Assembly (NCBI GenBank): GCA_016748015.1
Contig: JAAOMT010000183.1
Location: 574,787-638,786, forward strand
Length of the DNA: 64,000 nucleotides
Source of the DNA: Geosiphon pyriformis uo1
Taxonomy: Eukaryota > Fungi > Glomeromycota
Direction of reading: 5' to 3'
The stretch's first letter is position 1. Each line of letters begins with the position of its first letter. The notes beneath the pieces are model-generated. The model did no database searches. It was given only the letters and a program-made list of their open reading frames with translations, and was not told the DNA's origin. This document shows, piece by piece, positions 1 through 64,000 of the stretch. The position numbers and the translations under genes were made by a program.

Positions 1-839
1 TTTCCCGAAATTCTGGTCAGCAAAGACCAAATTACTTTTACACTCAACCCAGTTATTTAACAATGACTGAAGAATCGAATTTTCAACAAACTACACTTTC
101 TGAAGGTGAAGCTGCAGACCCAGAACAAACTCTTCCAACCATACCATTCTACCAGTTCAAATTTCTCAAAATGCCAACCTCTCAGATATATTTCCATTTG
201 AATTTGAAGCAAATGAATTACCATTCTTGCTTAGTAATGCAACAGTTAATAAACAAAAAGCTATTACTGCTATGTACACTGAAGCTACAGTAGAAAAAAA
301 ACCCATTTGATTAATTTTAGACAGTGGATCAGCTGGAAGTATTATCACTTACCAGTTAATGCAACAGCTTTAAAAAACTGTTGACAGACCAGCCCAAACT
401 GTAATTGTTACAGCAGATGGTATGAAGAAGACACCAGTAGGAGAAATTGACAATTTCCCATTCACCATTGATGGAATTACCATTCCAGTCAAAGTGCTAG
501 TCATGGATGCACCCTAATACCAAGCTCTGATCGGAAATAATTGGCTTCTTAAAGCCAATACAAACTTAGATTGGGAAACTCAAGAACTAAAAATCTCATA
601 CCAAAGACAACACACTATAGTATCTGTTACTTGTGGTACTTTCAACAAACGATCAGAGAAAGCCCCAGTATTTGAATTTGAAGAGAAGAAAGAAATGCCA
701 CTTACTGAAACCTACATGGCACTTGGATCAACATCCAACTGGGCTGAAGAAACAGAACAAAAGATTTTTGAAGAATCAAGAGAATGGAAGAAAGTTAGAT
801 ATTCTACTCCAGAACCATGAAAACAACCACCCTATATTC

Positions 840-1470
840 CACTTAAATACAAAGATTGCAACAAGAAACTTTTATCAATGAGAGCATGTATTTCTTCAGA
901 AGAGGAATATGAAACTCATATCTGTTACTTTTGCAAAGCATGCCATAGAGAACGATTTGGATCTCCAAAAAGAAGTGGAAAATAGAACAATACACCTTGC
1001 CTTACATATGGAAATATGTTACCAGAAAAATGCAACTGGATTGATGTTGCAATAAGAGGAGGAGTATGTGATTAAACCTGTCAATATGTTCTATCAATTT
1101 CGGAAAAAGTCAGAAGAGGAACACCATTTGATGCAGCATACAACAGTGCTCTTAATAAACTTTACCACTACCCTCATGATGCTGAAATGATTTTTGACCT
1201 AGCAATGGCATTGATTAATAAAGCCACCCAAGAAGATGTTTGCCAAATGAAAGAAGCTGAATACATTGAGTATACTATAGAATTAGCTGGATTTGATTAT
1301 GAAGATAAAGTAGAAACCTACCACCAAATTGCAAGCCACACATATCCGACCAAAGAAGCTCAAATTCAACAATTAAAGCAAATAAACATTCAATTGTGTG
1401 AAGAATGTGTTATGTCTTGTGATGACCAATGGTGTTTAGAATGTTATGCTCTTAGCATTCCTTTGCCAGA
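840..1470 (+). other. Cys-rich putative Zn-binding domain inserted between PR and dUTPase (element A)
   Basis: CYFCKAC, the CLTCG-equivalent, CxxTCQY and CEECVMSCDDQWCLEC motifs. Homologous segments are present in B, C, D, E and F. Confidence 0.75.
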
Positions 1471-1599
1471 TGAGAATGATGAAAATAAAATCGAATTTGG
1501 AGTATTTGAACTAGTAGAAAAACTACCAACCACCCCCATTTATCTTCTTAAAAAGCAACTACCTCTACAACTTAAATATTTCAACAACTATGGCCAAGG

Positions 1600-1996
1600 A
1601 ATCAGACCAGAAAAAGCACATGAAATTGATACTGGATATGACCTAAGATATCCAGAAAAAGATACTTTGGTTCTTCAACCAAAGTCTTTGATGAAAATTA
1701 ATCTCAAAATTGCTCTTAAAATTCTACCTGGAGCAATGATTCAAATTGTGTCCAGATCATCATTGGCAAGCAAAAGAATTAATGTTAAAGGAGGAGTTAT
1801 AGATGCAGGATACACTGAAGACATTGCCATCATGTTGCAAAATGAAACAGACAAACCATTCAAGATTGAACATGCTAAAAAAATTGCTCAAGCAATTTAC
1901 TTACCCTTAATTAATATTTCGGGTCTACAATCAGTTAACAACAGAGAACAATTGGGAAAAAGTGAAAGAGGAACTCAAGGTTTTGGTTCAACTGGA
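1600..1996 (+). other. dut: dUTPase domain within A pol
   Basis: All five trimeric-dUTPase motifs are recognisable: DTGYDL, SRSSLASK, GGVIDAGYT, KIAQAI, SERGTQGFGSTG. Confidence 0.93.
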
Positions 1997-3911
1997 CAAT
2001 TTACAGTTCCAGTAAACATAGCCCTTAAAATACAAAATAAATTTCATCAGATTCTTCAACTTCTCCAACCAATTACTATTTCATCTTTTGGAGAATATCA
2101 TGAAATTTATGCTTGCTCAAAACCCACTACTACTCAACAAATTTTTGAATCCAATGAACAAATCAGTTTGAAGCATGAAATCTCAATTTCAAACGTTTAT
2201 ATTTTCAAAGGAATGAGAAAATTTCGAGTTACATTCTACAATCCCAATAATTACCCTATTGTCTTATTAAACAAATTAGAGATTGGAATCATACACAGCA
2301 ATATTTTTCAAGATGAAAACCCTCAAATTGTCTCTAATTTTATCGAAATTGTAAGACACACTCTACTCCCAAATCCAAATATTATTTCCACTACTGAAAA
2401 CTACCATCTTTTAGAAGAAAAACTCTTTTGTATTAACATAAGTTCCTTAGAATCTCAACAACAAAAACAATTGAAACAATTGATAGCTGAATTTGCAGAT
2501 ATATTTGCAAAAGACAACAATGATCTGGGAAAAACAAATATGGTTTAACATCAGATCTATACAGGAGATGCTCCACCAAAATGTCAGCAAGCTTACAGAA
2601 TGCCATCTGCCAGCCACCAATTTATCAGAGAAGATGTTCAAAGAATGCTCAATAATAGATTGATTCAACCATCAAGAAGTCTTTGGGTCTCACCAGTAGT
2701 TCTTGTCAAAAAGAAAAATGGAAAAATCAGATTTTGTGTTGACTATCGCCAATTGAACAGTGTGACAATTAGAGATGCTTACCTTCTTCCAAGAATTGAT
2801 AACATGCTAGATGCTCTAAGAAAAGCCAAGTTCTTCTCAACTTTAGACTTGGAAAGTGGATACTGGCAAGTCGAAATGGACCCAAAAGACCAACCCAAAA
2901 CAGCATTTATTACTCAGGGAAGAAACTATGAGTTTAATGTTATGTCTTTTGGACTCTGCAATGCACCAGCAATATTTCAGTGACTTATGAATGTTGTATA
3001 TGAAGGGCTCTTGTGGCAATCAGTAGTTGTTTATCTTGATAATACTGATGTATACTTACCAAGCTTTAAAGCCCATTTCATTCACCTGCAAGAAGTTTTT
3101 CAATGATTATGGAAAGCAGGATTAAAGTTAAACATTGAAAAATGTCACTTTGGAAAAACAAGCTTGATCTTTCTTGGACACATAGTTAGTAAAGATGGAA
3201 TCAAACCAAATCCAGGAACAATCAGTGTTGTCAAAAACTTTCAAACCCCCAGAAATACCACAGAACTAAGAGGATTTGTAGGATTAGCCTCTTACTATTG
3301 AAAATTTATAAAAGAATTCTCAGAAATTGCCAAACCACTTAATTATCTTACCAACAAAAACGTACTATACAAATGAACTAAAGAACAACAAAAAGCTTTT
3401 GAAACTCTCAAAACAAAATTGACAACAGCCCCAGTTCTTGTTTACCCAGACTTCAACAAACAATTCCAATTAGCCACTAATGCTTTACACATAGCATTTG
3501 GTGCCATTTTATCACAATTGGATGAAAATGGCCAGGAACAAGTTATCGTCTATGCCAGTAGAACACTCAAGCCAACAGAACTCAAATATGGCTCAACTGA
3601 ATTAGAAGCCGCTGCAGTTATCTGGGCTCTCAAATACTTTCAACAATACCTAAAGAATGGAAAAAAATTTGACATAATAACTGACAATATTGGCCTCAAA
3701 TGGCTTAATAAAAAGAAAACTGAACAAAGTGCCAAACAGTCTCAATGGAATGACTTTCTAGCAGACTACAGATACATTGTACATCACAAACCAGAAAAAC
3801 TACACACCAATGTTAATAGCCTTTCAAGAATGAGACAATATTAATACCAACATCAATACCAACAAAACACCAACAAACTTAACAGCAGAACAAACAACAA
3901 AATCAATAACA

Positions 3912-5297
3912 ATAGATCCAGAAAACTACAACAACATCACAAACTATTTGGAAACTCTCACCATGCCAGAAAATTGGTTTCCAAGTGAAAAACATCAATT
4001 ACAACACCAATCCAAACAATATTTTATACACCATAACAAAATCTATTACAAAAATCGTAAAAACCCAAACCAACTACTCAGATTAGTACAGGAAAATGAA
4101 AAAGAAACAATTCTATACAACATGTACACAGATCTTTCTTTAGCATACTTGGAAAGAAATGGAACAATTTAAAGAACTCTTGAACATTATTTTTGGTTTC
4201 ACATGCAAAAAGACATTCAACAATATGTAGAATCTTGTGATAGTTGTCAAAAAAGAGGAGAAACTCACTCCACAGAACCTTTAAATCCAATCAAAGTTGG
4301 ACAATCTTTTGACAAAGTTGGAATTGATTTAGTCAGACCATTACCTATCACAATCCAAGAAAATCGTTATATTGCAGTTGCAATAGATTATTTCACCAAA
4401 TGGCTTGAAGCTAGAGCCATCCAAAGAGCAGATGCAAAATCAGTAGCAAATTTCATCTATAAAGACATTATTTGTAGACATGGATGTCCAATTGAACTCT
4501 TATCTGATCAAAGAACACATTTTGTGAACAACTTGATACAAGAAATTTGTAAACAATTCAATGTCAAAAGACCTCTATCATCACCTTATTATTCTCAAAC
4601 AAATGGACTTGTAGAATGTTTCAACAGAACATTGTGTGAATCTCTAGCCAAAGTCTCAACAGACTTTGAGCAGAAATAAGATATCTTTATTCCATCAGTG
4701 TTACTAGCATACAGAACATTAAAACAAGATACTATGAAACACACATCATTTGACCTTACTTATGGAAGGACAACAATATTACCAATTAATTTCACAGTAA
4801 AAACATACCCAGTACAACCAATCAATGAAAAAAATTTTCAAAAAACACTCCAAAGAAGGGCCTATACTCTTTTCAATACACTGGAAAGAAAAAGAAAGAT
4901 AGCAGCAATTTACATTGAACATTCCTAAGCTCAACAAAAAGAAAGACATGACAACAAATTACCACCCATTATCAACAAATTTAAAGTTGGAAATAACGTT
5001 TTTTTACACAGAACTAAGGCTGAAAAACAATGGAGTGAAAAATTTGAAAACAAATGGGATGAACCATTTTATATTCACGAAATTCTAGGCAATGGATCAT
5101 ACAAGTTAAGACTTGACGATAAAATACTAGCAAAAGTTGCACATGGAAACAGATTAAAACATTATCATTCCAGAAACAATCCTGAAACATTAATTCCACA
5201 AATTGGTACACATTCCCCTTTAATTAATCCTGAAGATATTCCCCAAAATTTAGAACCAATAATTATAATAGAACAACAACCAAACTTGAACACTTAA
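3912..5297 (+). pseudogene. A integrase, in a reading frame separate from RT-RNase H
   Basis: CDSCQ Zn motif; DDE core (VGIDLV, LLSDQ, QTNGLVE); GPY/F-like WDEPFYIHEILGNGSYKL; ends LEPIIIIEQQPNLNT-TAA. No chromodomain. Contains internal stops. Confidence 0.9.
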
Positions 5298-5455
5298 ATT
5301 TTACAATAATTCTTTAATAAAAAACACAAAGACAAAAAATAATAAATAATAACAAAAAAAAAAAAAAAAACACCTAAACCCAAAAAAAAATAAAAACCCC
5401 ATATCCCAAAAATAATTTTCTTTATTCTTCCTTTTCATAATTAGTCAATTTTATC

Positions 5456-6163
5456 ATGATTATTCTCCGAAATATTCAACAAATATCCCAAAAGTTAATG
5501 TTAGCCTTAAAAACACTTTCTGATTTATCCATAATGATTAATAGAAGTCAAATTAATAAAATTCAGAAAAAAACCACAGCCCCAATAGTAAATTATTTAC
5601 AGAACCATCACCCCTATAGAAGAAAAACAAGAAGTCACTTTGAAAATAGGTTATCAAGACTTTTGAAACAAGCACTAGAAGAAAATTTTTTAATTGCCCC
5701 TATTGACATTTCACCAAATGCTACAATGCAACAAAAACTTCTACTACTTATTAATGAACAGAACAATAAACACACCCTTATCTATAAATACTTTCATATT
5801 GGAAAGACACTTTATGAACGAAAACTGGAACTTGAAACAACAAATCTCATTCTTAAAGCTATACAAAAACAAATTCATAATGAATTCAAAACAGCAGCTG
5901 GACCAACAAATACTCACTACAAACTTAGAGCAGCTTTTAGACTCTATGATTTGTTTAATACTTGTAAAAATGTTCTACAAAATTCAATACTGCAACCAAT
6001 AAAAATCCAATACATTGGCAAACTCACAGAACTGAAATTTCAACAATTTTCAGACCAGATTACTTCAATTATTTTGGATTACTATCTTAATATTACAGAT
6101 AGTACTTGGACTTTGACAGAGCTCAGTTTTGAGGAGGAGATTATGTTACCAATAGAATTTTAG
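5456..6163 (+). CDS. A ORF3, 235-aa protein of unknown function, running through the PPT into the LTR
   Basis: Uninterrupted ORF with ATG; homologs occupy the same position in F, C and H. Confidence 0.8.
   Translation: MIILRNIQQISQKLMLALKTLSDLSIMINRSQINKIQKKTTAPIVNYLQNHHPYRRKTRSHFENRLSRLLKQALEENFLIAPIDISPNATMQQKLLLLINEQNNKHTLIYKYFHIGKTLYERKLELETTNLILKAIQKQIHNEFKTAAGPTNTHYKLRAAFRLYDLFNTCKNVLQNSILQPIKIQYIGKLTELKFQQFSDQITSIILDYYLNITDSTWTLTELSFEEEIMLPIEF
6131..6140 (+). promoter_or_regulatory. Polypurine tract of A
   Basis: GAGGAGGAGA lies 3 nt upstream of the LTR start TGTTAC. Confidence 0.85.
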
Positions 6164-7138
6164 CTATTAATTAGCATAAAATTACTCTTATAATTCCTAT
6201 AATTAATTAGTATATTAATATCATTTATTATTTAATCAATTATTACATATTACAATTCAATTAAATAATCCAATTAGTATAACAAAAAGTAGGATGATCA
6301 AATTACACAATATCCTGAACTTTGTAATATTCAAAAATTTGCCAAAATTTACAGAAATTTGCCAAAATTTATATGAAATTTGCCAAAATTTATAGAAATT
6401 TGCCAAAATTATAAATAGTTCACCCAAATTAATCAATAGTTCAGCAAAACAACTTGTAGTCTATCAAAATGTATCTTTAGTTTGCCAAAATTTGAGCAAA
6501 GAGAAAAAGTGCAAGTTCATAGACTAGTACTACAACAAGTTGTATAAAAAAAGAGCTTTTTTTTTCAAGAAAATATATCTTATTTTAGATTTATCACTTA
6601 GAACCGTTCCTATACACACAAAAAAAAAAATATTAAATAATTCAAAAAACCAAATTCTTTAATTATTGCACTTAGAAAATCCCCAAAACCCAACTAACAT
6701 TTCGAAATTGATTAGCTACCAATTTCAGTAAACTGTTAGTGACTCCAGGCCTGGATAGAAAACGTTTTCCTTGATAAAATTCTATTTCTTTTACATTTCT
6801 TTTATTTTCTTTTCTTTTTTTATTACAATCATTAGGGTAGCCTACAGACAAGATTCCTGTAGAAGAATTGATTTTCACAGCAAAGTAACTACACATTTTT
6901 AGTGAACTTCCAGATGAGCAATTTCTGAGAAAGAATTGACATTTACTACAATGTAACTACATAAAGTAACCAGCAAGAAATTGGCCATTCCACTTATAAG
7001 CCCAGCAGTTCAAATTATAAGAGATAATTTGAAGATAAATTCAGTTATTGGAGGTTCAACTACTTCTAGAAAACGTGAATTTGCAACCAACAGATATTTA
7101 CAACATTCAAGAAAAGAGACCAAAAACCTTTGGTAACA
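6144..7138 (+). repeat. 3' LTR of A (995 bp)
   Basis: Perfect 8-bp terminal inverted repeat TGTTACCA...TGGTAACA; similar to the LTRs of E and F. Confidence 0.93.
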
Positions 7139-10100
7139 CTGTCCAGATGTTTAACAGCTCATCTCCAGACAGCATCTATGGGCATTTCTTTTCTTACCCA
7201 GTCACTTATGAAAATTATGTATTGACACAATTTGTTACATGTTTCTCCTCACCCAGAAATGTCATTCTACATTTCTTCATCCAGAAGAGTTTCTCCACAA
7301 GCCAAGCATAATTCATTGTCTCATTTCCCAACCCGTTTTGGCCTTCCAAAGCATTCAATGACACATGGGTGGCAGTAAAATTTTGTTGTCGAAGTGTATT
7401 CCTTATTATCACCACAACAAGTGTCCATTGACAACAATTTCTTGTTGCAATTGATGCATACCAGTTTGGATTAATGATAGGTAGACTGTTGTGGTGGAGT
7501 GTAGGTGGCTGGAATATAAGTGTTGTTGACTTGAATGGTGTCTTTTTCTTTCCCTTTCTCTTTGTCTTTTCCTTTATCTTCTTCTCAATCCCAATTTGAT
7601 GTCAGTTGGTTGTTGTTATTGTTGGTCCATGTTAGATCGTCAGTTTCCCAGGTAAGTTTTTCTCTTTGTTTTCCTTTTTTTGGCTTGTCCCATGATAGTA
7701 TTGGCGGCAGCTCATTGTGGTCTGCTTTAGCTTATGACACTTGATAGGCTTCCCAAGTAGGTTTCTTCTTCTTTTCTTCGAATTTGATAAATGGTGTTGT
7801 CAAGTTGGTGGTCTTAAAATGGCCACATGTGGTGGATACACATGTGTGTTAACTGTTTTGGCTCAGTTGGAGCTCCTACATTGTTCAGTCCAGTATGGCA
7901 TTGGTTTTAGATAACCAGTTATTTCCTACTAATGCCTGATATTGGGTTGCTTCCATCACTAAGATTTTGATGAGAATAATAATGCCATTGACTTTAAAAA
8001 AAAAGTCATCAATCTTACCAATGAGAGTTTTGGTTGCTCCATCAGCAGTTATAATTCTGGCACTGGCAGCATAATCAACTTGGTGACCTAATTGGTTCAT
8101 GAGTTGTTTTGTAATGATGCTGCCAGCTGATCCATTATCTAGGATTAGTTTGATGGAGTGGCCATCAACTTTGGCATCAGTGTACATGACAGTAATAGGT
8201 TTTTCTTCCAGAGCGGCTCCACTAAATAATGGCATGGTTGACAGTTCTTCAAGTTCAAACGGAAAGCTGGCAGAATATTGCTGATAAGTGTTGAGTATTG
8301 GTTGGATTCCAGGTTATTAAATTGAGCATCTTCTGGGATAACTAGTAAACTTAAATAGTTCTGGGAATTTGGGTGTTGGGCATACCCAGTGCCCAAATTC
8401 CATTGTCGAGATCCTGCTGATTGTGTGGAAGAACTGGAGATCAGTTGATAGACTACCATCGATGATTTCCAGCTTTGTTGTGTCAATCTCGGCCTTTGGG
8501 TTCTATTTTAAGGTAAGTTCTGTGACAGTGTTTGAATTTGTTGGGGCTGATATATTACTTAAGGCTGTGGCTGTGGCTGATAAATTGCTGGTGTCATCAG
8601 TTGATAAATTGGCATTTGATATACTGGTGGTTAATAAGATGGCTGTTGCATCATAGGTAAGTAATTTTGATGATATGGTTCTGAATTTGGTGGGTTATTC
8701 GGAATTTGAAACTGGCAATCAGGGTTTTGATTTTGATTTTCCAATCATTAGTTATTTAAGTGATGGCAGCAATTGATTTGTAGGTGTCTTTGTCTACCAC
8801 AATAGTGGCAAACACGCATTTTCTGTTGTCACTATTGATTGGTCACCAATAATAGATGCAACTGATTCTGGAAGTAATTCACATTTCTGGAATTATTGCA
8901 TTATTGTGGTGGTTGATAAATTGTGCAATTGTCAGCTAAGTATCTCTCTAATTTCTGATTGATAGAATTGCTAAATTGTTTCAATTTGGAATCCAATTCA
9001 GATGATTTATTCATTACTAGATTAACTGCTTAGGTGTAGTTGGCTTCTAATTCAGTGGCTTCAAAATCTTTGGCATTTGTGATGGCTGCTTGCAGATTGA
9101 CAAGATGCATTGGATGTATGTGTTGCTGAATACTGCTGCATAATCTGCAAATAAACTGATTTAGGATTTGGGCCACTGTGAAATAATTAACGTTGATGGC
9201 TTGGATCTGATGTAGATTCCTGTGGAAGCATCCTAAGTAAGTAGTAACTGCTTCATTTTCTCCTTGTTTGATGATAGTGAAGGTGTTTGCTAGCCTGTTA
9301 ATGCTGTTATTGTTACTAAAGTATCTTAAGAACTCAATTTTAAATGCATTAAAATCTTTGGGTTTGTTGACTAGGCTTTGGTACCATGAATCAACAGTAT
9401 CCTGGAGAAAATATGGGATGGCTTGCATGGCTTTGGCATTATTTCATCCATTAGCTGCAATGACTTTCTCCATATTATTTAGCCATACTTGGGCATCATC
9501 CTCTTTGCCAGTAAATTTTTCGAGTTTGGCTATTGGTGCATATGCCATTGGATCTAAGTTGGGTTGTGGTGGTTGTTGAAGTGGTACTAGTAACTGTTGA
9601 ATCTGTTGGTGTGGTTGTTGTAGTGGCTGGCCAATCAGTTCAACTAGTGGTGAGTTAATGACAATAACAAAAAGTAGGTTTGGTTGATTAATTAAATTGG
9701 GATTTTGATTGTTCTAATTGTGCTGCATTTGAAAATTCGGAGTTTCAATTTCCAGATTTTTTAAATTTAGATTTTGCTGAGTCTGAAAGTTTGGGGTTTC
9801 AATTTCCAGATTTTCAGTGATCAGGTTCTGGTAAGTAAATTCTTGATCTTCAGATTCTTTTTCCTCTTTTTTCTGGTCTTCTTCTAATTCCATTACTTCC
9901 TAGGGACTTGCAGTTCCAAAATCTGGTTGGGGTAGTGGAGATTGAAGTCCTGATGGCATAGACAATTGAGACTTAAATCCTTCGAAATACATGCCATATG
10001 ATCCTAGAAGATCTTTTTTTTTTGTTTACTCTGAAATAGAAATCATCCAAAAGTTGATGTTGTGTTTAATGTGGACATGCCTGTAATATTGATGGCACTT

Positions 10101-10531
10101 CTGGGTGTATAATAATATGATAGATTAGTTGGTGATTCAACTCTTGTTTTCTTCCAAGTGGGTGGTTGTATTCTTTGAGGTGTTATTGCTGGTGTTTGTA
10201 ATTTTTCTTTGCCTTTGTTTGCATAGGTAATTGGATATCTTTGTTGAGTGTGAATTTCAATTTCTTTATTGATTTTAGTAAGGATTGCTGTGAAATTGTA
10301 ATTTGTTGGTAGGCTGGTATTCTGGATTAATTTGTTGTAGAAGTTTCTTCTGGTTGAGTCAGTTTCTACTGGTACTCCTAGTAAATATGAGATTCTCTCG
10401 TGGATGTAGAAATTAAAAGCTAATTCTGCTGATAAGTGATTGTCGGTTAATCCTAAATGTTGACAGTAGTGTTGAAATAAGGATTTTGTTAATCCTAAAT
10501 GGTTTGTCCCTATTTCTTCAGATTCTGCCAC
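7139..10531 (-). pseudogene. gag: B gag-protease polyprotein remnant
   Basis: Capsid-like MQAIPYFLQDTVDSWYQSL and IKQGENEAVTTY; CCHC knuckle ~8770-8815; protease 7885-8235. Confidence 0.88.
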
Positions 10532-10576
10532 TGTTTGAATGGGTGTTGTTGGTGCTGGTTTTCTGTAGGATTATAT

Positions 10577-10592
10577 CTCACAAGAAGCACCA
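10577..10592 (-). promoter_or_regulatory. Primer-binding site of B
   Basis: TGGTGCTTCTTGTGAG, 2 nt after the LTR end; complementary to a tRNA 3' end in ACCA. Confidence 0.8.
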
Positions 10593-10594
10593 AA

Positions 10595-11373
10595 TCTTAT
10601 AGATGATTATTTGGGGTCTCAAATCAAATAACAAATTCATAACTTGGTGCTCAATATTTTGACAATGCTGGTGATACTAGTATGTTGGTTGTATCTGAAG
10701 GTTTTAGAGTTGAGTCCTTTGTATAATGAACAGAGATTTAATGATGATGTAGTTGGTTGGTGAGTTGGGTTCCCAATTTCTGTCTTCAGCTTGGTGGCTG
10801 GTTTATTCTGGCATTCGTGTTCTTCTTGTAAGCTATCTGTTAATATATATATAATTTTACCCTTATTTCTGGGTCTTTTACCAGGCTATCTGTGACGTCA
10901 ATTACTTAGCACTTTAATCCTTAATCAGTTAATATACAACAATAAAATTAAGAAAAAAAAATAAAATAAAAATAAAAAAATAAGCCAAGACAATGTGCAA
11001 GTTAGTATCCGTCAATAGCCATGATCAAGAGCTATTGTTCCAGTGTGGTTAAGTATTGATTACTATCAACATAAAGTATTGATAGTGAAGAGTGAATTTG
11101 GATGATAAATGATTTATTTATTTAATATTTGTAAATAGAAGATTTCTAACTAAAAGATTCTGCTCTTTTTACTTCTAATGCTATTGTTATATATACATAA
11201 TTGATGTTCTATGAGATTGTTCACATTCCCAAGTGATGTGTTATGATTCCTTAAGCAATGTGCTGTGATTTCTATCATTGCTTTACATTGCTGAGCAATG
11301 TGCTCATGTGCTACATACTATTTGCTTATTGGTTTACTATTTTCCTATATCTGTTTTCATTTTATAAGTAACA
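10595..11373 (-). repeat. 5' LTR of B (779 bp)
   Basis: Starts TGTTAC on the minus strand; aligns with both LTRs of C. Confidence 0.88.
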
Positions 11374-12939
11374 ATGTAAAGTCTTACTAGAGAAATTACA
11401 AGACAAGCACGCTTTAGATTTGAGGCTTTTCTTAATCATAATGTCTCATTTGTGGCATACTCCAGATAAAACAAAACTAAACTGCATTCTATAACACACA
11501 ATAAGTTGTAAAACTGCCAAGACTAAATAAGAAAACTGTTTCTTAGTAATGGCTTTTTGAGTACCACATTGACAAAAAACTGAATATCTAAATAAGCCTT
11601 GGCCAAACTCAGTTTGAACAATTTCTTAGTCAACAAAAAAATTCTCAAGTATCTGTGTGTCTCTCCCTTCTTGACAATAAAGATTGGTTGACCACTTATA
11701 CTCAAAGAAGCAATTCTAACACCCTGATTAATTGGAATGGCTACTGTTTTCTCATTATTAATGAAAATATTATTGATTGAAAAGAACTCACTAGCAATAT
11801 TTAAAGCATACTGTATTGAAGCCTGGCAATCCCCAACCCAAATCGTATCATCCACAAATGCACCAGCTGTAAAAAAAGAGGACATTCTATCACTATTCTC
11901 AATTTTATCAGTCTTTGCTACAAACTTAGTATTAATTCAGTATCTACACAAATGTTTATGTCTCTTAATTTTACATAAAAGCAGATTATAAAAGATTCTC
12001 CAAAGAAGAAGGAAAAAGACTTCATCCTGATCAAGACTATTATACACCCTGTAACCATCTGAAAGACCGAAATTGGTTATCACCCTATTAATTCTGTCTT
12101 AATAGATGTTACCAAAAAATTCAATAAACTTGTCACACATTTTAATACAATGCAAACTCACTCTCAAGTAGTACCATCCAACTAAGTCATAAGCTTTACA
12201 CATATTCTGCAAAACCAATCAGAGTTCTTTATTTTTCTCAAGAGCATCCTCAATCACTAATCCAACAGTAAACACAAGAGACTGAATAGAGATACTTTTT
12301 AACACCAAAAAATTGTTACCACAAAAGACACCAAACTTACATGTGAAAGAAATCCTGTCTGAAAAAATCTTGGAGAGAATCTTTCTGGCCATCTCAATCA
12401 AGACAATAAAACAAGTATTTGTAAGAACCCCATTTTAATCATAAAGTTTAGGGATTATTGAAACCCAGGCCCTCTTCCACAAAGTAGGAACCACCTTTTC
12501 TACCAAGCATACATTAAGCAGACCTAAAAGACAGCCCAATACTTTATCATCACAATGCTTCCATAATTTATTGAGAATACCAGACAGTTCAGCAGATTTG
12601 CTATCAGGTAGACTCTTAGTAACCAAAACCAATTCACTCATACTGATTGGCTCCATTACACCTAAAAAAGCCTCATTATTTACATAATCTAATGGTGCAT
12701 ACTGGCAAGCCCAGAGATCAGACAGAACCAAAGGCACAGTTCGTTTTTGGGTCCAATTTTTTATAATCTTATTCACACTGAGTTTTATTTTCTCTAGCTT
12801 CAACACCAAATCACCATCCAAAACCAAATGATTGAGAACCACTTTGTGAAAAGGACGATCCAAAACACTTCTAATCATATCACTTTTGTCAGAACAAAAC
12901 TTTTCCATATGTTTTTCAATGGCTGTTCTAACAGAGATT
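11374..12939 (-). mobile_element. LINE L1: 5'-truncated ORF2 (RT) fragment
   Basis: AFVDDTIWVG, LQNMCKAYDLVGW and WKRAWVSIIPK; paralogous to ORF2 of L2 and L3. Confidence 0.88.
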
Positions 12940-13079
12940 TTAAATTTTTAAAATAAATATTTATTTTGTAATTAATTAATTGATTTTAAACTTAATAAAT
13001 AAATTAATATATTTTCTTAAAAAAAAACTTTTTTTATATATTTTATAATTAGTTATATGATTTATTAGTCTATAAGTTA

Positions 13080-13440
13080 ATATTATAAGTTAATAAATAA
13101 ATTTAAAGATTTTAATAGATCTAAAAATTTTGGTAATTAAGTTTTTTGTATAATAAACAAAAATTTAAATAATAATTAATAATATTTGATTTTTTTAGCA
13201 TAATAATTAATTTATTTTGGTATTTTTTATTTTTTTAATAAGTAATTTAATTATTAATAAGTAATTTAATTATTAATAAGTTAATTTTATACTTATTCTT
13301 ATATTTTTTATTAAATAATTTTAAATATTGTAATTTTAATACTTTTTTTAATTAATTAATTAAAACAACAAAAAAAAATAAAAAAAATAAAAATTAATAT
13401 TCTATTAATAATTATAATTAAAAATTATTGTTAAATTTTT
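13080..13440 (-). repeat. Hypermutated relic of a B/C/G-family LTR
   Basis: Collinear with the B and G LTRs after C>T/G>A conversion, e.g. ttaatattctattaataattataattaaaaattattg vs ttagtatccgtcaatagccatgatcaagagctattg. Confidence 0.65.
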
Positions 13441-13741
13441 TAAATAAATACTATTTGTATTTATTATTTTTAATAAACTAAGTATTAAAAAAAAGTAATT
13501 TTAATAAAATAAATAATAAGTTATATATATTAATAATTTTAATAAGTAATTTAATTATAAATAATTATTATGTTTTTTTTAAAAAAAAATTTGCTTTAAG
13601 TATTAATTTTTTATTATTATGTATTTAATAAATAAAGCCCAACTACTATCTAGTACATAGAACCAAACTAAGTGGATTAAAATAAATACAGTTCACACAC
13701 ATGTTACATGTAACTAGCTATTCAAACCAACTAAAACTATA

Positions 13742-16700
13742 CTATACATCTATATGAACATACATATCATTATCTAAACTAGAAAAAAAATAACACATCC
13801 TGTATTTATTAAAGCTAATTGTGAAAAATTCTATAATACCAAGCATATAAACCACTCTATTGGATAATATAGACACCAAACACAGAGACAGACCCAAAAT
13901 TAAATCATTATTCTTGATTAAACCAGCTTTTTCTATATCTATCTTATGTTTAGATCTAATAAACTATACCTTAGCATAATACAGCTCTACTATAAACTTA
14001 ACATAATCAATAAAAGCCAGAACAGCTCTTTCTTTCTCTTCAAAACACAAAACAGCTTCAGCATACCAATTCCTTAAAACAAAGTTTTTAAAAATAGTGG
14101 TGTATAAACTCACATCTAAGGAACATAATGAAAATAAATGCAAAATAGAAAATGAAAATGGGCAAAAAAAATCTGTCAATAAAATCTATCTTTTAGTAGC
14201 TTTAGCCAAAATATTCTCATGGAGACCAATATTACCAGAACACATAAAAGCATAATCAGATACTTTTACTTCACCACATAGCAAGCATAGCATTTCAGAA
14301 TAGCTCTTGTTGTATAACCTTTTTCTAATTACAACTGGTAGCTATTTATGCATTGCTTTTATTAAATATGTTTGCATATTAACTGACTTCTGGCTGGTAA
14401 ATCTAAAAAGCATATGTGAATCTGGTTGTCAGATTTTTGTAGTACCTTTCCAATTTATTTCCCTAATTATAACACTTGGGATCATATTATAACCAGAACC
14501 AGTCTCTCAACAGGCATGGCAAATTGACCAGTATATGTTATGCACAAAATGACGAGCATTATCAAATATGGTGGTATTTTTAACAACCAAAAACCATTCT
14601 TAAATTCCAACTAGCAAAGAAAAAAGAGAGAGAGTAGCTTTATTTACCAACATGTCTCTTTTAACATTGTCTGGTATTTTTGAATGGCTCTTAACTTTCA
14701 CCCAATTTATTAAAATGTTTTTATTTCTAAGAAGATTGACTATATGCAATTTCTTGATCCAACAATAATTACAAAAATTAGGCATAGCCAATGAAACCTT
14801 AAACACACAAGCATTAATTGCAAATTAACTGTCAGAATAAAGAACCACAGAACATAAAAATGAAATACACTCCAAAGCCAGAGCAACAGTTTGCAACTTG
14901 GTCAAAGTAGAAGACAGAAGCCCATCTATCTTCACTCCAATACTCATATTCACTACAGAAAAGTAAACAGCTGCTCTATCTGCCACTTTGGCCAAACCAG
15001 CATTCTTTAAAGACCCATTTGTATAAATTTCAATACAATTAAACCAAACCTCCAACAAACTACCATGGACTTCAAAAAACACCTTAGATTACAAAATGTC
15101 TATTACAGGCATATTTGAAACTACAGTAGACTCAATTTCCAGAGAAATGTTCCCAACCAAAAACTCAGATGCCAACACAAATTAACAAAGCACAAGGCTC
15201 TTTGGATCCAGCCTTTTCTACTGTTAAAATGTTTTCCATTTTATTACCTTTCCTTTTTTGTCCAAGAGTTTGTTACTAAAAGCTACACCAAATCTCCTCA
15301 AAAATAAAATAAAATTATAGTACAAGGACTGCTCTAAGATACAAGACATAGGAAATCTGCCAGACCCATGAAAAGCACTAGGTAGATTGTTTGTCAAAGA
15401 CAACTCATTTTTTAAAAAAATTCTTACTACCCCAGCCAAAAAATTGTTTACTAAACTAACATATAACTTAACAAGAAACTGTAAAAGATTCAGAGGAGAC
15501 CACCCCAGAATTTGCAAATCCAAAAACCTATACTTAAATAAACAACCAAAACAACCAAAAATACCATGAGCATTGGAGAAAGAAATCAGTGCAGTCAGCT
15601 TCTCTTCAAATTGCACTTGCTCAAAAGATTTCAATTTATACAACAACAAATGATGCAAAACTTCACTGAGAAAGTTATGTAACAAACCAGTCTTGGCTCT
15701 AAGATTCTTTTTGATCATTATATTCCATTTGTGACACACACTTGAAAAAATAAAGTTAAACTGTGTTCTATAACTAATAATTGGCTACAAGATAACTGAA
15801 ACTAAGTATGAAAATTGTTTATCTGTAATAGCTTTTTTTAACACCACATTAGAAAAGAACCAAACATCCACATGAGCTTAAACCAAACTAGACTTAAAAA
15901 AATTCTCAGTGAATAAAAAAATTTACAAGTATCTGTGTATTTTATCCTTTTTAGCAATAGAGATTGATAAGTCATTAATTAGCAGAAAAGCAAACTTAAC
16001 ACCTTGATTAATTGAAATAACCACTGTCTTGTCATTATTAATTGAAATGTCATTAACCTTAAAAAACTCACTAATAATATTCAAAATGTATTGCATAGAA
16101 ATTGTATTATTAACAAAAATGCCAGCTGCCAAAAAAGAAGTCTTCCCACCAGTTGCTTCAACTCTGTCAGATTTCACCACAAATTTAGTATCAATTCTGT
16201 ATTCACACAAATGCTTATGTCTCTTAACCTTACACAAGAGTGGATCATAGAAAATTCTTCAAAGGAATGGAAAAAAAATCTTATTTTAATCCAAACTATT
16301 ATGTACTCTATAGTCATTTAAAAGTCCAAAATCTGTTATTACTTTATTAATTCTGTTTTCATGAATATTACCAAAGAACTTGATAAACTAATTACACATT
16401 TTGATATGGTGCAAGCTAGTTTTCAAATAATGCCAGCCTACCAAATCATAAGTCTTGTGTATATCTTGTAATACCAGTCAGAGCTCTCTGTTTTTTTTTA
16501 AAGCATTCTTCACAACTGACCCAATGGCAAAAATAGGAGACTGGATTGAGGTTTCTTTCAACACCAAAAAGTTATTATCACAAAAAACATCAAATTTACT
16601 ACAAGCTAAAGATATTCAATCAGAAAGAATTTTTGATAAAATTTTTCAGGCTGTTTTAATCAAAGCAATAGGTCTAGTGTTTGTCAAAACACCATTCTAT

Positions 16701-18410
16701 TTATAAGGTTTAGAGATTATTGACACCTACACTCTCTTTTAAGAAGTCAAAACTGCACTCAATGCCAAACAAGTATTTAGCAGCTTCAAAAGACAAGCCA
16801 ATACTTTCCTATCACAATGCTTTCAAAGTTCCAGACAAATCAGCAGCTTTATTATTAGGCAAATCACTAATAGTTAAAAACAATTTCTCTATGTTAATCT
16901 CTTTTATCACATTAAAAAAGACATTATTATTTACATAATCCAGAAGCATATATTGATAAGACCACAGATCAGGCATCTTTGGGAGCACCAACTGCTTTCT
17001 TGTCTATCCTTTCATAATCTCATCAATCTTAAGCTTTATTTCCTTAGGCTCTATCACCATCTCATTGTTTACTACCAGGTAATCCAAAACAATCTTGCAA
17101 AATGGACATTCCAAAATGCTCTTTATCATCTATCTCTTGTCAAAACAGAAATTTTTTATATGTTAGTTAATAGTCTTCCTAATATTAGCATTTTTAGCCA
17201 ATTTTGATTCATAATACTTAAACTTCTAATATTTTTTTCTTACTACTGACAAATGTCTAACCAAATCTTTTGAACCAACACTATCTGAAACCATGTTAAT
17301 AATCTTAGATACCTCAACACTATCTATAAATATCCAAGCCTTAACAATGCAGTCAAAATTCAGAAGATCTCCAGAATTTCAGTATCTTACAACCTTAGCA
17401 ATAAGCAGCTCCAACTTATAAAATTTTAATGATTGTTTGTTTTTTGAACAATCATATTTACTATACCAGTTCTTAAAAAACACTTTAATAGTAGTTTGTA
17501 TTATGGCTTTTTCTAACAAATTTTACATTATATCTAAGTTACTATTGTTTTTTGCAACTTTAAACATGTTTAATCTGGCTAATAACACAGCAGAAAAACA
17601 CTTCCTGAAATGCAATCACTAAATCTCATCAGCATTTTCCAATTTGAACTTCCACCAGTCTTAATTGGCCTGCTTATGAGCACTAATAAGACAAGCATCC
17701 AGAAGTCCACCCAAACCAATTAAAACTAAAACTAATTTATGCTCTGTATTAAAAAACCTAGACACATTATTGATTCTATGCAATACAACTGCAAATGCTA
17801 GGTTCTTACTCACAAAGATGAAATCTATAACCCTTTTGACATCTCTAGAATTGTTCCAAGTAGAAGCTTTGGCTAACACATGTTTATTAAAAGTATTGAC
17901 CAGATTCAAATCTAAGCAGAACTTGAAACTAGCACTCTTTTTGGACCCATTTTTATTAAAATCACTACCTAAGACCACAAAAGAGCTAGAATTAACCACC
18001 TTAGATATCATAAAGTTGATATCAACAGCTTAGCCAAAACAAGTACCAATGGATACACCAGCATAAAAACCCAAAACTGAAACCAAAAGCTTATTCTTAA
18101 ACAGAAGACATACAAAGATCAACCAACCAGAAACCTCTTCTACTGTAGACACATAATGAGCCAAAAAATTGTTCATAATTATAGCAACCCTAGTGTCAAG
18201 AAAACTTGCATCCAAACCAGTAGTGAAAACCTGAACATCATCAAATTTATTCTTAATCTATAGTCTAATGTTAGATCTCAATTTTATTTCTGTAATAATC
18301 AAAACCATGTTTTCTAATTCCATATGCCAATGAACAATGTTATTCTGCTTGGCAGGGACATTAATACTCTGAATATTGCACATAGCAAATTTCCAAACCA
18401 GATCACTCAT
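13742..18410 (-). pseudogene. L2 ORF2: APE endonuclease, RT, RNase H, C-terminal Cys/His finger
   Basis: MSDLVWKFAMCN, VLGSDFN and IDFIFVS (APE); NTRPIALI (RT); IYTNGSL, TKLQTVALALEC, LYSDS and WVKVKSHS (RNase H). Confidence 0.88.
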
Positions 18411-20358
18411 TAAGAAGTGAAAGAAACTAATGAACCCAAATCAGAGCACAAACAATTCAATTTCTTCAAAACTAATTTAAGTGATACTTCCAAAGCCACC
18501 AACTTAGATTCCAACTTACCCATCTTGGTGGTCAAAACCTTAGAACTACTTGAGCTAAAGTCAGCAACTGTATCTACAATGACCAAAAGAGAAGCAGCAG
18601 GAAATGTTAACATATTATCCAAAGCCATATCTAAATCCAAATTAGAAGCCAAAAACGCTGGTGTGACCAGAGAAGATACACAAAACTTGGTTGTCAAGGG
18701 ACCCAATTCTACAATGCTCAATTTTTTCATAATAACAAAAATCTGATCTGCCAAAAGCTCTAAAGAGCATTTCAAAAAAGCCAAATAATCAACCAAACAA
18801 GAATCACTAAAAGGATTGGAAACCATTGGAATGAGTTTCACACTTGAAGACAAACCAGGACTGAAAAAATTCAACAAGATTACATGAAAAAAAAACCACT
18901 AGCAATCTGGGCCCAAGTTTTATCACTAAAAGAAACTAGACAAGCAATAGATGCCTGCTTTTTCTTATAAATGTTGACCAAGCAAACACAATTCTAAGAA
19001 GTTACCACCTATTTACCATAACCATTAGAATTTTTACCTACTGCACAATCAACAAATATATGACCAAATTGTTTACATTAAGCACAACAGGCCAAAAAGA
19101 GACTAGCCCAGTGCAAATTCACATTCTTAAACACTGGAGTAGAGCCAATAGCAGCCAATTTAGATGCCTCATTTTTAAAACACACTATAGCACACTTATC
19201 ATGTACATATGAATTTAGATTGTGGCCAATAACACAAGTTTTCTCATTATAAAAAACCAACAAATCAGATAAGTTATGAGCAGTAGTGTCAATTAAAAGC
19301 ATATAGAATAAAGCCCGATAAAAATTTTTTATTACTTATGATTTCTTGTTATCAACAACCAAAGCCATGTGCACTGAATTTTTTTCTATGAAAACTGACC
19401 ATTTGAAAACAACTGAACTAGTCACATCAGATAATTTAAACTCCACCAAGGCCTTTTGTCAAAGACCAATCAATTGTATTTTAATTGAGATAATCCTGTC
19501 AAATTTGGAGAACACAGATTCCACAACTGATTTGAAAAGATCTACTGAGATTTCCTTAACAACAATTTCCCAATTTGTGTGTATATTTATCTGCTTAATA
19601 ATATCATTGACTAAGATTTTCTTACTGACAGCCAATTTTTTGGTCTTTTTCAAACTCATTTCAGAAATAAATGAAGATTTGATGATCTTTAAGAACTTTG
19701 AAGAAGTAGAAACTCACCCAAAACCATTCACTTGATAAAAAAATTTTTTAACAGAAATTAATTTATTATTAACAGTCTTATCAGATACCATGGAGACTTT
19801 AATATCAAGTGCAAATGACTTAGCTAAATTAAAACTCCATTTCTCTAATACATGTAACTCAACTAGTAACAACTGATTAAACTCAGCAAACTTAAAGAAG
19901 GAAAGCTTCAAAATCTCATTATCATCACTTATGTTACTATACAAAAGTGCTTTAGATGGGCAGTCTAAGACATACATATATGTATGAGTTTTTTTAGGAG
20001 TTGTTTTGTTCATATTCTCATCATTTGCTAAATTATCTAACTCTGTATAACTTATTTTCTCAGCAACTGTGTTTTTCATATTTTTGACATTTGATAGTTC
20101 ACTAACACTATTCACAATACTGTTAACATTGCTTCTTTAAGACACTACAGATTTAACACTGGCAATACCAATATCTTTCAAGCTCAGAGGACTGGCAGAC
20201 AAGTCAACCATACTACTATTTATTGGCATTTTTGGTTTCTTTTAGAATACATCACAGAAGTAGATAATGTCCACATACTTCTTTTTTGCATTTAGATGGG
20301 TTCTTAAATCAGTTGAACCAGCACCAGAACCATTAGCAGATGTGCCTACAGATTTCAT
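18410..20358 (-). pseudogene. L2 ORF1 (RRM-like region, Zn knuckle, coiled coil)
   Basis: IVVKEISVDL...FSKFDRIISIKIQL; CCAxCKQFGH; C-terminal heptads KMGKLESKLVALE. Confidence 0.75.
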
Positions 20359-20841
20359 AATAACAAAAACAGGAGTATCTAAAGAAATAACTAACAAAAA
20401 AAAAGGAAAAAAAGGAAAGAAAAAAGAAAATGCTATATTTTTAACAAATTTTTTGCTTTCATCATAAACAGAGGATTGATAAGAAAAAAATTTTTTATTT
20501 AAATATTAAATTTATTAATTTTTAAATTAAATAAATTTTGTTTTTAATAATATTATTATATATACATAAATTTTTATAATACAAAGTTTCTGAAATTTTT
20601 GAACTTTTTAGTATTTTTGAAATTTTTTATATTATATTATCTAATAATTTTTAATAATTAGTTAATTTATACTATATTAACTATTTTAATTGTTTTTTTA
20701 TATTATTATTATTTTTTTTTAATGCTTTACAAGTAAGATTCAAACACTACCTAATACAATACATCATATAAATAATCTAAACTAAGCACAAATCATGCTT
20801 TTTCTACACATGACCAGTCACTCAAACTAATTAAGACACCA

Positions 20842-23800
20842 CTAAGCAACTATGTAAACTAAAACATCATTACCAATACCAGAAAAGAATGAACACAATC
20901 TACAAAAACCAAAGTGAACACCAAAAGCATCAGCAATTCCAAGCAACCTAATGATACCAGCAGACAACTCTGATAACAGTCCAAAAATTGAAACAGGAAT
21001 AAAACTATCATGCAGAATTAATCTATTCCTTTCCATGAAAACTTAATGTTTAGCATGGACTAACCAGATGCAATCCTTGAAACTGAGACTGAGAGAATAC
21101 ACAAAGTCCACAATCCTTCAGCTCACAAGTTTGGGATCATGAAAAACATATACAGCCTCTTGGAACCAATTGTCAAAAACAAAATCTTTAAAAATGGCCG
21201 TGAATATAGAGACATTAGAAGCACAAGATGAAAGAAGCTGAGACACACAAGAAGAGGAACAAGAGAGACCAGAAATCAGCTCCCAGGAAGCTGCATAAGT
21301 ACTCAACAACTGACAATGGGTAGAGAAATCAATTTCACAAGAAAAAACATGATTAGAAACCTTAACATCATTATAGAACAAACATAATACACTAGGGTAA
21401 TGTTTGAAGTAAAGATGCTTCCAAACAGCAACAGACAGTTGATGATGTAGAGCCTTCATAAAATATGTATGCAAGCCAGCAGAGAGTTTGCTTGTAAAAC
21501 CTGCAGCCATATGCAAATCAAGATGCCATATCAAGAAAGCACTTGACTAATTAATGTTCAATATCAAATCACCCACCAAAACTTTGGAGCCAGAACCAAC
21601 TTTTCAATGCACATAATTAACTAATCTAAATATATTCCAGACAAAATGCCTAGAATTACTAGAAACGAGATCACCACTAGCCAAAAAGCAATATATCTTT
21701 AAATGAAAGGGAAGATGCCAATCAAAGTTGAAGGCAACAGCAGCAAAAGCATCTGCACAATTATTCCCTATAACACCTGAGTAATTTTTCATCTTAATCC
21801 ACTTCACCCTCAAATTTTTGCAATAAATGATGTTTACAATGTGCTGATGTTTCACCCAACACTGAATGCAAAAATCCAGACAAATTAGATACAGTTCTGA
21901 CTTGCACGCATCCAAAACAGTCTGATTATCAGAGTGTAAGCATACCAAGCTAAGAGGAAGAACACATTCCAATGCCAGAGCTATGGCCTGTAGCTCTGCC
22001 AAAGTAGAAGACAACAAACCAGAGATCCTTATATCCAAACCCAATGTTCTCAAAAAAAACAGCAGCATCAGCCTTCTTTTGTATGGTGCCCAAATCTCTT
22101 AGAAAACCATCTGTATAAACAGACAGACTACCAGCACTAACACAAGACAACTGATCACATACCAACTTAAATTTTTGAGAATTTAGAATGCTTATAAGCC
22201 GACCAACATTCTCAGAAATAAATGGACTAACAGGAGAAGAATTCATATTATTGAGGAAGGTAACAGAAAGACTAAACCAATCAGAAACTAGACCATAAGA
22301 ATCCAATTTCTTCCAGCACTTAAAAGTTTTCTAATTAAAAATGGCACCATAACAATCACAAAGCTGATTCACAAAGGCAACACCATACTGACATAAAGAG
22401 AGAAAACATGCACAGAACTTAGCTTTTCCAAGAACTACTGACATAAGGACCCCACCCTGACTACAAAAAAGATTGCTCAAAAATCTGCTCAGAAACAAAT
22501 TATATTTTGCAAAAACATGGATCACACCAGCTAAAAAGTTATTCAAAAGACTGATGCAAATACAAACTGGGGAACTCAGGAGGTAAACAGGATGCCAACA
22601 CAAAACTTGCAAGTCATGAGACTTATGAGAGAACATATGACCCAAAGTCCTATCAGAGTTCGCAAAATTTATGAGCAATGCTATCTTGCCCTCAGATTGT
22701 ATTTGCTCAAAGGACTTCAAACCATAAAAGGAAAGATGGTGAATCGAATCATTTGGAAAATCAAAAGGGAGACTAGATTTCAGTTTAAGACTTTTATGAA
22801 TCAAAGTATCTCATTTGTTGTATATATCAAAAGATATAAAGCTGAACTGGGTCCTATAGTTTACAATAGGATAGAGAACAGCCAAAACTAAGTATAAAAA
22901 TTGTTTATTTGAGATGGTCTTTCTTAGCACAAGGTTAGAGAAAAACCAAACATCTGACTGTGTTTTGGCCAAGCTAGGCTTCAAGAGACCCTCAGTTGAA
23001 AGAAAGATGCCCAAGTAATAATATGATTCTCCTTTTTTTGCAATAGCAATAGACAAGCCACTGATAAATAAAGAAGAACTACTAACTCTGTAATTAATAG
23101 GAATGACAACAGTCTTGTCTGTATTAATAGAAATGTTATTAACCCAGAAAAATTCACTGACAATATTGAGAATATGCTGAGTAGCACTCTGACTACTACC
23201 AATTCAGATTGTATTATTGATGAAAACTCCAGCAGCAAAGAAGAAAGACAACCCAGCAGCAAGTTTTGGATAACTATTTTTCAAGATGAAATAAGAATTC
23301 AATCTGTATTCACAAACACTCTCCTGTCTCTTAATCTTACAAAGAAAGAGATCATAAAATATGTGTCAAAAAAGTGGTGAGAAAATCTCCTCCTGATCCA
23401 AGCCATCATAAACACAATACCCATCAATTAAGCCGAAGTCAGTCATAATCCTATTGACACGATTGCAATGAATACTACCAAAAAAACATATAAACTTGCT
23501 ACATATTTTAATCCTAATTAAACTTTTCCTAAGATGTTCCCAACCAACAGAATCATATGTCTTTTGCATATTCTGCAGGACAAGTTAGAGCTCATGGTTC
23601 TTCTTCAGAGCATCTTCTATTACCAAGCTGACTGCAAAAATGGATGATTGTGTAGAAGTATCTTTCAGAACAGAAAAATTGTTACCATGAAAGACATCAA
23701 AGCTGCTACATGCCATAGAAATCCTATCAAACAGAATCTTAGAAAGAATTTTATGGGCTGTTTCAATCAAAGCAATAGGATAGGTGTTTATGAGAATGTC

Positions 23801-25525
23801 TTTCCATTTGTATGATTTAGGGATCATTAAGACCCAAGCCTCTTTCCAAAAACTGGGTACTGATTTACTGATCAAACAAGTATTTAAAAACTCCAAAAGC
23901 ATACCCAGAAAAGATTTGTCACAGTGTTTCCAAAGTTTGTTGGGAATACTGAAAAGACCAGCAGCTTTGCCATCAGGCAGATCAGAAACCATACCAAACA
24001 ACTTATCAAAATCAATTGGTTGCATCACATCTGAGAATGCACCATTAAAGACATGCTCTAGAGGCTGGTATTGACAAGACCATTTACTAAAGATATCAGA
24101 AACCACCTTGCATTTTCTAGTCCACCCTTCCATAATCACATCCACTTTAACTTTGACTAACTCAAGCTCCAGAATTAATTTATTACCAACAACCAGATGG
24201 TCCAATTTTACTTTATAGAAAGGACGTTTCAAAACACTCCTAATAGTGTGACTTTTATCAAAAGCAAAGCTCTCCATATGCCTATCAATGGTAGACCTAA
24301 TATTAGACTTTTGGGCCCTCAAAGATTCAGCAAGTTTGAAAGCACAATAAGACTTTTGTATGCCAAAAAGAGCAGATTTAACACAATTATAATTCACACC
24401 AGAGTCCAAAAAAACCTGTACCACCAAGGCTTTGTTAGAATCCAAAGAAGCCCAATGGCTCATCAAAAATGTGAATCTTAGAGAGTCTTGTCTATGGGAT
24501 GCTTTAACAATTCTTGAAACCAAAATTTCCAATTTGTAAAACTTAGAAGAGCCTTTGGTGAAGATGCTATCAAAGCCTTTGAACTATTTCTTCTTAAACA
24601 ATTTATTAGCCGAAAAAACCATTACTTTATAAACAATTTCTCACATAGAATTCAGATCAGAGGACACCACAGAAGAAATAAACTTATTAGAAAACATAAT
24701 GGCATTTGCTGCTATCAATACTTTGAACTCACACCACTTAACCTTGTCAGCACTTTTGATATCATACTTCCAATAATCCATATTTACTTTTTTGCAGAAA
24801 AAATTCAACTGTGTATTTAATAATCTACCCAAACTTACAGATACAGAAACAGCCTAATAGTCAGTGTCAAAATGTTCACCAACCTCCAAAACACCATGAT
24901 GTATTAATGCACCAACCAAATTTGCAGAAACAAGCACATAATCAATTACTTTTGTAACTTTGTAAGAATTTGACCAAGTAGGTGCCCACACTGCCAAACT
25001 CCTAACCAAAAAATTGATTAACTCCAGATTAAGACATTTTTTAAAGCTGGCATATTTACGAGAACCATCCTTGTTGAAATTACTACCAAGAATGACAAAA
25101 GAAGATTTATTTACAGTTCTAGTCATGAGTGAATTAATTTCATCAGCCTAAGAAAGACAAATCATAAGAGACACTCCAGCATAAAGCCCCAGAATCAAGA
25201 TGGAAAGTTTATTTTTAAAAAGCAACTTGATAGATAAAAGCCAACCAGGCACCTCAGAAATCTTATACACATGCCTTGTCAAAGAATCATTCATGACCAC
25301 AGCAATACCTGACCCCAAGTAACCAGAGTCCAACCCAGAAATAAACACACAAATACCCTCAGATTTTTTAACAATTCATGAACACATTTTCTCTTTTAGC
25401 TTAGTTTCCATAAAAATTGAAATTAAATTGTTCATGTCCTTATGCCAATGTACAATATTATTTTGCTTTGCAAGATTGTTCATGTCTTTAACATTGCATG
25501 TAGCAATTTTCCAGATTAGATCCAT
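20842..25525 (-). pseudogene. L3 ORF2: APE, RT, RNase H, Zn finger
   Basis: MDLIWKIATCNV, METKLK, ILGSNFN, IDYVLV, FDTDY; MQKTYDSVGWEHL; SVYTDGFL, LAELQAIALALEC, HSDNQ, GNNCADAFA; CLFYNDVKVSNHVFSC. Confidence 0.9.
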
Positions 25526-27311
25526 TATTGAAAAAAAAAGCAGCAGAAACCAAACTGGCATTGTCTATTTTGGCCGAAAGACCCATAACTGTAATTGCAA
25601 GATTTTTCAAAGTGTCCTCCATTTTTTCGATAACAGAAGTATCAAAAACCACTGCTCCCACAACAGTCCCACCACCAGCAACCACACCCAAATCCTTACT
25701 CATCACTATATCCACTTCTTGATTCTGTGACAAAGGGGTCACCAATGGCTGATGTCTAGGGCTACACTAAAAAACCATTGGCTCAGGTGTTTCTAACTTC
25801 TTAGCCAGTATGTTAACATGCTTAGTAAGACTGGCGAGACTATGTTCAATAGCAGCAAACCTATCATTAATTTTAGTCACAACCAGTAGAAATGGCTTTA
25901 TTTCCGAAGAGGAGCCACTATTTACTAAAATAACTTGGCCAAAAAGGGAAGAAGAAGATCCACTTGCAACTTTTGCCCAAGAAAGGCCACCAAAAGAGAC
26001 GGGACGAGCAACAGAAGCAGATTGTTTGGCATATATTGTGGCCAGCCTGCTTTTATCAGCATCTAAAAGCACTCTATATAATGAACTATCAGAGAAAATC
26101 TTCTCACTTCTAGTACAGCTTAATAATGTATAACCTGACTTTTCACATTTGGTGCATCTGGCAAAAACAAAACTAGACCAATGTAAATTAGTTTCCCTTA
26201 ACACTGGTGTAGTTCTTATGGCAGCAATTAATAATCTAACAGAATTGAAACAAATAACAGCACATCTGACCCAAGCATATATAACCGGATATTGATTGAT
26301 AATACAAGTTTTCCCACCCACAGATTTAACAAAGTCTCAGATATTATGAGCATTAGTCCTCATTGGCAGTATATAGAGCAACATCCTATGATGATCTCTT
26401 ACATCCCATGTTTCTTTGTCTAAATCAGCTCTGGCAACATACATGACATTCTTCCCAATAAGGATAGACCACTCAGCTGTGACCAAATCAGCATAAACTA
26501 ATTGCTCAAATTCTATCATTGCTTTCTGTTACAGCCCCACCAATTGTATCTTGATCGACTTAATTATACCAAACTTGAATAGCACAGCACGCACAGTTTC
26601 AGCTAATGTTCTCACTGGAATCTCCTTAATTATTACAGTCCAATCTGAACGACTAGTTGATTTCTTGAGATTGGTGTTTACCAAAATATCTGCCACTCTT
26701 GTCTTTTCCGTAGCCTGCACCAAACTAGATTCAGAAGTGAAGGAACCATGGATGATCTCTGAAAATTTTGAAGGAGTAGAGGCCTCCCCAAAATCATTGA
26801 CTTTTGAAAACAATTTTTTAATCTCCATTAGCTTTTTTTGAGAGAATTTTTCAACCACTTTATCCAAGCCAATATCTAATGTGAAAAATTTCTTAACAGA
26901 AACAATAACCAAATTCTTTAAAGGAGGGAGAAGTTCCAAAGAAACATCCAAAAGAACATTATCATCATTATCACGACCTGAGAAATCTATCTTTTCCAAT
27001 GGCTTGCCCAATGCTTTCTTAGTCTTAACATCTGGCCCTTTGGGTGTCTGATCATGATCCCCATCAGCAATAGTTCTACTCTTGCCATAATCAAAGCTAG
27101 TTTTTTCTACTAGACATTCTTTTTCCATATCAATACTTTCAGACTTGGTGGTGTCACTAGTCTCAGAACTTCATAAACAACCACTTGGCACTTTAATTGG
27201 CACTCTTTTTCCACCAATACCTTCTTTCAAAGTGACACCTTTCCTCTTCTTCCTAGACAAAACAGGCTTGAAACCCTTATCAGCACCAGATTCTTTAGCA
27301 ACCTTCTTCAT
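25525..27311 (-). pseudogene. L3 ORF1 (RRM-like region, Zn knuckle, coiled coil)
   Basis: IIKEIPVRTLAETVRAVLFKFGIIKSIKIQL; CTKCEKSGYTLLSC; SFGGLSWAKVA. Confidence 0.78.
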
Positions 27312-27679
27312 AACGGCAATACTAGGGCTAATAGTGGTCTTGAAATCAAAAAACGGTTTGGTTTTATCATATTGAATGTTGAAAAAAACTTCTTTCAAAA
27401 AAAACTTTTGACTCTTTTTGGGAATTTGGGATGAACAAAAGAAAGAAGTTTTGTTTTAATATTATTTTATAAACAATATTATTTTGTTTTAATATTATTT
27501 TAAGTTTCAATATTGTTTTAAGTTTAATATTATTTTTTTGTTAATATTTTTATAAACTAAAGTTATTTTGGTAAATTATAAAATATTTAGTAAATTGTTT
27601 AATATTTTGGCAATTTTTTAAATATTTTTAAATATTGTATAATTTAATTATTATATTTAGATATATTTATTTTTTATTT

Positions 27680-28500
27680 TATTTTAACAAGTAAGACTTA
27701 ATTACTATTTAATACAATATAATTATCTAAAGTTTTAAATTAAATATAATTTATGTATTTTCTATATATAATCAACTATTCAAATTAGTTCAAGCTATAT
27801 TATATAAATACTCTTAAAGAAAACTTATTCAAAGAAGACATTTTTTGAATAATTTTAAACAATATAGTATTATTACTAACTAATCTAATTAGCCACTTGG
27901 CTGTTTTTAAAGTATCAGTCTTAATAGTAATAAGTTTATGTTTTTATAGTAATATTAAGTTAAAAAACATATCATCATTAATAATAGACAAATTTATATG
28001 AAAACCAGACATATTAATATTTTTGTAATCATACTCAATTTTTAATACAATTATTTTTTGTTTTAATTTACCAACTGCTTTATTAAAGATACTTATATAT
28101 ATTAAAATTTTATTGATTCTAAAGCCATGTGCACTATTTAAAACCAGATTATTATTAATAAATTGTTCAAATACAGCAACCAAAAATCTAACTGGCTTAA
28201 CAATAGACTTAATTAAAGCAGAAAACTTGGCCAAATTAGACTTCAAAGAGGCCAATTAAGAAAAAATTGCAAAAATATTAGCCAATATATTAGTAAAAAA
28301 AACAGAACAAACTAAAAGACTAAAAACCAAAAAAAAATACAAGAACAACAACCTTAGCATAAAACTTAATACCAACAAAATAAGACATAAAAGCTCTAAA
28401 ATTTTTGGGAAGAAAAAATAAAGACACTTTATAATTAATAACTAAATAGTCTAAATCTTAATATTTAAAGCAATATTAGTATTTAGAAGTTTTTTACCAG
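27680..28500 (-). mobile_element. ORF1-only (HAL1-like) non-autonomous retroposon, 3' part; cut at 28500 by an LTR
   Basis: Decayed CCHC knuckle, FVGIKFYAK motif and coiled coil; stop at 27800-27802; then a 3' UTR homologous to that of L3. Confidence 0.68.
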
Positions 28501-29224
28501 TATTATCAGAGGTTTTTGGTCTTTTTTCTTGAATGTTATTAATGTTTATTTGCTGTTAATTTATATTTTCTAGAAGCAATTAAATCTTTAATAACTGAAT
28601 TTATCTTCAAATTATCTCTTATAATTTGAACTGCTAAGCTTATAAATAGAATAGCGAATTCTATACCAGTTATTTTATATAGTTATTTTGTAGTAAAAGT
28701 CAACTTTTTTTCAAAAATTGCTTACTTTGCTGTAAAAATCAATTCTTTTACAAAAATCTTATTTGTAGATTACTCTAATAATTATAATAATAAAAAAATA
28801 AAATAAATAAAAGCAATATAAAAGAATTAGAATTTTGTTAAAAGAATTGTTTTCTATTTAGACTTGAAGTTATTAATAAATTACTAAAATTGATAGCTAG
28901 TTAATTTTAAAATGTTAATTGAGTTTTGGAAATATTAAATATAATTATTTCAAAAATTGGTTTTTTAAAGTATATTTTTATTTTTTATTTTTGTATTAAT
29001 AAAGATAAAATTAAAACAAAATATATTTTTTTAAAAAAAAAGCTCTTTTTTTATATAACTTATTGTAAAACTAATTTGTAAACTTAAACTTTTTTTTTTG
29101 CTATAATTTTAATAAACTAAAGATATATTTTGACAAATTATAAGTTATTTTGTTAAACTATTAATTATTTTGGTAAATTATTTATTATTTTGGCAAATTT
29201 TTACAAATTTTGAATGTTACATAA
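28501..29224 (-). repeat. A/E/F-family LTR (degenerate), interrupted by element G
   Basis: tattatcagaggtttttggtc is the reverse complement of the LTR end ...caaaaacctctggtaaca; collinear for ~720 bp. Confidence 0.85.
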
Positions 29225-32200
29225 TGTTATAAATAATTATTTAGAGTGTTAATACAAATAATAAATCCATAACTTAGTGTTTAATAGCTGGTAACATTAA
29301 TAATTTCTAAAGATTTTTGTGATCTGAAGATTTTGGTTAAGTTTTTTATATAATAAACAGAGATTTAATTGATAATTTCTTCCATAAATTTTTTTCTTCA
29401 GCATAATGGCTGGTTTATTCTGGCAGTTGTGTCTTTTTGATAAGTTATTTTTAAATTTTTATCCTTTTTCTTGGGTTTTTTTTAGGCTATTCTTAATATT
29501 AAATACTTAATACTTAATTTTTTTAATTAATTAGTAAACAACAAAAAAATAAAACAAAAAAAAATAAAAAATAAAAAATTAGTATCTTGTCAATAGTTAT
29601 GATCAAAAACTATTGGTTCAGTGTGGTTAAATATTGGATTTTATCAACATAAAATGTTAATAGAATAGAATAAATTAATTTTTTTTTAATTAAGCAATAA
29701 TAACATAGATTAAATAATAATAAATAATTTTATTAATATAAGAATAATTTTATTTTAAGTTATAGAAAACTATCTTTTGAAAAAAGATGTATTGTTGTTT
29801 TAAATTCTATTAAATTTTTTTGGAATTATTTTTTCTACTTTTAATACTTTCACTATATATACATAATTTATATTATATAAAATTTCTTGAAATTCTTCAA
29901 TTTTTTTGAAAAAAATCCTCAAATTCTGCAATTCTGCAATTTTTTAAGAGAAATCCTAGAATTTTGGAATATCTGAAATCAAACTCTGTATTAATATTAT
30001 ATATATGTTTTGGCATAATACTCTTATTATTATTACTAAACTATTTAAATTTTTGCTTCTGTAAAAAATCTGGAAACATAATATATTGTTTAAAGTTTTG
30101 AATTATTATTATTGTTATTGTTATTGTGAATAAAGTTGGAACTATTATTGTTATTATTATTAGAATTTAAATTGGAATTGAATTTTAATTTTAATTCTGA
30201 AACATATTTGCTGATTGGTTCTTTTTCTTTAAGAATTAAATAGATTATGCATAATAGTAAATTGTAAATAAGATCACAATAATTACAATATTCAAAGTCA
30301 CTGAGAATTAGGCAATATTTACAAAATCTAGTATTTAATTATTCTAAATACTGCTCTTGTTTTTCTTAAGTGGATACTAGATCTTAGTAGTAGAATGGTT
30401 TTTTTTTTGATCTTAACAAGTATAGAATATGCTAATTATTATTTGTTTTTTCTGTAGAAATGGTGGCTTGTAATTTATTTATTTATTTATTTTTTTCTCT
30501 TGTTATTTCAAAAGAATATTAGTGGAAGTTTATTGTATTTGTTTTCAGCCTACAAGACTTGATAGGCTTTTCAGATAGATTTTTTTTTTCAAACTCAATT
30601 AGTAGTAATTAAGTAGTAGTATTTGTTTTAAAATAACCATAGATAGCTGGTATCTAAGTTTGCTAATCATTTTAACTAAGTTATAGCTCTTGTATGGTTT
30701 AGTTAAGTACAGTATTGGTTTTGGACAGCCAGTTATTACCAATAAGAACTTAGTATTATGTGGCTTTTATTATGAAAACTTTGATTAGCATAATAATGCT
30801 ATTGACTTTGAAGAAAAAGTTATTAATTTTGCCAATAAGAGTTTTTATTACTTTATTGACTGTAATAATTCTGGCATTGGCAGTATGATTAACTTGGTAA
30901 CTTAATTAGTACATAAGTTGTTATATAATAATGTTGCTTGCTAACTTACTATCAAGAATTAGTTTAATAAGATGGCTATCAATTATGGCATTGATATATA
31001 TGACTGTAATAAGTTTAATATTAAGAGCAATTTTATTAAATAATAGAGTTTTTAATTAGATTTCCAACTCAAATAGAAAGATAATGACTAGTAATTTGTT
31101 TTTTATAAAAGTTGTTAATGGAATATTGTTGGTAAGTAGTATTGAGTTGGTTTCTAAGCTGTTAAATAGGTTGTTTTCTTAAGTAACCAAGAAACTTATA
31201 TAGTTCTACAAATTCGAATTTTGAATATACTACTTCCCAAATTTTTTGATTGTAATCCTGATAACTGGCTTAATAAATTAAAAATTGCTTAATATATAAC
31301 TATTGCCAATTTCCAATTTTGCTGGGTGTGAATAATTCTTGGTCTTAAATTTCCAGTTAATATAAACACAGTAATTTGGGATAGCATTTGAATTTGTTGG
31401 AATTAATAAATTACTTGTGACTGTGGTAGTTAATAAATTATTGATGTTGAAGTCTAATAGATTAAAAGTATATATATAGGTTGTTATATTATTTGGAAGT
31501 AATAAGGCTGATATGGGTGTAATCTCAATGATAAATTATTGGTGTAATTTTGGATTTGAAACTTGCAATTAGTGTTTTAATATTGATTTTTTGATTGTTG
31601 GTTATTAAATCTAAAGTAATAATCTGCTTTTAAATGACCTTGTTTACGATAATAATGACAATTACACATTTTTTGTTATTATAGTTAATTTAATAATAAC
31701 AATAATAAACATAATAAATTTTGGAAGTAATTGGAATATCTTTAATTGTTGTAACATTAAAAAAGTTAATAAATTGTCTAATTATTAGCTAAATATCTTT
31801 CTATTTTTTGATTAATGACTTTACCAAATTGTTTCAATTTGGTATTCAATTCAGATAATCCATTTATTACTAGATTTACAGCTTGGGCATAATTAACTTT
31901 AAATTTGGCTAATTCAAAATTTTTGGCATGTATAACTGCATTTTAAAGAGTATTTAGATATATTACACATATTTATTATAATAAGCTGTTGTGTAATCTA
32001 CAAATAAATTGGTTCAAAATCTGTGCTACTATAAAATAGTCAGTTTGAATTGTCTGAATTTGGTGTAGATTTTTGTTAAAACATTTTAAGTAAGTAGTAA
32101 TTGCTTTAGTATTATCTTGTTTAATTATGATAAAACTAGTTAACAAATAATTTAGACTATTATTGTTGCTGAAATACTATAGAAATGTCATAGAAATACA

Positions 32201-33534
32201 GTTTTGAATATGTCAAAATCTTGTGATTTGTTTACAAAATTCTGGTATCACAAGTTAATAATATTCTAAAAAAAGTATAAAATAACTTAAATTGCTTTGG
32301 TATTGTTTTATCCATTAACTGTAATGGCTTTTTCTATATCATTTAGTTATGTTTGGGCATTGTTTTCTTCACTGGTGAATTTTTTTAGTTTAGTAATAAG
32401 TACATATACTATTGGTACAAGTTGTTATTGTTAAAGTTGTTGTTATTGTTGTTATTATCTGACAATTGGTACAACTGGTGAATTAATTATAATAACTGAA
32501 GATAAGTTTTGCTGAAAAATAAGAACAAAATTTAGATTATTCAGATTTTGTTGGGTTTAAACAATTGGAGTTATAATTTTCAGATTAATTGAGATCAAGT
32601 TTTGATTATTATTTCTCTAATTTCTGTTTTTTTTTTCTGATTTGGTATTTTTTTAATGACTAGTAGATCTGAAATTTGGTTAAAATAGTAATAATTAAAG
32701 TTCTGATGATATTGTTAATTACAATTTAAATTCTTTAAAAAAATTGCCATAGGTTTCTAATAATTTGGCTTTCTCTTAATTATTTTGAAATAGTATTCAA
32801 AATAATAATGTTTTTGCCATTAATGTTGATATAGATTCAGATAGTATGTGTATTATATTTTCTGATATATAATAGTATATTAATAAATAGGTAAAACAAT
32901 TTTTGGTTTCTTTTAAATCAGCAGTTGTATTTTCTTTAGTGTTCTTGCTAGAGTTTATAATTTTTTTTGTTTGCAAAAGTAATAAAAAATCTTTGCTAGG
33001 TGTACTTCTTAATTTTTTTGTTTATTTTTGTAATTAGTAGAGCAAACAGATAATTTGATAAAAGAGTAATATTTTGTAATAGTTTACTATAGAAATTTTT
33101 AAGGACAGCTTTTTAATCTTTTTGGTTTTCCAAGTAGAATTTAATTTTTTTGTTAATGTAGAAATTGAAAACTGATTCTGCTAACTAATAATTACTTGTC
33201 AGTCTAAAATGAATTTGGTAATGTTAAAATAAGAATTTTGTGAATCTTAAATGATTTTTTTCTATAATTTCTTGGTTTGCCACTTTTCCAAATTGTTAAT
33301 GTTAATGCTGGTTTTCTGTTGAATTATATCTTACAAAAAGCACCAAATATTACAAATAATTATTTGGAGTGTTGGTACAAATAACAAACTCATAACTTAG
33401 TGCTCAATAGCTGATAACATTAGTAATTTTCAAAGGTTTTTATCATCTAAAAATTTTGGTTGAGTTTTTTGTATAATGAACAGAGATTCAATTAATAGTT
33501 TCTTTTGTGAATTTTTTTTTAGTATGGTGATTAA
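29225..33534 (-). mobile_element. Element G: heavily mutated, internally deleted B/C-related LTR element (gag-PR to start of dUTPase only)
   Basis: 3' LTR ~29225-29890; dUTPase motif 1 remnant ~29975; PR LILDSKLASNII ~30950; gag; PBS 33330-33345; 5' LTR part 33348-33534, cut by D. Confidence 0.8.
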
Positions 33535-34526
33535 TGTTACTCATAAAGAAAATGTATAAAAAAAAATAGTAAGAAAACAGATAAACCAATAAGAAAGTAA
33601 TAGTTAGCATGTGAATATATTGCTCAGTAATATGGAGCAATATCAGGAATTACAGCACATTGTTTAGCAATATAAGAAAATTAGGACACATTGCTTAAGA
33701 AATTATAGCATATTGCTTGGGAATGTAAGCGATATTATAATTCAAGAATTTATTAGATTTATAAATAATATAAATTAGCCAATTATGAAATAGCACAGTA
33801 ACAATTTATAAAAAAAAATGATTTACAAATAACAGCAAGCATTATTTTACAATAGCAACAAGCACTATTATGCAAAAGCAGCAAGCACTATTTAGAAATA
33901 ACAGAAATAGAGTATTACAAGATGTTATTTTGTAAAACAATAATTATATATATATACAATAGTTTTTAATAATGAAGAATAGAACAGCTTTAACTTGAAG
34001 CAACAAATATCTAAATAAAATTTTATTTAAAAAGAATTAATAAAAAAATAATAAATTGAATAAACATCACAATTATGAGATTAACAATAGAATTTACATA
34101 CCCTCTCTAGCAAATGAAACTATCATTCTATCTCTGAACCCTTTGGAAAAATAATCCTTGATCAAAATTATTTATGTGGTTACTAATTAAATTGAAAAAG
34201 CTTTATTATATACTTAGAGAAATTGCAAAAAAGCCATTAACATTCTATGTTTCTAGATTAGAGAAACACATTAGGCAATTACAAAGATAGCCTCAGAGAA
34301 GACCCCAGACAGTGGGTAGATTTCAGATTAGTCTTTGGAAAGAAGTACACAACATACAAAGACAACTAGAATTAAAGAGAAGACTTACATCACAATATCA
34401 AGAAAAAACTTTCAGTATATTATCATTAATATTCAATACATAAAATAGAGAAACTCATGAGAGACTGATTGCAATTAAAATGGGAGATCAACAATTAAAA
34501 TATACCAAAAAAACACTCTCATAACA
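33535..34526 (+). repeat. 5' LTR of D (992 bp)
   Basis: TGTTAC...ATAACA termini, followed by TT and a PBS. Confidence 0.8.
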
Positions 34527-34528
34527 TT

Positions 34529-34545
34529 TGGTAAACCCTATGAGG
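34529..34545 (+). promoter_or_regulatory. Primer-binding site of D
   Basis: TGGTAAACCCTATGAGG, 2 nt after the LTR; differs from the B/C/G PBS. Confidence 0.65.
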
Positions 34546-35917
34546 AAAAAAAATCAAAAAATAATAATAATTAGCAATAATTCATTGCTAAAAAAGAAGA
34601 AACAAAAGTGGTGACAAAAACTCCTAACTTTACTGTTGTTAAATTCTGCCATGTCTTTTATTTATAACATCAAAGTGATTTTGGATTACCAGAAGAGTGT
34701 TGTCCAGCTGAAAATGTTCTCACCTATTAAATTAACACCAGAATAAATTATTACATAGAAAGGGAAGAAGAACCAAATGATACAAAACATCAATTATATA
34801 GGAAATTATCTCAATTTACTACAAAAAAAACAACAGTATTAGCTGTGACTATTGTTCAAATTCATTGTAAAATTGAGCAATATGCCAACAAAAATTACCT
34901 AATATCTACAAGAAACACCAGAGAACACGTTCACAATCCAGAAATTAATTATGAAAAAAATCAGCAAAAATTAAGAACACCTGTCTAAACACCCAAGAAA
35001 AATGTCATGCAATCAGTAAAAAAACAACGTCTTCATTCACCAAAAGAAAGATCTTACCATTTTTCTTCAGATAATAAAATCCAACTCCCTTTAGGAGCTG
35101 CATTATCATCTACATCAACTCCACAAATGCCAAAAACTTTTAATTACACTGAAAAGCTCAAACAACACAATTAAGAAAATATATCAATTACAGAAAGATA
35201 TTCATTGCTATTCCAAAAACCCCTTTTTCAACCAAAATTTAGAGCAGGGTTTGAAAACCATAAAGAGGAGTCTGAATTAGAATCCAAAGAAACCAGTGAA
35301 AAAACAAGCATAAGACCAATCACTAAAACAAGCAGCCAGTTTAGAAACCAAAAAACTCATGATCAAGAAGAAGAACCAGATATAAAAAAAGCCACCTTTA
35401 GGAACGCTCAAAGAAATATCATCCCATCTCCTCTTAAACCAATAAATTCACTAGCAGGAAACAACAACAAAATAGTCACACTATACATCACACAATTAAC
35501 GGATTTCTCAGGAGAAGAAGAAGAAATAGATGTGCACACATGGCTCAAAGAAGCACAAAAAGCCATCTAGGCAAATAACTGGAATAATCAAAGAGCAATC
35601 AAAACATTATCTTTCTTTTTGAAAGACACTGTCAACTCATAATATCAAAGCTTGGAAACAAAACCCACAAGCTTTGCTGAATTCAAAGATGCACTCTTGG
35701 AGTATTTTAGTGACTCAAACACCATAATCCAACTGCAGAACAAATTCCATACTATCAAGCAAGGTACAGATGAAACTGTTACCCAATACCTTGCTTAATT
35801 TAATCGAATTTGCCATCAGATTGAAGTGATTGAGCAAAGATACTATACTGATCCTCAAGTTTTAAATCAATTTATTAGAAGATTAAAAAGCAGCATTTTA
35901 GAAAGAGTATGCTCTGC

Positions 35918-36807
35918 TGTTACAAATAATTATTTGGGGTCTCAAGTCAAATAACAAATTTGTAACTTGGTGCTTAATTGGTCTTATGGGTTTGATATTT
36001 GAAGGTTTTGTAGTGGAGTTCTTTGTATAATAAACAGAGATTTAATGACAATATAGTTGGTTGGTAAGTTGTTTTCCCAATTTCTGTCTTTAGTGTAGTG
36101 ATCAGTTTATTCTGACAGTTGTGCCCTTCTAGTAAGCTATCTGTTAATATATATATGATTCTACTCTTATTTCTGAGTCTTTTACCAGGCTATCTATGAT
36201 GTTAATAACTCAGTACTTTAATCCCTAATCAATTAGTATACAACAATAAAATCAAAGAAAAGAAAATAAAAGAAATAAAAAAATGAGTCAAGGCAATATA
36301 CAAGTTAGTATTCCATCAATAGCCATGATCAAGAGCTATTGTTCCAGTATAATTAAGTGTTAATGACTATCAATATAAAGTGTTGATAGTGAAAAGTAAA
36401 TATTAGGATATTGAATAATTATTTTATTAATATTTTCAATGTGGAAGGTGGCTTAGATTAAATCTAAACTCAGAGGTCTCTAACTAAAGGATTCTGCCTT
36501 TTCTATTTCTAATGTTACTGCTATATATACATAATTGATGTTCTATGAGATCACTTATATTCCCAAGTGATGTGCTATGATTTCTTGAGCAATGCTCACA
36601 TTGCTGAGCAATGTGCTCTAATTTTCTAATATCACTCCACATTGCTGAGCAATGTGTCATGTTTTCTGATATTGCTCTATATTGCAGAGCAATGTGCTGT
36701 AATTTCTGTTATTGCTCTACATTTCTGAGCAATGTACTCATGTACTAAATACTATTCACTTATTGGTTTACTATTTTCCCTATATCTGTTTCTTTTTATA
36801 AGTAATA
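35918..36807 (-). repeat. 3' LTR of C (890 bp)
   Basis: Direct repeat of 45223-46112; preceded by PPT AAAAAAGAGAAGATAA (36808-36823). Confidence 0.93.
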
Positions 36808-36821
36808 TTATCTTCTCTTTT

Positions 36822-37457
36822 TTAATATTGAGCTCCATCAAAATCTTCATTCTAAATTAGCTTTAATACTTCTTTTTCTAGTATTGTTTGTTCGACTTTA
36901 TTTTTTACATCTTTTATTTGTACATTGTTCATTTGTTCCCATTGGTTAATGGTTATGGTTTCCATGTTCAAGTATAACAGTATTTTTGGATAGTTCCGAA
37001 ATATGTTATGTAATCAGTACATTGTCTTAACATGTAGTGTTGAATTCATTTTCTTTCCAATAAATTTTTCAATTTGTTGGATTATGTCTTGGTTGAATAT
37101 TCTCTTGGATTTGTCAATATACAACTCTTGAATATTCAACTTTTGACCTAACTGATAGTAGCAATATGATATTAGAAGTCGTTTTGTCTATTGCTTCCAA
37201 TTTTTTTTTATAAGCTCTTTTGTTGGTACCATAATAGGTATTTTTCCAAAAGTGTTCTTTACTTTTTTTATTAAGTTATCTGTTCAGTTTTTATCATTCT
37301 TTGGTAGTTACTAATATAATGTATTCTTTGTCTTTCTTTGGGTGTTTTGATAACAAATTATTTGGTTGTTAATAATAATTTTCATGTCTAACTGTTGTTG
37401 ACTTAAGGCCTGGAACAATTGTTGAGCTATAGTGTGAATATAATCTGGTATTTCCAT
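36822..37457 (-). pseudogene. C ORF3 (212 codons, in-frame stops; not in ORF track)
   Basis: Manual translation: MEIPDYIHTIAQQLFQAL...SYCYYQLGQKL...KFIGKKMNSTLHVKTMY*LHNIFRNYPKIL; homologous to ORF3 of A and H. Confidence 0.8.
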
Positions 37458-37511
37458 CTTTCTTGGTTGCTTTTGTCACATGTACTATGTCTTTATATAC
37501 TTTTTGGTTGT

Positions 37512-38894
37512 TTAATTTGACGTGTTTGGTTCAATAACTATGATTGGTTCTAGATCTTGTAGAATTTTATCTGGTTGAACTAGTATTCTTTGTACTTCCA
37601 GTTGTGGAATATTATTGGTGGATGATGATGCTACCTAATAATATGGTTTCAGTCAGTCACCATGTGTTGCTTTGGCTAAGATTTTGTTGTCCCATCTTAA
37701 TTTATAAGCTCCATTTCCTAGAATTTCTTCTATGTAAAATGGTCCATCCTATTTAGGGTCAAATTTTCCATTCCATTGTTTTTCTACTTTGGTACAATGT
37801 AATAGTACTTTGTCTCCAATTTTGAATTCAACTGGTTTATCCAGTAGTTGGTTATCATGTCATTTTTTTTGCTTTTCTTGTGACTTCTAAATGTTATTAG
37901 CTGCTTTTCATTATCTGTTTTCTAGTGTTTCTATTAGATTATATGTTCTTTTTAACAATGTTTTTTGGAAATTATCTTCTGTTATTGGTTCAGTTGGATA
38001 TGTATTGACCTCTATTTCAACTGGTAATGTTGCTATTCTACCATATACCAATTCAAATGGTATTGCTTGTGTGGTATTTTGTTTTATTGTTTGATAAGCA
38101 AATAATACTGATGGTATAAACAAATCCCATTCATCTTGGTTTTCTTGGCTAATTTTGGCTATTGTTTCACACAGTGTTTTGTTGAACTTTTTAACTAATC
38201 CATTTGTTTGTGGATGGTATAGTGATGATAATGGTTTTTTTATTCCAAATCTTTGGCTTAATTCTGCTAATGTTTTATTTACAAAGTGAGTTCTTTGATC
38301 TGATAATAATTCTTTTGGACATCTGTGTTGACAAATCAGATCTTGATGAATGAATTTGGCAACAGATTCTGCATCTGCTCTTTGAATGGCTTTTGCTTCT
38401 GGCCATTTTGTGAGATAGTCTATAACTACTGCAATATATCTGTTGCCTCTACTGGTAATTGTTAATGGTTTGATTAAGTCAATTCCAATGCAATTAAATG
38501 ATTGTCTTACTTTAATTGGTTTTAATGGTTCACTGGGTTTTGTTCTATCTTTTCTCTGACAAGCATCACAATTTTGAACATATTGGATGATGTCTGGATA
38601 CATTGATGGCCAATAATATCTTTTTCTAGTTCTTTCCATGGTTGCTTCTTTGTGAAAGTATTCTGCTGTTGGATCTGAGTGCATGTTGAATAATATTGTT
38701 TCTTTCTCTGGTTTTGTGATTACTCTGGTTGGTTGATCTGAATTTTTTCTGTTCTTTCAGTAAAGTTTATTTTAATGGTTGATAAAATATTTTGATTGTT
38801 GTTTTATGTTTCTTTGTTCTTTTTGAGATAATTTCTCCTTGAACAATTGGGTATTTATATAATGTTGAAGTTGTTGGTATTTTTGTATATTCAT
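37512..38894 (-). pseudogene. C integrase with its own ATG
   Basis: MNIQKYQQLQHYINT...MHSDPTA...CDACQ...IGIDLI...LLSDQ...HPQTNGLV...DGPFYIEE...LEPIIVIEPNTSN*. Confidence 0.9.
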
Positions 38895-38924
38895 CTTTTG
38901 TTATATTTTTGAGTTGAAATGTTT

Positions 38925-41900
38925 TTAGATTTGTCTTATTCATGATAATCTGTTGGTATTTCCATTGTCTTTTCCCTTTTTGTAATGTACTGTATAGTTA
39001 AATAGTGAAAGTTCTATTTTTCATCTGGCATGGCGATTGTTTGCAAATTTCTGTTTCTGAATTGAAGTCAATCCTTTATGATCTGTCTACACATCAAACT
39101 TTTGACTCAAGTATTTTTTCTATTTCATGACTGCCCAATAGATTGCTAAATGTTCTAGTGCTGGAATTCCATAGTTCTTTTCAGCTAGATTTAAGCTTCT
39201 ACTGGCATAAGCTACTGGATGCTTTCTTCCATTGGGTCTTTTCTAAGATAATACTGCTCCTAATGCTTGACCAAATGTATTAGTTGTAATTATAAATGGC
39301 TTGTTATAATCCGAATAGATCAGTATTGGGGCTTAAATAAGTTTTCTTCTCAATGTATCAAAAGCTTTTTGTTGCGTTTCATTCCATTCATATTTGGTGT
39401 TCTTTGTTTGAAGTTGGTGTAGTGGTTGAGCTATTTTAGAAAAGTCTTTAATAAAGCAGCAGTAGTATCTAGCAAATCCCAAAAATGCTCTCAATTCTGT
39501 GAGATTATTTGGTACTGGAAAGTTCTTGACAATCTCAATTTTGTTTAGATCCATTTTAATTCCATTTTTGCTTATCACATGTCCCAAAAATTTGAGTTCA
39601 GTTTTCTTAAAGAAATACTTGTTTGCATTCAGCTTCAATTCTGCTCTTCTTAATCTTTCAAATACTTGTTGAAGATGATGTAAATAGTCATCAAATGTCT
39701 TGAAAAACACATTTGTGTCATCTAAGTATATGACAACTGATTCCATAGTAGCCCAGTATATACAATTTCTATGAGCTGTTGGAATGTTGCTAGTACATTC
39801 ATCAAGCCAAATGGCATTACTTCAAACTCAAAATTTCCCTTTCTTGTAGTAAATGCTGTTTTCTCTTTGTTAGCTGGGTTCATGACTACTTGCTAGTAAC
39901 TGCTATTTAAATCCAATATTGAGAACCATTTCTTTTTTCTAAAAGCATCAAACAGCTCTTGAATCTTTGGAGTTAGGTAGCTGTCTCCTTTTGTTACTCC
40001 ATTCAGTTTCCAGTAGTCTATACAAAAACGGATTTTCCCATTTTTCTTATAGACTAGTACCATTGGTAATAACCATGGGCTCATTGATGATTGAACTAGT
40101 CCATTGTCTAATATTTGATTGATTTCTTGATAAATGATCTTATGGCTGGCTGGTAATACTCTGTATGCTCTTTGTTTAATTGGCATTGTATCTCCAGTCT
40201 TAATTTGATGCTGAATTATGTTGGTTCTGCCAAATTCATTTTTACTGGCAAAAATGTCATTGAATTTGTTAAGTAACATTTTGAGTTGCATTTGTTAGAG
40301 TGGGTCTAGATTCCCTATGTTTATCTGTTCCAATTGTTCCAGTTGGAGCAGATAACATTTGCTTTGTCCATAAATGATTTGTGATGTGATGTCCATATAT
40401 TCACAAAGTTGTGGAAAATCTGGAATGTAGTTTGGTAATTGATCTTCAACTTCAGTGGTTAAATATCCAATGATGATTCCCTTTGATATTTTGATGACTT
40501 TTTCAGTTGTGTTGTAGATGAGAATTTTGATGTTTTTGAGACTGTTGACTGATATGTAAAGATTAGTGAGTCCAATCTCTCCTGATTCATAAATAGTGGC
40601 TTCTGCTTCAAACAATTAAGCTTGATCATTCACTTCCCTTTTTATGGCTAACATATACTGGTCATATAGTGAAATAGAAATCAGTTGACAGGTTGAGATA
40701 ATTTCTTCTTTGTCAACAATTTTTTTCTCTGCCATATTAACTAATATGTCTATTCTACCTGTTGATCCAAATCCTTGTATTCCTCTTGCTGTTATACCTA
40801 GTTCTTCCCTCTTTCTCACTGAAACTAACTGAGCTATTTTTACCAGAAGTAAGAATATTGCCTGTGCTATCTTTTCATTTGGCTCTATAATATAGGTCTT
40901 TTTTGAGTCATTTTGTAGCATGACAATGATATTCTCTATGTATTCCACATTAATTATTCCTCTTCTAATATTGATTCCTTTTTTCGCTAAACTACTTCTA
41001 AATGCTAATTGAACTATGGTTGTTGCTAGAATTTCCAGAGCTATTTTGAAATCAACACATGTGCACGAATTTGGTTCCAATTGGATGGCTTCTTTCTCCA
41101 GATATCTCAGATTAAACCCTGTATTGTTATTATGTGCATGTTCTGGCATGATACCTTTATTATTGTCACTATACCATTTGAGTTCCTGTTCTTTAGAGAA
41201 ATCAGAAAGTACAATGTATATTTCTGGGTTTGAATCGGAGTTTGAATCATTGATATTTTTGTTGTCATATTAAGCAGAGCTAGAACCAGTGTTTTTATTG
41301 TTATCATTGTTGAAGTTTGAATTGGGATTGAAAACTGATTCTAATTTTGATGCACAGCTGTTGATTGGTTTCTCTTCTTCTGGGATTGTGTAGATTATAC
41401 AGATTGGTAGATTGTAAATAAGGTTACACTCATTACAATATTGAAAGTTACAGAGAATTAAGCAATGTTAATATAATTAAGTATTCAACTGCTCTAGACA
41501 CTGTTTTTGTTCTTCTCTGATGGGTGCTAATCACTGGTAATGTTTGTGGAATTCTTTTGGATTGTTCTCAATGTTGCCAAAGACATTGAAAGTTTGGATG
41601 TATTTGGGTTCAGAAAGAAACAGAGGGTTGTTTTTGATTTCTAATAGTTTACTGGTTGTCACATCTTCTGTTTTTGCATATGCCATTCTTCAGAGTTTAT
41701 GTTTGTTGTGGGAATATCTTTTCAATCATTGCAATGCTTTTTTCCAGGCGTCATTAATTGGTGTTCCTTTGTGTACCCAGTTGTTTATCAGGATGATATA
41801 CTGGTATGTTTTGTTGCACATTCCTCTGTGCCCAAAAATGTCATTCCATATTCCTTCATCAGGTAAGATAGTTCTACATGCAAAACAGAGTTGGTTATCC

Positions 41901-44900
41901 CATTTTCCTTGTTGTTTTGGTCATCCAAAGCACTTTATGATGCATAGATGGCAGTAGAATCTTGTGGCTGTGGAGTATTCTTTGTCATCGTCACAGCATA
42001 CATCTATTAATGACAATTTCTTGTCACAATTGATGCATACCAATTTTGGTCGGCAATAGCCAGATGGCTGTAGTAAAGTGTAAGCATATGGACTATAAGT
42101 GTTGTTGGTGGGTGTTGTTTCCTTTTCTTTTTCTTTTTCCTTTCCTTTATTATTATCTTCTTTCCATTCCCAAGTTAGTTTGTTTTAATCATTGTCAATT
42201 TTCCAGGCTTGATCAGTATTCCAAGTAAGTTCAGTCTTCTTCTGTTTTTCTTTGCTGTTGTCATTTCAAGAAAAGATAGGCAGTAGTTTGTTGTCTTCAT
42301 TGGCCCAGGACACTTGATAAGCTTCCAAGGTAGGTTTCTCTTTCTCTTCTTTCTCGAACTCAATAAGTGGTACTGGCATATTGGTCAGTTTGAAGTGATC
42401 ACATGTGGCTGGTACATGTGTGTGTCAACTGTTCTGGCTAATTTAAAGCTCTTGTATATTCCAATCAAGCAATGCATTGGTTTTAAATAGCCAATCATTA
42501 CCAACAAATACTTGGTACTGAGTTGCTTCTATTACAAGAACTTTGATGGATATGATAATGCTGTTGATTTCAATAGGTAAGTCATTTATTTCGCTGATCA
42601 GAGTCTTTGTTACTCTATTAGCTGTTATGATTTTGGCACCAGCAGTTTGATCAACTCGGTGACCTAATTGGTCTATGAGTTGTTTTGTAATGATACTGCC
42701 AGCTGATCTGCTGTCTAGAATTATTTTGATGGGGTGGCCATTGACTTTGGCATCAGTGTACATGGCAGTAATGGGTTTTTCCTTAAGAGCAGTTCCACTA
42801 AACAGCAGTGTGGTTGACAGTTTCTCGAGTTCAAATGAGAAGATAGTGTCCAGTGATTTGTTCTCAGTAATGGTAGCTAGGGGAATATTGCTGGTAAGTG
42901 TTAATTGTTGGTTGGTTTCTAGATTATTGGGTTGGATGTCATCTGGGGTAATCAGAAGACTTAAATAGTTCTGAGAATTTGGGTTTTGGGTGTACTCAGT
43001 GCCCAAATTCTGTTGTCGAGATTCTGCTGGTAATGTGGAAGAACTGGAGATTGGTTAATAGACTACCATTGACAATCTTCAGCTTTGTTGGGTTAATCTT
43101 GGTCTTTGGGTTCCGTTTTAAGGTAAGTTCTGTGGCAGTGCTTGAATTTGTTGGGGCTGATAGATTACCAAAGGCTGTGACTAATAAATAAATTGTGACT
43201 GTGGCTAATAAATTACTGGTATTGTTGGTTGATAAATTGGTGCTTGATATACTGGTAGTTGATAAAGTGGCAGCTGCATTATAGGTAAGTAATTCTGATA
43301 ATATGGCTCTGAGTTTGGTGGGTTATTTGGAATTTAGAACTGGTGATCAGAGTTTCAATATTGATTTCCCGATTATTGGTTATTTAAGCAACAGTAGCAG
43401 TCAATTTGTAGATGTTCTTGTTTATCACAATAGTAACAAACATGCATCTCCTGTTGCCACTGTTGATTGGTCAACAATGATGGACACAATTGATTTTGGA
43501 AACAATTTGCATTTTCTTGATTATTGCATCATTGTGGAGGTTGATAGATTACATGATTGTCAGCTAAGTATCCCACTAATTTCTGATTTATTAATATGCT
43601 GAATTGCTTCAATTTGGAATCCAAGTCAGATGATCCATTCATTACTAGATTTACTGCTTGGGTGTGGTTGGCTTCTAATTCAGTAGCTTCAAAATCTCTG
43701 GCATTTGTAATGGCTGCTTGTAGATTAATGGGATGTCTTGGATGTACATGTTGCAGGATACTACTGCATAATCCATGAATAAACTGATTCAGGATTTGGG
43801 CCACTGTCAAATAATTGGCGTTGATGGCTTGGATTTGGTGTAGATTCCTGTGGAAGCGTCCTAAGTAAGTAGTGACTGCTTCAGTTTCTCCTTGCTTGAT
43901 GGTGGTAAAAATGTTTGCCAATCAGTTAATGCTATTATTATTACTAAAATATTGTAGGAATGCAAGCTTGAATGCATTGAAATTTTGGAGTTTGTTGGCT
44001 AGGCTTTGATACCATGAGTTGGTGGTATTTTGGAGAAAGTAAGAGATGGCTTGGAGGGCTTTTGTGTTATTCTATCTATTTGCTGTGATGGTCTTTTCAA
44101 TGTCATTGAGCCATATTTGGGTGTTGTCTTCTTTGCCAGTGAACTTTTCTAGTTTTGCTATTGGGGCATAGGCCATTGGATCTAAGTTTAGTTGTTGTTG
44201 TTGTGATGGTTGTAGTTATTGTTGTGGCTGTTGAAACGGCTGTTGAAGTGGCTGTTGGAGTTGTTAAAGTGGTGATTAAATAGGTTGCTGAAAGAGTGGC
44301 TGTGAGATTGGTTCAAGTATAGATTCAATTGGTGGCTGGTCGATGATGATTACTAAAGGTGAGTTTCCCTAATTAATTAATTCGGAGTTTAAATTATTTG
44401 GAGTTTGCTGGATTTGAATGTTTGGGGTTTCAATTTCTAAATTCTCTGTAATCGGATTCTGGTAAGTAAATTTCTGATCTTCAGCTTCTTTTTCTTCCTC
44501 CTCTTCTGATTCTGTTATTTTCCAGGGACTTGCGTTTTCAAAATCTGGTTAAGGTAGCAGTGATTGGAAACCTAATGGCACTGGCAATCATGATTTAAAT
44601 TCTTCAAAATATTTGCCATATGGTCCTAGTAACTCTGCTCTTCTTTGTTTACTTTGGAATGGGAATTGTCCAAAGGTTGATGTCATGTTTGATGTGGATG
44701 TGTCTGTTAATGATATATTGATGACACTTCCAGGCATATAATAATATGATGGATTGATGAGTGATTCAACTCAGGTTTTTTTCCAATTGGGTGGTTGTAT
44801 TTGTTTTAGTGTTACTGCTGAGATTTGCAATCTTCCTTTGCCTTTGTCTGCATAGATGATGGGGAATTGTTGTTGTGTATATTTTTTAATGGTTTGATTG

Positions 44901-45160
44901 ATTTCCCTAATAATTGATGCAAAACTGTAGTTTCTTGGTAAGCTGGTATGTTGAAATAATTCTGTATAGAAGTTTTCCCTTGCTGATTTAATATTAACTG
45001 TTCCTCCTAAGCAATCTGTGATTTTATCATTGACATAGAAGTTAAAGGCTGATTCTGCTGGGAAATAATTATTGTTCAATCTTAATTGTTGACTGTACTG
45101 TTGAAACAAGAATTTGGCAAATTCTAAATGGTTTGTCCCTATGATTTCTGATTCTGTCAC
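38925..45160 (-). pseudogene. pol: C gag-PR-Cys-dUTPase-RT-RNase H polyprotein
   Basis: Gag capsid and CCHC; PR IILDSRSAGSII; dUTPase TGFNLRY, RSSLAKKG, KIAQAIF, ARGIQGFGSTG (~40755-41150); RT YLDD; RNase H ending IRQI-TAA. Confidence 0.93.
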
Positions 45161-45204
45161 TTTTGGATGATTGTTGATGGTGCTGGTTCTCTGTAAGATT
45201 ATAT

Positions 45205-45220
45205 CTCACAGAAAGCACCA
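45205..45220 (-). promoter_or_regulatory. Primer-binding site of C
   Basis: TGGTGCTTTCTGTGAG, 2 nt after the 5' LTR. Confidence 0.85.
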
Positions 45221-45222
45221 AA

Positions 45223-46112
45223 TGTTATAGATGATTATTTGGGGTCTCAAGTCAAATAACAAATCTGTAACTTGGTACTTGGTTGGTCTTATGGGTTTGA
45301 TATCTAAAGGTTTTGTAGTGGAATTTTTTGTATAATGGACAGAAATTTAATAACAATGTAGTTGGTTGGTAAGTTGTTTTCTCAATTTTTGTTTTCAGCA
45401 TGGTGGCTGGTTTATTTTGGCAGTTGTGTCCTTCTGGTAAGCTATTCATTAATATATATATGATTCTACTTTTATTTCTGGGTCTTTTATCAAGCTATCC
45501 ATGACATTAATAACTTAGTGCTTTAATTCCTAATCAATTAGTATACAACAATAAAATCAAAGAAAAGAAAATAAAAGAAATAAAAAAATGAGCCAAGGCA
45601 ATGCACAAGTTAGTATTCCGTCAATAGCCATGATCAAGAGCTATTGTTCTAGTATGGTTAAGTGTCAATAACTATTAACATGAAGTGTTGATGGTAAAAA
45701 GTGAATATTGGGATATTGAATAATTATTTTATTAATATTTTCAATGTGGAAGGTGGCTTAGATTAAATCTAAACTTAGAGGTCTCTAACTAAAAAATTCT
45801 GTCTTTTCTACTTTTAATGTTACTGCTATATATACATAATTGATGTTCTATGAGATTGTTCATATTCTCAAGTAATGTGCTATGATTTTTTGAACAATGC
45901 TCACATTGCTGAGCAATGTGCCTTAATTTTCTAACATTATTTCACATTGCTGAGCAATGTGTCATGTTTTCTGATATTGCTTTATATTGCAAAGCAATGT
46001 GTTGTGATTTTTGTCATTGCTCTACATTTCTGAGCAATGTCCTCACATGCTAAATACTATTCACTTATTGGTCTACTATTTTCACTATATCTGTTTCTTT
46101 TTATGAATAATA
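45223..46112 (-). repeat. 5' LTR of C (890 bp)
   Basis: Direct repeat of 35918-36807. Confidence 0.93.
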
Positions 46113-48864
46113 CTGCCCACTCTAATTCCTTACCAGAAGCTGTTATGCTTGTCAGAGCTCTTGAATCGGCTGAAAAAGAAGCTAACCATAGTCAAATAGT
46201 TAACATGATAATAGAAAAAAACAAGACAGAAATGTTAGAAAAGAGAGTAATACAATTAGGGGAGAAACTCTCTAAGAAAATAAAAAGTTACCTTATTTTG
46301 GACCCAAGAAAAAATAACACATACCAAACACCACAAAGATGCAACTAGGAATTCAGTAATAGCCAAAATAATCACTTGTCATGCCAGGACTTTAGAACAG
46401 AAACATGCACCTGCCATTTTTGCAAATGTATAGGACATTTGATTAGTTAATTTCAAATGTGAATGATGTATGAGACATGCGAGAATAATTATTATGCGCC
46501 ACTTCAAATGCCCAGAAATCAATACATGCTAATATCACATCAATACCCTATCACATACCAAAATCAAGAAACTTACTAGCAACAGCTCATAATAGCCAAC
46601 TAAAATTGGCATCTCGAGCCCCAAAATCAGCCTATGTGGAATCAAAATGCGTTGGTTTAGAGAAACCCAAACTGCACTGAACCTAATCAGTAAACAAACA
46701 CAAACTATCCAAACTATCCAAATTTCCAGCCAACTTACCTTAATATATCGGAAAACTTAAATCTTGAAAATATTAATGGTAATGTACCTAAAACCAAAAA
46801 TATCACCAATAACCAGAACTTGATCCAAACAATACCACCAGCCATTGTTATGAAAGATAGCAGCCTTGCAGCTATTTTTTCTTTTGAATTAAAAGAAAAA
46901 GAGACTATGTTTAATGGAGCAGCATTGAATGAAGAACACCCAATCACTGCTATGTACACAGAAGCAAAAGTAAATAACATGTCAATTAAATTCATCTTAG
47001 ACAGTAGATCTACTAGAAGCATTGTGACATTTCAACTAGTAAACCAACTGGGTTTCAAAGTTGATTGCACCACGATATCCCAAATTATAATAGCCAATGG
47101 AAGTACCAAGCTGTCTCATGGTGAAATCGACTCATTTCTTTTTAAAATTAATGGCATAATAATATCTACAAAAGTATTAGTAATAGATGCTACACAATAT
47201 TAAGCATTAGTAGGGAATGACTGGCTAACAAAAGCCAATGCCATATTAAACTGAACCACCTAAGAGCTTCTTATCAACTATAATGGCCACCATGCCAAAA
47301 TTCCAGCTATATGTGGTCACTTCCAAAAACCCAGCACCAACCAAAGACCCATCTTCGAATTTGAAAAAAATCCAGTTTTACCAGCCATCAAAACTTATCA
47401 GCTCTCATGAGTTAATGACCAAAGAACAGGACTACTGGCCATACTAACTTGAAGGAGTAAAGAAAAATCCAAATGGAACCAAGCAAGTTCATGAAAAAAC
47501 TGCCAGCAATGCAGACCAAAACTAAAATGTTTGGTTTGCAATAAGAAACTCTTATTCATAACTGCATGCAGTGCATCAGATGAAGACCCAAGAAACTCCA
47601 CCCACTATTATTGTAACTATTGTAACAAAGAAAAATATGGTTACCCAGAAAAACACAGAAAATGGGATAAAGAACCATGTCTTGCTTGTAGAAAACCATT
47701 ACCAAAAGGATGCAATTGAATTAACATGCCAGGCAAAGGAGAAATGTGTGATGCAACTTGCCAATATATAATCCTTATCTGTAACTGAGTAAGAGAAAGA
47801 ACACCATTTGAAGCAGTATTCAACAGAGCATTAAGAAGACTGCAACACTACTCACATGACAAAAATGAGTTATATAACACCACACAAGCCAAAGTAAGAG
47901 GAGGAACTGCTGAAGAAATACGACATTAGAAAATGTCAGCCAAAATAGCCAACAAAGTCACCAACTACAACATGTTTGACCCAGTGGACAAATTTCAGGA
48001 AAACTACCAATAGCTATGCCCCACTCACCAAGAGCAAGAACAGTATTTTGTCCAGATCAACACTTACTTTTGTGAAGACTGTCTTATCCCATGCCAAAGT
48101 CAATGCTGTAAAAAGTATCAATACAAAAGAGACTTGGCAAGAAAAATGGAAAATAAGAATCAGCAATACCAAAATCAATCAATAAATCAACAAGACTTAC
48201 CTGACAGTTCTGAGTCAGAAAAATTTGTAGCCTATACTAATCTAGAACAAGAGATCAACATCCAATACTTTGACAATGGGCACTTAAAGATAATACCCAA
48301 AAGAGCCTATCTAACCAATGCTGGATTCAATCTATGTTATTCAGAAAACCAATTCACAACATTACCACCTAGGAGCATTACCAAAATTGATTTGAAAATA
48401 GTGATTGAAATTCCACCAGAAATAATGGTTTAAATAGTGTCACAATTAAGCCTAGCGAAAAAAGAAATAGGCATTCAAGAAGAAGTAATTAACTCCAGCT
48501 ACACTGGAATTTTGATGGTTTTACTACAGAACAATTCAGAAAAACTTTATACCATTGAATCTAAGGAGAAAATTGCACAAGCAATTTTCCTACCATTAGT
48601 AAAAATTGGAAAATTTGTACTAGTAGAAAATCAAGAGAAATTAACACAAATAATGAGAAAAATTTATGGTTTTGTATCAACAGGAAAAAGAATTAAAGCA
48701 AATTTTATTGAAACACCAGAGAAAAAAAATGAATTAATCAGAAATAAGCAGTCAATCATGCTTATGCTATTATGGGTAAACTTGGTGGGTATGGAAAATG
48801 GTAATGTTTGGTGCTCTCAATTATTGATGATGCATCTTCTGCGTAATTTTGTTGGCTTAGTCTT

Positions 48865-49050
48865 NNNNNNNNNNNNNNNNNNNNNNNNNNNNNNNNNNNN
48901 NNNNNNNNNNNNNNNNNNNNNNNNNNNNNNNNNNNNNNNNNNNNNNNNNNNNNNNNNNNNNNNNNNNNNNNNNNNNNNNNNNNNNNNNNNNNNNNNNNNN
49001 NNNNNNNNNNNNNNNNNNNNNNNNNNNNNNNNNNNNNNNNNNNNNNNNNN
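48865..49050. other. Assembly gap followed by a poly-A run
   Basis: N run. Confidence 0.99.
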
Positions 49051-49102
<52 letters not shown>

Positions 49103-49782
49103 TAAATTAGTATTGTTAATTGTCGTGATTAAGAGCAATTAGTCCAAATCGTTAATAATTCAAGGCAGTTATGCTAAGAGCATTTGTCCTAGAACAAAGA
49201 TATGAGACAAGAGTTAATTTACATAAATTCCACAAAGTTCGAGAACATAAATTCATGATTCTGATTTCTTTAATAATTGGTTTATTTCAGAAGATGAAAT
49301 ATGGAAGATAATAAATAATGAAGAGGTATGGATATTTGATTTTTGTCTAGAGGTTTGTATCTATCTGTCTGTTTTTCTAACTTCTACAACTACTTGCTTT
49401 TATATATTCTTTTGGTTTTACAGGATTGGTTTCAATTGTCTCACTATTGCTAGCTATTGTTTTGCTATTTCTGTTATTGCTTCATTTTTCTATGTTATCA
49501 CTAGTTATTCTATGTTATAACACATTATCTGCTGTTATTACATGTTATTCTGTGTTATCCTGCATTATAACACATTATTCTTTATTATAACATGTTTATC
49601 CAACATTATTGCACGCTATTCTGTGTTATCCTGTGTTATAACACATTATCCTATGTTATAATACATTATTCAATGTTATTGTGTGCTATTCTGTGTTATG
49701 TTATGTTTTGGTCACATTTTGGTCATGTTTCTTCATAACTTTGGATCAGTTTTTCTATTCAGATAACATTATCTCTCTCTTT

Positions 49783-50304
49783 TTAGAATTGAGCTCTTGT
49801 GAAATTGTATGTATTTGTTCCTATGTCTTTATTCATGTAATGTTTGATGATTGTATTGAGTACTGTTTTTTGTAGGTTTTCGAACTGTCAATTGGTAATT
49901 TGTCCTATGTTGTTAACTGTTATCGTCTTTATTGATCTATACACCAGTATATTTGGACAATGTTGGAAAGCAGCGTATAGTCAGTATGCTGCTTTATAAT
50001 GTAGAGTCAGTTTGTTTTTTCCTATGAACTTTTTTACTTGTTGTATTGCTTCTTTGTTGAATGTTTTCTGGCTGAAGTCTTTATATGGTGTTTTCAAGTC
50101 AAGCTGTTTTCCAATTTTGTAGAACCAATATGCTGGAGGAAGTTTTTTTTTCCATTTCTGGACATTATTAGGTGCCCACTCCCCTGTTTTGGGGAGTTTG
50201 GTTTCATGAGCTAAAGCTTTTTTTATTTCTTCAAGCTTGGTGACCAAGTATCTTCTTTTATAACCTTTTTCTTATTCTTTGCCTCTTTTTTTTCCACCTT
50301 CCAC
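49783..50304 (-). pseudogene. H ORF3, C-terminal part
   Basis: AYWFYKIGKQL...KKFIGKNKLTLHYKAAY*LYAAFQHCPNIL...IGQIT. Confidence 0.75.
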
Positions 50305-51263
50305 TGTTATCAGACGAAATTAGAGATATTGCTTAGCATGAAATTACCCTTATAATTCTTATCATTTCAAATTATTACTTATTACATTAGCAAAATATCC
50401 GAAATTATCATTTAATTAATAATCCAATTTGTACATAACACAAATGTAACCTAATTGCGATGATTAATCATGCAATACCCCGAACTATGTAATATTCAAA
50501 AAGTTTGTAGAAATTTGTAGAAATTTGTCAAAATAATTGATAGTTCACCAAAATATCTAATGGTTCGCAGAAATAACTTGTAGTTCACCAAGATGTATCT
50601 TTAGTTCAGCAAAATTGTAAAAAAGAGCAAGTTCAAGTTCATAGAATAGTGTTATAACAAGTTGTATAAAAGAAGAGCTTCTTTCTTCGAAAAAATGTAT
50701 CTTACTTTAGATTTATTACTTAGAACCATTCCTACACACACAAAAAAAAATAAATATCAAATAATTCAAAAAACCAAATTCTTTAATTATTGCACTTGGA
50801 AAATCCCCAAAACCCAACTAACATTTTGAAATTGATTAGCTACCAATTTCAGTAAACTGTTAGTGACTCCAGGCCTGGATAGAAAACGTTTCCCTTAATA
50901 AAATCCTATTTCTTTTACATTTCTTTTATTTTTCTTTTCTTTTCTTATTATAATCATTAGAGTAGCCTACAGATGAGATTCCTGTAGAAGAGTTGACTTT
51001 CACAGCAAAGTAACTACACATTTTTAGTAAGCTTCTAGATGAGCAATTTCTGGGAAAGAGTTGATATTTACTACAATGTAACTACATAAAGTAACTGGCA
51101 AGGAATTGGCCATTCTACTTATAAGCCCAGCAGTTCAAATTATAGGAGATAATTTGAAGATAAATTCAGTTATTAGAGGTTCAACCACATTCAGAAAATG
51201 TGAATTCACAACAAACAGGCATCAACAACATTTAAAAAAAGAGACCAAAAACCTCTGGTAACA
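50305..51263 (+). repeat. 5' LTR of E (959 bp)
   Basis: TGTTAT...TGGTAACA termini; repeated from 55450. Confidence 0.92.
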
Positions 51264-51309
51264 TTTGATGCTTTCTCACAAAAATAACACAGTGACAACA
51301 ACTTCAAAA

Positions 51310-54300
51310 ATGGTAACTCAAACAGATTCAAGAACTCTAGAGTATTATCAGTCAATTTACACCCACTGCAAGCAGAGATTTAACATCCTAGACGGAATTG
51401 AAACATTCAAGAAAACACTTTACCAGTATATTGAAAATTGCATCAACAATTATTTTTTTGGAGACTACAACATTTCAGAAGTTAGACACAACTTATATGA
51501 AAGCTTAGTACATCACTCTCGTCTAAACACTCAGGATTTTAACAGTCAAACACTTGAAACATACTTCCAAGAACTCAACTTCAATATCATTCAGTATTGT
51601 GAAGAGAATTACTCAGTAGAACAGAAATTTTCTCTTAGTTTTGAATCGGAAACAGAAGAAGGAAAAGAAAAAAGGAAACAAAAACTCAGAACTACTCCCA
51701 ATACACCTAAAACCACTGCCAAACATTTACAAACTTCAGAACAAGAAACCAGCTTTAAATTACCATTCTCAATCACACCATTTCCAGCTTCACTTGCTCA
51801 ACCACAAACACCAAGCTCACCACTTATTTGGTTTTCAAATATAGAAGATTTTCAGTCACTCAAAAGCCCTATTCAACAACAGAAACCAATATTAACCAGC
51901 ACAAACCTTATTGACTACTTAGCAGAAAATCAAAGTAAAGAGACTGAATCAGAACAAAAAACAGAAGACTCAGAAAACGAAGAAGAAATGGCCTCCACAT
52001 ATATCGCAAAAATCCCTGAGTTCACAGGAGAAGACAGCAAAACCAGTCCTCAAAAATGGCTTGACAAAGTTTCAAAAGCAGAAGATACAAATGGTTGGAA
52101 TGCTGCCAGAATGTTAAAAACAATTCCATACTTCTTACAAGGAATGGCTGGTAAATGGTTTGAAAGCTTGGAAGCCCCACCAGAACACTGAGAAGCATTC
52201 AAAACTGCTTTTCTAGAACAGTTTACTGACAATAACACTTCTATTACCCTTCGAAATTGGTTCCAAAATATCAAGCAAAAACCAAGTAAATCAGTTATGA
52301 CCTATCTTGGGAAATTCAACAAACTGTTTAGAAGGATTTGCCAATTGGAAACAAATGAATATTACTCCAATGCACAAATCTTGGATCAATTTATTGCTGG
52401 ACTAAAAGACAAACTTATCAAGAAAGTTTGTCCACATGCACCAGAAGATTTAGCCACTGCTATTCAGCAGACAAAAAACTATGAAATAGCCATAGAAGAA
52501 GCCAATCATACCAAACTTGTTAACCTGGCTATTGGAGAAACCAGCTCAGCAGCTGAAGAAAAGATTGACCAATTAACGAAAAAAGTTGAGAACTACTTCA
52601 CCAACCAACAGCAACAACAACAGCCACAGTAATCACAACAACCACAAAGATACCAATCTCCACAAAGACAAAATCAAAATAACTTTGCACTACTTTCTAA
52701 TAACCAGCCTCAGAATTGCCATTACTGTGAAATCCCTGGCCACTGGAAAAGAGATTGCAGAAAGCTATAACAAGACTAACAAAATAGGAGTAACCAACAT
52801 TATCCTCCACCACAGCAATCTTATTATCAACCACCACCACCAGCTTACTATCCACCAAGACCCCAATATCAAAATAACTATTATCAGCCCACCCCACAGC
52901 CAATCCAATAGGAATACCAACAACCATCCACACAACATTATAAAGTACCTGCTCGATGATTAGTTTAACAAAACCAATTTGCATCACCAAATTGATTCAC
53001 AACAAACAACAACAGAGTCAACCCAAATAACCAATTGGTTCCCCAAAATTCAACTCAACCAAGACCCAACCACTATTATACTTAACTTAATTATCTTACA
53101 ATGCCAGAAGAACAGAATTTTTGCCATACTGCACTCTCAGAAAGTAGAGCTGCAGCACAACAACAAAACTCTTTCCATACTCCTACCACAATCCCACCAG
53201 CCAGAATTGCTGAAAATGCCAATCTTTCAGATATATTCTCTTTTGAATTTGAAGCAAATGAATCACCATTCTTGCTTAGCAATACAGTGGCTAATGAGCA
53301 AAAAGCCATCACTACAATGTACACAGAAGCTAAAGTAGAAGGAAAGCCAATTCATTTGATCCTAGACAGTAAATCCGCTAGAAGCATTATCACATATCAA
53401 TTGATGCAACAGCTAAAAAAAAATGTTGACCGACCAGTTCAGACAATCATTGTCACTGCCGATGGCATAAAAAAGACTCCAGTAGGAGAAATTGACAACT
53501 TCCCATTCACAATTAACAGAATCACTATTCCAGTCAAAGTTCTGGTCATGGATGCTCCCCAATACCAAGCTCTTGTCAGAAACAATTGGCTCCAAAAAGC
53601 CAATGCTAATCTGAATTGGGAGACACAAGAGTTAACAATCTCCTACCAAGGACAACACATCTGAGTACCTGCCACTTATAGTATATTCAACAAATGCTCT
53701 GAAAAAGCCCCGGCTTTTGAATTTGAGCCAGAAAAAGAAAAACCAATAATTGAAACATTCATGGCTCTTAGATTAACATCTAATTGGGCCGATAAAACTG
53801 AACAAAAACATTTCACTTCAAACTTCAAACCCAAAACTCCTGGATAGAATATCCCCTACTTAAAGCCTGAACCAAGGAAATGACGCCCCTACATTCCTCT
53901 TAAATGCAAAGACTGCAACAAAAAGCTTTTGTCAATGAGAGCTTGTATTTCACCTGAGAAAAAATATGAAAATCACACCTGCTATTATTGTAATGTCTGC
54001 TATTAAGAACAATAGAGCCACTTGATCAAAAGAAGTGGAAAATGGAATGAAACACCCTGTCTTACTTGTGGAAAACAGCTTCCTGACGAATGTGACTGGA
54101 TTGACATTGCATTTAGAGGAGGAGTCTGTGATCAAACTTGTTAATATGCTCTTTTTATTGTAAAAAAAGTAAAATGTGGAACACCTTTTAATGCTGTATA
54201 TAACAGCGCCCTCAACAAACTCTATCACTACCCTCATGATGCCGAAATGATCTATGAACTTGCCATAATCTTAATTAATAGAGGAACAAAAGAAGATGTC

Positions 54301-55304
54301 CTCCAAATGAAAGAAGCTGAATATATCGAATATACCTTAGAATTAGCTGAATTCAATTATGAAAATGAAGTAGAAGTATACTATTAAATCACAAGTTATA
54401 TCTATCCGACCAAAAAAGCTCAAGCTTAACGGCTAGAGCAAATAAACATTAAATTATATAAGGAATGCATAATGCCTTGTGATGAACAATGGTGTTCTGA
54501 ATGCTATGCCCTTAACATTTCATTACCAAGTGAAAGTAACAAATATAAAATCGAATTTGGTGAACTTAAAGCAACAGAAAAAATTGAAATAACACCTGTC
54601 TATCTTATAGAAAGTCAATCTGCTTTACAGCTTAAATACTTCAACAACAATGGACAAAGAATAAAGCCTGAAAAAGCACATGAAATTGATGCTGGATATG
54701 ATCTACGATATCCAGGAAAAGATACTTTGGTTCTTCAACCAAATTTTCTTACCAAGATCAACCTCAAAATTGCCCTCGAAATCCCACCAGGAGCAATGGT
54801 TCAAATCGCTTCATGATCATCATTGGCAAGCAAAGGAATCAATATTAGAGGAAAAATCATAGATGCTGGATATACAGAAGACATTACAATCATGTTACAA
54901 AATGAAACCAATAAACTTTTTCAGATTGAACATACTGAAAAAATTGCTCAAGCTATTTATTTACTTTTAATTAATATTTCAGGTTTATAATTAATCAGTC
55001 AAAGAGAACAATTGAGAAAAAGTGAAAGAGGAACCAAAGATTTTGGTTCAACTGGATAATTTACAGTTCCAGTAAACATAGCTCTTAACAAACAAAATGA
55101 ATCTTACCAGATTCTACGACTTCTACAACCAATTATTATTTCACCTTTTGGAGAACATCCAGAAATCTACATCTGTCCAAAGCCAATAACCACACAACAA
55201 ATTTTTGAGTCCAACGAACAAATTTGCTTGGAACATAATATCTCGATTCTAAATATTTACATTCTAGAAGGAACAAAAAAAGTTCGAGTTACTTTTTACA
55301 ACCC
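51310..55304 (+). pseudogene. gag: E gag-PR-Cys-dUTPase, single reading frame with stops
   Basis: ORF pieces at 51265, 52297, 53101 and 54472 share one frame; YIAKIPEFTGE, CHYCEIPGHWKRDC (52717-52758), LILDSKSARSII, DAGYDLRY. Confidence 0.9.
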
Positions 55305-55449
55305 TTGAAAATTTAATACATTGGAAAGTTCACAGAACTGGAATTTCAAAAATTTTCAGACCAAATTTCTTCAATAATCTTGAATTACTATCTGGAAATT
55401 ACAGACAGTACTTGGACTTCGACGGAGCTCAGTCTTGAGGAGGAGGTTA

Positions 55450-55875
55450 TGTTACCAGACAAAATTAGAGATATTGCTTAGCATGAAATTACCCTTATAA
55501 TTCTTATCATTTCAAATTATTACTTATTACATTAGCAAAATATCCGAAATTATCATTTAATTAATAATCCAATTTGTACATAACACAAATGTAACCTAAT
55601 TGCGATGATTAATCATGCAATACCCCGAACTATGTAATATTCAAAAAGTTTGTAGAAATTTGTAGAAATTTGTCAAAATAATTGATAGTTCACCAAAATA
55701 TCTAATGGTTCGCAGAAATAACTTGTAGTTCACCAAGATGTATCTTTAGTTCAGCAAAATTGTAAAAAAGAGCAAGTTCAAGTTCATAGAATAGTGTTAT
55801 AACAAGTTGTATAAAAGAAGAGCTTCTTTCTTCGAAAAAATGTATCTTACTTTAGATTTATTACTTAGAACCATT
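55450..55875 (+). repeat. 3' LTR of E (partial)
   Basis: Matches 50305-50730. Confidence 0.9.
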
Positions 55876-57520
55876 NNNNNNNNNNNNNNNNNNNNNNNNN
55901 NNNNNNNNNNNNNNNNNNNNNNNNNNNNNNNNNNNNNNNNNNNNNNNNNNNNNNNNNNNNNNNNNNNNNNNNNNNNNNNNNNNNNNNNNNNNNNNNNNNN
56001 NNNNNNNNNNNNNNNNNNNNNNNNNNNNNNNNNNNNNNNNNNNNNNNNNNNNNNNNNNNNNNNNNNNNNNNNNNNNNNNNNNNNNNNNNNNNNNNNNNNN
56101 NNNNNNNNNNNNNNNNNNNNNNNNNNNNNNNNNNNNNNNNNNNNNNNNNNNNNNNNNNNNNNNNNNNNNNNNNNNNNNNNNNNNNNNNNNNNNNNNNNNN
56201 NNNNNNNNNNNNNNNNNNNNNNNNNNNNNNNNNNNNNNNNNNNNNNNNNNNNNNNNNNNNNNNNNNNNNNNNNNNNNNNNNNNNNNNNNNNNNNNNNNNN
56301 NNNNNNNNNNNNNNNNNNNNNNNNNNNNNNNNNNNNNNNNNNNNNNNNNNNNNNNNNNNNNNNNNNNNNNNNNNNNNNNNNNNNNNNNNNNNNNNNNNNN
56401 NNNNNNNNNNNNNNNNNNNNNNNNNNNNNNNNNNNNNNNNNNNNNNNNNNNNNNNNNNNNNNNNNNNNNNNNNNNNNNNNNNNNNNNNNNNNNNNNNNNN
56501 NNNNNNNNNNNNNNNNNNNNNNNNNNNNNNNNNNNNNNNNNNNNNNNNNNNNNNNNNNNNNNNNNNNNNNNNNNNNNNNNNNNNNNNNNNNNNNNNNNNN
56601 NNNNNNNNNNNNNNNNNNNNNNNNNNNNNNNNNNNNNNNNNNNNNNNNNNNNNNNNNNNNNNNGAAGAATTGACTTTCACAGCAAAGTAACTACACATTT
56701 TTAGTGAGCTTCCAGATGAGCAATTTCTGGAAAAGAGTTGACATTTACTACAATGTAACTACATAAAGTAACTGGCAAGGAATTGGTCATTCCACTTATA
56801 CGCCCAGCAGTTCAAATTATAGGAGATAATTTGAAGATAAATTCAGTTATTAGAGGTTCAACTATCNNNNNNNNNNNNNNNNNNNNNNNNNNNNNNNNNN
56901 NNNNNNNNNNNNNNNNNNNNNNNNNNNNNNNNNNNNNNNNNNNNNNNNNNNNNNNNNNNNNNNNNNNNNNNNNNNNNNNNNNNNNNNNNNNNNNNNNNNN
57001 NNNNNNNNNNNNNNNNNNNNNNNNNNNNNNNNNNNNNNNNNNNNNNNNNNNNNNNNNNNNNNNNNNNNNNNNNNNNNNNNNNNNNNNNNNNNNNNNNNNN
57101 NNNNNNNNNNNNNNNNNNNNNNNNNNNNNNNNNNNNNNNNNNNNNNNNNNNNNNNNNNNNNNNNNNNNNNNNNNNNNNNNNNNNNNNNNNNNNNNNNNNN
57201 NNNNNNNNNNNNNNNNNNNNNNNNNNNNNNNNNNNNNNNNNNNNNNNNNNNNNNNNNNNNNNNNNNNNNNNNNNNNNNNNNNNNNNNNNNNNNNNNNNNN
57301 NNNNNNNNNNNNNNNNNNNNNNNNNNNNNNNNNNNNNNNNNNNNNNNNNNNNNNNNNNNNNNNNNNNNNNNNNNNNNNNNNNNNNNNNNNNNNNNNNNNN
57401 NNNNNNNNNNNNNNNNNNNNNNNNNNNNNNNNNNNNNNNNNNNNNNNNNNNNNNNNNNNNNNNNNNNNNNNNNNNNNNNNNNNNNNNNNNNNNNNNNNNN
57501 NNNNNNNNNNNNNNNNNNNN
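55876..57520. other. Two assembly gaps (55876-56663, 56867-57520)
   Basis: N runs. Confidence 0.99.
56664..56866 (+). repeat. A/E/F-family LTR fragment between two gaps
   Basis: Matches the distal part of the A and E LTRs; which copy it belongs to is unresolved. Confidence 0.8.
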
Positions 57521-57899
57521 CTTGAAGAGAAAAGCTCTTTTTTTTTACAACTTGTTGTAGTACTAGTCTATGAACTTGCACTTTTTCTCTTTGCTCAAAT
57601 TTCAGCAAACTAAAGATACATTTTGATGAACTACAAGTTATTTCGCTGAACTATTGATTAATTTGGGTGAACTATTCATAATTTCGGCAAATTTCTGTAA
57701 ATTTCGGCGAATTTTAGAATGTTACAAAGTTCAGAGTATTGTGTAATTTAATCATCCTACTTTCTGTTATACTAATTAGATTATTTTAATTGAATCGTGA
57801 TATGTGATAATTGATTAAATAATAAATGATAATTTGAAATGATATTAATATACTAATTAATTATAGGAATTATAAGGGTAATTTCATGTTAATTAATAG

Positions 57900-58607
57900 C
57901 TAAAATTCTACTGGTAACATAATCTTCTCTTCAAGACTGAGCTCTGTCGAAGTCCAAGTACTATCTGTAATATTAAGATAGTAATCCAAAATAATTGAAG
58001 TAATCTGGTCTGAAAATTGTTGAAATTTCAGTTCTGTGAGTTTGCCAATATATTGGACTTTTATTGGTTGCAGTATTGGATTTTGTAGAACATTTTCACA
58101 AGTATTAAACAAATCATAGAGTCTAAAAGCTGCTCTAAGTTTATAGCAAGTGTTTGTTGGTCCAGCTGCTGTTTTGAATTCATTGTGGATTTGTTTTTGT
58201 ATAGCTTCAGGAGTGAGATTTGTTGCTTCAAGTTCTATTTTTCATTCATAAAGTGTCTTTCCAATGTGAAAGTATTTATAGATAGAGATGTGTTCATTGT
58301 TTTGTTCATTGAGAAGTAGTAAAAATTTTTGTTGCATTGTAGCATTTGGTGGAATGTCAATAAGGGCAATTAAAAGATTTTCTTCTAATGCTTGCTTCAA
58401 AAGTTTTGGTAACCTATTTTCAGAGTAACTTCTTGTTTTTCTTCTATAAGAGTGATAGTTCTGTGAATAATTTGCTATTGAGGCTGTGATTTCTTTCTGA
58501 ATGTAATTAATTTGACTTCCATTAATCGTTATGGATAAGTCAGAAAGTGTTTTCAAGGCTAACATTAACTTTTGGGATATTTGTTGAATATTTCGGGAAA
58601 TAATCAT
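57900..58607 (-). pseudogene. F ORF3, one internal stop (CGA>TGA at 58242-58244)
   Basis: Same length as, and closely similar to, A ORF3. Confidence 0.85.
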
Positions 58608-58746
58608 AATAAAATTTACTAATTATGAAAAGAGAAAATAAAGAAAATTATTTTTGGGATATGGGGTTTTTATTTGTTTTTGGGTGTTTTTGTAATTTAT
58701 TTACTATTTTTGTCTTTGTGTTTTTATTAGAGAATTATTGTAAAAT

Positions 58747-60127
58747 TTAAGTGTTCAAGTTTGGTTGTTGTTCTATTATAATTATTGGTTCTAAATTTCG
58801 GGGAATATCTTCAGAATTAATTAAAGAGGAATGTGTACCAATTTGTGGAATTAATGGTTCAGGATTGTTTCTGGAATAATAGTGTTTTAATCTGTCTCCA
58901 TGTACAACTTTTGCTAGTATTTTGTCATCAAGTTTTAACTTGTATGATCCATTGCCTAGAATTTCATGAATATAAAATGGTCCATCCCATTTGTTTTTAA
59001 ATTTCCCACTTTATTGTTTTTCAGCCTTAGTCTGTGTAAGAGAACTTTATTTCCAACTTTAAATTCGTTGGTAATAGGTGGTAATTTGTTGTCATGTCTT
59101 TTTTGTTGAGCTTGAGAATGTTCAATATGAGTTGCTGCTATTCTTCTTTTTTCTTCCAGTGTACTAAGAAGAGTGTAGGCTTTTCTTTGGTGTGTTTCTT
59201 GAAAGTTTTCTTCATTGATTGGTTGCACTGGGTATGTTTCCACTGTAAAATTAATTGGTAATATTGCTGTTCTTTCATAAATTAAATCAAATGGTGTGTG
59301 TTTTGTAGTATCTTGTTTTAGCGTTCTGTATGCTAGTAATACTGATGAAATAAAGATATCTCATTCCTGCTTAAAGTCTGTTGAGACTTTGGCTAGAGAT
59401 TCACACAATGTTCTGTTAAAACATTCTACAAGTTCATTTGTTTGAGGGTAATAAGGTGATGATAGAGGTCTTTTGACATTGAACTGTTCACAAATTTTTT
59501 GTATCAAGTTGTTCACAAAATGTGTTCCTTGATCAGATAAGAGTTCAATTGGACATCTATGTCTACAGATAATGTCTTCATAGATGAAATTTGCTACTGA
59601 TTTTGCATCTGCTCTTTGGATGGCTCTAGTTTCAGACCATTTGGTAAAATAATCCACTGCAACTGCAATATAACGATTTCCTTGGGTTGTGATAGGTAAT
59701 GGTCTGACTAAATCAATTCCAACTCTGTCAAAAAATTGTCCAACTTTGATTGGATTTAAAGATTCTGTGGGGCAAGTTCTTCCTCTTCTTTGACAACTAT
59801 CACAAGATTCTATATATTGTCAAATGTCTTTTTACATGTAAGGCCAAAAATAATGTTCAAGAGTTTTTTGAATTGTTCCATTTCTTCCCAAGTGTGCTGA
59901 AGAAGGATCTGTGTGCATGTTGTATAGAATTGTTTCTTTTTCATTTTCCTGTACTAATCTGAGTGGTTGGTTTGGGTTTTTACAATTTTTGTAATATATT
60001 TTGTTATGGTGTATAAAATATTGTTTGGATTGGTGTTGTAATTAATGTTTTCACTTGGAGACCAATTTTCTGGCATGGTGAGAGTCTTCAAATAGTTTTT
60101 GATGTTGTTGTAGTTTTCTGAATCTAT
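58747..60127 (-). pseudogene. F integrase, separate from the RNase H frame
   Basis: DYFTKW, LLSDQGTHF, PQTNELVE and WDGPFYI; collinear with A integrase. Confidence 0.9.
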
Positions 60128-60194
60128 TGTTGTTGATCTTGTTGTTTGTTTTGCTGTTAAGTTTGTTGGTGTTTTGTTGGTGTTGATATTGGTA

Positions 60195-63100
60195 TTAATA
60201 TTGTCTCATTCTTGAGAGGCTATCAACATTGGTGTGTAGTTTTCCTGGTTTGTAATGTACAATGTATCTGTAGTCTGTTAGGAAGTCATTCCATTGAGAC
60301 TGTTTGGCACTTTGTTCAGTTTTCTTTTTATTAAGCCATTTGAGGCCAATATTGTCAGTTATTATGTCAAATTCTTTTCCATTCTTCAGGTATTGTTGAA
60401 AGTGTTTGAGAGCCCAAATGACTGCAGTGGCTTCTAATTCAGTTAAGCCATATTTGAGTTCTGTTGGCTTAAGTGTTCTGCTGGCATAGACAATAACTTG
60501 TTCCTGGCTATTTTCATCCAATTGTGATAAGATGGCACCAAATGCTATGTGTGAAGCATCAGTGGCTAATTGGAATTGTTTGTTGAAGTCTGGGTAAGCA
60601 AGAACTGGGGCTGTTGTCAATTTTGTTTTGAGAGTTTCAAAAGCTTTTTGTTGTTCTTCAGTCTATTTGTATAGTACATTTTTGTTGGTAAGATAATTGA
60701 GTGGTTTGGCAATTTTTGAGAATCCTTTTATGAACTTTTGATAGTAAGAGACTAATCCTACAAATTCTCTTAGTTCTGTAGTATTTCTGGGGGTTTGAAA
60801 GTTTTTGACAGCACTAATTATTTCTGGATTTGGTTTGACTCCATCTTTACTAACTATGTGTCCAAGAAAGATCAAGCTTGTTTTTTTAAAATGACATTTC
60901 TCAATGTTTAACTTTAATCCTGCTTTCCATAATCATTAAAAAACTTCTCGCATGTAAATGAGATGAATTTCAAAGCTTGGTAAGTATACATTAATGTTAT
61001 CAAGATAGACAATTACTGATTGCCACAAGAGTTCTTCATATACAACATCCATGAGTTGCTGGTGCATTGCAGAGTCCAAAAGACATAACATTAAACTCAT
61101 AGTTTCCTCCCTGGGTGGTAAATGCTGTTTTGGGCTGGTCTTTTGGATCCATTTCGACTTGCCAGTATCCACTTTTCAAGTCTAAAGTTGAGAAGAACTT
61201 GGCTTTTCTTAGAGCATCTAGCATGTCATCAATTCTTGGAAGAGGGTAGACATCTTCAATTGTAACACTATTCAGTTGTCTATAATCAACACAGAATCTG
61301 ATTTTTTTGTTTTTCTTTTTAACTAAAACTACTGGTGAGGCCCAAGGACTTCTTGATGGTTGAATCAATCCGTTATTGAGCATTCTTTGGACCTCTTCTC
61401 TGATGAATTGGTGGCTGGCAGGTGGCACTCAATAAGCTTGTTGATGTTTTAGTGGAGCATCTCCTGTATGGATCTGATGTTGAACAATGTTTGTTTTTCC
61501 CAAGTCATTGTTGTTTTTTGCAAATATATCTGCAAATTCAGCTATCAATTGTTTCAATTGTCTTTGTTGTTGAGGTTCTAAGGGACCCATGTTGATTTGA
61601 GAGAGTTTTTCTTCCAAAAAGTGGTAGTTTTCAGTGGTGAGAATAATATTTAGATTTGGGAGTAGAGTGTGCCTTACAATTTCGATGAAATTAAAAACAA
61701 TTTGAAGGTTTTCATCTTGAAAAATATTGCTGTGTATGATTCCAATCTCTAGTTTGTTTAATAAGACAATAGGGTAATTATTGGGGTTGTAGAATGTAAC
61801 TCAAAATTTTTTCATTCTTTTGGGAATATAAACATTTGGAATTAAGATTTCATGCTTCAAACAGATTTGTTCATTGGATTTAAAGATTTGTTGTGTAGTG
61901 GTGGGTTTTGAGCAAGTGTAAATTTCGTGATGTTCTCCAAAAAGTGAAATGGTAATTGGCTGGAAAAGTTGAAGAATCTGGTGAGATTCATTTTGTGTAT
62001 TAAGAGCTATGTTTACTGGAACTGTAAATCGTTCAGTTGAACCAAAATCTTGAGTTCTTCTTTCACTTTTTCCCAATTGTTCTCTGTTGTTTACTGATTG
62101 TAATCTCGAAATGTTAATTAAGAGTAAGTAAATTGCTTGAGCAATTTTTTCAGCATGTTCAATTTTGAATGGTTTGTCCGTCTCATTCTGTAATATAATG
62201 GTAATGTCTCTAGTGTATCCTGCATCTATAACTTCTCCTTTAATATTAATTTCTTTGCTTAACAATGATGATCTGAAGGCAATTTGAACTATTGCTTCTG
62301 GTGGAATTTCAAGAGCAATTTTGAGATTGATTTTTGTCAAGGACTTTGGTTGGAGAACCAAAGTATCTTTTCCTGGGTATCTTAGATCATATCCAGTATC
62401 AATTTCGTGTGTTTTTTCTGGTCTGATTCCTTGGCCATGGTTGTCAAAATATTTAAGTTGTAGAGATGGTTGCTTTTCAAGAAGATAGATGAGGGTGGTT
62501 GGTAGTTCTTCTACTAGTTCAAATACTCCAAATTCGATTTTATTTTCATCATTCTTATCTGGCAGAGGAATGCTAAGAGCATAACATTCTAAACACCATT
62601 GGTCATCACAAAGCATAACACATTTTTCACACAATTGAATGTTCATTTGCTCTAATCATTGAATTTAAGCTTCTTTGGTCAGATATGTGTGGCTTGCAAT
62701 TTGGTAATAGGTTTCTACTTTATCTTCATAATCAAATCCAGCTAATTCCATAGTATACTCAATATATTCAGCTTCTTTCATTTGGCAGACATCTTCTTGG
62801 GTGGCTCTATTAATCAATGCCATTGCTAGGTCAAAAATTATTTCAGCATCATAAGGATAGTGGTAAAGTTTATTAAGAGCACTGTTGTATGTTGCATCAA
62901 ATGGTATTCTTTTTCTGACTTTTTCCGAAATTGATAGAGCATATTGACAGGTTTGATTACATACTTCTTCTCTCATTGCTACATCAATCCAATTGCATTC
63001 TTCTGGTAGCATTTCTCCACATGTAAGACAAGGTGTATTGTCCCATTTTCCACTTCTTTTTGGAGATCCAAATTGTTCTCTATGACATGCTTTGCAAAAG

Positions 63101-64000
63101 TAACAAGTACGAGTTTCATATTCCTCTTCTGGAGAAATATATGCTTCCATTGATGAAAGTTTTTTGTTGCAATCTTTGCATTTGAGTAGAATATAGAGTG
63201 GTTGTTTCCATGGTTCTGGTGTAGAATATCTAACTTTCTTCCATCTTTTTGATTCTTCAAAAATCTCCTGTTTTGTTTCTTCAGCCCAATTGGATGTTGC
63301 TCTAAGAGCCATGTAGGTTTTAGTAAGTGGCATTTTTTTCTCCTCTTCAAATTCAAATATTGGGGCTTTTTCTAATCGTTTGTTAAAAGTACCACAGGTT
63401 GCAGGTACTATAGTATATTGTTTTTGGTATGAGATTTTAAGTTCTTGAGTTTCCCAGTTCAGGTTTGCATTGGCCTTAAGAAGCCAATCATTTCCAACTA
63501 GAGCTTAGTATTAGGGTGCATCCATAACAAAAACTTTAACTGGAATGGTGATTCCATCAATTGAAAAAGGGAAATCATCAATTTCTCCTACTAGAGTCTT
63601 CTTTATATCATTAGCTATGACAATAACTGTTTGAGCTGGTCTGTCTACATTTTGTTTAAGTTGTTGCATCAGCTGGTAAGTGATGATACTTCCAGCCAAT
63701 CTACTATCTAAGATTAAGCGAATGGGTTTTTTTTTTACTGTAGCTTCTGTGTACATAGCAGTAATTGCTTTCTGTTTATTGACTGCTGCATTACTAAGCA
63801 GAAATGGTGATTCATTTGCTTCAAACTCAAAAGGGAATATATCTGAAAGGTTAGTGTTTTCAGCGATTCTGGCTGGTGGGATTGTGGTAGGAGTATAGGA
63901 AGGGTTTTGTTGTTGTGCTGCAGCTCTACCTTCCAAAGATGCAATATAGTAAAAATCCTGTTTTTCTGGCATTGTTAAATAACTGGGTTGAGTGTGGTAG
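60195..64000 (-). pseudogene. pol: F PR-Cys-dUTPase-RT-RNase H polyprotein
   Basis: LILDSRLAGSII; CKDC...CYFCKAC...CLTC; DTGYDL...FGST (~62030-62430); [14 protein letters not shown]; LATDAS; ends SLSRMRQY-TAA. Confidence 0.93.

Follow-up and report, generated by a model that had tools for sequence, protein, structure and literature searches.

Additional open reading frames are common in LTR retrotransposons, and few have been defined in fungi. Among retroviruses, foamy-virus Tas and other 3' accessory genes abut or overlap the 3' LTR, and Rev and Rem, like CERV of the Cer1 element, serve the export or packaging of unspliced genomic RNA. The reading frame analysed here, ORF3 of a group of LTR elements in the fungus Geosiphon pyriformis, resembles Tas-like genes in that a small soluble product is encoded at the 3' end, overlaps U3 and possibly acts on the LTR; no homology to Tas was found, and the likeness is one of functional analogy only.

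A 3' additional ORF is already a known kind of gene in plants (PMC11728184) and bdelloid rotifers (PMC5408684). Plant Athila/Tat elements of the Ty3/gypsy group have, downstream of pol and ahead of the 3' LTR, an additional ORF that is conserved by lineage, mostly without a recognised domain, and in some cases equipped with a nuclear localisation signal (PMC11728184). ORF3 differs from these plant genes in its fungal host, in that no sequence link to a Pfam family was found, in having no transmembrane (TM) helix, and in a frame that, in the A/G and metagenome lineages described below, reads through the polypurine tract (PPT) and stops within the LTR. The rotifer LTR retrotransposons are alike in bearing a dUTPase and a non-env ORF3; the rotifer ORF3s encode a GDSL esterase or a DEDDy exonuclease (PMC5408684), whereas the fungal ORF3 has no enzyme match. 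VANC, the anti-silencing protein of the VANDAL DNA transposons (PMC11728184), is likewise an element-encoded accessory protein, and by this analogy ORF3 could protect its own family from silencing; VANC belongs to another element class and another kingdom, and there is no sequence match. A literature search on these elements and on a DUF1016 link, with most subscription papers outside it, found no published description of the family. The ORF3 family is old and selected and appears to be undescribed, and the element families that carry it may already be included in the curated TE library of PMC11952901 or in the G. pyriformis genome papers.

ORF3 and its host elements

We analysed a stretch of 64,000 nucleotides from G. 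pyriformis uo1 (assembly GCA_016748015.1, contig JAAOMT010000183.1, positions 574,787 to 638,786 of the forward strand), hereafter the window. ORF3 copies in the window were located by tblastn and HMM searches. The features used below are as follows, with elements designated by letter.

1076..5297, + strand: pol region of A, interrupted by stops, with dUTPase, RT, RNase H, integrase and an SH3 tail; the 5' end of the element lies beyond the window
5456..6163, + strand: ORF3 of A, 235 aa without a stop; final codons and stop codon within the 3' LTR
6131..6143, + strand: polypurine tract of A, which ORF3 crosses in frame
6144..7138, + strand: 3' LTR of A (TG...CA), resembling the G LTR; 31 contigs of genomic run X1 diverge before 6144
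35918..46112, - strand: element C in full (LTR-gag-PR-dUTPase-RT-RH-IN-ORF3-LTR), with 89% identity between its LTRs and a 4-bp target duplication
36822..37457, - strand: ORF3 of C, 6 internal stops; terminal stop touches the polypurine tract
49783..50304, - strand: ORF3 of H, 3 internal stops; terminal stop touches the polypurine tract
55293..55481, + strand: 3' remnant of ORF3 in G, the internally deleted sister subfamily of A; enters the G 3' LTR at 55450
57900..58607, - strand: ORF3 of F, a member of the A family with 84% identity to A; 1 internal stop

The host elements are Ty3/gypsy LTR retrotransposons, as seen from their LTRs, polypurine tract, target duplication, gag and PR-RT-RH-IN order. 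ORF3 is a sense 3' additional ORF between integrase and the 3' LTR, common to many copies. Pfam domains run dUTPase-RT-RH-IN-SH3 and then ORF3 in A, F and C, and the ORF3 of A starts 158 bases past the end of the integrase ORF. The first-pass annotation, made from the sequence alone, had placed ORF3 at the env position of three families; the domain order bears this out for A/F and C, and for H the placement rests on other genome copies, since the H pol lies outside view (H is cut at 50304 by the G LTR). The genome-wide placement comes from fused gene models rather than from DNA: an integrase tail is fused directly 5' of the ORF3 part in 29 of 235 models, and an integrase SH3 domain occurs in 7 of the 36 H-type models.

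The same annotation had described the A copy as fully open, and 5456-6163 does translate to 235 aa without a stop. The G remnant, 80% identical to A across 54 aa, is a fifth piece additional to those it had listed. In A, F, G and the metagenome locus L001 (described below) the ORF3 frame continues across the polypurine tract to a stop within the LTR; in C and H the stop abuts the tract without read-through. The 5' part of the H ORF3 is missing through the insertion of G, whose 5' LTR begins at 50305. All five window copies (A, F, C, G and H) are dead relics of the system proposed below.

Several further observations concern the structure of these elements. A stop codon follows RNase H in A (3842-3844), at matching sites in F and C, and at 772-774 in L001, so that integrase forms a separate ORF; a Met stands shortly after this stop in L001 and C. 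In this clade pol thus seems to consist of two parts, RT-RH and an integrase that stands alone, an arrangement that would be unusual for Ty3/gypsy. All gypsy families here have a dUTPase between protease and RT (1076-2548, 40616-41269, 48434-49105 and 61801-62655). In A (5420-5444) and in F, a pyrimidine tract followed by AG, 11 bases 5' of the ORF3 ATG, has the look of a splice acceptor; no such site was evident upstream of ORF3 in C or L001.

Element G (50305-56900) has an internal deletion that joins the start of gag-PR-dUTPase to the 3' end of ORF3, and its LTRs are 99.5% alike across 426 bases, which marks it as a young non-autonomous copy inserted in the H ORF3. Immediately after the A LTR, a C-related element (7164-11371, 74% to C) holds a 5' LTR, gag and protease without pol. 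Three decayed minus-strand copies of another repeat, 64-68% alike, occupy 11419-24291, with a weak RNase H match near one of them; they are probably non-LTR retroelements. Runs of N at 48865-49050, 55876-56663 and 56867-57520 are assembly gaps that mask the upstream part of H and the right flank of G.

Homology, distribution and selection

The proposal that the A/F, C and H copies are homologous held up under profile comparison, so that the refuting outcome named for it, a lack of significant profile similarity among A, C and H, did not occur. An HMM built from A-type and annotated H-type proteins, with the window copies of C and H left out, found C from its first codon (iE 2e-16), an HMM of H-type proteins only recovered A at 2e-8, and the best non-family match in the HMM searches of the window had an iE of 0.4. 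The full-length H-type protein P0125 matches both A (BLASTP, E 4e-9) and C (E 2e-22), and the direct comparison of A with C is weak (hhalign, E 0.006, probability 6%). By sequence comparison, the N-terminus that A and C had been said to have in common is real. As for the proposed motifs HYK..AA.RLY..F..C.N.L and IG.LT, A and H agree with them, and C does so only loosely. Identity between lineages is 15-30%.

A search with the A copy gave 200 matches at E <= 0.001; among the 120 listed, all 119 named ones are G. pyriformis hypothetical proteins, and the remaining one is the window's own 145-aa gene call. All 36 matches of the H-type search are likewise from G. pyriformis. A profile search of 1.8 billion representative proteins returned 88 matches, 73 of them new, and the 30 new ones that were looked up comprise 27 G. 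pyriformis proteins, 2 metagenome proteins and 1 repeat artefact (P0207, a repeat protein, was dropped as a false family match). ORF3 copies thus account for over 200 G. pyriformis hypothetical proteins, in agreement with the earlier suggestion that a TE gave rise to an expanded set of hypothetical or orphan genes. A second suggestion, that the C-terminal half resembles a domain abundant across Glomeromycotina, gained no support from these searches: no other named fungus, Rhizophagus, Gigaspora and their allies included, was present among the matches examined. The sole hint of a wider fungal family is a Mucoromycota hypothetical-protein cluster in the ESM Atlas, whose score of 0.92 is below the recognition level of the tool and is shared by coat-protein and archaeal rows; P0125 had no named cluster there. 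We found no ORF3 relatives in viral or prokaryotic contigs, and saw no stand-alone host homologue in the search of 1.8 billion proteins.

Metagenome loci extend the family beyond this genome. Locus L001 encodes RT-RH, integrase and an intact ORF3 of 230 aa whose identity to A is about 26%; its PPT/LTR junction is the same as in A. A second ORF3 lineage is found at locus L002, 3' of an integrase-like tail and one extra ORF. This extra ORF (398-811 of L002, 137 codons stop to stop), lying between the two, has no Pfam match, and some relatives may carry a fourth gene. A tree built from 23 rows of the 50-row alignment A5 recovered five G. pyriformis lineages, and the two metagenome lineages joined A/G at 100/100, a join that is not certain because long branches meet there. 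The family comprises at least five lineages in G. pyriformis and two metagenome lineages. The pol of L001 is nearer to A/F (54-62%) than to C (50-56%), which fits an inheritance of ORF3 together with the element. LTR sequence makes up 41.2% of the G. pyriformis genome (PMC11952901).

Codon comparisons show that ORF3 is kept by purifying selection. Between the A and G copies, dN/dS is 0.18 across 54 codons (Fisher p 3e-4), and among the best-supported differences listed between the A ORF3 and a contig of run X14, 19 of 29 fall at codon position 3 (p 4e-4). Between A and F, dN/dS is 0.65 for ORF3, and three gag/pol segments give 0.43, 0.26 and 1.4, in keeping with post-insertion decay of close copies. 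The pol of A carries 5 stops in about 695 aligned codons, and at this decay rate an open frame of 235 codons is expected about 18% of the time; with the A pol dead, the open ORF3 of A is unremarkable, and it holds private substitutions absent from other copies. The CpG observed/expected ratio of the window is 0.14. In two presumed-RNA runs, matches were confined to A-rich stretches or short pieces.

The ORF3 protein and its faint likeness to DUF1016_N

ORF3 had been described as having no signal peptide or TM helix, and we found no membrane helix in any lineage tested, as judged by hydropathy only. Over 19 residues, hydropathy peaks at 1.06 in A and at 0.4-1.1 across seven proteins, and none of 96 A-type proteins of at least 200 aa reaches 1.6; ORF3 is therefore not env. 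Pfam scans of ORF3 proteins returned no env family, and fold searches against viral structures and PDB gave nothing significant.

An AlphaFold2 model from 50 sequences (pLDDT 72, pTM 0.63) predicts an N-terminal helix and beta-hairpin at low confidence, a disordered linker (residues 30-60) and an all-helical core from 61 to about 215, with pLDDT mostly 80-95. An earlier model from 22 close sequences reached pLDDT 46.8, and the viral fold search made from it was discarded as meaningless. Matches to the core were not significant (Foldseek PDB E 0.29, BFVD E 0.024, VIA best Z 5.4 of 48,161 chains), and a sequence search of solved structures with A2 gave 0 matches; an importin-5 match to the A5 profile in solved structures (E 0.14) was rejected as chance. 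PHROGs gave weak matches of unknown function that vary by lineage. A match to a characterised TE protein had been named as another refuting result, and no known fold or family was matched. Separately, 14 of 50 rows matched NCBIfam FtsQ, the best at E 7e-5 and 22 bits where the cut-off is 366; among 11 rechecked only A-type proteins matched, and the hit was set aside.

Conservation across 10 lineage representatives falls mostly on hydrophobic positions, together with K138, E145, K150, N152 and R162; N152 is the only invariant polar residue among them, and the conserved residues, as aligned, form no catalytic constellation. The pI is 9.2-9.8 in six of seven ORF3 proteins tested, and the intact metagenome ORF3s have few net basic residues beyond the linker and the 120-160 region. 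The linker contains PY in 72 of the 123 proteins that have the N-terminal motif, against an expectation of about 8%, and does so in 7 of 8 lineages, with basic residues before or after it; one lineage is without PY (0 of 7). The form [RKH]x2-5PY is found in 59 of 123, in a region with pLDDT under 50, and copy A misses the strict spacing. The consensus of the PY nuclear-import signal is R/H/K-x2-5-PY (PMC2408616), in a disordered region, and the resemblance of the linker PY/basic patch to it is a weak lead.

Within the core, P0102 aligned with DUF1016_N (PF17761) at 15.8 bits, below the Pfam cut-off of 32.8, and weak matches to this family were seen in 7 of 22 A-type proteins (best E 0.0028). 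By hhalign against a purpose-built DUF1016_N profile, residues 110-171 scored 25, whereas none of 60 block shuffles exceeded 19.9; the probability of 6.7% is above reversed and shuffled controls and drops to 1% without A-type rows. The likeness extends over 62 columns and consists of a three-helix stretch, Y..IG..., a glycine turn and a helix with an aromatic end. DUF1016 (YhcG) proteins differ in being bacterial and in the fusion of this N-terminal domain to a PD-(D/E)XK nuclease domain that ORF3 is missing, and the likeness stays below every threshold; by score, ORF3 is not a DUF1016 member. The FtsQ match, of a chance type, scores better in the same region, which indicates that weak matches there come cheaply. 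No solved relative of the YhcG N-terminal domain was found for fold comparison, and DUF1016_N is itself uncharacterised (PMC1189080). We regard it as a long shot that ORF3 is a captured HTH-like DNA-binding domain of bacterial DUF1016 ancestry, a counterpart of Tas that works as LTR transactivator or anti-silencer and that aided the rise of LTR sequence to 41% of the genome.

Candidate roles of ORF3

The first-pass annotation had suggested an accessory regulator or an anti-defence protein, and we infer a role of this general kind. The results show ORF3 to be a selected gene for a soluble protein, fixed as the third gene of a dUTPase-bearing Ty3/gypsy clade. The reading of its role that we put first, tentatively and at slightly short of an even chance, is that of an accessory regulator that works in the nucleus and binds nucleic acid. 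ORF3 would be translated from its own subgenomic RNA and imported into the nucleus through the linker PY/basic patch, and a unit of helix 133-148, turn and helix 153-167 would bind DNA, most likely at the LTR. It would act there as a transactivator or as a silencing shield in a CpG-depleted genome, and binding of ORF3 to the nucleic acid of its own element is predicted to promote expression of that element.

By analogy with Rev/Rem or Cer1 CERV, ORF3 could instead handle RNA, exporting or packaging the unspliced genomic transcript. In A, F, C and L001 integrase seemingly has its own ORF, which means that more than one RNA form is needed by the element, and both the import-signal-like patch in the linker and the pyrimidine tract with AG just before the ORF3 ATG in A and F would suit such a factor. 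Because no RNA-binding fold or family was found, and C and L001 show no evident acceptor-like site, we think this unlikely, though it deserves consideration.

A third possibility is an anti-silencing protein that binds a host RNAi, methylation or chromatin protein rather than nucleic acid. The fast divergence between lineages (down to the identities given above) and the mostly hydrophobic character of the conserved positions point in this direction, and AM fungi methylate TEs and produce TE small RNAs, as reported for Rhizophagus (10.1101/2021.03.30.436303). Yet ORF3 has no likeness to a known suppressor, and K150, N152 and R162 cluster at the start of one helix, which equally fits contact with nucleic acid; we consider this role rather improbable.

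ORF3 might also be a partner of integrase, acting in nuclear entry of the PIC or in target choice in place of a chromodomain. It adjoins the separately encoded integrase, for which Pfam shows an SH3 tail and no chromodomain, and the fold comparison lists the C-terminal domain of CHD1 as a weak row (Z 5.0, rmsd 3.1, 80 aligned). A Z of 5 is, however, within the helical-bundle background, and this explanation seems to us quite doubtful. A last reading takes ORF3 for a passenger, either a piece of host sequence picked up by the element or a frame linked to the LTR that does nothing for it, or takes copy A for a domesticated host gene. It could draw on the open frame of A beside its broken pol, but such a frame is expected by chance at the rate given above, A has private substitutions, no stand-alone host homologue was seen, and ORF3 is kept in every lineage examined and under purifying selection between subfamilies, so that on dN/dS this reading is largely refuted and highly improbable.

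For the favoured regulator, as for the other roles, intact natural copies of ORF3 exist for testing. The more than 200 hypothetical proteins derived from ORF3 bear on the idea, raised in 10.1101/2021.03.30.436303, that orphan genes of AM fungi are maybe unrecognised TE products. If it is true that an ORF3 regulator counters methylation, it would offer a testable cause of LTR expansion in this lineage.

Follow-up and report, generated by a model that had tools for sequence, protein, structure and literature searches.

The 64,000-nucleotide stretch of the Geosiphon pyriformis genome analyzed here (the window, from contig JAAOMT010000183.1) holds several LTR retroelements, and one of these, element C, raises the question of how a Ty3/Gypsy element whose integrase (IN) lies in an ORF of its own might express it, and whether the modules it carries mark a separate lineage. 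On the minus strand, at 35918-46112, element C is a Ty3/Gypsy element that is complete though decayed, with the order LTR-PBS-[gag-PR-Cys-rich-dUTPase-linker-RT-RH]stop-[IN]-[ORF3]-PPT-LTR (Table 1). The first-pass annotation of this DNA had described a complete copy with three coding units and additional modules, and the LTRs, Pfam domains and ORFs bear this out. The element is inserted in the gag gene of a plus-strand element and is flanked by a 4-bp target duplication, the second copy of which is at 46113-46116. A single frame runs from the PBS through capsid, protease, the Cys-rich stretch and dUTPase into the start of RT, and the start of ORF1 was not located within it. Decay has left 32 stops in the part of ORF1 before the frameshift, 6 in RT-RH, 9 across the IN stretch and 6 in ORF3; the TGA at 38940-38942 probably arose by decay of an Arg codon. 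The two LTRs differ by 92 transitions and only 2 transversions, and thus this copy need not be old; the age previously proposed for these elements holds for the lineage but need not hold for copy C. The zinc knuckle, decayed in C, is clear in element F and in relatives. Of 36 relatives, 9 have the motif before the PPT in its strict form.

Table 1. Features annotated in element C, numbered by position in the window
Feature	Positions	Strand	Remarks
5' LTR	45223-46112	-	890 bp, 89.4% identity to 3' LTR
Primer-binding site (PBS)	45203-45220	-	18 nt, TGG-initiated; elements B and E have a similar site
Gag capsid domain	43685-44167	-	PF03732 E 9e-9, PF19259 E 2e-6
Decayed CCHC zinc knuckle	43394-43444	-	CxxC..H..C pattern in translation
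Aspartic protease (PR)	42437-42772	-	PF13975, PF08284 and others
Cys-rich module, no known family	41405-42052	-	common to A, B, C, D, E, F, H
Trimeric-type dUTPase	40757-41155	-	PF00692 E 2.5e-15; motifs visible in alignment
PR-RT linker domain, possibly degenerate dUTPase fold	40370-40732	-	weak HHalign matches
Reverse transcriptase (RT)	39387-40336	-	PF00078 in two frames; frameshift near 39830 within RT
RNase H (RH)	38928-39386	-	PF17917, PF17919
Conserved stop TAA ending the gag-PR-RT-RH unit	38925-38927	-	invariant among copies
A/C-rich spacer without ATG	38895-38924	-	30 nt; length variants of -24 to +9 nt in other copies
Integrase, own ORF from ATG	37635-38894	-	HHCC, core, GPF, SH3-like end, no chromodomain
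TATA box, predicted internal promoter	37491-37499	-	42 nt before ORF3 ATG in C
ORF3, decayed	36830-37457	-	~209 codons; member of the lineage's all-alpha ORF3 family
Polypurine tract (PPT)	36808-36823	-	preceded by GGAGCTCA motif, also in some relatives
3' LTR	35918-36807	-	890 bp; target duplication CTGC at 35914-35917

Among 1535 contigs the TAA that ends the RH unit shows no variant at a share of 8% or above, although neighboring positions vary, and the IN ATG of C (38892-38894) is likewise invariant among copies. The integrase of C, which is in frame with RH, matches PF17921 and PF00665 and has an SH3-like domain. Its true end may lie some codons past 37635. The same arrangement of RH, stop, IN and ORF3 is found in elements A and H, and the RH stop of A (3842-3844) is located 67 nt upstream of the IN start position in a different frame.

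The break between RH and IN extends far beyond the window. The two lie in different ORFs in all 54 soil-metagenome loci that hold both, a tally that does not count the decayed loci L123-L126 and L136-L154, whose apparent split consists of multiple stops. RH and IN are fused in eight distant intact loci (L081, L116-L122). In relatives the stop falls a few codons past the same ..LSR motif, and intact ones, with ORFs as long as 1600 codons, end at the same RH position. An ATG occupies IN position 1 in 68 of 68 scored metagenome loci (the scoring left out 15 of 80 with an IN profile match starting past position 3), and the aligned position is where 99 of 120 integrases from the database begin. The protein search admits only 230-734 residues and so cannot reveal fused forms, whereas the DNA-locus search has no such filter. 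The context of the IN start includes A at -3 in 46/65 and G at +4 in 56/65, compared with 99/363 and 105/363 for internal Met codons. No chromodomain was matched by Pfam in C or A and none is listed for relatives, where 8 to 74 residues (median 45) follow the GPY/F motif in 117 of 120. The RH stop is evidently a trait of the lineage and not a product of decay. These junctions, together with the ORF3 links of 25 of 30 downstream ORFs described below, uphold the earlier proposal that the three coding units belong to an old, diversified lineage and are not a chance capture.

The third gene of C is connected to that of element A by a BLASTP chain that passes through the ORFs P0150 and P0149, and 25 of 30 downstream ORFs of relatives are linked by BLASTP to the ORF3s of the window. 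A second ORF3 fragment is located at 49843-50187. A profile of the family does not recover the decayed ORF3 of C itself. Values of dN/dS of ~0.14-0.3, where computable and from comparisons other than A versus H, accompany a gene that is evidently under purifying selection. The predicted model is confident (pLDDT 93.6) and all-alpha, and the highest 19-residue hydropathy mean is at most 1.29 in 37 of 37 ORF3 sequences, with no hydrophobic segment and no match to an env family. As modeled, ORF3 is a conserved, soluble, all-alpha protein and not an Env, and the term 'retrovirus-like', which had been applied to these elements, is not supported in its envelope sense. Searches of Pfam, PHROGs and the PDB gave no sequence match of note, and Foldseek gave no match at E <=0.001 in the PDB and viral libraries. 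The best VIA match (Z 5.0) is to generic helical repeats, DUF1016_N is matched by 1 of 35 sequences (E 0.037), and fold leads to a closterovirus coat protein and RegA have Atlas feature scores of 0.92-0.94 with fewer than 170 shared features. These blank searches do not prove a new fold. The family is absent in one subclade, and two loci (L023 and L033) carry a helix-turn-helix protein in place of ORF3.

C and 22 of 29 relatives have the sequence TATAWAWR upstream of ORF3, where shuffled sequences give a mean of 2.3 and at most 6, and some of these sites fall within the coding end of IN; near-duplicates L019, L052 and L068 were left out of these counts, and the shuffle statistics overstate significance because the loci are related. 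The same pattern is found on the reverse strand in 12/29, and element A has no TATA box. Production of ORF3 from a predicted internal promoter is likely.

We lean, without great assurance, toward a model in which C is the dead remnant of a Ty3/Gypsy lineage, probably one of Glomeromycotina, whose polyprotein stops after RH, whose separate IN ORF is likely translated by reinitiation, and whose third gene is likely expressed from its own TATA promoter. Comparison of the sequences establishes that there are three ORFs with a conserved stop and ATG, how widely these are spread, and that ORF3 is under selection. Genomic RNA would be translated into Gag-PR-RT-RH, and after the RH stop some ribosomes would resume across the overlap or AUG-free spacer and start at the IN AUG, which would decouple the dose of integrase from that of Gag. 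The integrase would reach the particle or the cDNA without a Gag tether, probably via RNA binding, while the dUTPase would keep uracil out of the cDNA. More speculatively, ORF3 might be a soluble nucleic-acid-binding regulator.

Some observations count against reinitiation. Spacers longer than 100 nt (11/47) carry up to 10 ATG, at which scanning from the RH stop would be halted. Moreover, ribosomes that have translated a long ORF rarely reinitiate unless helper elements are present. Caliciviruses, influenza B and fungal victoriviruses express a downstream ORF by termination-reinitiation after a long ORF, but they need tight stop-start overlaps, whereas an overlap or a gap of <=2 nt occurs here in only 8 of 47 junctions. 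Those 8 junctions nevertheless speak for reinitiation, as do the 28 spacers of <=100 nt, which contain only 2 ATG where 19-28 are expected, but GTA and TAG are also depleted, and thus the deficit is not specific to ATG. The long spacers are ATG-poor in their last 75 nt only (2 seen, 8-14 expected), as would befit a short 5' leader, and this raises the possibility, which we regard as rather unlikely, that the same three ORFs are used but IN has a subgenomic RNA of its own as template, produced by an internal promoter or by splicing from the 5' leader. Of 55 loci, 8 have a TATA box before IN, and in the long-spacer subclade a word resembling TATTTAAA can be seen by eye. Precedents for such RNAs, in the portions of the sources available to us, are the spliced Pol RNA of foamy viruses (PMC7828637) and the internal promoter of Tor env (PMC4402516). 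However, the TATA count is no excess over shuffled sequences (mean 3.4, maximum 8), several spacers have no AG, and the start/stop overlaps at 8/47 junctions fit coupling better. A splice acceptor directly before the IN AUG was considered and rejected, since no AG is conserved there (G at -1 in 5/65).

Cap-independent internal entry, or a start at a processed 5' end, with an RNA element of the spacer as guide, appears improbable, even though a strongly covarying stem-loop of 40 nt lies a short way upstream of the IN AUG in one subclade. In this structure, which was derived from the same sequences, 96.5% of cells are paired and 8 of 10 pairs show double changes; it occurs once in each of 23 loci, and no Rfam match was found in the 14 loci searched. 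The stem-loop is absent from the window and from other subclades, and a role in packaging or as an aid to reinitiation would explain it equally well. We give very little credence to the idea that the RH stop is simple decay, or a frameshift or readthrough site that still yields an RT-RH-IN fusion. The many decay stops of C and its in-frame IN invite this view, and a single recoding event would suffice at 13 of 47 junctions (the other 33 of 80 loci were unusable because no RH lay upstream, the motif was not found or, in L052, an 827-nt gap is broken). However, one frameshift or readthrough is impossible at 34/47, and spacer lengths range from -20 to +506 nt, with all three frames represented. 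The shared stop position in intact relatives and the invariant TAA and ATG also stand against it, and the uniformly split metagenome junctions already contradict it.

Metaviridae are described as having one, two or three genes (gag-pol; gag, pol; gag, pol, env), with integrase inside pol (PMC7879559). Element C and its relatives resemble them in LTRs, 18-nt PBS, PPT, capsid and nucleocapsid, PR-RT-RH-IN order and Ty3-type RT-RH, but differ in having integrase as a separate ORF and a third gene other than env (PMC7879559). Chromoviruses carry a chromodomain at the integrase C-terminus that the integrases of this lineage lack, and Errantivirus and other env-bearing Gypsy elements have an ORF3 with transmembrane and surface domains, unlike the ORF3 here. 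DIRS-type retrotransposons also place their integration enzyme, a tyrosine recombinase, in its own ORF, but without the present LTR/PBS/PPT plan. In the available part of a study of Oikopleura, Tor3b and Tor4b likewise express a third ORF from an internal promoter, not through splicing; however, that ORF3 is a membrane Env and its promoter was mapped by RACE, whereas the promoter here is only predicted (PMC4402516). Foamy viruses, as covered in the accessible text, share enzymes made apart from Gag, RNA-mediated packaging (presumed for our elements) and the existence of an internal promoter, but in those viruses all of Pol is made separately, from a spliced RNA, whereas here IN alone is separate and PR-RT-RH stay with Gag (PMC7828637).

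Named hosts represent four orders (Geosiphon, Rhizophagus, Entrophospora, Diversispora), and stand-alone integrases are named also from Rhizophagus and Entrophospora. This is likely a lineage of Glomeromycotina fungi; most intact relatives have no assigned host. An RT-RH profile compared with solved structures matches Ty3 RT best (E 3e-140, 471 bits; next family 330), and in trees RT-RH groups with fused Gypsy-type loci, apart from an IN-less outgroup. Support for the split clade is moderate, at 95 (quick), 75/70 and 72/94 in three trees built from unnamed loci only, with no named reference clades such as Ylt1, SN_1006 or Troyka; the last tree omits L081 and C as well as six near-duplicates and three rows of the outgroup. 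A scan of viral contigs with the IN of C alone found no match. The earlier statement that this combination matches no described clade agrees with the literature, in which no description was found by a search of sources other than Repbase, GyDB, subscription journals and supplements; this point may be affected by the PMC2864245 family table and by the AMF TE library of PMC11952901. A bolder proposal, which we put at somewhat under an even chance, is an undescribed, Glomeromycotina-wide, genus-level branch of Metaviridae in which the RH/IN protease site has become a cistron boundary. On a polycistronic RNA, IN would be translated from an AUG of its own, and it would be packaged with no tether to Gag; an accessory protein of new fold, made from an internal promoter, would regulate the element as in complex retroviruses.

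In Ty3/Gypsy elements and retroviruses, integrase enters the particle as part of a polyprotein, and a separate integrase needs another route of translation and packaging. This question can be tested in the model fungus Rhizophagus irregularis, which has intact families of many copies, among them those encoding GET66802.1 and GET57239.1. The lineage would also account for hundreds of stand-alone genes called 'integrase' or 'hypothetical' in soil metagenomes and in mycorrhizal fungi, some of which are listed as belonging to bacterial genomes, and it provides a conserved family of proteins (ORF3) with no known fold match.

The accessory modules call for a different interpretation. Their recurrence in the window, as reported in the first-pass annotation, is real: the Cys-rich module is found in A-F and H, including elements B and E, and is joined by dUTPase in five (A, C, D, F and H). 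However, no dUTPase was found in 22 ORFs from 20 relatives, and neither module matches any ORF of 96 relative loci, of which only ~20 span the PR-RT linker. Found only in elements of the present genome, the two modules do not appear to define the lineage, as the full module set had been thought to do, and they are best explained as add-ons of a branch in this genome. Nor is the dUTPase a sign of novelty. In the portions available to us, a dUTPase between PR and RT is already described for the fungal Gypsy element PosPlaTy3-5, Phanerochaete elements and Tmt1 (PMC2864245) and for bdelloid Juno/Vesta/TelKA (PMC5408684), all of which share the PR-dUTPase-RT order with C, and that of C adds little new. 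The rotifer and some of the fungal elements have an extra ORF, as C does; the same portions, compared by description, do not mention a separate integrase ORF, and the ORF3 of this lineage matches none of the rotifer types (env, GDSL, DEDDy, coiled-coil, TM) (PMC2864245, PMC5408684).

The Cys-rich module is ~31% identical between A and C and has no Pfam match in C, and the predicted model of the Cys-rich/dUTPase region is unusable (pLDDT 33). A further domain lies between dUTPase and RT, and the dUTPase likeness ascribed to it is weakly supported: HHalign matches it to fused Gypsy linkers with a probability of 12% (E 0.0024) and to the element's own dUTPase with 0.4% (E 0.15). PF00692 is above the cut-off in both C and A, and the copy in element H matches solved dUTPases. 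The Asp of motif 3, which we take to be catalytic in the five-motif numbering of trimeric dUTPases, is kept in A, H and F, and the alignment has Asn in its place in C and D.

Element C, a decayed, complete Ty3/Gypsy element on the minus strand, carries two 890-bp LTRs (identity 89.4%), a target duplication of 4 bp, a PBS and a PPT. Pfam matches to capsid, protease (PR), dUTPase, reverse transcriptase (RT), RNase H (RH) and integrase (IN) follow the Gypsy order, and the element is classed as a metavirid by its RT. From the PBS, a single frame extends as far as RT, where a frameshift breaks it. RH terminates at a TAA codon, IN starts at its own ATG, and a third gene, ORF3, comes next. Thus, the three-unit layout proposed in the first-pass annotation is real. 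The ICTV profile of Metaviridae places integrase inside pol and allows env as the sole third gene (PMC7879559), whereas here integrase has its own ORF and the third gene is not env.

Coordinates of features in the window and in related loci (L-numbers, from a DNA scan; P-numbers, database proteins)
Feature	Source	Positions or loci
Element C	window, minus strand	35918-46112
LTR pair of C	window	35918-36807 / 45223-46112
RT frameshift of C	window	near 39830
RH stop (TAA) of C	window	38925-38927
IN start (ATG) of C	window	38892-38894
Element F	window	51262-55875
LTR parts of F, 99.5% identity	window	50305-50730 and 55450-55875
1.5-kb repeat, 64-68% identical	window	11419-12922, 15708-17164, 22784-24291
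Helix-turn-helix gene in place of ORF3	relatives	L023:6546-6941, L033:1524-1886
RNA stem-loop before IN AUG	relatives	L014:5744-5788 and 22 other loci
TGA-CTA at PR-RT junction	relatives	L015:2745-2750, L016:2498-2503, L017, L019, L021, L029, L042, L077
Cys/His-rich RH tail	relatives	L014, L031, L035, L045, L054, L059, L071, L074, L113
Cys/His-rich module in PR-RT linker	relatives	L009, L010, L020, L023, L068, L078
Thymidylate-kinase-like domain fused to RH	relatives	L073:887-3013
His-His-Cys-Cys gag start	relatives	L016, L026, L044, L045, L073
Records titled bacterial genomes	relatives	L113, L114, L115, L123; P0242, P0410

Because decay stops are abundant in element C, the RH stop was also examined in relatives and in further copies. 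In 1535 contigs from one public DNA run aligned to the C junction, a sample biased toward likeness to C, neither the TAA nor the ATG differs at a level of at least 8%, and five nearby positions vary. A protein search with the C integrase, which admits no long fused proteins, gave 579 matches at E 1e-30 or better. The best 120 of these are 359-453 residues long and include entries from Rhizophagus irregularis and R. clarus, and 99 of them start in alignment with the first Met of the C integrase. R. irregularis integrases form two clusters, of 42 and 35 members, and another cluster includes Entrophospora proteins.

A scan at the DNA level, which applies no length filter, yielded 80 soil-metagenome loci, of which 26 hold IN only. 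RH and IN lie in different ORFs in all 54 loci that hold both. They are fused in L081 and L116-L122, eight more distant loci that are intact. All 68 scored loci have ATG at IN position 1; A occupies -3 in 46 of 65 and G occupies +4 in 56 of 65, compared with shares of 27% and 29% for internal Met codons. In 25 of 47 measured junctions the IN frame is closed downstream of the RH stop, and another nine contain several in-frame stops; therefore 34 of the 47 exclude a single recoding event. These results bear out the earlier proposal that IN is a coding unit of its own, cut off by the RH stop.

Each of the three RT-RH trees has a branch that sets the split elements, together with partial element A and C (the latter left out of the third tree), apart from the rest. 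Support is moderate (95 in a quick tree, 75/70, and 72/94 without C), with unnamed loci as the only outgroups. The same RH-stop-IN-ORF3 end is present in A and H (40-55% identity with C in RT, RH and IN); A has a 67-nt RH-IN spacer, and its IN lies in a different frame.

How integrase is made can be approached from the junctions, 8 of which have gaps of at most 2 nt, 28 of 19-100 nt and 11 of more than 100 nt. Short spacers hold two ATG triplets where 19-28 are expected, although the depletion also affects GTA and TAG and is thus not specific to ATG. The scarcity of ATG, together with the overlaps, favors a model in which ribosomes would scan the short spacer after the RH stop and reinitiate at the IN AUG, a reading from sequence to which we give a roughly even chance. 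The long spacers, which are rich in ATG and clean in the last 75 nt only, speak against reinitiation and would fit translation from an RNA with a separate 5' end; however, there is no TATA excess before IN (8/55 loci) and no splice acceptor was found adjoining its AUG. The route may differ between subclades.

In one subclade, a covarying 40-nt stem-loop with compensatory changes lies shortly before the IN AUG; it has no Rfam match and is absent from the window. All eight loci of one subclade carry an in-frame TGA followed by CTA between gag-PR and RT-RH. UGA-CUA is a known readthrough context, and this subclade may combine readthrough with a separate integrase.

An ATG-started ORF of 119-230 codons follows IN in 30 of 47 loci with room for one. 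BLASTP places 25 of them in a single cluster together with ORF3 from A and from C, and three more align with it. In the remaining two, a small helix-turn-helix protein takes this place, its gene also preceded by a TATA box. An ORF3 profile found further copies overlapping the IN end, gave no match in one subclade and did not recover the decayed ORF3 of C. The open ORF3 of A has 200 protein matches, the best 120 being 119 named Geosiphon pyriformis and the window's own, which makes G. pyriformis the likely host; Diversispora epigaea also has named family members. Four computable pairs give dN/dS of about 0.14-0.3, and four others are saturated at silent sites. The structure model is confidently all-alpha (pLDDT 93.6), and sequence and structure comparisons matched no known family or fold. 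An Env identity was ruled out because ORF3 has no transmembrane stretch.

Of 29 loci, 22 have a TATAWAWR box 21-150 nt before ORF3, for the most part between -35 and -68; shuffled sequences give 2.3 (maximum 6), and coding windows 35 of 440. In loci whose ORF3 directly adjoins IN, the box falls within the final coding part of IN; element C carries its box at -42, and A lacks one. We read it as a predicted internal promoter, like the one mapped for Tor env (PMC4402516). The TATA result also argues against translation of ORF3 being coupled through a tight stop-start overlap.

The first-pass annotation had also treated the recurring modules as lineage traits. This holds for stand-alone IN and conserved ORF3, which define the lineage, and fails for dUTPase and the Cys-rich module. 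Elements A, D, F and H carry both as well, yet neither matched ORFs of the retrieved loci (dUTPase, 0 of 22 ORFs from 20 relatives). The second, dUTPase-like domain bears a weak resemblance to the linker that fused Gypsy elements carry, and one of these elements gives a faint dUTPase match. Basidiomycete and Tuber elements (PMC2864245; PMC6431247) and rotifer elements (PMC5408684) are described as having a dUTPase between PR and RT.

Relatives bear other add-ons. Two further kinds of Cys/His module, neither with a Pfam family, lie one in the PR-RT linker and the other behind RH (there 220-320 residues), and a thymidylate-kinase-like P-loop tail (PF02223, E 0.0017) is a second nucleotide-metabolism add-on of the lineage. 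Some relatives start gag with a conserved His-His-Cys-Cys segment ahead of capsid; the gag start of C is unlike it and has no Pfam match.

No Gypsy lineage in which integrase has an ORF of its own is mentioned in the accessible parts of PMC3248453, PMC12440569, PMC5911963, PMC10508981, PMC11952901, 10.1101/2021.03.30.436303 and 10.64898/2026.05.21.726589, nor was one found among titles and abstract beginnings in a wider search. A prior description, for example in Repbase or GyDB, is possible, if rather unlikely.

The window is AT-rich, CpG-poor (observed/expected 0.14) and filled with nested LTR elements; LTR sequence makes up 41% of the G. pyriformis genome (PMC11952901). Between the two LTRs of C there are 92 transitions and 2 transversions, few at intact CpG context. 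Deamination would therefore account for most of the decay, and C may be a younger copy than its 11% LTR divergence suggests; this strong C-to-T decay inflates LTR-divergence ages. In element F, the linker domain joins directly to the ORF3 end and RT, RH and IN are missing, and F is likely a young, internally deleted, non-autonomous copy. A further 1.5-kb repeat has three copies in the window. Split-lineage elements also occur in records titled bacterial genomes, among them the endosymbiont of Gigaspora, and likely represent fungal contamination of assemblies.
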